A stretch of DNA of 62,847 nt, counting the filler, from Sphacelaria rigidula (lineage: Eukaryota), in the NCBI GenBank assembly GCA_964200075.2. It is 7 parts of 7 records of this genome, joined end to end, with 100 filler letters (N's around TTAATTAATTAA, not from the genome) between each part and the next. Parts side by side here need not be neighbours in the genome. Positions count along the whole stretch, not along the records: positions 17,987 to 26,879 come from CAXNAA020009820.1; 6 more parts are not named here. One strand, given 5' to 3'. Shown here piece after piece: positions 1 to 62,847 of this stretch. Every line of letters starts with the position of its first letter. The stretch's first letter is position 1. The notes below the pieces were generated by a model. The model was not told where the DNA came from, did no database searches, and worked only from the letters and a program-made list of their open reading frames with translations. The position numbers and the translations under genes were made by a program.

Positions 1-289
1 CGTGCGTGCAACATTTTCCGTGACCCTGCTGCACCCATATAAATCAAGTGATGGGAGAATCCAATTATGGATGTCATGAGTTCGAATCCCGACAGATTCT
101 CTTTTTTTTTCGTCCGTCGTTAAGGTCATACGTTATGCAGTGCATTTTTTCAAAAACATTTTTCATTCAGCGGCGGTGCCGTATGTTGCCAGATTGTTCT
201 GATGCTTACATCGGGTTCATGCGGGAAACTGGGGAAGCTGTGGTGTGAGCAAGTTTTAGCAGCTTTTACGCTGGCCGAGCTAGTAGTGT

Positions 290-2600
290 ATTCTAGCGCC
301 TTGTCTGTTTCTATAATATTTCTGGCGTTCCTACACTCCCCACAAAATCATCCGCGAACATCAATCCTGATACCGTATCTTCACCCACCTTGGCCCCTTG
401 CTTTGCTGCTTCTATTGCTATTATCAAGCCATTAAGTGACACCTTGAATAGAGTGGGCGATAACGTACATCCTTGTGCAACTTCTTGTAACATATCGAAG
501 TATTTCGATATTTCCCCGTCTAGCACCATAGAACTCTTGGCACATTCTGTCATCTATTTCACCTTTCTTCACACCTTTCCTCTGATCCCAGTTTCCCACA
601 ACTTTTTCCACAGCCCATTTCTCCACACTGTGCCAGAAGCCTTCTACACGTCCAGAAAGAAACAGTACGTTGTCAGCCCGGCGCCTTTCCTACCTTGAAT
701 AATCTCACCTAGTGTGTACACACGGTCTACGCAACGGTTTGGTCGAAATCCTGCTTGTCCCTCGCTGATTTTCCCGTCCTTTTCTAGCATCGCTCCCACT
801 CTATCGTTCAGAATCTCACAGAATGTTTTCCCTACCGTGCTCAGTGGCGTTATCCCTCTATAGTTTCGTGGGTCAGCCTTGTCTCCTTTTTTGAAAAGAT
901 CGACGACTACTTCTTCTCTCCACCTCTTGGGTGTGTACTCGTTTCCCCAGATCCAGTTGTACAGCATAGCCATCATGGTGATAATTCCTCCCCCCCCCCA
1001 CGCTTCAGAAATGCATTCTCTATTCCGTCTGCCCCTTTCGCCTTTCTGTTCTTGAGTTTAGCGACGCACTCTTTTTACTTCATCTCTGGAAAATTCTCTC
1101 TGCAATTCTTTCGAGCCAATATTCTCCCGTTTCGACGTCTCTACACTCGCCTCTGCCCACGCGTTGATTTCTTTTTTGAATTTCGTGTCGACGTTCGTCT
1201 TAGTTTTTGGTTTTCCTAGTTGACGGCAGTACTCCACCAGCACTTCTTCCTTCCCCTTCGAACTACAAACCATTTTACCGCTCGTGCCAGTAATGTGGCT
1301 GTCCCCTTGTCTATCTTTCCTGCCTGGTTTCTCATTTTCCCTTTCATTCCTACCCACATTTGTTTCATCCCGCCATCGAAATCTTCATTTGTTTCATTCA
1401 CTACACCTTCCCATACTCCCTTCTTTTCCCTGTCTATCATATTCTTCACTTCCTTTCAAGCTTTAGTATACAGTACTCCTCTCATCCTACCATAGTTTTA
1501 CTCGATATCTCGCGTGGGCCTCTCTCCTTACTCTTATAGCCTCTGTTACTTCCTCATCCCACCATTTTACTTATTTGTTGCAAAATATCAGTTTCCTCCC
1601 TATGGCTTTACTCGCTGCGTTCTTGACCAGCTGTTCCCATCCTTCTAAAATATTCGTTCCTGCCCGATTTCTTTCCATTTCAGTATCAACTCTACCTACG
1701 CGTTCCAACAGCTCGGACAATTTCACCGCATTTTTGGCCATCTCTTCTTGAAACTCCTACTGTTTTTCTTTCGTTTCTAGTACATCCATTCTCCATTTGT
1801 ACAACTTCCTACCCCGCCTATTTCTTTTAGCTCTCGTCTGTTGGCTTTCTGTCCATATTAGGCAATGACCTGTGGTTCCCATGTCCTCCGCGCATACATG
1901 TACTTGCATTTATCTACTGTTCCCATGTTCCACCACTATATAGTCAAGAACGGGGTGTTCTATCTTCCCTTTGCATTCCCTCGTCCATGTCCATTGCGCC
2001 TCTGGCTACAGTACTCTATCGTTCAGCGTCTTTATCTCGTTATTCTCAAGGACCTTTAGCATTTCTACCCCATTCGTGTTCCTTCCATCTTTCCCGTATT
2101 GACGAATGATATCATCCGGTTGACCTGCTCTTCCTACCCTTGCCTTAAAATCTCCCAATAACACCACTCCTTCTTGCCATTGTTACGTATGCACATCTGC
2201 TGCTATCTCTCCAAACCTTCGTTGTATATCGTTCACCCTACTCTTCGATGCTGGGGGCATATAGATGTTCCCTACGAAGAGGTCCTTTGTTCCCCCCTCT
2301 CCTGGTACCCTTATCCATGTGCTCCCGTCGAATTTCGTGTCTTTGATCACTTCAATGACGCCACACAGGTATTCCTTGATTTAGAACCCTACTCCCCCGC
2401 TCCCCTGCTCTTAGGGTTCTGTCCCTTCTCCTTTTCCCCTATCCATGCGTACTCTGCAACTCTGCATCCTATTTCCGCCCCTCTTTCTCCCATGACTCTT
2501 GGATTCCCACTATATCGAGGTCGCGTTCACTTACTTGTTATGCGATCTATATTTTTTTGCGCTCGTACGTGGCGAATGCACACACGTTCCACGATCTTAT
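290..2600 (-). mobile_element. Decayed non-LTR retrotransposon (LINE) ORF2: APE endonuclease plus reverse transcriptase, with frameshifts and stops
   Basis: Minus-strand motifs appear in the expected order: APE DLDIVGIQESWEK (~2490-2525), then RT WREEVVVDLFKKGDKADPRNYRGITPLS, QAGFR, CFFLDV, QGCTLSPTLF and LMFADD (~350). They are spread over several frames. Confidence 0.93.
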
Positions 2601-2879
2601 TCTCAACTTCCTTCCCGAATCATTATCTACTCTCCCTTTGGTTGCTGTCCTCTCTCCGTCGTTTTCATTTCTATTCTCCCTTGCTTTACTCTTCGTTCCG
2701 TTTCCGGTTTGGTCTTTGTCCAATTGCTTCGGGCCCCTATGTTCCCTACCCTTCCTCTTCCGGGCGCTTACTTGTTCCTGCTTCTCTTTTCCTCCGTTAC
2801 CCGTGGACTACGCCTTAGCCTCGCTGTTCCATTACTTATGCATACTCTCCATCGTACCCTTTTGACCCATGCCGACACC

Positions 2880-3480
2880 TTACTTGTCTCTATCATTTCC
2901 CACTCCTTGCTCGCGCTCTGTTTTAGCGTGACTCGGAGGTGTTCTCCCTCCCTTTCTGTTTTTTCCTCTTTCCAAACAGTATCGTCCTACTTCATTGCGG
3001 TTTCTTTGAAACTCTGTTCTCGTCATATCACTACGTACGCCGAATGACAGCACTACTGGTACTTTACCCGTCCACTCTTTACTTCTCCATCCGCTCTCCC
3101 ATACCGTCTCTCTCTCTATCTCTTTCGAGATCATCTCCAGATTGTTCCGTTTCAGGTATTGTAGTGGGATGTAGTCAAGATACTGAGATATCCCAGTCCT
3201 TGTACTTGTTGGGGGGTCTAGAGCCTTCGAGTTATTTTGCTGGCTTACCGACACTGAATAGTGCCTCCAACACGGGCTCGTAACCTGAAGCCAAGTTCAA
3301 CACCTTTGACGCAAGTACCCCACGTTTGCGCCAGGCGATCTTCATGGCAAACCATCCAGGCGTCCCACGATCGCATCCTGTGTCTTCTTGCCTCGGCGCT
3401 ATACTGGTTACTTTCCCCCAGGGAGGTCATTTTCATCGTGGAAGGTTCAAGGACGGCTTGCATAAGACAAGGTCTTACTC
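2880..3480 (-). pseudogene. Putative decayed LINE ORF1, possibly SGNH-esterase type
   Basis: Lies upstream of the APE-RT on the same strand. Degenerate blocks LGESN, PGANV, YIPLQY..RNNL and REGEHL resemble SGNH blocks GDS, PGA, GxND and DxxH but fall in different frames. Confidence 0.4.
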
Positions 3481-4074
3481 ACACATGGGGATGTCCCGCA
3501 CATCATTTCTTCCCACTCCGTGTACAGTTCACCATGGGTCGCTACTCCACTACTGCCTTCGAGTAGGCCTTCGCTGCCGAAAGCTTGGCCAACGACTCCC
3601 CCATACTTTGTACCAGCTTCTATCCTTCAGGATCTAAAGAAGTCCGCGTATCGCTTGGTGCTCTTTCTCGTAGGTCATGTGGTCGGTCATTGGTAAGGCG
3701 TTTGTTTCATGAGAGCAGTAGGTCTTGACGTTTATGTCGTGCATTATCCACCCCTTCCCTTCATTAGATGCCCTTTGCACCTGATATCGGAAATTTCAGG
3801 AAAATATCTGACCAGATTTCCACCGCCCAATGGAAACCGATAAGGTTTTACGCGTATCTCATCATGAGACACCGACCTCCATGTAAATTTTAACATGTCC
3901 GGGGTGATGATCCTACCCTCACCCTGTCCGTACTTGTTATATATTTTGTATTTTCGATTTGCATGTAAGGCGGTCAACCTTCATGCTATTACTTACATAT
4001 ATGGGTTTTGATTATATTCATGTCTTCCTTTGTTATAATATGAGGAGAAGAATATCGGTTGTCATCCGTTTTGA

Positions 4075-4460
4075 TATGGGAAAATACAGCTGTTTTTTCT
4101 CGCTATTTCCTGCCTATACCCGGGCTGTGTTCTGTTTAACGCAAGAAAAGACGGTTAGCTTCGTTATTTCATGTCTCTATCTGGGCTGTGTTATGGTAGG
4201 TTGACGAAAAAGGATGATTAGCTTCGTTATACAATGTGCATGTCCAGACTGTGTTAAGATAGATGAAGAAAAAGGATGGTTCGCTTCGTTATGTCATGTC
4301 TATATCCGGGCTGCGTGATGGTAACTTGAAGAAAAAGGATGGCTAGCTTCGTCATTCGATGTCTATGCCCGGGCTGTGTCATGTTGGGTTAAAGAAAGAA
4401 AATAAGAAAGAATGGGGAGCTTTGTCGTTTCATGTCCATGTCTGGGCTGTATTATGGTAG
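4075..4460. repeat. Degenerate tandem repeat, ~62-bp unit, ~6 copies
   Basis: A CCGGGCTGTG-like core recurs at ~4120, 4181, 4243, 4306, 4369 and 4442, with GAAAAAGGATGG(T/C)TAGCTTCGT-like sequence between cores. Confidence 0.85.
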
Positions 4461-5620
4461 CGGGGGAAAAAAAAGAGAAAGAAGAAAAGGACGGGAAGAA
4501 AAGAAGGAAGAAAACAAAGAAACTCAAGAGAGTAGGGGAGAGGAAGGGGGAAAAAATGAAAACTGGAGAAGATAAACGGTCACCTTTGTTATATCATGTC
4601 TATATCCATGTTTTGTTGTTTTGGGGGGAAACAAGATTGTTTCTTTGGATTGGTGCATATCCAGTGCGTCTGTCGGCCCGGGTGTCTAGCGGCGGTCTCT
4701 GGTATATGTACGGTGACAGTCTGTAGCTTTGATATCTAGATTCACCGACCCCTCCCTCACGAGATGGTGATTTGAACCCTGGTTCATCACACTACTCTCG
4801 TATTTGATCCTTATCCTGTAAGGGGCGTGCAGCACGGATTGAGAACGTGTGCAACAGCAACGCCAATTGAGATTGACGCGAGGTCCCTGCATCATCGACA
4901 AGTGATGTACCTGCGCTTTCATACTCCTCTGTCAGTTGTCACATTGTGGGTGCTGCTACACAAGCCTTCATTTGTGCGTGGGCACTCGGCCGCAATAGAG
5001 TTCTATGGTGTCGAGTGTTGCCATGCCCTTACTTTCCTTTTCCCCGGATGTTTTTTTTTTTTCGCAAACGTGCGGTAAAGTACACAGAAATGCGTAAGAA
5101 GCACTTCGAAGTATGATGTGAGTCACGCAAAAGCCACCGCGAATAGGAAAACCTGTGAGATCCAGACAGTTAAGGGTGATGCAGGCAACATCAACGACTA
5201 CCGCGCGGGTAACTCAGACCTTCTATAAACGCGAGTAGATTTGAAAAGTGTCCGCAAGTTACGCGGCAATTATTTTGTATGATCTCAGACGGTAACCTAA
5301 TGATGCACGTTCCCTTTGATTAAACTCTCTGAATCATGCGTGAACTGCACGGCTCCATGCTTGCCTTGCATATATATATATATATATATCCCCCTGTGCC
5401 CATCACGGCAAGGTTTTGGCAGCAGTCCAAGAGGGAAAGCTGGATGTGGGAGGGAATTCCCCTCAAAAGCTTTGTCTTGTGGCCATCTGCTACCACAACA
5501 TAGCGGTGAGCTGTAGCATCAGAAAAATAGCTTTTGTGAAGGAAGAGCAGAAGTAGTACGTACGACCAGCCGGTGGCCTCCAAACAACATTCGGCTACAC
5601 TTCACGCGGTTGAGTCTCTC

Positions 5621-5688
5621 GGGGGGGGGGGAGGGGTGTACTCATGATCATGCATGCCATAGTCAAAAGACCATTGACGGGGGAGAGG
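5621..5688. mobile_element. G-tract-anchored short repeat, type A, truncated copy
   Basis: G-run followed by TGTACTCATGATCATGCATGCCATAGTCA...CCATTGAC, then GGGGGAG again. Homologous to the copies at 7480, 19087, 24900 and 49229. Confidence 0.8.
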
Positions 5689-6752
5689 AGGAAGGGTAGC
5701 TTTCTGTCAATGCCGTGTTGCAATGGATAAATGGAACAGCTGATAAACTTGCGGGGCATGTCGGAACGCTCTGCCTATATCTTTTTATTCTTCCTCATCA
5801 CGTCTTCCCCTGTGGTGAAGTAATCTCTCTTGCCCTGGGACAGGCAAAACAAATCGGTAGCAGTTTGGCTGTGGAACCGTAGCAGCGGCCGCCCACAAAC
5901 CGTTCAACCACCCCGTGTACTGGACCATTCCGTTCACACTAGATATCAGCAGCTCGGCTAACAACCTCTTACGTGACACGCAACAGCAGACGTTCCGGGA
6001 CATATATATATATATATGTATACATGTATATGTGTGTATCTGTTGATTTACCGAATAATACGAGCGGACGAGCAGTGTCCCACTCAACATGTGCTTCATT
6101 GGCCTGCAGAAGGCCTACGATTCCGTAGAGCGCACGCTCCTGTGGGAAGTGCTTGCCCGGTTCGCAGTCCCGCCGCGAATGATCACGGTGCATCCGTAGA
6201 TGTTTCACCACGACATGCGAGCTCGGGTACAGCTGGATGATGGCGAAATATCAGCGTGGTTCCACTTCTGCCGGTGTGTTTCACGTCTGCCAGGGACTCC
6301 GACAAGGGTACGTTCAGTCCGCGCCGCTGTTCAACATCTTCGGCGCTCGGTCGACGTGATCGCACAGCGGTTCACGGCGGACCCAGCCATCTTTTCATTT
6401 CAGACTTGGTATTTCTAGAGACGGTGCGCAAAAATGTAACAATCAATGGTAAAACTTCTGGAAGAGACGCCGCTGGAGAAGGTACGGTGCGTGGTGCAGG
6501 CAATGCTCTATGCGTATGATGCCGGCATAATAGGTCTCGACGTCCCCAGACAGGCTTTGCTAGAATGACGGCTGTGCTAGTGGTGGCCTGTCAGAAGTTC
6601 GGTCTGACAGTATCGGAGAGTGACACGGAATCCATGCGCCTGTGGCAGGACTCAGCTCTGTAAAGGCCGCCCTGCACATCAGCGCAGCCGTTTGACGGTA
6701 TATAAGCAGACCGCCAAGTTTTGTCTGACTTGGTGGTGCTATCAGCGCGGAT

Positions 6753-7034
6753 GCAAACATTTCACGGTTAGGAAGAATCATCACGGGTTCGAGTCACCAA
6801 ATCCACGACTTCTTCGGCCTGATTGCCCAAAAGGGAGGGGAAAAGTTGACCGCTGGTCCAAGGGGTATATCCACGCAACGTTTGCGCCATTCCACGTGTC
6901 TGACCTGCGTGTACCTGGGTTGCAACGCTGAAAACAAAGCCAAGGGGTTGATTCGTACGATTCGAATCAATGACACTAAACCCAAGTAATTTCCAGACGA
7001 CTCATTGATATTGTCCGACCCTTGAAACAGTTCC
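6753..7034. mobile_element. MITE copy (~280 bp) inserted in the RTE-like LINE
   Basis: Colinear with 41601-41873 (shared AAAGTTGACCGCTGGT, GTACCTGGGT, TTGATTCGTACG, GTCCGACCCT). It splits the LINE frame between ISADAN and SIEINCRIN. Confidence 0.8.
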
Positions 7035-7464
7035 ATCGAAATCAACTGCCGCATCAACGCTGCGTGGGCACGCCTCCGAAAGCATACATTCACAACTCTG
7101 CTATCGACGCAACGCCCAGCTATCGTTGAAAATCCGGCTGCTCAAAACGGAGGTGGTGGCAGCTCTTTTGTACGGATGTGCTGCGTGGGTGCTGCGTTTC
7201 GAGGATTTCGACAATCTGCGCATTGCCCACCACAAGCTTTTGCTGCGAGTGTTTGGATTCGGCAGAAAAGACCGAATGGGCTGCAAGACCCTTTCGTACA
7301 TAGCTACGCTCGAGAGGATCAACTGCAAACATATCGGAACGACCATGCGCAAGCGTCAACTCTGGTTCGCGGGGCCCCTTGCTAGACAGGACGAAGCACG
7401 TCTTCCCAAGCGCACCATGCCCGGACGTTCAGCCGCACAAGGGCCCAAGAACTCTGGCTGCTCC

Positions 7465-7530
7465 CCCCCCCAAACACCACACTGATCTGATGACTATGGC
7501 ATGCATGATCATACACCCCCCCAAACACCA
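7465..7530. mobile_element. G-tract-anchored short repeat: 36-nt insertion with a 15-bp direct duplication
   Basis: CCCCCCCAAACACCA occurs at 7465-7479 and 7516-7530. It flanks the reverse complement of the type A end (ATGACTATGGCATGCATGATCATACA). Confidence 0.8.
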
Positions 7531-8292
7531 GGGGGACAACCTCCAGCGTAGTTTACGTGCACTAGGGGCCCTTCCACGCAAAGGAGCACAACGGACATGG
7601 TTCATCTACGGTGTGGAGGGTAACGACCACTACGACTTGGTCACTGCGTCGAAGAACATGGACAAGTGGCATCTTGGAGTAGAGAAAGGGGTGGAAGAAT
7701 TCACACGTCGGACGGATCACTTTTTATAGGACGTAGGTCATATAGCTCAAGTGTGAACACACCTGTGTACCCGATTCGGATGATACAGTGGAACTTGTTA
7801 TGCAACGGTCCTCGTGATCCGGATATCATCGATTAGGAGGGAGGTATTTTGTACGGCTTATAAGGATACACGGGTTCTTCGTGACGTTTCGTGTACACCT
7901 GATTCGGATTACATAGGTGTGCCCAAGGACGTGATGTACGGATTAACACATCATACAGATCATCACCAGACATATATGTACGAATCACACGGGTCATGAA
8001 GATCAGTCATGACGCCATGCATGTGTACAGCGCCAATGAATATATGTACTTCGTGAAGCTGCTACAGTCAACAGTCAACATAGGGACTTGTGAACATGCA
8101 CATTGCACCGGGGTCATACGGGTTGGCAGGTGAGGAATACTGAATACTGTTTATTGTATGCTTCATTCGGATGCGCCGACAGTGCACATCTTGGGGGAAA
8201 ACGTGCTGCCCTACCGTGGAACCACTCGGAATCAAATATACGTACTTCATGTTTCATATGCCCGGGTTGCTAAAACCAACATACGGACATTT

Positions 8293-8893
8293 ACCGGGGT
8301 ATCCCATACCGTGGTATGCGTAGGTACCGTAGGTATGATATTTCGAAATATCGGATTGGGCGGGTACGGTAGGTATTGAAACCTCGAAATACCCTGGTGT
8401 CGTAGGTATCGTAGGTATGAGTTTTGAAAATACCGGATTGGGCAGGTACGGTAGGTATTCGTATCTCGAAACACCCTGGTATCGTAGATATCGTAGGTAT
8501 GGCATTTGAAAATACCGGATTGGGCGGGTACGGTAGGTACTGATATTTCGAAATACCCTGGTACCGTTGGTATCGTAGGGATGACATTTCAAAATACCGG
8601 ATGGGACCGGTATCGGTAGGGTATGAGATGTCCCAAATACCCTGGTATCGAAGGTATCGTAGGTATAACATTTCGAAAATACCAGATTGGACCGGTATCG
8701 GTAGGGTATGAGATGTCCCGAATACCGGTACCGGGTACCTGCCTTACCCTCTGTACCGAACTCAAAATTGTCATCTGGCAGTGTGAAGCGTTTCAGATCT
8801 GGGTGCAAGTTGGGTAGTCGAAGTTTTCACAGGCACCGTAGGTAAGGTACCGTACCGAGCGTACCCCCGGTATTCACCGGGGTATCCCATACC
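8293..8893. repeat. Minisatellite-bearing element: ~82-bp unit (two ~41-bp subunits), ~5 copies
   Basis: A TAGGTATGA-like motif recurs about every 82 bp from ~8330 to ~8660. ACCGGGGTATCCCATACC occurs at both 8293 and the contig end (~8877-8893). Confidence 0.88.
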
Positions 8894-8993
8894 NNNNNNN
8901 NNNNNNNNNNNNNNNNNNNNNNNNNNNNNNNNNNNNNTTAATTAATTAANNNNNNNNNNNNNNNNNNNNNNNNNNNNNNNNNNNNNNNNNNNN
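8894..8993. other. Artificial contig linker N44-TTAATTAATTAA-N44
   Basis: An identical 100-nt spacer occurs six times. The 12-mer gives stops in all six frames. Confidence 0.98.
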
Positions 8994-10699
8994 GGGAATG
9001 CTGTGCAGTGTGTTTACGCACAAACACTACTCTTCACATGCAGCTGCGGGCGCAAGGTACTGGCGGAAAAAAGAACTGATTAGGTTGGACGGGGAATCGA
9101 TCCCGGACCTTTGTCGTTGTACAATCTCTGTCTTACACACGGAGCTACGCGTGGTAGTCGTTAAGGATTGGTCGAGTTTTTTGTACTTCTGAATTTTGGG
9201 GCGGCCCTCGAAGGTCCGTGTCAATAACACTGAAATCCTCCGAATTGTTTCTAGAGGCACAAGTGTGATGGAAATCTGAAATTTGGACAGCCGCTACTGT
9301 TCGGAATAAATCCTAATTATAAAACTTGGAATAGGGCAAAAATAATTCATTCGAAATAACTCCTAATTCCAAACTTGGAATATAGTTGAGAAAGGTTTCA
9401 TTTCAAAGAGCTTCAGCTGTACAGACAATCCCATATACACTGTATATCGCAGATGGAATTCGTACACCACCAAGAACACCTGAAATTGGGTGGAGAAAGA
9501 ACCTGCTCGCGAGCAGCTTCAGCTGTTAAAGTCCTATTTACTGCACTCAAGCTTTTGTTGCAGCTGATGTCCTGATAACAGATAGCAATTGACCTCGCTC
9601 ATAGACGCATACACCTAATGAAAACCCCGTAGTCCCGCGTGGACGAAACTAACACAATATACAGGGGATAATGAAACATCGATCTTATCGCATACTGCGT
9701 AATCGGGATATATATTCACAACAATAAACTATACTGGACTGTACAATACCATTGCATGCGGGACAGTGCGCTATACTGCCGTGCTTATACGTGCGGCGCC
9801 ATGTACTGCAGATGGCTGGCTATAAATACAATGTATAGATGCCTGCAGCTTATTTTGATATATGGGGCGGGTGTTATATACCGCCACGAACTCCAGTTTT
9901 TCACGCCCGTTCCACATCATATATTTGCGCGCACAGCTGCTGCAGCACAGTAAGTAGGGCGTGAAAGGGAAGGGGAAAATTATACAGTACAGACAGCGAA
10001 GGACAATCTGTACATGTATGTTCTCTACCTACAGTGCGACGTGAAAAGGAGTTGAACAACGTGCAGCATATCGTATACGCGCGGCCTGTATGCTGCACTA
10101 CGGTATCTTAAATTGCGGTGCGTCCGCGATCCGCAGCATGCATATGATGGTGAGTGTGTATATGCATACCATAGGCGGCCGGTTGATTTTTGTTCTTCGC
10201 ACCCGTGCCTGTATATATGATGGTCCACATATATACTATTCATATACGATTGATTAAGTGATATTTTCTAAACATGGTTCGTGTTAGTAGACCACGGAAG
10301 ACGGGGTTTTGGGGAAAATGTAATTATATTGACGAGGTATACCCGATCGTCTAGCATCTTCCCACCTTCCCAGGGGCTTCACACGAAGCACAGGTGTGGA
10401 CATACACACGCATCCAACGTGTGGGATCTCTATTCAGCGAAAGCGGTTGAGACTTATTCATCCTTTAGCCCACGTACATATGGACTGGGGGGCAAAAGTA
10501 TGAATACCTTTCAGCAACGTTTTCTGCGTGTCCGATTCCATGCGCCGGTGACGATGCAGTGTGCGGGATTTGCCCAGCCGCTGACGCTGCTCGCCATGAA
10601 TTTCTTTTCCTCCAATCTCTGGATGAATTCGAGGGAAAAGTAAATATTTATTTCGAGCTTCTTCTGCCGGTCAAATCCCGAATCTGCCAGTGTGCATGG

Positions 10700-10920
10700 G
10701 ATTTGCGCAGCAAAAGGAGCTGTTCGAAACAGATCTTTTTTCGCTCATCTCAAAAATGGGCGAAAAAAGGATCGATCTTGAGCAGCTTCTTCTGCTGTTC
10801 TAAATAAATCCTTGTCTTTGCCGAAATTAATTGGGCGAGAAAAGGGTCTGTCTTGAAGAGCTTGTCCTTCTGTCCAAAATAAATTCCTTTTTGCTCGATT
10901 CAAATCGGGTGAACAGGAAT
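10700..10920. repeat. ~75-bp degenerate tandem repeat with internal dyad symmetry
   Basis: TGGGCGA(A/G)AAAAGG..C..TCTTGA occurs at ~10757 and ~10832. GATCTTTTTTCGCTCA can pair with TGGGCGAAAAAAGGATC. Confidence 0.6.
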
Positions 10921-11249
10921 TTACCTCGGACAGGATGACAAGCTATTGAAGATATATGAATTTACAGATTTTGTACCAAAATCTTTGGAATTTTCAAAAG
11001 AGAAACTTGAGGTTTTTCCACCAAAACACTACAACATGACTCTGCAGGGCTTTGCTGACGTGCCTACACAGGGCTGCAAATCCAACCAAGGGGAAAACCC
11101 TATCAAAACGCTACGAGGGGTACAGATTTTGCATTTCACTGTCAGGGTTTTTTCACAAAGACTGTGGAGGACCCTGTACGGACCCTGCACAGTGCACTCC
11201 ACAGGGTGCTATCTGTCCACGTGCGTTGGGTTGTGTATTACACGACACA

Positions 11250-11501
11250 GAGTCATCCTACGATAGCAGGGGGGGTATTTGGTTGCACGAAAAAAGAGGC
11301 TTATAAGTGTGTCAGACGACCTGCCACACTCGCGGTGCGCTTGTATTTGGTTCGAAACGATGTCAATCGGCATAAATGAGCGTCACGTATCTATAACAAG
11401 CTTATTCGAGCAACCGTTGCTGCTTTTAACGACGATTTGACTTGGAATTTCGTGCCACAAATGGCCCAAAATACCCCCCCCCCCCTATCGTAGGATGACT
11501 C
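11250..11501. mobile_element. MITE (~250 bp) with terminal inverted repeats
   Basis: GAGTCATCCTACGATAG(CA)GGGGGGGTATTT ... AAATACCCCCCCCCCCCTATCGTAGGATGACTC. The outer 17-bp TIR is perfect. Confidence 0.85.
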
Positions 11502-12519
11502 CACACTTTTCATATTTTGTGTGTGTACTGCGTGATACATTTTTCATCTTTCGCGTGTGCACTATGTGCGCGTTGTTCTCATTCAGTTTTGCGCTGCGTG
11601 CTCCACCTTTTTCCTCCATGGCGGTGCACTCCCTGGTTTGTTTCACGACTTACTGTTGTTTTTGTTTCGAACTTTCGTATCCCCTTGTAGATTTTTTTTT
11701 TTTCCATTTGGACGCCTGATCTGCACCAACATTAGTGTTTCAATCAACTGCTATGACTGTTTTTCTCCTGGATCCCTGCACTGGGATTCAGTCTTTCGAA
11801 CCCTCGCTGCCGCCCTTTTGATTATCTTTCTATATTGGATTCCACAACTATTTACACATCGCCTCACCTCGGCCAAGTGATCTACACTAGTCTTGGTGTC
11901 TACTTTCGCTGTCTCGAGTTGTGTTTACCTAAACTTTCTGTGTGCGGTGTCCTACTTGCACCACTAATTACCCTTGCTCAGTGTGTGCCTGGCCACTAAG
12001 TGCCCCTCTTGTATTTGACGTGCACAGTGCGTCGTCGGACATCTGTCTACGTGTCCGCCTCCCTTCACAGTCGTCTCGTTGTTAGGTTTTGCTCTTGCAC
12101 CACACCTCTCTTGCGACAGCTATTGGCTTTGTCTGTAAGTTTGTTCCTTGATGACTATTCATACCTGTGGTACACCTTCCGTGCGCCTTCCTGCGGTTCC
12201 CCATCCACGGTTTCCTCTAAAGGTGTCGTATTTCTGCCGCAGTTCGTCTATTTTCGGCGTTTAGCTTCAGTTCTTCATATTTTGCTCTGCTGTGTGCCCT
12301 TTCGGTACATAAAGATTGCCGCGATTACGCCGATTGTTTTTATCACCGCAGTTTACACCACTTCGGTGTACCTCCATTTATGTATTTTGTAGTCTTTACT
12401 GCTTAATTCGTTCTTCTTTCGGTACTTACACTCCCCTGCCGAGCCTACACTACCTGCTACTGTTACCCCAGAACTATTGTACTCTGGTGTCTGGCGTCCA
12501 TTTCCACCTCTTCAATTTA

Positions 12520-15500
12520 ATATGGCGTAACCACAGGAACTAATTCTCCCCTCGGCCCTTCCTCCTTACAAATCTTTACGCCGTCAGCGTTTCCTTTCAT
12601 CATTCCTTCAAAACCATTTACTCTTACTTCTCCGGTACGTGAAGAAGCAAAATCCGACAGAGCTTCGGCCCTCCACTCTGGCGACCATACGGCTGAAGAC
12701 TTGGCTGCTATTGGTGGCCACGACCGCCATTTGTCCAAGATTTCCAACATGATCGCCGAGGCGCTACGTGCTCGCTGTGTTGCGAAACGCACACCGTTCA
12801 AGACGCCCGACATGATCGCCGAGTCGCTACGCGTTCGCTCTGTCGCGGACCGTCCACTGTTCAAGACTTCCAACATGATCGCCGAGTCGCTACGCGCTCG
12901 CTCTGTTGTGAAACGCACACCGTCTCGGAGTTCCAACATATCTGCCGAGTCGCCACGCATTTCCACTGCTGTGCAACGCAAACCGCTCCAGGCTTCCGCC
13001 GTGGTTATCGACTCACTCCGCCCTCGCGGTGGTGACGAACGGCATCCGTCCATGCCTTCCGACGTTTTCCGTACGTCGCACAAGGGTTCCGATGCCTTAC
13101 AGCGCCCGCGACGACACGACATGTATCGTGAGGACACTTCTGTTCACCAGCCCTCGCGCCGAACATCCTCCTCGCGTCTTGGCCGCTCAGAAGAGCCTTC
13201 GACAGGGCACCTGCCTTGGGTCACGGCTCCTGAGCACTTGCTCCGTTCATCACCCGCTGTCATTTCTGACGGTCCGGCGACAACTCCCCTTTCACAAGCG
13301 CTTGTGGTCGCGTTTCACACAGCCGTTCAACATTCAACGTCCTCAGATCATGTTCACGTTGACAGTAGTGTGAACAATCAGGCCTCTGTATCAGCGAATG
13401 CAGACCATGATGACGAACGTTCGACCTCAGATGTTCTCTTTGATTCGGATATGCATGGTGACGACACTGTCCACTATGGTGACCGTACCACTCATGTTCA
13501 TGACGTACGTGCATTGCTTTCAGGATAATCATCGACCTCGGGATCCTCATGACCCAAATCTGTCGATCAGAACCGCGTGAGTTCACGGCTGCGCACGACT
13601 GCTTCGTTGACTGACATCCACGCACCCTTACGCGATGGACACAACACTCACCGTTCCCTTCCACCCCATCCTGATGCTGCCACTGTGCGTGCGGTGGAAC
13701 GACAAATCGCAGATCTCCGTCGATACCTGCGATCTGCTTCCATCATGGCTGACGCCCCGGCACCTTCGACTACTGCTCCCATCCTAATCCCTACACCTAC
13801 TGCGGCTGCAGACATCGATACGGATGCAGAAAGCACCCGTGTCACGCCCTCAGCCCCCCGCGCGGCGACAACTGCGGCTCCCGCCACGGCGGATGAGGGT
13901 GACACCCCTGTCACGGCCGCTCCGGCGGGATCGGACCCTTCGCCGCAAGATACTCCTGCCACGAGTTCGGCTCCGGCGCCTGCACCAGATGATTTCACGG
14001 ACGACCGCCCCCTGTTGGGCGTCGAGCATTGCCCGCCGGGCCTTCTACCCCGGCTCTGGTTGCGTGGTCCCCGCTCAGACCAGGAGCAAATACTTGCTGA
14101 ATACCAGGCATTTCAACCGGCCACGCCCCCTGCGCCGCCCTCATCCTGCCAATTGGCGGAGGCCGCTTCTCCTACAATCCTTCATGACGACCTCACGGCA
14201 AGTCTAACGCGCCAACGCCAGGCAGTCGACTCGGCGACCAGCCGCCAGCGGGCGGCTCAACAGACTTTGATTGAACGCCTCGCAGCGCTCGACAAAATGC
14301 GCGACTCCGTTCGGCGCGATGAACACCGTTTGCGTCAATGTACAACGGCCACGGAGACTGCCACCACGGCTCTACGCTCTCTAGAACAGGAGCAACACCT
14401 TCCTCTTCTGAGGACCACGCCGAGCGAACCAGTGCCTGCACCTTTTGCCGACATTTCCGGTTCGGCGGAAGCACGCCAGCCCTCGCGCCCACATGCTCCT
14501 GCTGCGGCTCCTACCGCCTGCCATTCGTGGCACGGAGTGTTCATCTGAGTCTCCGCAGACCTTGCGTACCGCATCCACGAGTACCTCCGGGTCTCGTGGA
14601 CGCACTCACACTTTGTCCAGTAATACTTGGACACCAATTCTGTCGGTGGATCGGTCATGTCTGTTCATAGCAAAAAGCCCGTTCCGAGCAAGCTTCGACG
14701 CTTGGCCTTCTTTGGCAAAAACCTTTGATGACGTTTACGTACGTCGTTTCCACAACTGCTTTCATCACGGATGACCCACATTTGTGGACCCCCATGCTTT
14801 CGCCTTCACCTCGCAAGGATACGTTTCGTCGCCATGCTAACACATGCATCAACTGCAATGGTACTGGCCACAGTATGCGTGACTGCCCTGAACCTTGCAT
14901 CAATGCCTTTTCGCTCATGAACCCTGAACTTCAGAGCAATGGGCCGGCGTGGCGTCGATGGCAAAAACGCATGCGCGAGTATCGTACACCGTCTCACCAC
15001 CATCGCCAGCCTTCCCACAATCATAGCGACTCTCGCTAACATCGCGACCGCCACCACATCACCAACACCATCTCAGGTACTCGCCAGAGAGAGATAGTTC
15101 TTTCGACCCTTCTCAGTTTTTGCATGGTCATCACCAGCGAACGGGACCGACTCACGACAACTCAAACCCCAGTGCCAGAAACCCTGGCTCTTGCGTGACG
15201 GATCGCAACGACCCATGACACGCCGACGACGGCGTGAAGTCTTCGGCGCCGTCGATAGCAGAATCGAAGACTCATCCAACACCCACCGCCGCTTGGGTGA
15301 CAAAACGTTCTCACCCGAACTTTTCCACACTATGTAGGAGATCTAATGACGGCCGTTCTTCTCGACCCCCGTGCTATCTTCATACACACAGCGTAACCGT
15401 TGTGTTGACTCACCACCCAGCTCTATGCTTGGCTCCAGACGTGGTCCTCCGGAACTAATATAAATCTGAGGTGTGGGAGGACCGACCGCGGAACTTGAGG

Positions 15501-17780
15501 CACAGGCTTCCCTCAACGAGCGCACGCACAGGTTGTAGCAGACTTCCTTCGACTGGTTCTGGTGTTGACGGCTCGAAACTGACAACTTCAAATCCTTCGA
15601 CTCCTACCCAGCCTGATCGCAGTCGATCTTCGCGTCACCCTTCTGCCACGAAACTACCCTGACATACTGCGGACAACACTCGTCCCCTCTCACATTTAGC
15701 AGCGCCCTTTCTACCGAGCTTGCCAGCGGACAATCCAAGAGTTTCGGCCAAGCATGCCCCGATGCTGACAACATCACCTCAACTGGACGCAGTTGCGGTT
15801 TCCCAAGAGTTTTTGGAAGTTCCCAGCCATTTGTCACGGCACGAAAGAAAGCCTCGTCGTCATGCTCCCAAGGTCGCGCGAGCATTAACACGCCCCCCTC
15901 CCGTCAGCGGAAAATTCCGACCTCATTCCCCCCCAAAAGCGGCGACTTTGAGCTCGACGACATTGCCAGGCATCCAAGAGGGATCCGAGTCGAACCTTTC
16001 AGACGGTACCGCATCCTCCCCTGATGGCCCCAGTGGCACTTCGCATCAATATATTTTTAATGATGACCCTTGTACTTCCAAACCAGTCATCTACGAGATT
16101 GATCAAAATCCTGATTCACGTTGCCCTTCACGATCGGATCAGACCCCCGCGCTGTCTACCGATACCTTTGAACCCCCCGCGGATCACCCGCCATCCGTTT
16201 TCACAGTCAGTCCGACTGATCCTGATCAATTTACGTCATCTGAACATGGCCCTGACCTCGTCGATGGTAAAGTATCCATCGATCCTGCCACCTTCACTAC
16301 CCGCGTAGCATTACACTGCGGTCCTTCCGCCACCACGCGCGCCAAGTGCGTCTCGTTGCTAGACAGCGGTAGTCCACAGACATTCATTAAAGAATCCATT
16401 TGGAATCATATGAAGCACACTAGCGCTGCTTCCGATGTTTGCGAAATCACTACCCAACCTCGCGTTTGGGGTGGTTTCGGCGACTCCAAAACACCCTTGA
16501 CGACACAGAAATCTGTTCGTCTTAGTGTGCAATTTTTCCACAATGATACACGTTCGGCTAGTCTCGCAGTCTGAGCTTACATTGTCCCTGACAGCACCAT
16601 GCATCATACTCTCCTTCTTGGCAGAGATAGCTACATGCGGTTCGACCAACGTACGTACCGCACCCTCCCACCATTATCGCCTCAGTCGGCGCCTCGTGAA
16701 GAACTTCAACTAGAACACTTTGGTACTCTCAGTGGCGCCTTAGCCTACAAAGAGAATGAGCAGGCTACCGGAGCGACCTACCATCTCCGGTACAATGGCA
16801 GTTCTGGCGTCACCCTTTCCGACGAGCCTCAACTCTTGAAAGTTTTGCTTGTTCGCCGCAACGGTATGCCTGCCCTCACCGGCCACTACCTTGCGACATT
16901 TCTGCCTAAAGTTGGTGCGCCCGCTGGCACTGAGCATTTTGTCTCCGACGGCGAACAACTCCTGCCTCTCACAGACCACGCTAATCTGGAACCTGGTGAT
17001 GTCTTGGGCATCGCCGCGGCTCCTCTTATGCACATTCCTCTGGATACCTGTGTAGCCGACCCTCCGGCGCCTGATCCCACGCCGCCGACTGATGGTGTTG
17101 TTCACTGCGTTGATGAGCCATACTTCGATCTATTCTCCTCACCCTCGACTCGGATTTCTGCGGTGGAATCCGACCGACCACCTGCTGAACCTCCTGATGA
17201 AGTGCTTCAACGCTTATCGGTCAAGTATCGGAAACATTTCCCACAAATGTGGCACCAACTTCCACCTCATTTGCATTATATCCATTTTGACCTACATGGT
17301 CCGGGCTGGGAGCCCGCCGTCATCCAAGAGCTACAAGATGTTCTCCTGGAATATCAGGGAAGATTTTCCCGATCCAAGACGGATCTCGGGCATTGTCAAA
17401 AATTGCCATTCGAGATCACTCTGCAACCTGGCGTTTCGCCAATCTCATCTCGACCATAGCGAACGAATCCCCTCCTCACCAAAAAACTCAATGCTATTTT
17501 GGATGAATACTTGGGAGCTGGTCTGATTCAACACTCGTCTACGCCATGGGCCTCACCCCTCGTGGTCATCCCGGAAAAAGATGGCAACATACGCATCATC
17601 GTGACCTACAAACGGCTGAACCGCGTCTCTGTCGTGGGAAAACTCCTGATACCACGCTTCGACGAAGTCTTCGACTCTCTCGGCGAAGGAAAAATATTCA
17701 TCACTTTCGATCTGGCCTCTGGTTTTTTCAAAAATGCAATTCACCCCGATACAGTTTCGTTGACGGCGTTCTGTACATCT
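12520..17780 (+). mobile_element. Decayed Ty3/Gypsy LTR retrotransposon (gag, protease, RT N-terminus), 3' part missing
   Basis: Zinc knuckle CINCNGTGHSMRDC (14845-14886), aspartic protease LLDSGSPQTFI (~16356), and RT PWASPLVVIPEKDGNIRIIVTYKRLN and FITFDLASGFF. Protease is followed by RT with no integrase between them. In-frame stops at 13528, 14548, 16574 and 17459. Confidence 0.93.
12737..13030 (+). repeat. 63-bp (21-aa) coding tandem repeat, 4-5 copies, at the gag N-terminus
   Basis: KISNMIAEALRARCVAKRTPF / KTPDMIAESLRVRSVADRPLF / KTSNMIAESLRARSVVKRTPS / RSSNISAESPRISTAVQRKPL. Confidence 0.9.
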
Positions 17781-17886
17781 GATTGCTGCCGAGATAGCCC
17801 CCCTCCCAAACCGGCCAAAAACGTGCACGGAGGCGATGATCATAACTGCCGTTAAAGCTGGTTTCGTGATGCACGACGCGACTGAT

Positions 17887-17986
17887 NNNNNNNNNNNNNN
17901 NNNNNNNNNNNNNNNNNNNNNNNNNNNNNNTTAATTAATTAANNNNNNNNNNNNNNNNNNNNNNNNNNNNNNNNNNNNNNNNNNNN
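17887..17986. other. Artificial contig linker
   Basis: N44-TTAATTAATTAA-N44. Confidence 0.98.
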
Positions 17987-18062
17987 GGGGGGGGGGCGTT
18001 CTCATGTGTTGCTTGCCTTAGTCGTCTGACCATTGACCACGCATCCCTTTCGAGACGGAGCG
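17987..18062. mobile_element. G-tract-anchored short repeat, type B
   Basis: G-run followed by CGTTCTCATGTGTTGCTTGCCTTAGTCGTCTGACCATTGACCACGCATCCCTTTCGAGACGGAGC. Matches 25030-25093 and 49370-49411. Confidence 0.8.
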
Positions 18063-19086
18063 TAACCCTGACATGGAAATTGACACTGGTTCCAGGATAA
18101 CCCCCCTACGGCGATTCGCGCATGAAAGGGTGCGAATGTATTAAAAAAACAGAGTCAACATCGCCAAACCGTGGCGCGGGAGAGATTGATGGAGTTATAG
18201 ACGGCATAGGTGATGAAGCACCCTCCCCCTGATTTCCCCTCCCGACAAAAGGACAGGTTCGCAATCCCGAGTTCTGTATTAGCTCGCCGAGCGCCTGCCT
18301 GTCTTCGGGTACATCATGCAGCGTTATTGCGCCGCGGAACGACTGGCATCGAAGTGAGATCGATGAGTGAAGCGGATACACAGGAGGAGCGGTGTCCATC
18401 GCGGCTGTAGAATGATTGACGGACGGGGGCTATTCAGTCCGCCCCAAAAGTATCGTGTACAAACATTTTGTTCCATTCCTGTTCATGGTGCTGCCGCCGT
18501 TATCAAATGCCCTATTCCATCAGAGCGCGACGAAGACTGTCGCCCAACACCGGCATCAACACCACAAGGAGCGGGTCACGATTCAGAAGGTACGTTTGCC
18601 CTCGAAGTGTTCTTTATACACTTCGGTTCTCGTCACGATGGTTCTCTAAAAAAATGCAGTTTATGTCGTGCGTTGCAATCTGACGCACTATTGATTCGAT
18701 ACCACTACGTGATAGCTGAGTGAATCAGTTGCAAGTCTCCCTTACCGAGGAGCCGGTGTTCTATGCAGCGGTCGTCTCGACTCCGGCCGGGGTTGGAAGA
18801 TCATTCGTGGGGTTCGGGCCGAAATGTGGATCCATATTTCAAGTGTACTTTGCGCGACATTCTGATAGACGCGAGAACACTATATCCCATACACTAGCAC
18901 CACGGATGGCACGAGTTGCTCATGATCCCGACAACGCAGCTATCTACCGTAGCATCTGACAGATTTGAACGACCAGCCGGAACAGTACTTAGGAGTCCGT
19001 TTGTAATGCTGCACGAGTGAGGCGCCATGTTTGTGTAGTATGATTTTATATTTGTACACAATCGCATCGGCGGAATCTTGAGGACA

Positions 19087-19220
19087 GGGGGGGGTACTCA
19101 TGATCTTGCATACCATAGTCATATGACCATTGACCCCTCATCCGTACAAAGACAGAAGGGAGTACGCCGGGTTTACGCCTGACCAGGCTCGCAATCAATC
19201 ACCAAGCGCGAAGCGCCGTG
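19087..19220. mobile_element. G-tract-anchored short repeat, type A, near full length (~130 bp)
   Basis: G8 followed by TACTCATGATCTTGCATACCATAGTCATATGACCATTGACC...GACCAGGCTCGCAATCAATCACC...GAAGCGCCGT. Confidence 0.82.
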
Positions 19221-19988
19221 ATGTGTTCGGCGAGTCGCATAAAGAGTGAGCTGCATCCTGCTAAGATCGTTCGACCCGAAGCGTACTGATTATCTTACAT
19301 GTGGATGACAGCCTACAATGAGTTGCTTCATTTCTTCGTATCGCCACTTCCAGAGACAGTCATGGGTTCCACACTGCCTCCTGGGTGTCTCACCATTCAA
19401 ACATCACGTAGTGCAATCATTTCCTTTGCACGGAGTCTCCCACCCCGCACAGCATGATCTAGCTCGACCACAATCATAGTTATCGCAAAAATAACTGAGG
19501 CGCAAAAATAATCGGCAATCTGGTTGCCTAGCTTGCGTAGCGAGTGGCGTGTTTTTCAGCGTCGTTGCCACCCGACGCCAACCGCAGGGGGACTCAAGTG
19601 AAGGGGCGGGCGGTACTATCCAGGATAGGATTTCATGCGTGTGAAGACCATGAGGATCTTTCGATCTTATTTCAGTAACGTGCTCAGGCGTCAGTGCTAA
19701 CGCCTGAGCAAAGTAACAATCAATCGCATTTTTTTGTCCATCCCTGAGCAAGGGTAATGCGATCGCTTAGTCGCAGTACCATGTATACTGATTATCGGAT
19801 AGGCACTCAGCCCTGAGCACTCAATACGTGTTTTTTCACCTCCGTTCTCGGTACTGAAGATCGCTCTAGCTGACCTCGAAACACGGAAGGGCTCGAAGTC
19901 GGTGTCCCCCTCCTTCAGATAAGTCAAATCCTTATGAAAACTCCTTGTTCGTCGGCGGATGAGACAAATCTGGTACAACTTGGTACAG

Positions 19989-22900
19989 GTGAACGAGCTT
20001 GCGAAACTAGCTCGGGACATCGAGAGGTATACCAAGCATGGTCGCCGGGTGCCGATATCCGTGTGGGAAAGTTACGACCGCATCAACAAGCGGCATAAGA
20101 AGCACGAAGAAATAACAGCTCTTTCGGCCGAGATGATGCGTAAAGCGGGGCGATCAGGAGCTCCATCCGGGAATTTCAGCGATCTAGATGAAAGCGATCC
20201 GAAGCGGCCTCACGCGATCAAACGTCCGCCAAATCGCACTTTCGGTCTCAACAGGGTGGGTTCCGGCTGCACCTTTGGCAGCGGGCGCGATGAAAAGGAT
20301 CCACATAGTAGTGGGGCACGTATCTTGGGGCATTCTTCATCGCCGGTGATACCGACAACCCGATCGTCATCATCGAAGCCCTCTTGGGGTTGGTATGAGC
20401 GAGAAAAGCTCAACGAGTTGTGTGAGTATACAAAGCAAGAAAAGATGGGGTGGGAAGGCGGAGTGACGCGCTTTCTGTTATTGCCCGTGTTTTTCTCATG
20501 CGTATCATCGCACGTTGTCGTGAATACCGGTAGCTCATGTCTTCATCTGGTTGACGCAGAAAAAGTCAATGACAGGATATACCCAGCAGAAAGAGTAGTA
20601 AGTGGAAACTCACGCGCAGATATGCGATATTCGACTTTTCGATTGCCCTCCAGCTGGTCTTCATTTGTCGCGATCATGCATGCAACATCACCGCCCTAGC
20701 TCGAAACATCCGTATGAACTCACACTCATCTCAATTCTTGACCACAACAACCCAATATAGCAGGCAGTGCTTCCACGCCGGTGTACATTAAATGCGGTGG
20801 GACGAATATCCTGTTCCTTTACCCTTGTATTCCTGTGCACGAAACTTTGTGAAAAATATTTCGCGGAACATTATTCTGCAACATAACTCCAGTAGACTTG
20901 AGAATGTGAAGCTAAGGTCGACCTAAATACGGCACAGCCCTCGAAAACATTCCGGTTTCACGATTTTTATCTCGAGGGGTTTTGCGTCTCTTTGATCGCA
21001 AACAGGTGGATAACTATAGCTGACATCGCTTATCAAGTGAACATAAAGCCAATTCGACAGGCGGACACATCGGAGCTCTTCAACAGTTGTTGAGGATCTG
21101 CCATCAACATAGATGTCGTATTTTCCTCCTGCTAGCTTCTTTCGTTTCTTGCCTAGCAGCGGGATACGGGGTAGGTGAGAGCGCAGGAGAAACGAACTAG
21201 AGCACAACTCACAGTCGTCTCCTGGGGGCATGACGAGTTCAATGTGGAGCTTATACGAGAAGTTCGTGAATCATATGTGTGATAGAGTCGATTTGTCGAA
21301 GTTTACAACGAGGTGGCCTTGAACATATGGTTTTGGCACCGCGCAGTAGTACAAAAGAACAAGAACCAAGACAATTCAGAACCAGATAAACATTGCATCG
21401 TAGTCGCAGCGGCCGTATCCTTCCTTTCGCACGTATGGAACGAATCCTGCAGATGATGAGCAGCGGGTAGGCAGTTTTGTTCTCGATACATTGTCGGAGT
21501 ACAAGTCTTTTACTCTAGGACAACGGCCACTGTCGACGTAGCTCGCTTTAAAAAGTAGTGGAAGATCTGCACGAAGTGACGTGGGAGTAAGCCATCATAG
21601 ATCATTGATCGAAAATCCGTGAGGAGATAAAGAGCAAAGAGCGTCGAAATCGAACAATGGTGCCGAGCACAGCGCCAGACGCCAACTATAAGCGTGATGC
21701 CATCGATAATCGACCCCTCAGAACGGACTTGCTTTCAAACTTTGTGATGCAAGCTACTCGTCTTGACGAAAAAATGGTACCATGGTTATGTACAGGTACA
21801 ATCATATGTCACAGGTCCAGGGTAAACACAACAATATGGTTCGTTTTCACGCCCTACTACATGTGATTGTTCGAAGTAGAGGTTGAAGATTGTGTACTAC
21901 AACCCATAGCACTATAACCCTCCCCCGGGGCAATCTTCAGCCGATTTAGGGCTTGTACTGTAGCGGGTATCCGGTGTTTACATCAGATAAGGGTTTCCAC
22001 GTATAACTACTAGTGTAGTTATTTTTTTATGCTGCTCCCCTTTCCCCGCCCCCCGCTCCCCATCGAGTAAGTGCAAAGGCTATCATCGAGGGAATATCTG
22101 ATGACATCAGAATTGCCGGCCAAATTTCGAGTGTACTTCATCCGATCGCCTTTCACATGGTGTGTGACGGGGTTGATTGTCCGTGTCGATTGATTGGTTG
22201 GAGGACATTGACCGGTAAGCTATGAATTTCGCTGTGGTTTGTCACAGAATAGATGTGCTCGAGGTTGATACACGGGAACACCTGTTATCCACGAAACTCG
22301 ATATAAGTGAGGTACATGATGAAGAAAAAGTAGAAGGGCATCGAATAAATTGCTATATCCAACGCTGTAGCTTATATTCTCCACATTGCTCTTAGATTGG
22401 GAGCTGGGGAGGCCTGCACTACGAGGTGTTGCAGCCGCGCGCGAGCACTTTCACCGGTATACGCAGCGGCACTGCATGGTGTTTCCTCATCGTTCGCCCG
22501 CAGCGGTCGTGAACAGGCTCAAGTCAATGTTTCGGTACAACGCGATGAAGGTGAGCAGTCGGCAGAAAAGAAAACAAACAAACAGATCAAGTCCGTGTTT
22601 GCGGAGGATGCGCGTATGTGCGATTGCGTTGTTATTTGGGCTTTCTACCAACAATCATGTAATTGCGTTCATTTCGCACAAATATTGGTGAAACCGACCT
22701 CCTCTTTGCTTTTTCATGACACAGCGACCACCGTTTTGGTACTCTTCTTGTCTTTCATCCCAGACGAAAAACCAATGATGCTAAATATCTATAACTGGCC
22801 GTTCCACTGACGATCAACATCAACGGTAAAAAGTAGTTCGGTGTGCAGATCTTCACACTAAACAATCAATCACAAAGTATCCGTATACCTCGTCTCGATC

Positions 22901-24655
22901 TAACCCGGCATTATGCATATATATGTACTATACACACACGAGCCGTGTTTATTCAAGACAAAAATAGCAGGGGTACACTAGTAGTACCGCACGATACATG
23001 CAGGCTGGCGATGATTTCCTTCTTGTCCCGAAGCAGATGTTCTTATTACTCTTGACCCTCCGCCCGCTAGGGTGGGTCACTTTGGGAGTGATGCTACGGT
23101 AGGGGTACACAAATATTTTCTGAGGCTAGACTTGTTAGGAGCCCTTTGCCTAATCCAAAACACGACTCATGAAAATATGCGAAAGTACGCCAGGATTACT
23201 ATTCAAATGTGCTGGGGATATCCCGAATTAATCTCCAAACGGGGATGCCCGGACCCATATTCTTGTGCGTCTAAAATCGTTAGGAGCCCCTGAACCAGAC
23301 AAAATTTCGCGAAAAAAGTGCACCCCTACCGTAGCATTGCTCTTGGTTACAAGTCATTATTCAAGTGAACTCAAGATGATGCCCACTCAACCAAAGACCT
23401 CTCCTGGTGGTCAAGGCGGCAACTTCTGCTGTCCTCTTGCTTTTATTGATTTTAGGAACCGAACGAGCGGGAGCACTGGCTTAACTTCGGCGCCTCCAAA
23501 GGCTTCGTCCCGGTTTCTACCCCTGCGGCGACAAGAGACATCGCAGGTTGTTCTCAAGCGGAGCTCCTACCACACGACAATCGAGCGGCAGTCACACTTG
23601 GCACAAAGACCCAGCCGAAGCAAGGAACGATATGCAATACGACTACACAGCGTAGTGAATCAGAACAGCAGAGAGAGAAGATGATGACAACCACTACCCC
23701 GATGTTCGACGAGAAGAGTTCACCCGAGGCCATTTCACCAGCAGCACCGTCACGGCAAGAGAGGCAGGAAGACAAAGCCTTGTTTCGGCGATCAGGTGGA
23801 GGAAAGAATCCAGACTTCGTCGACGGGAGAGAAGACGGAGGAGGGAGGTGTGGCGAACTTTTGTCGCCGGAGGCAGCCGCGTACGCTGCCGATGCCATCG
23901 TAGCCTCGTCTCGAAACAACAACGGCATCAGCAACCGCAGCAGCAGCAGCAAACGGCCGAAAATGACAATGATGACGCCCGAGATCAACAACTCACCGTT
24001 CCACGACCCAATTCTCCCCAAATCGCCTGCTTGGGGTTTCGGTGAAGCTCTGGGTCACTGCTTATCGGATCCAGGGTCATCACGAGGGAACAGCCGCGGA
24101 AGCGGCGGTGGGAGGCGTGGCTCATCTCGGAGAGGCTGTCGAGGTCGTGAGGGTGGTGAAGCCCCGCCGGTCGAACGGTCGTTCGGGAACAACGACGACG
24201 GCGAGGAGGGTGATGGCGATGACAGCCAGAGAGCCGAAGAAATAGAGTTGATGGATTACACGTCGATCGGCCGGCAAATCGTTTCCAACCGCGCGACTTC
24301 CCCGGCGCACGCGTTTTCGAGGGACGGATTGGGCAACGAAAATCTGAGCATGTTCAAGACCGACAAGAGACCGGAGCCAGGGCCCGGCAGTTTCGAGCCA
24401 AACCTTTCAGCCACAAGCACGCACGCAGGTCCGCCCTGTGGCGTAGCGATGAGAAGGTCAGGCGGATCGACGGGGGACAGCGACGGTCTCGGAGTAGCTG
24501 GTGGGGGTAAGGGCGGTGGTTTCGGAGGTGAAAAGGGGAATGGAATGCCCGGGCCGGGGCAGTATCGGCTGTGGGATGCGATCGGGAGGCAGATATTGTC
24601 CACCAGGCCGTCATCTCCGGGCGTGGTTTTCGCCACTGGGGACTGGGAGTTGTGA
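19989..24655 (+). CDS. PGP/SHIPPO-motif (ODF3/STPG-like) protein, probably flagellar; multi-exon, 5' partial
   Basis: Phase-compatible exons 19989-20388 (donor tentative), 22396-22550 and terminal 23456-24655, with the join NAMK|EPNEREHW. A possible upstream exon lies at 18210-18353. The C-terminus has PGPGSF and PGPGQY plus two (S/A)IGRQIxSxRxxSPxxxF motifs. Confidence 0.7.
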
Positions 24656-24884
24656 TGACTCAGAATTGGTCCACACAGTGAGAAGGCGGTTGTTCTCGTG
24701 AGAGTTGGAGCGCACGATAATTTCAATTTTCGTGTGGGGGCCAGAGTGGTGTCAGATCAGCACCAACGAATTCCGAATTCCCGAAGAGCTTACGCCCTCG
24801 AAGATCTTACACGCGGGCGACCAAGGGTATACATACGAAATATGTTATTGCTACACCTTTGTACCCACTTTCTTACCTTTGACC

Positions 24885-25095
24885 TATCAGGGGGAGAGGG
24901 GGGGGGTGTACTCATGATCATGCATGGCATAGTCATATGACCATAGACCTCGCATCCCTACAAAGCCGGGTTGGAGCACGCCGGGTTTTCGCCGGACCAG
25001 GCTCGTATCAGGGGGAGGGGGGGGGGGGGGTACTCATTTGTTGCTTGCCTCAGTCGTTTGACCATCGACCATGCATACCCCTTTCGAGACGGAAC
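24885..25095. mobile_element. Nested G-tract-anchored repeats: type A inserted in the G-run of a type B copy
   Basis: TATCAGGGGGAG is duplicated at 24885-24896 and 25006-25017, flanking a truncated type A copy. Type B follows. Confidence 0.8.
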
Positions 25096-26879
25096 ATCGT
25101 TCCTACTCCTAATAAGTGACACCTCCAACATTTGGGCGCTTATTACGCTTCTTCCTCACATTTCACAAAAACTCGTTCACACATCGTATCTCCGTCCTGT
25201 TTCGCCGTCTGTGGTCACCATGTACTCCTAGTATAGCGATCGTTTTCTCGCTACTATCTAAGGCATCAAACGATTTCATGCCACCTCTATTTACTTTTCA
25301 TATTTCCCTCTCCAACACGTCTTGTTCCTCCTTGTATAGTTTACATTATGCCACTCTATGAGTTCTACTCTCTATTGTTTTGCCATAGGGGTAATTATGT
25401 GCATCTACTTCCTCCTTCACTCGACTACTGGTATACCTCTTCATTCTTTTGGCAAGTCTACGTCTCCCACCTCTCAGGAGGGGAAAGGTACGAGGCCACC
25501 ACCCCCACCCCCGAACGCCATACCAACTCCAATATAAATCAATCGGATATTAAATCCTATACAACAGGGGGCGGTGTCGGAAGGGGGGTACTTCCCCTGA
25601 TGAGGGAGGGTGGCATACGACCCATCTATCCGTAGACTTTGAAAAAAAATGCGTAAAACTCATGAAAATAAAATAAGGCCGCGCTCCTTATGGCAAACAA
25701 AAAAGCCCTGTAACATTTCCTTTTGATCAGTTTTTGTCGTTTTACGCCCTTGAAGAGAGCTAGGCAGAGTTTGATAGCTTGGAACAACTTGCTCTACTCG
25801 TCGCGATGGTTCCAGGACATCTTCGTGTTTTCTGGTGGCCGCAGTCTTCATTTTGACCAAACTTTCATTCTTGTCGAAGAACGGTCAAGAGTGGTCAAAT
25901 CTAGAAAAACCTACCATTTTTCTCTGCACTTGGCCGTGGGAACAAAAATGCAAGTTTCGCAAGAATAAAAACTATGGCTACTGGAAAACGCGAAGATGTC
26001 CTGGAACTGTCTCACGAGAAGAGCAAATCATTTCAAGGTGACAAACTTCGCCGAGCTCTCTTCAAGGGCGTACAACGAAGGAGGGCTGAAAAAGATTTTG
26101 AAGAACCTTTTGTTTGTTTTCCATAAGGAGTGGCCCAAATAAATCAGTGAATAAAATAAAATAATACAAAATACAAGGTTCCCCTCCGGGAGGTTGGTAC
26201 TGGCCTCCCGGGGGTGACGCAAGTCGAAAATATAAAAATAAATGACTGGTATTCCTTTTCCATATTAAGGAGTCATTTGTGTGGGAGAATATGTACCTTC
26301 GAGGAGATACGGTCATATTCTGCAGTTTCGATTGTCTGAGACCAAGAGTGGAGATCATCGGTTGAAGAGGGGTGGGCACTTCCAGCATCAAGAGCTCGCT
26401 TCACGGGCGGTGTGCAGAGGTGGTAAAGCACGATCACGCACGAGACCCGTCACAGCACACATCGTAAGTGATTGATACTGAAAAAAAGTCGCGTCCCGGC
26501 AGTACACGGGTAGCTTGTGCAGGGTTATCTACATGCCAGCCCCACCCCGCGCGCACGGATTTCAAATCACACTTGGTAGACCTCAAGAAATGTACGTGAA
26601 CAATGATTGGTACTCGATTTACTTGATTTCAGCTTCTTTGAAGTACCTGCGTAGGGATGCATCCCTGCCACATGGACATTTACCAGTAGATCCTAGAAAA
26701 TGGTGTTCATACAAAATATGGGGTTGAAGTGGTATTTCTCTTTTGCAGGGAAGACGCGAAATACTTGCGTCCGAGCAAAGCAATCTTCTCCTCAAATGTC
26801 CGCAGCAGTTGAGCAGCTGTGGCTAGGTGCACCTAACGAATGCCGTGTACACGCGTGTCGATGACGATATCACCAGAGA

Positions 26880-26979
26880 NNNNNNNNNNNNNNNNNNNNN
26901 NNNNNNNNNNNNNNNNNNNNNNNTTAATTAATTAANNNNNNNNNNNNNNNNNNNNNNNNNNNNNNNNNNNNNNNNNNNN
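26880..26979. other. Artificial contig linker
   Basis: N44-TTAATTAATTAA-N44. Confidence 0.98.
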
Positions 26980-28381
26980 TGATGCGCCCACATATCCCGT
27001 AAGGGGTAGACAGACACCCAGAATAAATGGGACGACAACACAACACACGACACACTCATGGCGTGTCTTAGCACACTTTGCACAAAAACACAAATGAACA
27101 AAAATCACCACCGTTAACCACCGCCCATCCTTGATTGAGTTGATCGCAAACTTGACGACAATATCAAGCCGGTGACAAGGTCTGTACATCACGAGAATAG
27201 CGTTTGCCAGCACAGCAGTATTCAGAACGTGGTTACATGAGAGCAGTTTGTACTAAAGTCAAGTCGAGTGACATTTGGGGGTTAATCTTTTCCCGACACG
27301 TTTTCGGACTTGGAACCAAGGTGTGCGTAGACGACAAGGTTTATATAAACTCGCCAAACGTTTGCAACAGAACGCTAAATAAAATACCCCGGCGTTGTGA
27401 ATGCCGCCTTGGAGACATAAGAGGCCATGTAATCCAAGAGTGGGAGTTTCACATAAGAGGGGACCTGAGGAAATGTTCGTACACAATGTTTGATGGGAAA
27501 CATAACGGAATGTTACAAACCAACACCAACCCTGACCTCAAGCCCAATTCAGGGCGCACGAGGCCCTCAGGCAAGGATGGTGCATAGATTCTCCCAGGCA
27601 AAGTGTGCGTTGGCAGACCTCATATCGTCGCCGCAGGCGCCGATTTCGACAGAGACACGTTGTGGACGAGCTGGGTCCTCACCTCCCAAACTAAAAATCT
27701 TCCTAGAACTTTTTCGAGCCCAAAATCAAGTAGTCATGCTTGTCAGCCATTGTGTACGAGCATTTCTTCAGGTCTACTTTCAAGTATCACCATACGACTG
27801 GTTCCCGCCTGGGGAGGGAGGAGGGTGATGAACGCCAAAGCAGGAGTAAACTCTGCCCTTCCCCATCTCGTGCCACCTGATTTTTTTTCAAAGCGTCGAT
27901 ACTCATTTCCTCCTTGTATACGTCACCTACTTCAATCATTTCCACAGCCGGCCACACGCACTGCATGCTGTTTCTTGACCCGGAAGAGATGTGGTTCAAG
28001 TATGCAGTGTCCAGGCCGAGACTTTTCCCGGCAATATTTGTCGTCATCTTTAATAAAAAAAATCAGAGGTTTTCAACCCTCAGACCGCGGTGCGGGTATT
28101 CCACGTAAATCACGCATATTTTCTTCGAGTGAATCTTGACGGCGATTCAGCAGGGGACCTACCATCGCGGCCAAAGGAGTGAACCGTGATGAGATATCGC
28201 CCAAAATAAGTGCGTTCATGAGCGTTTTCAAAAAATGAATCTCGACCCTCCTTCTCAGAAATGTAACCCTTCTAGAAATATATGAGGGGTAGCTAGGAGG
28301 GCACCCGAAAACCACGGTTCATACCTCCATTTTTTTTCACCTCCAACCTCTGTTCTAAAGTTATCTAAGACAGAAACCCAC

Positions 28382-31300
28382 CTCTCCAGACCCCCGGCAG
28401 GTAGGACACGTGGTCTGTGTTTGGAAGGCGCCAAGAGGGGTTCGCGTAGCCTGGATGACCACACCCTGGCCTCCGCACTGGCCACAGGTCTTCGCCGACG
28501 AGCCCGGCTTAACACCACTGCCGCTGCACGTGTTGCAGCCCTCCAAGTGCCGGATGCGTACCTTTTCTTCGCCACCGAAACAAGCGGTCTTGAAGTCAAG
28601 GTCCAGATCCACCCGAAGATCGTCCCCTATCATCGAAAGAGAGAGAGACAAGAGGGAAGAGAGAGGAGAGGAGGATGGCGATAGCAGTGATGAAAGTACG
28701 GGCCCGTGAGCGCCCCCCATTCAACCCTCAGATCGCAAGGGTACGTACGTCACCTGCTGAATCGGGATCAATCATCACTTGAAAAGAGTATGCGTCATCC
28801 AGATGGACTACCCGCCCCGCCGTCCAAGGGCTAAGTTATCTAGTCAGAACACTCTTGGGGCATGAATATGTTACAAAAGACGATAAGGGCGGAGTTGAGC
28901 ATCCGAATCCCAACACACATGACAATTTTCTTTCACGGGTATCTGATTTCTGTCGTTGAGCATGAAAGCGATGTTAGTAAGAAGGAAGCTGAGACGAGAA
29001 TCGCTGCGGTGAAGGAGTTTAAGAGTGTTAGTCAAGTCTTACCCTGTGACACCATGATGCGAGGCACGTATCGGGGGGAGGAGACGGGCAGATTGCATAA
29101 GACTACAGGCCTCGTACCAGGGAGAGGGACGAAGGAGGGAGGATATGACTAGGACGAAAGAAACGAGTATCGTCGGTTGTACGAGGAATATCACTCGGGC
29201 CGATCTGAAAATCCCATTTCGATTTTTTCCATTCAAAATACGTAACACTCACAGGACACTTTCTACTATAGCCCCCCCCCCCCACCCCCCCGAAAAAAAC
29301 AGTGGTCGGTTTGGGCGGGCGATATCAATGAGTAAATATATATGAAGAAAAGTCGAGGACAACGAGCAGCTGGGAATTCCAAGGCTTGGGTTTGTTGTCG
29401 CCAATATCGTCCATATGAGGCGCTTCATGCAGCCTGAAACCAAATATGGGACGCTGTTGTAAGACCATGTCGTGCGTGGATGTTTTTTCTTTTGGGGGGG
29501 GGGGTATCGTATACAAGGACTCAAATATGACATACTTGAGATGAAGGCGGGGGAGGGGGGTGAAGAGAGACAGCGGGGGGAAAACGGATGAGGCGTAAAA
29601 GATGGGCAGATACTATGATACGTGAGACGGTTAACCTCACCTCGCATGGGGCCGCGCCGTTGCTGCTGGCGGCCACCCCCGCCCATGCCACCTCCCCCAA
29701 AGAAGCTGTCGAAGATATCCGACAGGTCAACTTGCTGATTGGCGTCAATACAGATGCCGTGGCGGCAAAAGGAACACAGGGTCGAGAGCGCGCGGGAGGA
29801 GGGAGTTTCACGGATTTCAGTGAACGAGAGAAATGAATGTTCACCGCAAGCACAACGGGATTATTTTGGGGGTAGCGCCGTAAAAAACAAGTATTTTAAT
29901 GCTTTGCGACCGATACTGCGCGGCTCACACTCCAGGGACTTGACCATTCGATTGGGGCTACATTGCTGTACAGAATTCGAGCACCTCGACTCCTTTAGAA
30001 ATCATGTAGACGGCAAGCCACTGAACAGAAGGAGGCAAACCAGGACGATGAATGTTTTACCTCTTTACACTCTACACGCATTCGATTAATTTTTCACCCA
30101 TGCGAGCGGGTCTATTTAGAGCATTGTGTAAGTTCACATTCATCTCCACGGACAGCCTTTGCGATACAAAAGAAGATAGACGGTTTTCATCTCGATTAGG
30201 TCGACGACATCGACTTTTAGTAAGGGTGTCTCTACACATTAGACACGCGCCTTGAAAGCCTCCGATCGCCAAAAGCGAGGCCGTACCGGTGTCATCATTC
30301 GTTCATAACATCAGGACGGGGCATTTTTGGTATATACTGTAAGGGTGCGTCGTCCAAATTGAGAAAGTATGACAAAAACCAGCATCTCATCAACCTGGAT
30401 CGATGTTGCTCTACCTCATGTGAGAGGTGTCACGAGAGGGATGCATGAGATAATTTCGAGGCTTTTCACTCAAGGACCTCCTCGATGAAAAAATCGAACA
30501 CTGGACTCAAGATTACAATGTCGAAAATTGTACTGAGTACAGTATGAAATCTTGTGTCCCTTGCAATAGACGCAACAGTCGATACCGTAAACGCAGTACA
30601 CTTTTCGGCGATGTAACCTCTTGTCCAGCGTGTGGAAAAAAGAACATCTGCGCTCAAGTGTGATTTAAGACAAATCTTGGCCACACAAGTGCGCCCCACT
30701 CATGTCCTGGAATCATCCGACCATCAACAGGCGAAGACGTGCGTATTGACCGTAGAAAACTGCCCCCTCCCCTCCTTTGTCAGATAGACCTCGACGAGTG
30801 TACAACGTCACGACAAAATTCGCAGCCACCATTCTGTTGCCATACGACATTACGGCCGACATCCTGGCAACTCTCTGGATATTCTACAACGCTACACAGC
30901 GCCCACGTGGGATATAGTTGGACAGGAAGGCAGATTAATGTTAATTCGGACTTCGTGCTGGCGAAACTCTACGCCAAATACCCTGGCTAGCAGGGGTATG
31001 ATGATTGTGATCTTATCACAAGGACACCGTAAACTCTGCAGGCATGGGGTTCGCTATGACAAGCACCCATCAGTCCGCCCAGTTTGCACGGACGACCAAC
31101 GCAAAGTTTGAGCCGTACCACATGACGCCGGAGGTTCCATCGGAGATCCCCATGGAACGCTGTGCGTCGAATTTCCTCCATGACCCCGAAAGACTATCTT
31201 CACTTCCGACACACTATTTCCTCAACACATGTAGCCGTTTAGTTCGGAAAGTACTCGGCACTGGTTGCCATTGTGATTAGACCCACGGTCGCTACGAGGT

Positions 31301-34188
31301 AGGTATGAGATATCCGCTACAGACACAGAAACCTGAGCAACTCTTCGATTGCGACTGGTGATCTGTGTGCCCATCCATGTACAGGCTCATCATACCGCTT
31401 GGGCAATATCGGTGTCACCGGCAGTTTTCATATCGAGGTTTCAGAGACAGGTCCTGACATCTTGAAGAGTTTTTTTTTTCATTTTGATTATTTTATTTGC
31501 CGAGTGAGGTCAATTTGGTTGCATTTTTGAATATATATATCTGCCCTCATCTCCGTAAAAAAAAGAACAGTCATGACTTTCAAGAGTTCGCTTAAAATAT
31601 CGTTTGAAGATTGTCAGCCCCTCATCATCGTATCTTAGACGAAAAAAACGATCATTTGTGCATCGTAAGGGCTTCGTGATTTCCATACGGGATCATGGAA
31701 AACGTTCTCTCGGACATTCGTTGTCGGCATAGTTTCCAAACGACGACGAGTACGGTGTCGAGACATGTATCGTTGTTTTCGCATTGGTGGCAGCAACGAG
31801 CACGCCAAATCTGAGGCCATTCGCCCAGGCTCTGACTTATGTGATTCCTGTCATCAATCCGTCCTCAACTGACGCCATCAATTACTATGGGGTATGATGG
31901 CACAGAGCGAAATAATGCGAGTGCCCAAACGACCCATGACACAAGGCGGCGCGCTTCGATGCCATTTTAAGAGAGCAGGGCAGCTATTCTTCTTGCTACG
32001 TTTCGCTGCTGCTCGAGCTATTTTACGCGGGGACGTTACATCAGGTCAAGCCTGTTTGCCCATCGGTTGAGTGTCGTGACTTTGCCCCTTTTTCCCGATA
32101 ACCCTGCAGCGACCATCTCCACATGCCGAGAGAGCAAGATGTGTATATATCATACACGCTGCCAAACCTGCATTTCATCCCACACCCATCCCGACAACGG
32201 GTATTGGTTCGATGCGTGGGTTGGGTGAGAAATTGATTGAAAATACCACAAATATAGCGCTACATGTAGATCACGGACCGACAAAAGGTGGCAAAAATCA
32301 ATGGCCGGCACCGGTCAGAGGTTGGATTTACTTTTGTTACTCGATGGACGGGGCCGGCCAACAGCAAGAAACTTCGCGTGGTGGCTGGAAGCAGATCTTC
32401 GACTATGGACAAGGATACACTGACCAACCCCAGAGCCAACTCACCTCGAAGCCCGATCCACCCCCCATACCAGACACGCCTGCCTCTCCAAATTGATCGT
32501 AGCGGGATCGCTTATCGTCGTCACTGAGTACCTGGAAATGCGGCGAAAATAAAGCCGATTGGCGGTGTTGTTAGGACCAGCGTGACGCAAGGTACGGATT
32601 ATGACGCTCTCGATGACTGTACATCATCTCCAAATGTAAATCTTCTCGAAGACTGCGGTACCGTAACCTCGAGAGTTACATGATTGAAAAGCTGCCGCTG
32701 AGCTCCTTCAATGCACTGTTGTGAACATTCAGTTGGAAACACCGAGGCAAGGGTGGGTTGGGTTCTCGTCACCGACCGCTTCGTCTCGACCACGCTATGT
32801 TGCGGGAATGATAAAGTCTCGAAAGGGTGCACTGACTGCAGCTCTACCCTCTCGGCGTACGGTTTGGACAGGAGCCAGCGCATGATTGAACCAGTTCGCT
32901 GGCTTGCAAACGTTCGCACAGCAAGCAGTGACAATGCCAGGACAGAGTGTGTGTGCAATAATGACGGATTAATCCTTGGAACGTCCACATGATGCGAAAT
33001 TCTTCGTAGGGAGTGTAACGGCGGGCGGTCGATTCTTCCTCGTGTTGACACCATCTCGAACTGGGGGGGCGAGTTTTACTGCGTGTTGCTTCATGTGCCA
33101 ATGCCTCACATTTGTTGATTCGGTACAAGTGCAGTGTTGGTTAGTCAGGCGCAAACAAAACATGAATACAGGCAGAACAGTGTTACATGACTCCCCCTCC
33201 CCCCGAAGTCACAAAAATCCGATGAGACATGTTCACGTCTCTGGTATCTGAATCTCCGAGATCCTTGCGGAGCACACGGCATGAAATAGCATGGCGTAGA
33301 GAATCTTCCATCCTGCCATCCTCAATTGATTCATAGTAACGCAGACTGCAAAAATAGCCCCCATCTACAATTCCATGACAAATCCACATGTGCTGGAGCA
33401 ACGACGTTGGCATTGCCTTGCAGTATACAACCTGCGTCAGGCATGCTAGAAAGGAGTGCCTACAGTTGTTGTTGCGGGTACAGCACGACACACAACACAG
33501 TAAACTTCATTACCGTCAAACAGTTTGGAGACCGTACGCTGTTGAAATCAGTAATATCATCAAGCCCAAGACAACAGTAACAAACCCCACCGACTCCATA
33601 AAACGCATTCATACGAGCTGCAGAAACATCCCACCTCAACTCCAGCCCAATACACGAGCACATAGATACTGACACGTGGGAAGCACGCACCCCTACACCC
33701 CTCCTGTGGCCCGTACTCACCGAGTACGCAGTACTGATCTCATTAAACTTCTCCTGCGCATCGGGCGCATCGTTCACATCTGGATGATACTGTCGCGCCA
33801 GCTTCCTAAACGCGCTCTTCAGCTCCGATTTCGACGCACTTCTCCCAACTCCCAGCGTATCGTAGTAATCAGCGGCCATCCTGACCATGCGCGATGATCT
33901 ACTTCTCGCCCTAGTGGACACCCTTGTCCCCCACGAACCGCCAGGCGATATCACCACTCCTCCATGACGCGGGGTATTAGGCCTAAATGGTCGGTTGACA
34001 TTGTTCACAGCACTTCGGTCGACTGATTGGCTCGAACCCCCAGCGCCGGTGCCGGTGCCCCCTCCCCACGTAGAGACGAAGGCTGGTTGATGTCTGCGGG
34101 AGCTGTATGGGGATCCGGTGCGAGCGGCCGCAGTGTCGAGACCCTGGCAGCACAGCAGGCCTAGGAGCGTAGCCTGTGTCAACTGCAT
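28382..34188 (-). CDS. dnaJ: Type I DnaJ/Hsp40 chaperone with an N-terminal presequence (probably plastid); 3' partial
   Basis: Four phase-compatible GT-AG exons. 34188-33721: ~105-aa presequence plus J-domain DYYDTLGV...YHPDVN. 32531-32445: [18 protein letters not shown]. 29734-29641: G/F region [11 protein letters not shown]. 28626-28382: GDDLRVDL and three CxxCxGxG repeats. Confidence 0.95.
29263..29512. mobile_element. Probable MITE with C-rich TIRs in a DnaJ intron
   Basis: TACTATAGCCCCCCCCC...GAAAAAA at the left end and TTTTTTCTTTGGGGGGGGGGGGTATCGTA at the right end. Confidence 0.5.
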
Positions 34189-35378
34189 GATTTATCTCGT
34201 TTTCTGGAAAGATCGATGCGTGTCTACGTGGTAGGGTGCGCTGTCCTGAATGCTGGTCTGTTTGTGTGAGTGCCGCTGTCGTCGTTTCTCTCTCGTAGAA
34301 AAGCGCAGCTCACCCTCGAGCGGCGGAATAGTAACGATGGAGCCGTGTGACGCCCAGGTGATGAGCAAGTGGTGACGCTGAGAGCGTTGTCTGCTGACGG
34401 TACGGAGTTGGCGCTGGTCTGGTAGTTGTCTGCTGCTCTTGACAAGTGTCATGTGTCAAACTACGTCCTCATTTGGAAAATGACACACGAAAACAAATGA
34501 TGACGAAACAACGATGTCAAAATTTCCTTGATATCAGGGCCGTTCTTGACCCATTCGTCGTGCTTTTATAAGCATTGGCCGCCAGCAGAGTGGGCCCTGT
34601 CCTCAGTTGAGTCGGCTTTATTTCACCCCAAGAACGAGCTTAAGATCCAGGAAATCCACCCTGGCGGTATGAGCGTCAGTGAAGAAAAACAACCAGTCTC
34701 CTTTCCCATTTTCCTGCAAGTTTTTCCTCATCAGAAATTTGCGTCATTTTCTTTTGGAAATGTACATCCATCCTTGTTTTTTTGTTTCCCGTGGCAGGAT
34801 GTTTATCTCCAATGAAGGGTTTTCACGGGGAGTTGGGCATCCCCAGCAATCAGCACCGTTGCTCTGTTCATGCAGAGTTTTTGGCAACGACGTGATGTGG
34901 TGAAATGAAGGACATGGGCTCACTTTTGCTGCGGTTGACTTCGGGGTGTTACCGTTAGACGGCGAGCGCAGGCCATCTGCTGAATCGGTATATATGTGCA
35001 TCAAATCCACTTGAAAAACGTGAGTACGATCCAGATGGACTACTGTACCCTCGCGGTGTATGTAAGGGTGAATTAATTAGAACTGGCCGACAGAGTGGGC
35101 GGTCTGGGTATCAGTCATTCTTCAAGTAAAAATGATGACGACTCAACGGATGACCCATCCTGGTGGTCGAAGAGCTGACCCTTACACAGCGAGAGCAGGT
35201 CATTTGTTAAAGCGGCATCGATTTCACTTGAAAAAAGTATTTACAACATATACTGTTGTTTTCATCTCTGTACCTGGATATGCATGGATGAAGGAACTGG
35301 TGCTCCGCGATGGGTACAGTTTTCTTTTTTCATACGAGCTGGGCCAGCCGAGAAGCGATTCTGCAGTTTGCAGGCCCA

Positions 35379-35609
35379 TTACACGGCCAATATTTGGAGC
35401 TGGCCCCTGAAATTTGGTATGCACAATAACAAAAAATTGCTGGCGTACACAGGGTTTCTTTTTCTTCTCAGGAGTTAGGGGCATTACACCGATACCTGAA
35501 AACTGATCATTGAAGAAAAATCTTGAGTACGCCGATAACTTTTTTCATTATGCCCTTCTCGTTGTCCATACCAAATTTCAGGGTCCAACTCCAAGTATTG
35601 GCCGTATAA
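35379..35609. repeat. Inverted repeat (~50-bp arms), probably subterminal structure of a DNA transposon
   Basis: TTACACGGCCAATATTTGGAGCTGGCCCCTGAAATTTGGTATGCACAA versus TTGTCCATACCAAATTTCAGGGTCCAACTCCAAGTATTGGCCGTATAA. Confidence 0.8.
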
Positions 35610-35872
35610 TCGGCCGTTTAGTGACAGTCAGAAGAAATTCGGAACAGCATTTTGCAGGCCATTTACCGGCCCACGTTTGGTGTTTTGTGTATTTCGAAAC
35701 TGTGTGATGCGTGGCTAGCGCATAGTCAATCAAAATTTAAAAAAAGCAATGGCCTAAAAAATGTAAACCTTCTCGTTTTTTGCCTAGGAAAGGGACGAAA
35801 AATGGCCAGAAACGCGAAAACAGCCAAACACGCCATTTTGACAGATTTCGCTCCGGATGTTTCACGCAATTC

Positions 35873-35972
35873 NNNNNNNNNNNNNNNNNNNNNNNNNNNN
35901 NNNNNNNNNNNNNNNNTTAATTAATTAANNNNNNNNNNNNNNNNNNNNNNNNNNNNNNNNNNNNNNNNNNNN
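35873..35972. other. Artificial contig linker
   Basis: N44-TTAATTAATTAA-N44. Confidence 0.98.
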
Positions 35973-36262
35973 CACACACCTTGCACCCCGCCCCCCCCCC
36001 CCCCCCCCTTGTCTTCAGCGTGCTCTGCTCGTATTCTGCTTTTTTTAAATCATCCTGTCCCTGTCTCCAGTTCCTCGCGAGTTTTTTCGTGTATTTGCCT
36101 TGGGTACGATCATGTCGTGACCACGGCTGTATTTGTGGCAAATCACTCGATATGCGATGACCGATCAATGAACCAACTCCATCAACTTTTCTTTCGATTA
36201 TGCTCCTACTGGTAACCTCGTCCGAGGCTCAATGAGGTGGATGATTGTTCGATAGCGCTCAC

Positions 36263-39200
36263 CATGAGCTCGCACGCACCACCGGAGTAGCCCTCCGTGC
36301 AGTTACACCGAAGTGATGACATGCTGCAGTTACCCACACCTGCGGGTCGACGAGCAAATCGGAAACGGGTGACCGCGTCGGAAAGCAGTAACCACACTAG
36401 AGCGGCCCAAACATTGGCGGTGCTCATACCTCCTGGTCCAAATGTAGGGCCGAAGCAACCTCAGTCGTCGAAGATGTGCGACACTCATGATGACTGCGGC
36501 AGCGAACTTGTACATTCACCATCCTAGTGAATTGGTCACCATCCTGCACACAGACTGACGCAGCAGTAGATGCGGCAGAATTCACTGCGTCTTCGATCAG
36601 ATCCTTGCAGATGATCTTAATTTATTTCACCGATTTCCTAAGCTACGCAAGTAATCACCCTCATGAATGACAATCGAGGGTATTCATGACAGCGTTTTTA
36701 CTTCCTGGACGCTTCCACTGTGAACACGGACAAAACAAGAGTCAGCATTCCAGGTAATCTGTATGCGATAGACAGACACGCGTTCCTTGCTTTAAAGCTG
36801 CCGCCCGTGCCTCTCTGGGGAATCGGCCTCACCGCTGCACAGGGCGGACCCGGTATCCCATAGCGGCGTCGCGATACTGCAGTTCGTGGGAGGGTCATAC
36901 GCAGAAAAGTAACCGCAATCCCCGAGGTCCCCGGGACCTCCGTTTCCGTCGGAACTGCCGAATTTGTCGTAGCACAAGCAATGCCCCGTTTGGCGGTTAC
37001 AGAATCCTCTTCCGGAGCACTCTTCGGCGTCTTTGGTTCCGTCTTGACTCCGCAAGTGAGAATGCAGTTGACTCGCCTATTGGTGCGTAGAAAGTAGTCA
37101 TCATGAGTTCATGAAATCGTCAATTTTCAGGACATGAGCCTGATATGACTTCTGGCTATGTTTGACGCAAGAAACTCATCACTTGGCGAAAGCGCAGGAA
37201 ACTTGAGCCATGGGTGAGGTGAGTGTACCCAGGGGTATTCACCTACTTCCTCGATCAAGCAGGGGATTATGAAGATGGATATGAGAATAGAACATGGATC
37301 TCACAGTCAGCCTCTCCTGAGCGCTTATCAGCCAACGAGCGCCCCCTGTTTGTTACCTGTCCTTTGGCGACGAGGCCCAAGTATGGCGTGTTTGCGGAAG
37401 ATTCTAGCGTGTAGATGTCGACGGTCATGTTGGAGAGTGATCCATACTGCAGGGGGAATGTCACCCGGGTGGTTATGCTGCCGTCACAGATTGTCTCTCC
37501 GGGGTCAGTGATGTTGACGAAGATCTCGTCAATTGTCAAGAGTTCCTGTAAAAATCACGCGATCGGAAAATGACGGCGTGCTGATACACGGCAAATCATT
37601 GCCTAAGAGACTGAAACCTTCGAGAACAGTGTAACTCGGTGTTTGGGACGATTTCATGTATATACCAACTTAGCAGAGCAGTCTACGTGTGTCGAGATTT
37701 CAATCTCCTCCCGTTCCTCGGTACGAGTCCGCAACACCGAAAGATCACACACGCGGCCATTCGGCCACCCTCATGAAAATCTTATATCGCGATTTTCATC
37801 CTCTCGAGGGTAAAATACCCTCTAGAGGGTATTTCATCCCCAGGTGCGGTCACCAACGAATCCTCTGGAGGGCATCTGATGCTGCAGTGACTTCTGAGGT
37901 CTGAATCTAAAGGGGTGCGCGGCCCTCCAGGGGCTAAACAAGCCTCTGGAGGCGTTTTATCCCACCCCTCTGGAGGGCCGCGCGCCGTCTGGAAGTATTT
38001 AATTCTTCTGGAGGCTCGAAAAGTTGACCGGGACAGAGTATTTTGGAGGGTAGCCGAATGGCCGCGTGTGCAACTCAGACCTCCTCCGACACCTGCCTGA
38101 CACCTTCCCGTCGAGCATCGGACCAGCGGACTTACGTAGCCCATCGACGTTTAGTCGAATTACCCTTTGGCCAACTCTCGTTCTTACGCTTTCATTCGAC
38201 TAAACCCAGATTTCAAACTACCGCCGAGATTGGAACTCACAAAACCCGCCGAAACTGCTGTTGGTATAGCAATTTGACTACCGGGGAACGACGGCGAACC
38301 CATTTACTATTAATGAGCGGAAGTGTGCCGTCGGTTTTGCCAACTAGCTGCACCTTCCATGCACACATCATTTGATTCACAACATGCTCGACAGTGCCGC
38401 ACACATATCGAATAATCCGATGCTAATACAGAGCACTTGAAATAGCCTTGCAGTGAGTGAGTGCCACAGACGGTATCCCTACATTCCCTCGAACAAACCT
38501 CTAATCTGTACTTGACTAGCTCCGCAGAAGCATCGTAGGGTATGGGGCGCGTGGTGTGACCCCTATAACCGAGCCGCAATGATCCGGAGCACGCGGCCAG
38601 GCACTCGCAATCAATGAGCTGCTCCTCGAACGTACCCTCCGCCGAGGGATACGGATCAACACCTTTGGGGCATGCCCTTTGGTACCGGACAACCACGGTA
38701 CAAGTAGGTAAGTAGGTAGGCGCAGGATGAGGATCGTGCGACGGCGCGACTTGGCTAGACAGCACGAACGATGAAGAAGATTATTGTCATCCGAAGAGGA
38801 AGATTTTTTGCGTTTCTGCTACGTGCTTTGGTTTTTGAGTCAGAGGAGGTTGTCGATTTTCCTAGGTGGTTGAGAATGATGATTTGAACACGCCGCCGGT
38901 GGCTCAGTTCTCATTTACGTTGTTAGTTTATCTTCCAACAAGGGGGGGTGCGTGGGCTCCGCGTACAACATGAGGTACTGCTCGTCGGGTAAGTAAAGAC
39001 GCTTGCCAGGGAGTCGTAGTAAAACATGAGATATCCAAAACATGCCGCGGCGCTTTTCTTCCCACCCAACTCCACTGCATCCTTACACATGGACTGCGTG
39101 GATGATATTGATTCAGCTGAGAAGGGGGGTGAACAGAGAGCGTACACCTCAGTGAAAGCGCCAGGTCTCTCACTCAAGGAGCCGGTTCCGTACAGGTGCA

Positions 39201-42200
39201 AAAACGCGACGGGAGTTGACTCGTGGTCGTTGCGCCGTTGTAGAACGTTCAAGTGAGTCAGAAAAAAATTTAACCTTTTTTCAAATACCCTCTATTCTTG
39301 GAAAGTCCAGCTGTGTTTTTCGGCCGCCTCCGTGGTCTCGTTGTGAGCTACACACGAGATTCCAACGCCTCAGAAATTACCCATGCTGAACCTGTTGACT
39401 TGGTTGATCTGATGTTCCCGCTCTGCTGTGTGAAGACGCATTGTGGGTACTTTTCTCATCGACATCAAAAGCTTGTACCCTTGGGAAAAAACAGCATGCA
39501 CACAATGACGTATGTGTGTCCAACGCATTAAAAGAACACCATGAACGGGAAAGTAACGAGCGGCCAAAAGGAAAGAGTCGCCCACTAGAAACCTTTATCT
39601 ACGAATCCACGCTATTTGACCTCTGACGGTGCCAAATGCGAGTAGCCCCCCGTAACTCAACCCTCACCGTTCAAATTGGCTGGAAAGACTGCGACAAAAA
39701 AGACGCGTTCCTTCAATTCGCTTTGTGTGGCACTCAACATACATCAAGATTCAGGCGTTTGGAAATTGACCATTTGGATGCATTTCGTCTTTTGTTCCTG
39801 CCTTGTTCGTTTTGGTTTCAGAGAGAAGGAACACTCCCCTGCCCCAATCCCGTATAAGTTGAATACACCTCTTGATACCTGAGTTGCAAAGTGAAACTTT
39901 TTGGGGGGTATTCACCCGTAGACTGCGAATGAGGGAGCGTGTCCACGTGAATTCAGGCTTTCCAGAAAATATGAATGGTGAGGAGAACTCTCTCGTGACA
40001 GCATTGGAGGTCAGATTGCATGCATTAATTCAATGTACAACCCTCCCCAAGTTGCCCCGAACTGGCCGAAAGCTATTTTCAGCTTGTTCAAGGACTAGCG
40101 CAAGGCTGATCCCAAGCTGGGTCCGAAGAGGACGGAAGCAGGTGGGGTCACACCCTACGGTTCATTTTCGGCCGATACCAGGATTATAATAGCACCCTCC
40201 CCCTCCACGGAATCGACGCTTCAAGAAAGGTTGATGAAGGGAAACACGAACCTCAGAGAGCAGTCATATCCCTCCCAGCCGTCGTCACAGAGGCATCCGT
40301 GGATCATTTCCGCATCCCACCCGTCGTAAACACCTTCGAATACTAGATGCCGACCGTCAATTACGGCGGCAGCGTCGCGCATGGACATGCACCGCCCGCG
40401 ATCGTTGCAGTCGGCGGCACAGGTTAGGCGCTGGCATGCTTCTCCGGTGAAGCCGGCCCTGCATCCACAGCGACCTGTGCTTCTGTCGCAAGCGCCCATG
40501 TTGGAGCACTCGGTATACCCGGCGTGTGCGGTGTTGTTGCTGGTGGCGTGGTCAATCCACGCGTTTCCACTAGGGCAGAGACCTGATCATTCAAAGGGGG
40601 ACAAAATACAAAAGCAACTGTTTAACAGGTGGGCAACTTCGACACACTGTATGACCATATAACCAGTAGGTGCTCTTACAAAATATTACCACAAGCATGA
40701 GAACTGCCGCTGCACCGCGGTGATGTAATGGTCCATTAGGGTGGAGAAAACGAGGGCTAGATTCTCGATCCGTTGGGTTTTTTCTTCGTAGCATCTGATC
40801 TCCACCGTGGAAAGCGTGAGAACGTGAGTGAACAAACTAGTTGACTGAGTTTGTGTGACGTGAGTTTACGCGGTGCGGGAGTGCTGATCCAATCCGCGAG
40901 ACCAAAATGCAAGGCGTGTACCGAGGAGAGATAGGTTGATCCCTCGAGACCACGGACTCGTCCCGAGGACGGGGAGGGGTTCAAAGCGCGAGAAACAAAA
41001 ATAAATAAAATAAAATAAAATGATAACTCGGTACTGGGTGCGCACAGACTGCGGATCTGTCTGTGGGATGGAGGTCAATCGATGGGTTGATTTGATTTTC
41101 AGCAGTCAAATAGGCGCCCAATATTTTAATGCTAAAATAGCAATCGTACTGTAGTTTTCGCCTGCCGCCAGTCGCTCTGGAAAAAGACGATTTTTCGAAG
41201 TAGAATGCTGCATATTTTTCGTACTTTCTCCTAAAGTAGCGATGAAATGACGCCAATCCCTCCGAACCCCGTTGCTTGGGCCCCCTTGTCGTCATTCGAG
41301 TGCTTGTGGTTAAGCCGGGGGTGAAGCGAGGTATTTCACGTTTTTTCACCGAATCGTGACGAAATTAAGTATGTCCCAACATGCCCAAGAGGAGGGAAGG
41401 CGAATAGAAATGTGGACAGCTGTGTGAGTGTCCCGAAATCGGTTGCTGCCTGCAACTCGTTCTGGCGCTACATTCAAAGATACATCAACAAACTGGTGGT
41501 GACATGGCAACATCTTCGGCACGATTAGCTTTGTGAGGTACTCGTTGAAGTCTCGATGGTCAACCGATCAGTCGACAAATCCCCAAACAGCAAGTATCGC
41601 GGAATGATTCCACGGGTCGGACGAATCACCACCGGTTCGAATCAACAAATCTACGAATTTTCAGGCCTGGTTGCTCGAAAAAGAGAAGAAAGTTGACCGC
41701 TGGTAAAAAAAGTCTCCACGCAATTTTTGCGCCACTCCACGTGCGTGGGCTGCGCGTACCTGGGTGTCAACACTGAAATCAAAGCCTAAGGATTGATTCG
41801 TACGGTATGAATCACACTGAAATCAAGTAATTTGCAGACGAATCATTAATTCGTCCGACCCTGGAATGATTCCCTAGATCGTAGCTACCAGGAAAACGCA
41901 AATCGCGGGTTCATTGCGCATGCCGTTTCTTGTACGATGGGGTGCAACAAAGTTGACGGCAATAACCTTTTGCAGCAGAAGTCTGCGTGTTATATTCTCT
42001 GGCGCCGATTTCGTAATGACACCTGGAAACTCTGTACCATTTCCATCATAAAGAATAGAGCTGACCCTCATAAAACTTCTTCAGGTGGTTGTGTACAAAT
42101 GTCACGAACGATGGATTGATGCCTCCGATCGTTATACATTAGTGGATAGTGTTTCATATGCGCATGGTAGCCGGGTGCGGGAAAGCTCACAACTCCGTTC

Positions 42201-42465
42201 CACGAGCACACAATGCAACAAGGGCGAAACGAAAAGCAGTAGAATACCCACGTATGGAACAATCTCCGCCGCCCCAGCCCTGATAGCAGGAACAGGTCTC
42301 CGTCTTCGGGCCCGTGCAATATCCATGCCCACCGCATGCACTCGGACAACCTCCGCCGAAGCCAACATTCACGCCCACGACTACGGGCATCGAGGAGAGC
42401 AATCTCGCGAGAAGAATCACCGCAACAGTACAACAAGCGGCAGTTCCCACCGCTGTGTTTGCCAT
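36263..42465 (-). CDS. Secreted Cys-rich EGF-like protein of the stramenopile Sig1/tubular-mastigoneme type; 3' partial
   Basis: Six phase-compatible exons: 42465-42252, 40582-40252, 38676-38499, 37545-37357, 37076-36833 and 36339-36263. The N-terminus is hydrophobic. Motifs include [57 protein letters not shown] and DGTKDAEECSGRGFC. Confidence 0.88.
37748..38070. mobile_element. MITE (~320 bp) in intron 3 of the EGF gene
   Basis: 25-bp TIR CACACGCGGCCATTCGGC(C/T)ACCCTC. The interior carries about six copies of a palindromic CCTCTGGAGG-like motif. Confidence 0.88.
40868..41021 (+). mobile_element. Possible SINE/LINE 3' remnant with an A-rich tail
   Basis: A GC-rich body ends in GGGGTTCAAAGCGCGAGAAAC followed by (TAAAA)n. 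Confidence 0.4.
41601..41873. mobile_element. MITE (~275 bp) in intron 1 of the EGF gene
   Basis: Imperfect TIR GGAATGATTCCACGGGTCGGACGAAT ... ATTCGTCCGACCCTGGAATGATTCC. A second copy lies at 6753-7034. Confidence 0.87.
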
Positions 42466-42508
42466 GGAGCGCCGTGCTTCCCTAGCGCACTGGCTGTATC
42501 CAAGTCGT

Positions 42509-42551
42509 TCACTACTCCTCCTCCTCCTTCTACTACTACTACCACTACTAT

Positions 42552-42594
<43 letters not shown>

Positions 42595-42639
42595 GCCAGC
42601 ACCAACACCAACACCAACACAACGATGACCACCACCGCT

Positions 42640-42669
<30 letters not shown>
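42509..42669. repeat. Compound microsatellite (CCT)n-(ACT)n-(ACCAAC)n-(GCC)n just upstream of the EGF gene ATG
   Basis: Directly visible trinucleotide and hexanucleotide runs. Confidence 0.95.
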
Positions 42670-42671
<2 letters not shown>

Positions 42672-43271
42672 GAGGACTACTAGCCCTGCTTACGCGATAT
42701 CGCCGCCTCGTTTTTGAGCAAGAGGTTCCCCTCACCGGCGAAGCTGGGTTAGCGTAATAATGATGCTGCTGTTCACCATGAGGATATCGCTCAGCAAAAA
42801 TGATCTGATCTGCTAGTTTCTGCCCTCGTCGAACCCTGCTTTTGTCGGACTCGGGCCTGCCGGTAGTGCCTCCAACATTGTCAGCAGCACGTAAAGATCG
42901 CGAGGATCTTCTCCAGGGTCGACGGGCGGGGAACCAAAGGGCGGTTTGATTCACAAACATGAATCGATCCAACAATGGCAAAGCCGCGACGTACTGAAAT
43001 AGAAACAGAAACTCATGATAAATCTGTTTTGAACACCTACAGTAGGTTGTACCAAACATAGGAACGCCAACAGGCATGCCTGAGTCTCGCCCGCTGCTCT
43101 CGACACAGTGGCTGGCAGTCGTCTCGTCATGAAGCGGATGGGGTCGTTATCCATTCTTGATGCCATGGAACATGACCACTCGTTACAGCGATCGAAGTTA
43201 GCTCAATCGTGTCATACGATTCATGTGCAGTCAGGAGTTCGATCAGAGGACGTCGCGTTTTGTTATTTTAG

Positions 43272-43582
43272 ATGCGACTGAACGTCCTAGTACTCTCAGC
43301 GTGCCTCTCCGCACCCCTGCGTCCCACAACAACAACAGTAGCATCCGCGTTCATCGCTAATACTTCACCACTACATCGCTACACCTCTCGGTTGCCTCGA
43401 GCGTCCTTCATATCCTCCTCGAGACTGCATAGTGCTGGTGCCACCAACATGGCCGCTGAGGGCAAACTTTATGATGTGGTCGTGTTTGGCGCAACCAGCT
43501 TCGTGGGGCAGCTGTTGGTGGAGTACTATCTGACCTCGTATGGTGCTTCTCCACCTGGGTTCAAGTGGGCTGTGGCGGCTCG
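43272..43582 (+). CDS. Exon 1 of a saccharopine-dehydrogenase-like oxidoreductase (trans-acting enoyl reductase family) with a bipartite plastid-type presequence
   Basis: Signal-like N-terminus ending ASA-F, a Ser/Arg-rich transit-like stretch, then the Rossmann start YDVVVFGATSFVGQLLVEYY...KWAVAAR. Donor CG|GTGAGT. No further exon was identified before the contig end. Confidence 0.85.
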
Positions 43583-44864
43583 GTGAGTGGCTATCGATTT
43601 TGAGCAACTGCAGTCGCCAAGTGTGGCGTTGTTGCGGGCTGGTATAGCACAGTGGGGTGCGTCGAACATTTTGGGTCAGCGTACATCACACTGGCGATCC
43701 GAAAAAGTACGTGTAAAAGTCCGCCGAACAAGCAGGCGCATCCTTGCCATCCCTGTTGTTGTAAGGTCCAAAGCACATGGATGCATCTGGGAAGACAGAT
43801 AGCCAATAGAGTATTGTACCAACATATTTGCGTCCTGATGTAAGACCTAGTATCAAGTGAACAGGGTAACAGTGAGATGGACCGGCCTATGCGAACCGCG
43901 CAGATACACCAACAGTACAGTTGGGCCAGGTCTTACCAACTCTCAGGAAGCCAGCAAAGCAGCCTGCCTCCCCGCAACGATCGCTTCGTGTCATAACGAG
44001 GAAGCACAAAAATATCAATCAATCCATCAAAATCATTCATTGTTGAACCAATTTGCCCTGAGCGAAAAACGTCGTGCTCAGTTGATGAGTAAATAGCTAC
44101 GGCTCAAGCTACCCCGAGAAAATGATACCATTGAACATCTCCTCGGGGGCCGTCGAGATCGAACGGGAGTGCGCTGATTCCAGGACACTCCCTCTTGGGG
44201 CGTGAGGTTGCTTGCTACCCCGATTGACTCCGCGTGACTGACTCACTGAGCTGCAAGATGAAAGAAAACGGGGTGCCACGAAGAAAAAGAAAACGGTTTT
44301 GTGTGGCGACATGTATGATCGGGACTCCATCGATCATGCATCGTACCTTGGCGGCGGACACGTGGAAGTGTTACGTTTTGTTGTTGAAATTAATTCGCCG
44401 CACCCGTTCAACTGAGCACAGAACAAAGTTTACTCCACTCGCTACGCCACGCAATATACAGTACGAGAGAAACACGCCATCCAACACCGACCAAAGCTGA
44501 ACGGCACCAAAAGATTCCACGAGGCCCCCCTTTGACATGGCATTGGATATCGAAAAAATGAAGCATGTGCTTGCACGAAATAAAGGAGCAGAAACGCCAG
44601 AACAAAAAGTGAAACAGGCGAGCGTCTCGACAGTCACACCACACCAACTTCATGTTGAATAATGCCTCGCCGTTCAGTAAAGAACACAGCATGTATCGTC
44701 CCATCGTAAAGAATTGTTTTCGATACGATACCGATATACTGACAGTCCGATACCATTAACCCTTTGTGAACTAGACCCCCAGGGAGTGCTGATTTTTGTT
44801 TTGGTGAATCGGCATCATTTTCAGTCATTTTCTGAGTCAAAATGATGCCGATTCACAAATGTTC

Positions 44865-44964
44865 NNNNNNNNNNNNNNNNNNNNNNNNNNNNNNNNNNNN
44901 NNNNNNNNTTAATTAATTAANNNNNNNNNNNNNNNNNNNNNNNNNNNNNNNNNNNNNNNNNNNN
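44865..44964. other. Artificial contig linker
   Basis: N44-TTAATTAATTAA-N44. Confidence 0.98.
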
Positions 44965-45038
44965 CCCCCCCTCCCCCCCAGGATATTGATGGATTGAGTC
45001 ATGATTCAATCCATCAATATCCTGGGGGGGAGGGGGGG
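44965..45038. repeat. Near-perfect 74-bp palindrome at a contig start
   Basis: CCCCCCCTCCCCCCCAGGATATTGATGGATTGAGTCA|TGATTCAATCCATCAATATCCTGGGGGGGAGGGGGGG, with one mismatch. Confidence 0.92.
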
Positions 45039-45129
45039 GCGGCTACACTCTCGTAACTTACTTGTTCGCTTCTTCCGTAATTTCCTTCCGGATTGTCTGC
45101 CGAATCAGGTAGAACCAGCGCTCAAGGGC

Positions 45130-45840
45130 TCTCGTCGCCCGGTTATGCAAATTGCAGCCGGCTGAGTGCACAACGCGTCAGAGTTACACAAGAGGACCGG
45201 CAGGAAGCTGCTCAATAATTCGCCGCGGATTTATGTGGACAAACAGCTGTCCGTAAAATGAGTTAAACATGCAGTGACACTACGCCGACTCCTAGGCCCC
45301 CGGATATCTGGCGATAAATTAAATATGAGACGGCGTTCCTACAGATTTCCTGAAATTATTCACATTATTGACGTGGATGATTTCTTGGGGAATTCCGCGT
45401 CCGCGTCGCACAGGTCGCAACAGGTTGCGTGCACAACGCGGCAGAGGTCTGCATATAATGACCGGCGAGAGGATGGCCACTGCATCGCCGCGGATTCTGT
45501 AGACAAACAGTTTATTGTAACACGAGTTTATTATACCGGCACACTACATCGCCTCCTTGGGCCCCCGATATCTGGCGGAAAATAAAAAATATAATACATT
45601 CATACAGATTTCGTACGATATTCCACGGTACTGGTGTACAAAATTTCTCAGGGGATTTCGCGTCCGGGTTGTACAGATTGCCGCAGGTTGCGTGCACAAC
45701 ACAGCAGAGGTTTACAAATACGAATGGGAGGGAAGATGTTCAATTCATCGCCGCCGATTTGTCTGGATAGACGGCCGTGAAAAAAGACAGACATACAGAG
45801 ACGCCACGTTGCCTCCTGGGACCCCGGGCATATGGTAAGA
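45130..45840. repeat. Diverged tandem repeat, ~263-bp unit, ~3 copies
   Basis: GTGCACAAC occurs at ~45166, 45430 and 45693. Each is followed by TCGCCGC(G/C)GATT and CTCCT..G.CCC..G.AT.TGG-like blocks. Confidence 0.8.
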
Positions 45841-46221
45841 AAACGAAACTTCAAAAACGGTCCTCGTACAGATCAGCAAATATCGCAGACTATCAATGCA
45901 AAAAATCGGGGTCTGGCGTGATACACCACTGGGGAGTACCTTTTGGTCCTTCACCCTCAAACAGTCTGCACAGTATGCTGAACACACCGCACCGTACACC
46001 CAAGTTTACCTCTATTCTCTAGACTACTGAGGGTACACTGCTTCGAACATAGACGACTGGCTGTACACTGCTTCGAACATGACCATGGCCCTCACCATCG
46101 TTGAGGGTTGTGCGGGTCGTCGTTTCCGCGGTCAACCACGACGGACATAAGTTCTAGTTGTCCTCGAAGGATTTCAAGCGTGCAGGGACCGCGAAGCCCT
46201 TGTAGCCTCGTGTCCCTTCTT

Positions 46222-46570
46222 CGTGACCTTACTCCAGAGCAGTCGACGACCAACACGTTCAGCGCCCACCCCACCACCGCAACATCGCGATAACTCACAC
46301 CCTCATACTGAACGTGACCGTACGCACCGAGAAACAGCAGTCGTCAGCCATGCACACCAAACGGCTACGATTTGTAGCGTCCTGACGACTGCCCATGATG
46401 GCTTCGACATGTTTGGTGCACACCACGACGCCAGACGTTTTATGGCCAACGAGAGCTGTTTCTCGGTGCTATAGCTCGTATTCAGCATGAGTGTGGGAGT
46501 CATGGTGATATTGTTGTGGTTGAGTGGACGCTGAAGGTATTGATTGTCGACTGCTCTCGAGTAAGGTGCG
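46222..46570. repeat. Diverged inverted repeat with ~130-bp arms
   Basis: 46222-46350 (CCTTACTCCAGAGCAGTCGAC...GCACCGAGAAACAGC) matches the reverse complement of 46442-46570. Confidence 0.85.
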
Positions 46571-48199
46571 GGACTGTGGGCAGACACGCGCGCGATCTTT
46601 TTGAAAATTGGAATATGGTGCGTATAAATCCTTTCCAGAGCATGACCCTTGCTGTAGAGAAGTGCCCCTCAAAAAATCTTGAACCATGAAGCGGTAGCCC
46701 CAATTTTACGTGGAGTATTGACATTCGGTGCCAAAAACGTTGGTCTTACTCCTCGGTCTTGATATTTTCTCTCAACAGAAACGGCACTTCCCAGTGCCGT
46801 GGACCTACGGTGTTCATCACCGCAGGTGATACACCAACGCACTCTGTGTACTTGTCGTGGAAAACAGGCACTGGCCAGAAGAAGGCACATGCTGCCGGCT
46901 TTGGTCGCAATACGCTACGATGATCAGCGAGGGTGCACACGTGCAAATACATTAGGCCTTGATTCCTTCTGCGGCCACACAAAAAGCAGATTACCGTTTC
47001 TATGCGCAGTAAAATGGCTGCGAAAAAAGCAGCAGGAAAGTCAAAACATGTCGCAGAGTTTCAGAAATTACAGCAGATTTTAGTAGGCTGAAGCATTATT
47101 GGGATTGTCTGGGGCAGAGTTCCGATAGAACAGCGCAGGCTGGCGATTTTCCCGGGCGGAAACCTGCAGACAGACTCCCCCTCCCTCTTTTCGTGCAACA
47201 TGTTATTTTCCGGGGGTTGTCCGTTTTTTCCTTTTGCGCATTTTCTTGTTCCTATTCCTTGCCCTGCTTTTCGGCATTATATTCATCGGCTGGGGGGTCA
47301 TCTTGTGTGCGGAACTCCAGCGCGCGCATTCGTCGCTGCGTCGCGGACCCTCGGACCTCGAACTTTCTCGTCTTCTTATCTGCAGCTTCTAGCTTTTCGA
47401 AGTCATTCATGTTGCGAGGGGAAAACGACCACAAGGGCGACGAGGAAACGGTTAGCCCTATACAGGAGTTTGGGGTGAGGCATGGCACGAACGCTTAGCT
47501 CGCGTCACGTTTCTCAGCGCCGTTCGGAGCAGTACGACACATGCGTCCCCGGCATACGATTGGACCTTTCCCTCATACGCAATGTTACCTAGATATCGCG
47601 AATAGAATACGCCGCGGTCGTGGTCTTTGTGGTCAAAACGGCTACGGTTGCCTAGCTGCTCGAATACGAAGTCTACTGTATTGTGCCCCCGAGCATACGT
47701 ACCGCTGAACCTTCTATAGCGATCACGGGGCCACAAGCCTCTTTGAATCTGTTCTGTTGTTTTGCTGCCGTTTGTCAGCATGATATCGAAAGGTCGCTGG
47801 GAGTCACGACGACAGTCGGATGGAAAGATGACGTGTAAACTCTCACGTGCTGTCTAGTTTGCGGCCTTGAGCACAAGAAGCTGTTGGAGGATATAATTCG
47901 CTGCAGCACAGACAAGAAGGGCACCCGACACAGTGGTACGCTCCCGCCGGTGTTGAGCTCCAGTCTACTCCGTCGGAGAGTAAAGTGCCTGATCCTGCTT
48001 CCCCCGGTGTTGGGTTCTGGCCTACTCCATACTACTCCATCAGGGAGTATAGAGTATAGTTAGTGCCTCTTCTCCCCCGTGCTCCTCCAGGTTTTTCTGA
48101 TGATTACACAGATCTCATCGCGGTAGACAGACTCTTCATGCCTGATTGAGTATATTCGAAGACAAACGTTTTTTTGCCGGCCTAGATGATACACAGGAT

Positions 48200-51100
48200 C
48201 AGGTTTTGTTTCCACGTTCTCTGAGCGTGGACGAAGTGGATGGTATATACGACGATAGTGTGGCACTTGCTGTAACTGTTTCCAGTGCACGTCCACATAT
48301 CGTAGGGAAACCCCACCGTGAAGTGGATATTAGCTTTTCCCACGTTTCCCTTGCCCATACCAATGAAACCTGTGGATAGCAACTGCCGAGCGACGAGTAA
48401 TCACGCTGACCTAAACGCTGTTACCATGCTCTGGATGTTTGGAGGCGCTAGGGGCGGAGGGCTGATATCCCACGGTGTCTGAGGTTGCGGGCGACGACCG
48501 TCCTCGGCACGGGTCACCTTGACCTCACCGGACCACATCCTCGCACCCTGGCAGGTTCAATCCGCATGCTGGCGTGCGTTGGCAGCAAATCGCGGTTTAT
48601 ACTGCTCTACGGTTTCTCGCGTACGGTCGATACGCTCGCGAATGTGAAGCGATACATCGCTGAGGTGAGCGTGGTAGGTGCGCCGAGATGCTTCAGGATG
48701 GATGATGACGACGGGTTCACCTTTGTGGCATTCGCCACTGCCCCCCGGCACCCCCAAACATGACGCTGCCGTTAAGAATGCGATCTGGCGCGTGATGATG
48801 TGAGGAGGAAGCAGCACAACGGGAGGCGCTTCGTCTTCTTCCGGACGCCGGCATCGGAGGCATTTCTCACCTGGGCAGGAATCTGAAACGCCTATGATTG
48901 GAGCCAGCGGTCTGGGCAGCGGACAGAGTCAACCACTCGGCAACAACTGCCAACCCACGGAAGACATCACCATATCAGGTCTTCATCGGGAAGGACCCGC
49001 CCGTGCAGATAGTACCGTTTTTGCAACCCGACATGATGCGGGTTAACCGCCGACACAAGTCGGAGGTGCAGTCTGTTGCATGCGACTACCTTAATAATGG
49101 CAGCAATCACTCATCATCGACAGTCGAAGTGGTGAAGGCTGTAACCGGAGCGGTATGCTACACAAATAACGTCGTGTGGACAGTCCCGTGTATACCGCTG
49201 TAATCAGCAGCGACGCCGCTCGCCTGGCGGTGTACTCATGACCTTGCATGCAATATCATATGGTATTGACCTCGCATCCCTTCAAGGCCGGGACGGAGCA
49301 CGCCTAGTTTTCCGCCGGACCAGGCTCGCAATTAAACACCGAGCATGAAGCGCCGTTGGGGGAGGGTGGCGTACCCATTTGTTGCTTGCCTTAGTCGTCG
49401 AACCATTGACCACTAAGGCAAGCAACAAATGGGTACGCCCCACCCCCCTCAACGGCGCTTCATGCTCGGTGATTAATTGCGAGCCTGGTCCGGCGGAAAC
49501 TAGGCGTGCTCCGTCCCGGCTTTATAGGGATGCGAGGTCATGAAGCGCCGTTGGTGAGGTTGGGGGGGAGGGCGAATGGTGATATTGCCGTCGATTCACC
49601 GCCGACACCACACCCACCGCCGCTAGCGATGCATCACTCAAAAGTATTGGAAATTCAGCAGCCACCGCCACCGTCGCAGCCGATTCAGCAGCAACTCCCG
49701 CCGCAGCCGATTTATCAACAACCGCCGCCGCCGTGTACGCCGTCGAAGCCGATCCAGTAGCAACTCCCGCCGCCGACTATGACGATACATCAGACGCCGC
49801 TGCTGCCGTCGACGCTGCATAATTATCCCCTGGTGTTTGAGCCTCTGGACTTTCCATCGACAGCACCCTCTATATTTACCAGCTCTCTGGGGCCCTCGCC
49901 GATACCATCAGCGGCTTTTCTCAACAGCGCATTCATCATCCGCTTCTGGGTCACTAAGCCATTTCCTATCGCCTCTCCCAATGAAAGTGAGGACAGAGCT
50001 GGACGTGTAGGCCGATCCCCGTAGCCTGGACGCACGCGTTCGAGGTCCGTGGGGTACAATCCTGGAATCAATCCGACAACAGGGCTCTCATGCACCAACG
50101 CATGGGACTCATGAAGCAGATGGACAAGCAGTCTTTTCTGTCTGCTCTCCTCACGCGTGGACAAAGGTGTCGGATCAAGGAGGCGCGGGGGTATACCGAT
50201 CCGGCACGCAACAGGCCTGGCGACTCACGAAGATATCAAAGCTGCCCTGCGTGAGCAGCACCCGCCGCACGATCCACCTGAGCTTTTGCAATGCCCAGCA
50301 AGGACTCGGAAGTCCCGAACGGTTACATGCGAGCAGTGTCTTGTTGTGCTGTTTGTGTTTGTGTTTGTTTGTTGTTGCTGTTCTTGTTGTGGTCGTTGCT
50401 TCCCTTCTTCTTTCCTTTCTGTGGCTGTTGCTTCTGTCTCTTGCTGTTTCTCTCCTGTTTTTCTTCTCCTTATTCTGTTCCTGTTTGCTGCTCCTGACCA
50501 CGGGCTGGATTGTTGCAATCAGCTAGTGTGAGATGATCAATCAGTCATTCAATCAGTGTGCTTGGAGTACGGCGAGCTTTGGGAGGACTCTATCGCGCGC
50601 CAATGGCATGGTATTGTGTATGCGGGGACCATCGATACGGCTTGGTAGCAACCAGTGGACATGATATCCAAGCTAAGCGGGTATTCAGCTTGAGGGTAGA
50701 CGAGTTAGGCTAGCCGACAAAAATGAGGTCAAGACTAATAGGAACAGAAGACATGCGGAGAGCACATGCAACTTTTGAAGAAGAGAACTGTATGCCCCCA
50801 CCGTAGCCGTTTCTAATGTACGTTTATTGGCGGCTATGGCTTATGAACAGAACCTTGCATTGCGTCATTTTGATGTTGAACAGGCTTTCGTACAGTCTGA
50901 GTTGGATGAGGACGTATCTAAGCGCTTGCCGCCTGGTTGTGGTAGCCTGTCTGGTGAGACGGTGAGATTGAATCGTTCTCTGTACAGATTAAAAAACAAG
51001 CATCTAGGCAATGGCATAACCATTTGGCAAAATGCTTTATTTTTCCAGGATTTGACCAATGCTTGACGGGTTCATGTATATTTCGATTGATTGAGAATAG

Positions 51101-51930
51101 CAGTGTGGTTATCACCATCGTAGAACATGTAGACAACATTTTTTCGACAGGAGAGAAGGAGATATATCACGAGTTTGATCCGGAGCTCAACACAATGATT
51201 CCCGTGAAAAACCCTGAAGACTTGCGTTGGTATTCTGGACTGGACTGTGAGAGAGACACTGAAAGAGGGACCATCAAGATGTCACAACAGACGTACGCAG
51301 AAGAGTTGACGGAGGAACAAGGTGTAGAGCGAGGAAAGAGTATTCCCATTGCTGCTGGTGTGAAGCTTCAGGATTTGACTGTAAGAGAACAGGCAACGAA
51401 ATTTCCGTTTCGGGGGTTAGTAGGATCGCTGATGAGGCTGGCAGCTCAAACAAGACGAGGCATATCCAACGCAGTACGTGCAGTAGCGAGATACTTTGCC
51501 CTACCTGAACTCATTCATTTCATGCTGCCCTTGGCATTCTTGGATAGATGAAGCGAAGAAGTTAAGTATTTCAGGGACCAGTTTCTATACATACAGTGTG
51601 CAGAGATTGAGCTGCCAAGTGTTGACGGATGCCGACTACGTAACTAAGGCAGCTGATAACGGTCGGTATCTGGGGGACTAGTGATGTGTGGGGGTGGATG
51701 TGTGTCTTGGTTTTCTAGGACGCAGAAGTGAGTGACGCTGTCTACAACGTAGGCAAAATGCGTTGCTATGGAACTGATCTCATCAAAGAGGTGTTGTGTT
51801 TGAGGTAGGTTTTGCGTTTTATGTAGGTGAAAATGCCGTGAATCCTCGCGTTCGAGGATAATGAGGGGGTTATTCACCTTGCACAGAACCCTGTAACGAA
51901 CTCCACCTCCAAGCACATTGACGGGCGGCA
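48200..51930 (+). mobile_element. Decayed Ty1/Copia LTR retrotransposon pol (integrase, RT, RNase H)
   Basis: Integrase: HLDLTGP, RCFRMDDDDGF, AVWAADRVNHSAT..SPYQ. RT: YAPTV, LRHFDVEQAFVQ, VRLNRSLYRLK, FRGLVGSLM. RNase H: TDADY, VSWFSRTQK, FEDNEG..LAQNP..SKHID. Integrase precedes RT, and there are many frameshifts. Confidence 0.95.
49229..49555. mobile_element. G-tract-anchored repeat (types A+B) with a fold-back inverted duplication, inserted in Copia
   Basis: Arms 49267-49395 and 49412-49540 are near-identical inverted copies separated by a 16-nt loop. Confidence 0.9.
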
Positions 51931-52045
51931 TCAAGTATGGCCCTCTTTTGCCTCGACCTGAGATGACAAGGGTCTTGTTTTTCGAATGATTGTTTGCCGT
52001 GAAGAACATTGTTGTATGCTTTTTATTTTTGCAGTGTCGACTATA

Positions 52046-53130
52046 CAGGCTAGGCCGCCCAAGACGCGAACAGGGGTGTGAACACGCGATTTAGCAGCCC
52101 AATTGTGGGTCGTTCTCTATGAAATTTTGACACGATGTACAAGACGGAAGTACAAAGACTCCATCTTCTGCCCCCTACACATGTTTTTTTCGCGAGTCAT
52201 TCACAATTTTGTTCCGGAATAAATTGTTCTGAAAATTTTGGTCGACGATAGCTCACGGAGAAAACAAACAAATGTAGGGGGCAGAAGATGACGTCTTTGC
52301 ACATACATTCTGTACATCATGTCAAACTTTCATACAAAACGACCCAAAATTAAGCTGCTGAATCGCGTGTTGGGATCAAAGTCCTGCTCCTATGTGGAGA
52401 TGGACCAGCCACGAAAAAATGAAACGCGGTTATGCTGTTCAATTTCAAGTATTTTTGCACGAAATTTTGACACGATGCGCATGAGGTATGTTGTAAAGTC
52501 CCTATTGTCCCCCTGGATATTTTGCTTTTTTCAATAAGTTGTCGACGCTTTTGTACCAGAAAATTTGTTCCCAAATTTGAATCACCAAAAACTCACGAGG
52601 AAGAAGAAAATAAATAAGGGGAAAACGACAGGGGCTTCGCATATACCTAATTTATATCGTGTCCAAATTTCATGGAAAACGACTTAAAATTGAGCAGTGA
52701 AATCGCTTTTTCCGTAGAGAACCGGTTCACTTGCTTTTAGAGTACAACAACCTCAGCCGGAACTTTGACGTTTTCTACAAGCCCGACGCCTTGGGGCACT
52801 GGAGATCTCGTCTGCGTGCCATCTCAGACCCTGCGCGCGTACAGAAAACGTCAAAGTTCCGGCNNNNNNNNNNGTAACCGTCAATGCGATTCCAGCCGGT
52901 TTTCCCCCCTAATTCCGCCGCGCATGACACCCTCAACTCTTTACACTTCGCATCTGACTACAGTTTGGTATTTCGTTTGATAGGAACTTGTCAGATCGCA
53001 GTGCTACGTGAAGTGAAAGGCGCGCGTTGATATGCAGATTACCGCGATGTGTCATACTAGGCACAACTCGCAATAGATCGTGAGTTAGAACCGGCTGAAG
53101 GAAAGTCCGCTTCTTAGGCGGCCCAGCCTG
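52046..53130. mobile_element. Non-autonomous Tc1/mariner-type DNA transposon (~1.09 kb)
   Basis: TA|CAGGCTAGGCCGCCCAAGACGCG ... CGCTTCTTAGGCGGCCCAGCCTG|TA. Internal inverted pairs at ~52080-52185/52268-52371 and ~52435-52520/52610-52710. No transposase ORF. Confidence 0.85.
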
Positions 53131-53856
53131 TACGTGTTATTTTCAGGGGAATGTTTTAAATTGATTTGATTGATTGATTGTCGCACTTTAACTGACCCCC
53201 CACGGGTCCAGCCGTGGTCTCATGGTGGACGTACCCAAGAAAAACGAAAATGAAACACGCTCTGAGAAAAAAAGAAGGAAAAAAAGGCCGAACAGAACGA
53301 CATAGTAGACCAAGTCGTGACAAAAAAAAAAGGAAGAAAGATGTTTAAAAGAAGGGAGTAACTGGCGATTTCAACTCCGTGCTTCACTTTTCCGACATCT
53401 GATGGATGGGGAAAAGGTATCGAACTTCAGATATCGAGGAAAGTTGGAATTTGTGAAGGAAAGTACAATTTCCTTTTTCAGGCGTTGCTTATATTGTGAG
53501 GAGATATGTGTATATAATCTTGATATTGACTCCTTGATATTCGATGGGGCTTTAGGCTGAGATGTTTCGCTTTCACAATCAACAGCATGGAATTAGCTAC
53601 GAGCAGGGAGGCTGATCGATTTCGCCAGCACTAAGGGCCCTTCTTAACGAAGGGGATAATCCCCTTTTTCAAAAATGACTAGTGATTGATCGCTGCGATA
53701 CCATCCCCTCCAAAAAATCCCCTCAACGTGCACAGAAATCTCCTCTAGAGAGGGGATTTCAGGAAGTGCAAAAACACTTCCTAAAATCCCCTTTTCAAAA
53801 GGGGATTTCCGGACACCTCGAAGGGGAACATACGTGTCCGGTTGACAGGGGCACAT

Positions 53857-53956
53857 NNNNNNNNNNNNNNNNNNNNNNNNNNNNNNNNNNNNNNNNNNNN
53901 TTAATTAATTAANNNNNNNNNNNNNNNNNNNNNNNNNNNNNNNNNNNNNNNNNNNN
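53857..53956. other. Artificial contig linker
   Basis: N44-TTAATTAATTAA-N44. Confidence 0.98.
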
Positions 53957-54016
53957 GACAACCAACTAGACTACTGATAAGTCAGCGCTGACTGGTCAGT
54001 AATCTAGTTGGTAGTC
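53957..54016. repeat. Imperfect 60-bp palindrome at a contig start
   Basis: GACAACCAACTAGACTACTGATAAGTCAGC|GCTGACTGGTCAGTAATCTAGTTGGTAGTC, with 4 mismatches. Confidence 0.85.
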
Positions 54017-54637
54017 TCTTAAACCGTCGCAGCTCCCGAACTATTGGCCGCACCAATCAACAGTTTGATCGAGTATTATCCGTTACAAGGTTAGGGTCTA
54101 TAATTTCTGTTCGTGGAATTGCACTTTTTTTAGAGTGCTTTTTTCTGTCGGGAATTCGGGAAAATATAGACATCATCAAACTTGTTCCAAAAAATCATCG
54201 ATCACTTGGTTTCAAGTGTACCACCACATTCGCTAATTTCTCGTGCCATGAAGAAACATTAAAGAAGCTTCCTGTGTCGATTGTATCTTTTGGCCGTTTT
54301 ACATGAACTGCAACATGAGTGTATTTATATATAAGCAACTAGTTGCGCGGAGTTTTCGGCAGAGATTTGCTCACGAGCAAGTTATTGCACGCAGTTGTGA
54401 CCGGGTAGTCGCCTGCTCGCATCTAGTTACACACGTTATTCACCCAGTAGTTGCCTGCCCGTAACTAGGCGCACCTTTTTGTGGCCGAGTAGTTGACTGC
54501 AGGCTACTAGTTGCTGAGGGTTTTGATGGAACAGTTGTTTCCAGGCACCTAGTTTTACAGGATTCCTACCAAGTAGTTGCGGGAAAGCGTATACCCACCC
54601 GAGGGAGTTGCGAAATATCGTTCGAAGAACATAGAAT

Positions 54638-54666
54638 CCCCCCCCCCCTTCATGAGTACACCCCCT
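54638..54666. mobile_element. Minimal remnant of the G-tract-anchored repeat
   Basis: TCATGAGTACA, the reverse complement of the fixed end TGTACTCATGA, sits between two C-runs. Confidence 0.5.
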
Positions 54667-56017
54667 CCTCCCTGGATGTTGGTTTGAGGGGGCAAGTGTT
54701 GCAACCCTCGTTTAAACACACATTGATGATGTAGGATTGCGCTAGCGGCCAAGCGGTACAGATTAAGCCAATACACCGGACCAATAAGCGGTGAAATAGG
54801 ATCCCAACGTGTTTCTCCGGCTACCCGCGTTGTAGGAGGGCATAAGTAACTGCGTTGGAAAGGTGGCTGTCGAGGTGCCGGAAAGTGAGCCCTGGGTATC
54901 AACAGGTGCCAAGGTGGCAGAAAAATATTGCTGGGAGATGGTTACGTGATCGAAATTGATTACCTGTTGACTTCTGTCCGTAGAACACGATAATATTATA
55001 GTTTTGGTATGGCGTGTACATTGTCCGCATGCCGTTGACTGTGTGCACACTGTTGTGGCGGTGAAGGAACGCCATAGCACGATAGACGAGAAAAACATCA
55101 TTGTTGTTCTTCTGCTGCGCTAGCAGGCACCGTAGGAAATACGCCCGAAGTCAAATGAAGTCAAGACGACCCGGTAGCTTGCTTTGCTGGAGAATCAACT
55201 GGCAGCACCCTGCACTTTGTAAATACGCACCCCCCACCGCACTCTGTAGGTGCTGCTTGTCATTGCAGTTTCCTCACCAGACCAACTCGCAGCTACGAGC
55301 CCCTCATTTCTATACAACTCGGAGCTTCGGCAGACATGTCCTCGGGTTGCTGTACAGCCCAGGTCGTGCTCAGGCAGCCAATTTCTTGGAAAATAACTCA
55401 AAACAGCTGCGACATTGGTGATTGACTCGATTGTTGCACTTTTACTGATCTCCCAGGGATGTATCTAGCTGTGGTCAAAAAGATAGACGAGCCCACGGTG
55501 AGTAAAACGAAAACGTTCGTTAGACTCGGAATAAGAAAACGAAGAGAAATGGATGAAACAAACGGAGTACGGTACAGTAAACGGAGCGAAAACGAGAGAC
55601 AAACTGAACAGGAAAACATGAAGGGACAGGAGAGAGAAAGGAAGGAAAGGAGAGGAGTACTTTGTATACGCACGGGTAATATATTTTATTTCCTCGCACA
55701 AACACTTTTTGACTTCACCAATCACCAGACTGTGATTTGGATAGTGATGGTGCCTCGTTTCCCAACTCTCGTACTCAACCCTCATCCTTTGAAGGGGTTC
55801 CAAGTACGGAAAAAGAAGGAGGCGATGTAAGCATCTACGTGTATCGGCCGATGCATCGAGTTTTTTCATGTTGTACATCGAGTTTTTTCAAGAATAGAAC
55901 ACCGGTGATGTAAGGAGAAAGATTGCATCAGCAAGCACGTGAGTGCACAGAAGCAATTGCTTGGTACTATTTTTATCACGCTGAAATTTACGTCAACGTG
56001 TGACTTGCGACGGCCAG

Positions 56018-59000
56018 ATGATCGGTTAGGCGGGCGAATCCGTACATACAAGGAGCCTCACGGCCAGGCGGTTGGGGGGCGTTCGATTGAGCTGGGGGCT
56101 CAGTGGCTTCACGGCACAGAGGGTAACCCTTTATTCGACTTTTGCGTTGAGGAGGGCATCTTCGATTCAGAAGGTGAGAGCCAGGTGCTGCTATAATCAC
56201 CTTGGCATGTGTGTGCATATTGTTTCAAACCCATATCACAGTGTTGACTTTGGGTAGAGAGTTGGCAGTTACTCTTGTAGGTGGTAATTATCAGTGGTGA
56301 TATCGGCGAGTAGCACAGCTATACTGCGTCAGACATACGAGACACTTTGCCAGGTGGTAGTTGCGCTAGCGTGCTGGTGATTGCCGCTGCATACGTGGGA
56401 GGGGGAGGGGGGGGGGAGGGGGGTCAGAATGTTGAAAGCGATGTTGATGTGTGGATGGACGTCTATCAGGTCGCTTGGATGAGACTGATCTGATACGTTT
56501 ATACAAATGTCTGACGAACGTATCGGTGATGAACGTTTAGGAAAGGTTCATAGATGAAAATCCTTCTACAAACCTGTCCCATCGTCTTGATTGCTTTGAA
56601 TATTTCATGGTCTCACACTACTTCAACTAATCTACTACGAATAAGATAGACTTTACGTGAAGCAAGTGTCGAGGCCTGGTGTGATGATAAGACTGTGGCG
56701 GGTGCCTTGCAACCGACGTGTACTGATATAAGCGCAGAAGCAAAAACGGATGGAGCCAATACAGTGCAGCCCGTTTGTTGTACACTCATCTATTTCCCCC
56801 AAACCTGCGATTTTGCTGTGCTCTGTCTGGTGTCGGTAGTCACGCCCCTACCAGTGTGAGGCTTGGGTGCCATGCCGGCGAATTTGTAGGGATCTTTTGG
56901 TAGATTGTGCAACAATTTGAGTGCTTTTTTAACTTTTACCCACACGCCGCCGACGAGAACCCACCATAGAACAACTGTATTGTACAGTACACTACCATAC
57001 CGTAAAGACGGCACAGTCCATCGGTCGACGGTGTAGCATCATGTTGTGCGCATCTTAACACAGTTCAACTGTAAATGAACGGCATCCCTGTAGCAAGTCA
57101 CGTTGTATTCCCTGGTCGATAGTGTGCATAGCAGCCCTTGGTCGGTTGTCGTCTTGTCGGGGACACAGCTATGACGAGGAGGTTGGGATTTGTGGCACAT
57201 CGACACATCTGTAGTGGGGTAATGCCCGATCTGCTTACCCAACCAATCGTGTTGTCCCTGCCACGCGTTGCGGAAAGTAGCGAGACGCAAAATAGAGTGA
57301 AACAATCTATAGATCACACATGGCGCATGTATATATTTTTATATATATATATATAACTTTCAAATCGTGGATAGCCGGCGTTGCGAGAATACTGGCGTCC
57401 CGCCGTCATCTGCCAGGTAGGCATCAATGGCTCGCCGGTAAGTGTCCACATGAACATCCCGTAAATCAATAATTTGAAACGAAGTTGCAAATAGTGGCAA
57501 GTGAGCGTTCGTTATTTCCTTCGGGTATCCGAGCTACGATACGGCTTGTGCTCTCTTGTGGATGAATCACGGGCAACAACATGCATGCGAGGGGTACAGA
57601 GTAAGAAAATTTACAGGCAGGGGGTGTCAGTATCCTGTCAGAAAAGCCAGCGCTTTCCTTCTCGAAACCAGCTAACATACACATCAGAGTCTAACATGTG
57701 AGGGCCGAAGGGATCGGAACCCCTTGCCGGGAGGAGAGCCTCCTCCGGCGGCAGCCTCCCGCAGGGACCCGGAGAATTTTTTCCCCGCGAAGGCATGTGG
57801 ACAGCGACTTCTATGCAATTTATGCTATTTGTTTCGCCATATCTATCAACATTTTGGATCGACATGAAAAGTGCAGTGGCAGCAAAACGTACGTGCTGGT
57901 ATAGTTTACAGCAACGCACAGGCGCCTAGTTCTACACACAACTGGTGGACCCGCTTCAACCGCATAGTTAGTAATTCAGAGTATACACTAGAGTGAAGAT
58001 CCCAGTGGTTGCAGTCGTGGACCACTGATTCCGGTTGTACCGCGATACGATACGCGATTTGCATGTTTTTCTGAAGAAGACACACAGCACAAGAATATCA
58101 TCACACAATATGTTCTTCGTCGTTAGATGGAAAGACATGGAGAAAGGAAGCAGGCCTTTCCAAAACACAAGAAACTCTAGTTACTAAACGCCAAAACGTG
58201 CAAAAATCGCAAAATGTGGTCGAGACGGACTTTAAGCCTGGCTATGACACGGCATCTCCTGACGATGCACTTTACTTCCCCGCGAGACCCCCAAACCGAA
58301 CCTGGGGGTCACATGTCATTTGAGCGGTCATAGCTTGACGGGAAAAGAAGGGTACGAAACAATCACGCTTCACTGATTTTAAATTACCGAAGCTATTCGA
58401 TGTCCATAAGATCGTTTCTGTGGCAGCGAAGACTCTCTTCGGGTAACGGCTTCGTCATGACGCCAGGACGGTGCTCAGCTAACCGTAAATATACCACGCG
58501 AATAACCTGCTCCGCTACTAGCTCCCCCAAAAACTAATGGCGCACATCTACGTGTTTCCTGTTTTGGGAAGCTCTCTGAGTTGCTTCCCAGCTAAATGGT
58601 AATCCTCTTACACAGTCAATGGAATACACATCTCCGCACGCGGTTGCATGAACTCAAGCACAAGACCAGAAGTGCCTTGTCTTATAGAATGAGCAGTTTG
58701 ATTTCATAGCAACGGTGTGAGACTAACACCAAAAACAGGTGTCACACACCAACAGCGGGGCTGCAACCATACCCTCAAGGCCCGTAGTAATGGAATTATC
58801 TCCCAATGAACGTTAGCGGCTCTCTCTTCAAAATCCTCTGAACCTAGTTGAGTCCCACGGAGCCCCTCCCAGAACCATGAGACTTCGTTCAGATCTTCAC
58901 ACAAGATCCAGCATTGTACATACGGTACATGGTGTATACCCTACATCTTCTTGGCCGTGGATGAAATTACACGATTAACAGAGAAGCCTTACCGCCGTTA

Positions 59001-61450
59001 CTTTGCCCCCGGCAGTGATACCTTATGAGGGCGTCCCTGCGCGGCGGAATGTGCCTCGTTCACCTTTTCCGGCGGGGTCGCCCACAACTGGGAAAATTTA
59101 CGAATCTGCTCCACATTATGGGAAAAGGTAGCAATATAAGGTGTTAGATTGGCGGTGATGCCCACGACATGAGACGTACACAATTTTGTCTCCTTCCGTA
59201 CAGTATGTTCACTTAGATATACCAAAACACGTGATGTGCGACGCCAACAATCCATATGCATCCCTACATGCATCCGCTGCACCCGCCCTGGACAAGCACG
59301 CCACTCCTTTCCCGATCGCGCTGGTACCAATCGTGGCCAGATACATCGAATGATGGTGTCGAGAAAGAGAGCCGGGGGGTGTAATGCGCTGTAGAGAATG
59401 ACATACTTCCCATCGGATCGCATATCCCGTTAAGAAGCGGTTTGCATAGCACGTTTCGAAGGACCAAGTTGCGAGAGTATCGTCTGTCCACGACAACTTC
59501 GCGTATAGTAGTTGCGGTTGCACAATTTTTGAATGCACCTCGCTGGAACTCTACACCTTACCCCCTCCGCGTCCCTGTACCACCGGTCCTATGCCTTTAT
59601 TGCTTGTGAGCAGAAGGAAGGGCGAATCTGGCTATGGCTAAGCACCCACGGATGTCGTCAAGGTTTCAGGCGCGGACATCGGACGGAGCTGAGGTGAGGG
59701 AGGCTAGGTTTCACCCTTGGACAATTATAGAACTTTGCTCGCGAGGCCTTGAGTGATGAAGGAAACTTGCGGTATACTGACCGTAAACAACGCTCGCTCA
59801 CCTTCTAGGGGCTCAATACATGGTTTTTCGGGAGAGAAGCGACTGTTCGTTTTCCCTAAACTTTTCGTTCACTTGTTTTTCATTGTATTTTATTGTTATT
59901 TACGGTTTGGACTTTTCGGTACGTGTGTTGACTCGACTGCCCGACAGTACCATGTCCGCTTTCCCTCCCGCGCATGTCCGATTCTTCACTGCAGGTCTCA
60001 GCCTCGAGTCTGCTTTCGTCTTTCTCCTCAAGTTTGGCATTGCATCCTGCTGCCTTTTCTGTGCGTTGAATACACCGCGAACACCGCTAACACGAACCAA
60101 AACAGGTGCCGAAGAAAGAATTCCGAAAGGTGTCCAAGGCGTGGTCGCAGGCGGTGTACGACGCGGAGAAGCTAGGCTTGACCTACGTGCTCGAGGACAA
60201 CAAAGGCCACGCCGATTCCACCACTTCCACCATCACCACAGAAGGAGTAGCAGTGCGCGGACACGCCTCCAAAGACGAGCGCGACCCGACCTCAGCAACG
60301 ACCACACCGAATGGCCACGTGATGGACAATGAGAGCCACAAGGTCGGTGATTTTTTATCTCGCAGGGTCCGCGAGCTCCTCGGTGAGAACAGCGGTGAAC
60401 CCAATGCAGGCGTGATGGGATATTTGGAGCGTAATCAATGCACAACTGATGGGTGCGATGACCTCCGCGACCTTTCTCTATCGGGGTACGGGGTTTATGT
60501 GGAGCTCAAGGGCGGCAACGTTCGGGTGCCCGGAGGATATTCCAGGATTATCGACGCCTTGGCGCTAAAGGTGTGGTCGGGGTACATACGAAGTGTGCGG
60601 TTGTGCGGTATGTGAGTATTTGAAAATGTCATGGGTACAGCGCTGAGATGGCCGCAAGTACGGCCTAACTGCTGAATGGCATACCGGTATTGTAGCGTAA
60701 CTGTGATGGTGCAAGATTTCTGTCCATATGGCGTGACTGTGGCGACTCTACTTCCTTCTCTATGACGCACGGGTATTACGTATATGTGTTGTACAAAGGT
60801 AATTCGGAGTAGATGTATGGATACGGTGCAAGTAGCACGCTCGCGGGGAGCTGAGCGCACCTCACCCTTCTCCCCCTCGCCTCCACGACCTCCCACAAGA
60901 CATACGAGGACAGGATACGTTTGAATTGCCCAGTGTCATCGGTGCATTGGGATACTGGAGACCAAGCCAGTGACAGCGAAGTGGTTGATATAAATAGCAC
61001 CCCGCAGCTGCAGGATGGCGGCCATGCAGCAAGCGGTGGAGATTGTGGGGGCGGTAACAGGTGCTATTCATGTGTTGTGGAGTACAAGACGAAGGGAGAC
61101 AGGAGCGGCGGCTTCTGCACGAAGAGGATCGAATGCCAGCACGTGATCGTTACCGTCGGACTGGGGGTGCTGAAGGTGAGAGGTCGTTATGCTCGGACTG
61201 CATCCGATCCGGTATTCCCCCGTCTCCTGTCGCTCAGCGTCAACGAGTGAATTTGATGCTCTTCCGGCATCACTAGACGCTCGCCGTCAACATCTTTTTT
61301 TTTCTAATTTTGCGACGGCGACTGCGACATCGTTTTTTTGCGCTGCCGATAGGAAGGGGGTGCGATGAAGTTTATTCCACCTCTCCCTGCCAGCAAGCTA
61401 TCGGCCATCACACGCCTGGGATTCGGCACCACCGACAAGGTTTTCCTGAG
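56018..61450 (+). CDS. Flavin-containing amine oxidase (polyamine/spermine oxidase-like); 5' and 3' partial
   Basis: Phase-compatible exons. 56018-56173: DRLGGRIRT..IELGAQWLHGTEGNPL. 59614-59693: linker exon. 60106-60570: LSLSGY..GGYSRIIDALA. 60900-61175: IRLNCPV..HVIVTVGLGVLK. 61353-61450: FIPPLPASKLSAITRLGFGTTDKVFL. The GxGxxG exon was not found in this contig. Confidence 0.92.
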
Positions 61451-62746
61451 GTAAGCAACGTTACACTTCACTCCGAAACCAGCGTGTTGGTTGGGTGCAT
61501 TGGTTCTGGAGTCGACAAGGTAAATTTTGTACGTGAGTGAAAAAGTGACCTCATTGTCGCCTGCATTGTATCATCCAGGTTAGCAAATGTTACGCCGCTT
61601 GTACCGAGTAGATCGTGTGATGTTTGGGCGCGTAAGCGTTTCGATGGTTCATTCTACTCAATCACTTTCAGGCGAGTAGAGTCGCGCTAGCTGGCACGGT
61701 GACCTTCAGGTAGGAAAACGTGCGCCAGCTGCGACAATCGTGTGCGCGGTGGCGCACCACATTTGGGTTGCCGGCGAAGCGTTTGACCTTGACGCTATGC
61801 TGTCTTGCGTGTGTATGCGTACCCTTTTTTCGTGCTGCTTTCAAGCGGTTGGATGTCGTCAACAGGCTGGGCATGAACCTCGCTCGAAAATTCAACATAT
61901 CTTGGTAATGTTAACATCCAGAAATGACATTCCGTACTCGTGAACCGTTCATCTCCACAGGAGTTTTATTGTCGTGCTTCCTTGAACCCTTCAAATGAAG
62001 GTGTGCGCCGAGCGACAATATTAACCGGAGCAAGTGCAGGGAGGGAGAGTCTTGGCAGAGGACTGGGCCCTCGAGATCCACGCCAGACGCTACATCGCAC
62101 ATTGGCGTTCTACGCCCAATCTCGGAGACTGCGAGTAAGTTTCCGCTCCTTATATCTCACGTCAGCGGATACGCCAAGGTTTGCATTGCGAAGACTGCGT
62201 TTTCCTCCCGTTATTGTGATGTTGATGTCGAGGAATGAACGAGCACAGTTTGGGATATCAGACGAGAGTGTCTTTTCGATTGTGGGTAAATATCCAAACC
62301 GACATACTTGGGAGCACTCGGAATGGGTAACGGGTTATACACGGTGATGGCGTTCTAGTGGCTTGACGATAATTTTTTGTCCCGAGGTTCCGTTTCGGTC
62401 TACTTGTTTAGTTTCTCGTCGCCATTTGTAAAGCTTCGTAGGAGTGTCACTAGGCGCTTTTGTCGTCTTTTTCGTCAACGGGATTTTTAAAATAATGATG
62501 TAAGACTCAACGCCAGTCTGCAGCACCTATCGGAAATGCAATGATAACCGTTGTCGGGGCATCATGTAGAGTTGTGAACTGGTTTGGCTAACCGGGTAAC
62601 TGCTTGCCAAAAATTACAACCAGCTCCAGCTATCAGTTGAAACTGGATAACTGGCAGAGAAGCCACCTCGGGACTCCGCCAGCGTCGCCTAGCACGGCAG
62701 CTCGGCGAAATCGCGTAAACGCCCCCCCCCGGCTGTGTAATGTATG

Positions 62747-62802
62747 GAAGAAACGTAATGTGCATTTGAAGAAACGCAATGTGCATTTGAAGAAACGTAA
62801 TG
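62747..62802. repeat. 21-bp tandem repeat, ~2.7 copies
   Basis: GAAGAAACG(T/C)AATGTGCATTT is repeated. Confidence 0.9.
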
Positions 62803-62847
62803 AGCGCCAGAATGTTGGAGGTGTCTCTATTAGGGGTAGGAACGGTG

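Follow-up and report, generated by a model that had tools for sequence, protein, structure and literature searches.

Two related repeats, which we refer to as types A and B, occur throughout the DNA analyzed here, a stretch of 62,847 nucleotides (hereafter the window) that consists of seven Sphacelaria rigidula contigs of ~9 kb joined by N-linkers; the source assembly comprises 244 Mb in 27,214 contigs. Type B represents the 3'-terminal part of a LINE of ~5.7 kb with an open reading frame for an AP-type endonuclease and a reverse transcriptase, and type A is, as far as its sequence tells, a ~560-bp non-coding, non-autonomous passenger of that LINE. Very probably, B belongs with the autonomous LINEs that carry the label RTE-X in Ectocarpus, A travels with it as a non-autonomous passenger, and both insert by target-primed reverse transcription at C/G tracts. 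The original prediction had described a short, unrecognized family; it proved to be the ends of a LINE and its passenger, and matching families are annotated in Ectocarpus.

When B was traced outward from its constant end through copies in the genome, it extended into a reading frame on the opposite strand that encodes both an endonuclease and a reverse transcriptase, so that the RT-encoding element with the same end, which the original prediction had proposed to look for, was found. The frame matched the Pfam families RVT_1 (E 1.9e-24) and Exo_endo_phos (PF03372, E 1.8e-8, above cut-off in locus L117). A consensus built from piled-up copies contains, with frameshifts remaining, an N-terminal region, the endonuclease, a reverse transcriptase bearing the motifs QG and FADD and, C-terminally, a Cys/His motif, and its stop codon lies ~5 nt ahead of the C-run. 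The 5' UTR holds an array of 63-bp repeats, and the 5' end, seen in four loci, immediately follows C-rich sequence. Eight positions that are catalytic in AP endonucleases are each retained in 22-27 of 30 B copies. B combines the features of a LINE of the AP-endonuclease type: a non-LTR-type reverse transcriptase, an endonuclease N-terminal to it, a fixed 3' end with variable 5' truncation, and target site duplications (TSDs) of variable length.

Copies of B range from 26 to 3713 nt, most being 80-92% identical to the consensus. No intact B frame was found in the loci examined, in which the longest open frames over the endonuclease or reverse transcriptase were 211-308 aa and the longest frame listed was 627 aa. 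A protein search nevertheless returned an intact single-ORF relative of 1360 aa (P0002) that is 72-86% identical to B and has the same C-terminal residues. Compared with solved structures, P0002 was closest to L1 ORF2p (E 7e-21) and R2; its 10 matches were all L1 or R2 proteins, and no telomerase was among them. Among the protein matches listed, those from Ectocarpus sp. CCAP 1310/34 were 41-58% identical to B, and named Ectocarpus sp. proteins were 42-58% identical to its reverse transcriptase. In a tree of 30 sequences (B and 29 picked by hand from the 120 matches listed, drawn without clade labels or Repbase references), B grouped with five proteins of this Ectocarpus strain and four unnamed ones, with support of 100/98. 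These nearest named relatives of the retroelement point to a brown alga as the probable host. The region ahead of the endonuclease is also conserved (window 2900-3200, minus strand; P0002 residues 8-100), occurs in distant relatives such as P0016 and looks RRM-like by eye; the N-terminal ~90 residues of the frame matched no Pfam family, and a match in the Atlas reached only 0.78. At one locus (L008, G000:C14266), a B-then-A nest lies in reversed orientation inside an older relative of the same LINE, diverged to 74-79%, pointing to what may be at least two LINE subfamilies.

These results do not bear out the analogy, drawn in the original prediction, to endonuclease-deficient Penelope/Athena elements, since B has a LINE-type reverse transcriptase behind an AP endonuclease with intact catalytic residues. 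No GIY-YIG domain was among the Pfam matches to E 1 for the B and P0002 frames, and B lacks the marks of a Penelope-like element, namely a GIY-YIG endonuclease or none, and a telomerase-related reverse transcriptase. The sizes first given, ~130 bp for A and ~65 bp for B, were also too small: full-length A is 563 nt and full-length B ~5.7 kb, the A copy at 19087 measures 498 nt, and the B copy at the site under study 441 nt. The description of the family as non-coding holds for A and fails for B, which is the end of an endonuclease-RT frame.

We derived the A consensus of 563 nt from 30 long copies. A 48-nt GC-rich direct repeat, R, occupies positions 1-48 and 466-513 (24956-25003 in the copy at the site), giving the layout R-unique-R-tail. 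The last 52 nt of A are 85% identical to those of B. Positions 63-103 (41 nt) match the 5' head of B at 80-85%, and in four loci the matched sequence opens the B 5' UTR after a C-rich stretch. Since A shares both the head and the tail of the LINE, it would have been built from the two, with other sequence between them and R in addition. In agreement with the original prediction, four patterns for Pol III A and B boxes found none in the A consensus, and without a Pol III promoter A is not a SINE in the strict sense. When Rfam searches were extended to E 5 for three loci that contain long A copies, they gave nothing relevant and one chance match, the window had no Rfam match at the gathering threshold and no tRNA by ARAGORN, and inspection of R by eye revealed no fit to a hammerhead or HDV-like ribozyme.

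Many A copies have their 5' end where one or the other R copy begins. Among 59 A copies outside the first 30 loci, a set that favors long copies, 14 started at positions 1-5, 12 at 47-74, 6 at 461-469 (the second R) and 10 at 515-527. A promoter or processing site within R is the likeliest cause of these starts. B has a 5'-end hot spot of its own: outside the first 30 loci, 8 of 64 copies, and 8 of the 19 shorter than 200 nt, break off at a distance of 60-73 nt from the end; this accounts for the '65 bp type B' of the original prediction. The hot spot lies at the 3' foot of a predicted hairpin and would fit stalling of the reverse transcriptase there. In stringent-type LINE/SINE pairs, the reverse transcriptase recognizes a conserved 3' stem-loop. 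The 3' hairpin, of 11 pairs, is compatible with 91% of cells across 60 ends of A and B; covariation lent it no support (60 of 500 shuffles scored as high), and RNAalifold predicted no pairs.

In the window, copies were confirmed at all seven positions at which they had been predicted, in four of the seven contigs, and the stubs at 7465 and 54638 were seen directly. As predicted, one end is constant and abuts a G-run (a C-run in the sense of the element) everywhere except at 49229. Three features had been overlooked: a third, diverged copy of the target at the site under study (25472-25483), a 4.4-kb B copy (284-4722) and a B copy at the window edge (62734-62847). The coordinates are collected in Table 1.

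Table 1. Copies of the LINE (B) and its passenger (A) in the window, with the structure of the nested site at 24885-25095 and its flank. Positions count along the window.
Feature	Position	Strand	Remarks
Near-complete LINE copy (5' UTR, N-terminal region, AP endonuclease, RT)	284..4722	-	Stops and frameshifts; without ~60 nt of the 5' end and the last 1.27 kb
63-bp tandem array within LINE 5' UTR	4107..4397	-	Found by TRF; common to L112, L152 and other copies
A stub, 43 nt, both sides C-rich	5636..5678	-	
A stub, 36 nt, small deletion, flanked by two copies of a 15-bp C-rich TSD	7480..7515	+	
B stub, 66 nt, contig edge	17996..18061	-	95%
A copy, 498 nt (consensus 54-561), without first R repeat	19094..19591	-	87%
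Target copy 3 (downstream-side TSD of the A insertion)	24885..24896	-	12-mer identical to 25006-25017
C-rich run, 3' end of A copy	24897..24905	-	
A, 100-nt 3' portion of the non-autonomous element (563 nt in full): LINE-like 3' end preceded by internal repeat R	24906..25005	-	95% to A consensus 464-563
Target copy 2 (upstream-side TSD of A, also downstream TSD of B)	25006..25017	-	
C-run, 3' end of B copy	25018..25030	-	G14 at 25017-25030
B, 5'-truncated 441-nt LINE 3' end (end of EN-RT ORF, stop codon, few-nt 3' UTR)	25030..25471	-	86% to B consensus 4634-5072; frame established from relatives
Target copy 1 (presumed diverged upstream TSD of B)	25472..25483	-	9/12 identical to copies 2 and 3
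Inverted pair (palindrome) of a B-then-A nest, center near 49410	49230..49540	.	90.6% over 276 nt to its own reverse complement
Family 3' end, 12 nt, between two C-runs	54650..54661	+	
B copy following a C9 run, internal 21-bp tandem triplication, ended by window edge	62734..62847	+	

At the site under study, the predicted 12-bp direct repeat, TATCAGGGGGAG, is exact on the two sides of the 100-nt A copy. The nesting that had been proposed was also right, in that the A copy adjoins the G-run of the B copy. Microhomology of ATCA at the truncated junction, which had been proposed as well, is possible only: relative to the A consensus it is 1-2 nt out of register (in the sense of the element, ...TGATTG-CGAG in the consensus vs ...TGATA-CGAG in the window). 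Target copy 1 matches copy 3 at 12 of 15 positions when the 3-nt overlap at the junction is counted. The simplest history suggested by this arrangement is that B inserted first and A later entered the downstream TSD of B, because B is 86% identical to its consensus and has a diverged TSD, and A is 95% identical with an exact TSD.

We next turn to the family at large. The sample comprised 185 loci and the window, with 363 distinct matches, of which 197 had a 3' end with enough flank, 196 were free of N's and 175 had both flanks. The 185 loci partly overlap and were mostly picked by similarity, which biases them to longer and composite copies and, except for the first 30, leaves flank composition unbiased. 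Genome searches returned 3,512 first-look candidates with the site itself and 5,196 and 3,030 with the far parts of A and B, 40 being scored in each of the last two. An unselected sample consisted of 20 evenly spaced 10-kb stretches (200 kb, from contigs >14 kb) and the window; its own figures for copy number and nesting rest on 14-15 ends. Extrapolating from 15 family 3' ends in 200 kb gives ~18,000 genome-wide. The predicted pattern of one fixed end and one variably truncated end was recovered, in that 23 of 29 unselected matches lay within 10 nt of the fixed end and the other end was reached in 2 of 15 A matches. Contigs of three runs presumed to be RNA displayed the same profile as a run of unspecified kind that holds much of the window, a likeness that says nothing of transcription or RNA ends; their loose ends on the 3' side were G-runs followed by varied sequence.

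The 3' flanks are rich in C. The first base is C in 88% of 196 copies, and 178 of the 196 have at least 6 C's among the first 10 nt. The original prediction was of a 3' end rich in C, not A, and with no A-tail, and A6 was indeed present in just 3 of 196 flanks, compared to a background of 1.9%. The C-runs are mostly short and interrupted: the pure run is at most 10 nt in 176 copies and at least 17 nt in 10, and 8 of the 196 ends continue as (CA)n. On the 5' side, C reaches 63% at ~9 nt from the junction, compared to a background of 25%. A C5 run lies within 25 nt of the 5' end in 67 of 128 non-nested copies, compared to 2.1% for the background, and a G5 run on that side occurs in 1 of the 128. 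Because a tail cannot be added on the 5' side, the C-tract there pre-existed the insertion, which upholds the prediction that the elements enter pre-existing C/G tracts. Such targets are plentiful: the 200-kb sample contains 48 C8 runs, and just 4 of these adjoin a family end.

An excess of TSDs, the absence of which would have spoken against retroposition, was observed. Exact informative TSDs of 8-21 bp flank 14 of 175 copies, compared to 1.6 +/- 1.3 (maximum 8) in 200 shuffles, and with mismatches tolerated the count was 27 of 175 compared to 2-9 in six shuffles. A TSD was detectable in 24 of 175 copies, some of these at chance level, and detection climbed with the identity of the copy to its consensus, from 2 of 25 through 6 of 64 to 16 of 86 in the class of at least 90% identity. 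TSDs made of C alone cannot be scored, and those made mostly of C are invisible to the test. The low fraction may therefore reflect a limit of the test, or many insertions may have no TSD. Together with the fixed 3' end and the 5' truncation, the TSD excess agrees with the original claim of a retroposon moved by target-primed reverse transcription.

The many copies without a TSD raise the question of whether the same LINE and passenger insert mostly without the endonuclease. In that case, which carries the idea of the original prediction over to a LINE, the reverse transcriptase would be primed by G-rich 3' ends left where G-tracts or G-quadruplex sites had already broken. Consistent with such a route, 70 of the 86 least diverged copies have no detected TSD, most copies are C-rich on both sides, and stubs of 12-45 nt, as well as the inverted nest at 49230-49540, are common products of repair-like events. 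The inverted nest itself either arose by fold-back during insertion or repair or is an assembly artefact. The endonuclease has however kept its catalytic residues, the duplications exceed those in shuffles, become more frequent with copy identity and reach 15-21 bp, and the shortfall is explicable by duplications of C alone, which escape scoring. We therefore regard predominantly endonuclease-independent insertion as unlikely, and favor endonuclease-dependent target-primed reverse transcription at C/G tracts.

A related question is the source of the C's. In copies resolved by a TSD, 0-17 nt of extra C-rich sequence separate the end of the element from the duplication, so that much of the apparent 'tail' is duplicated target. 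A true untemplated poly(C) tail, added to the RNA after transcription in place of poly(A), would explain the near absence of A-tails (3 of 196), the 3-17 extra C-rich nt that precede the duplication in L041, L104, L170, L082, L051 and L010, and the pure runs of at least 17 nt after 10 of 196 ends. It would not explain why most runs are short and interrupted (at most 10 pure C's in 176 of 196), why in L040, L028, L021, L014 and L019 the C-run downstream does not exceed that of the target in length, or why 8 of 196 ends continue as (CA)n, as would be expected if the run were copied from flanking DNA. We accordingly consider a poly(C) tail of this kind quite improbable, and return to C's supplied by the DNA that flanks the copies.

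Copies are nested far more often than expected. Among 93 copies in loci that had not been selected for composites, 18 have the 3' end of another copy within 50 nt on their upstream side, as do 2 of 14 in the evenly spaced stretches, compared to 0.2% expected by chance, amounting to about 100-fold self-nesting. In the first 30 loci, which a composite query had retrieved, the count was 39 of 72; among the copies of the window it was 2 of 8. Insertions of A and B into one another's tails cover all four possible orders. This last observation bears on whether A, the G-run and B form a single composite element or an old tandem duplication, with the 12-bp repeat internal to it and not a TSD. The top 30 genome matches to the site are indeed mostly B-then-A (29 among 72 copies) and the 5' ends of A cluster at one point; that top-30 set, however, had been selected with a composite as query, no two loci have the same spacer between B and A, all four orders occur, and the 12-mer is particular to the site. 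The composite alternative is thus largely refuted and retains very little probability, leaving successive insertion of separate elements.

Comparison with known systems favors a LINE of a kind that has been described before. RTEX-1_Ec32 and RTEX-2_Ec32 of Ectocarpus are listed as 5.5-5.9 kb with a 'single EN-RT ORF; (C)n 3'', a 'C-rich' TSD and thousands of copies (PMC12477816, Supplementary Material 3). B resembles them in its length of ~5.7 kb, in its C-rich 3' end and target, and in the grouping of its reverse transcriptase with Ectocarpus sp. proteins; a single EN-RT frame is seen in the relative P0002, the local copies being broken. It differs in that its copies are older and have no intact ORF, and in its 63-bp array and C-terminal Cys/His motif, which do not appear in the table rows consulted for RTEX (PMC12477816). 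The counterpart of A would be RTEX-N1_Ec32, a non-autonomous element of 607 bp with a 60-bp 3' end 83% identical to RTEX-1/2, weak homology to the RTEX-2 5' end and >6,000 copies, which 'can be present in tandem'; RTEX-N2_Ec32 is 188 bp long and has its last 100 bp in common with N1 (PMC12477816). A likewise measures ~600 bp (563 vs 607), shares a 3' end with its LINE (52 nt at 85% vs 60 bp at 83%), has weak homology to the LINE head, occurs in tandem and has a C-rich TSD, and the 100-bp portion shared by N1 and N2 has the length of the short form of A. Neither repeat R nor the clustering of 5' ends there figures in the table rows consulted for N1 and N2 (PMC12477816). RTEX-N1 is probably the older 'Sower' repeat, given their respective totals of 2.48 Mb and ~2.5 Mb (PMC12477816, PMC3145265).

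The match between A/B and the RTEX families, a comparison of descriptions rather than of sequences, appears to agree on every testable feature. Membership in RTE-X would follow from the labels in PMC12477816 through this feature-by-feature correspondence, and the pair, which bears an endonuclease, appears to join a brown-algal LINE and passenger already annotated and not to form a new family. The discovery is in that respect modest: the C-tailed RTE-X LINE and its passenger were known in Ectocarpus from a supplementary table only, the term 'C-rich' occurring there and being absent from the main text of PMC12477816 as accessed, and the pair is now found to be abundant in another genome. What is added is a measured anatomy, comprising the target C-tracts on the 5' side, the self-nesting, the 5'-end hot spots and the common LINE head.

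RTE-clade LINEs and SINEs with microsatellite 3' ends are also comparable, having no poly(A) and a repeated 3' base that matches the first base of the TSD; their repeats are T- or A-rich, such as (GTT)n or (CAA)n, in contrast to C here (PMC6007223). Ectocarpus RTE-1 and RTE-2 likewise differ in their (CAA)n ends and in their length of 4.0-4.6 kb (PMC12477816). Chlamys elements, which are Penelope-like, share the bias to (C)n/(CA)n targets and insertion in tandem (PMC8557442), a case of convergence. B is distinguished from Athena and Chlamys by its AP endonuclease (not GIY-YIG or none), its LINE-type reverse transcriptase, its TSDs and by having no pseudo-LTR that we could see.

The direct repeat of A and the (C)n/(CA)n targets had raised a Penelope/Chlamys origin as a candidate, which was dropped once B was recognized as an AP-endonuclease LINE. 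A narrower version, in which a Chlamys-type element and not the LINE moves A, could be framed around the layout R-unique-R-tail, the 48-nt repeat resembling a pseudo-LTR with a tail, the preference of Chlamys for (C)n and (CA)n targets (PMC8557442) and its presence in Ectocarpus (PMC12477816). Yet the last 52 nt and the 5' head of A match the LINE, ends, targets and nesting are alike in A and B, A copies have LINE-like TSDs of 12-21 bp, and the annotation of Chlamys-1 from Ectocarpus gives it an (A)n 3' end (PMC12477816). Mobilization of A by Chlamys is hence hardly credible, and we retain the LINE as the source of its machinery.

Taken together, the findings discussed above are consistent with the following series of events. 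The LINE protein would bind the common 3' end of either RNA, as the sequence shared by A and B suggests. The endonuclease would then nick the G-rich strand at a C/G tract, in keeping with the target bias observed. The G-rich 3'-OH so released could pair with C residues at the 3' end of the RNA and prime reverse transcription, in line with the pairing of 3' repeats with the nicked strand proposed for RTE-type LINEs (PMC6007223). Synthesis would mostly end early, giving the 5' truncation observed, and a staggered second nick would duplicate ~9-21 bp, much of it C, as observed in a minority of copies. Since copies lie upstream of C-tracts, read-through transcripts could carry templated C's, and no poly(C) polymerase would be needed. 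Each insertion leaves a fresh C-tract, so that later copies land in the tails of earlier ones, as observed.

A bolder reading, which we consider rather doubtful, is that retrotransposition in this brown-algal LINE lineage has exchanged its usual reliance on A/T for one on C/G. G-rich primers generated by the AP endonuclease (or mostly by spontaneous breaks in G-tracts or quadruplexes) would pair with C-ended, non-polyadenylated RNA, and R would be a self-contained module, either an internal promoter or a self-cleaving RNA, that sets the 5' end, such that R and the LINE tail would make up a minimal retroposon of 100 nt with no Pol III promoter. A literature search covering few subscription papers and not Repbase returned no mechanistic account of C-tailed LINEs. 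A LINE that targets and primes on C/G tracts offers a way to tell whether insertion sites are set by tail-target pairing or by the specificity of the endonuclease, and an AP endonuclease preferring G/C would be of interest to retrotransposon biochemists.

Several other features of the window were observed. An open frame at ~7009-7482 (plus strand), with the 36-nt A stub lying in the C-run at its end, presumably resembles the C-terminal part of a different, RTE-type LINE; it had no Pfam match and was unrelated to the B protein by BLASTP. Long frames at 12521-17526 (plus strand) have protease-like (LLDSGSP) and pre-RT motifs that suggest the decayed gag/pol of an LTR retrotransposon; a tandem array of 63/126 bp accompanies them at 12732-12997, and the interval 16575-17456 had no Pfam match. 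An exon of a DnaJ-family gene with a signal- or transit-like N-terminal sequence lies at 33460-34191 (minus strand; Pfam PF00226, E 1e-18), and what resembles a later exon is present at 29249-29860. Other short segments bounded by C- or G-runs, neither A nor B, occur at 11269-11485, 29272-29504 and 44965-45039, and may represent further families associated with C-tracts; a short palindrome lies between C and G runs at 44980-45023. Long inverted repeats of MITE-like or fold-back form are present at 46226-46567, 52081-52371, 28077-28830 (arms 74-83%) and 25737-26078 (72%), and tandem arrays at 8306-8705 (82-bp unit) and 45154-45850 (three copies of ~263 bp). Finally, a pair of dispersed repeats at 6870-6969 and 41715-41814 is 82% identical over 100 nt.
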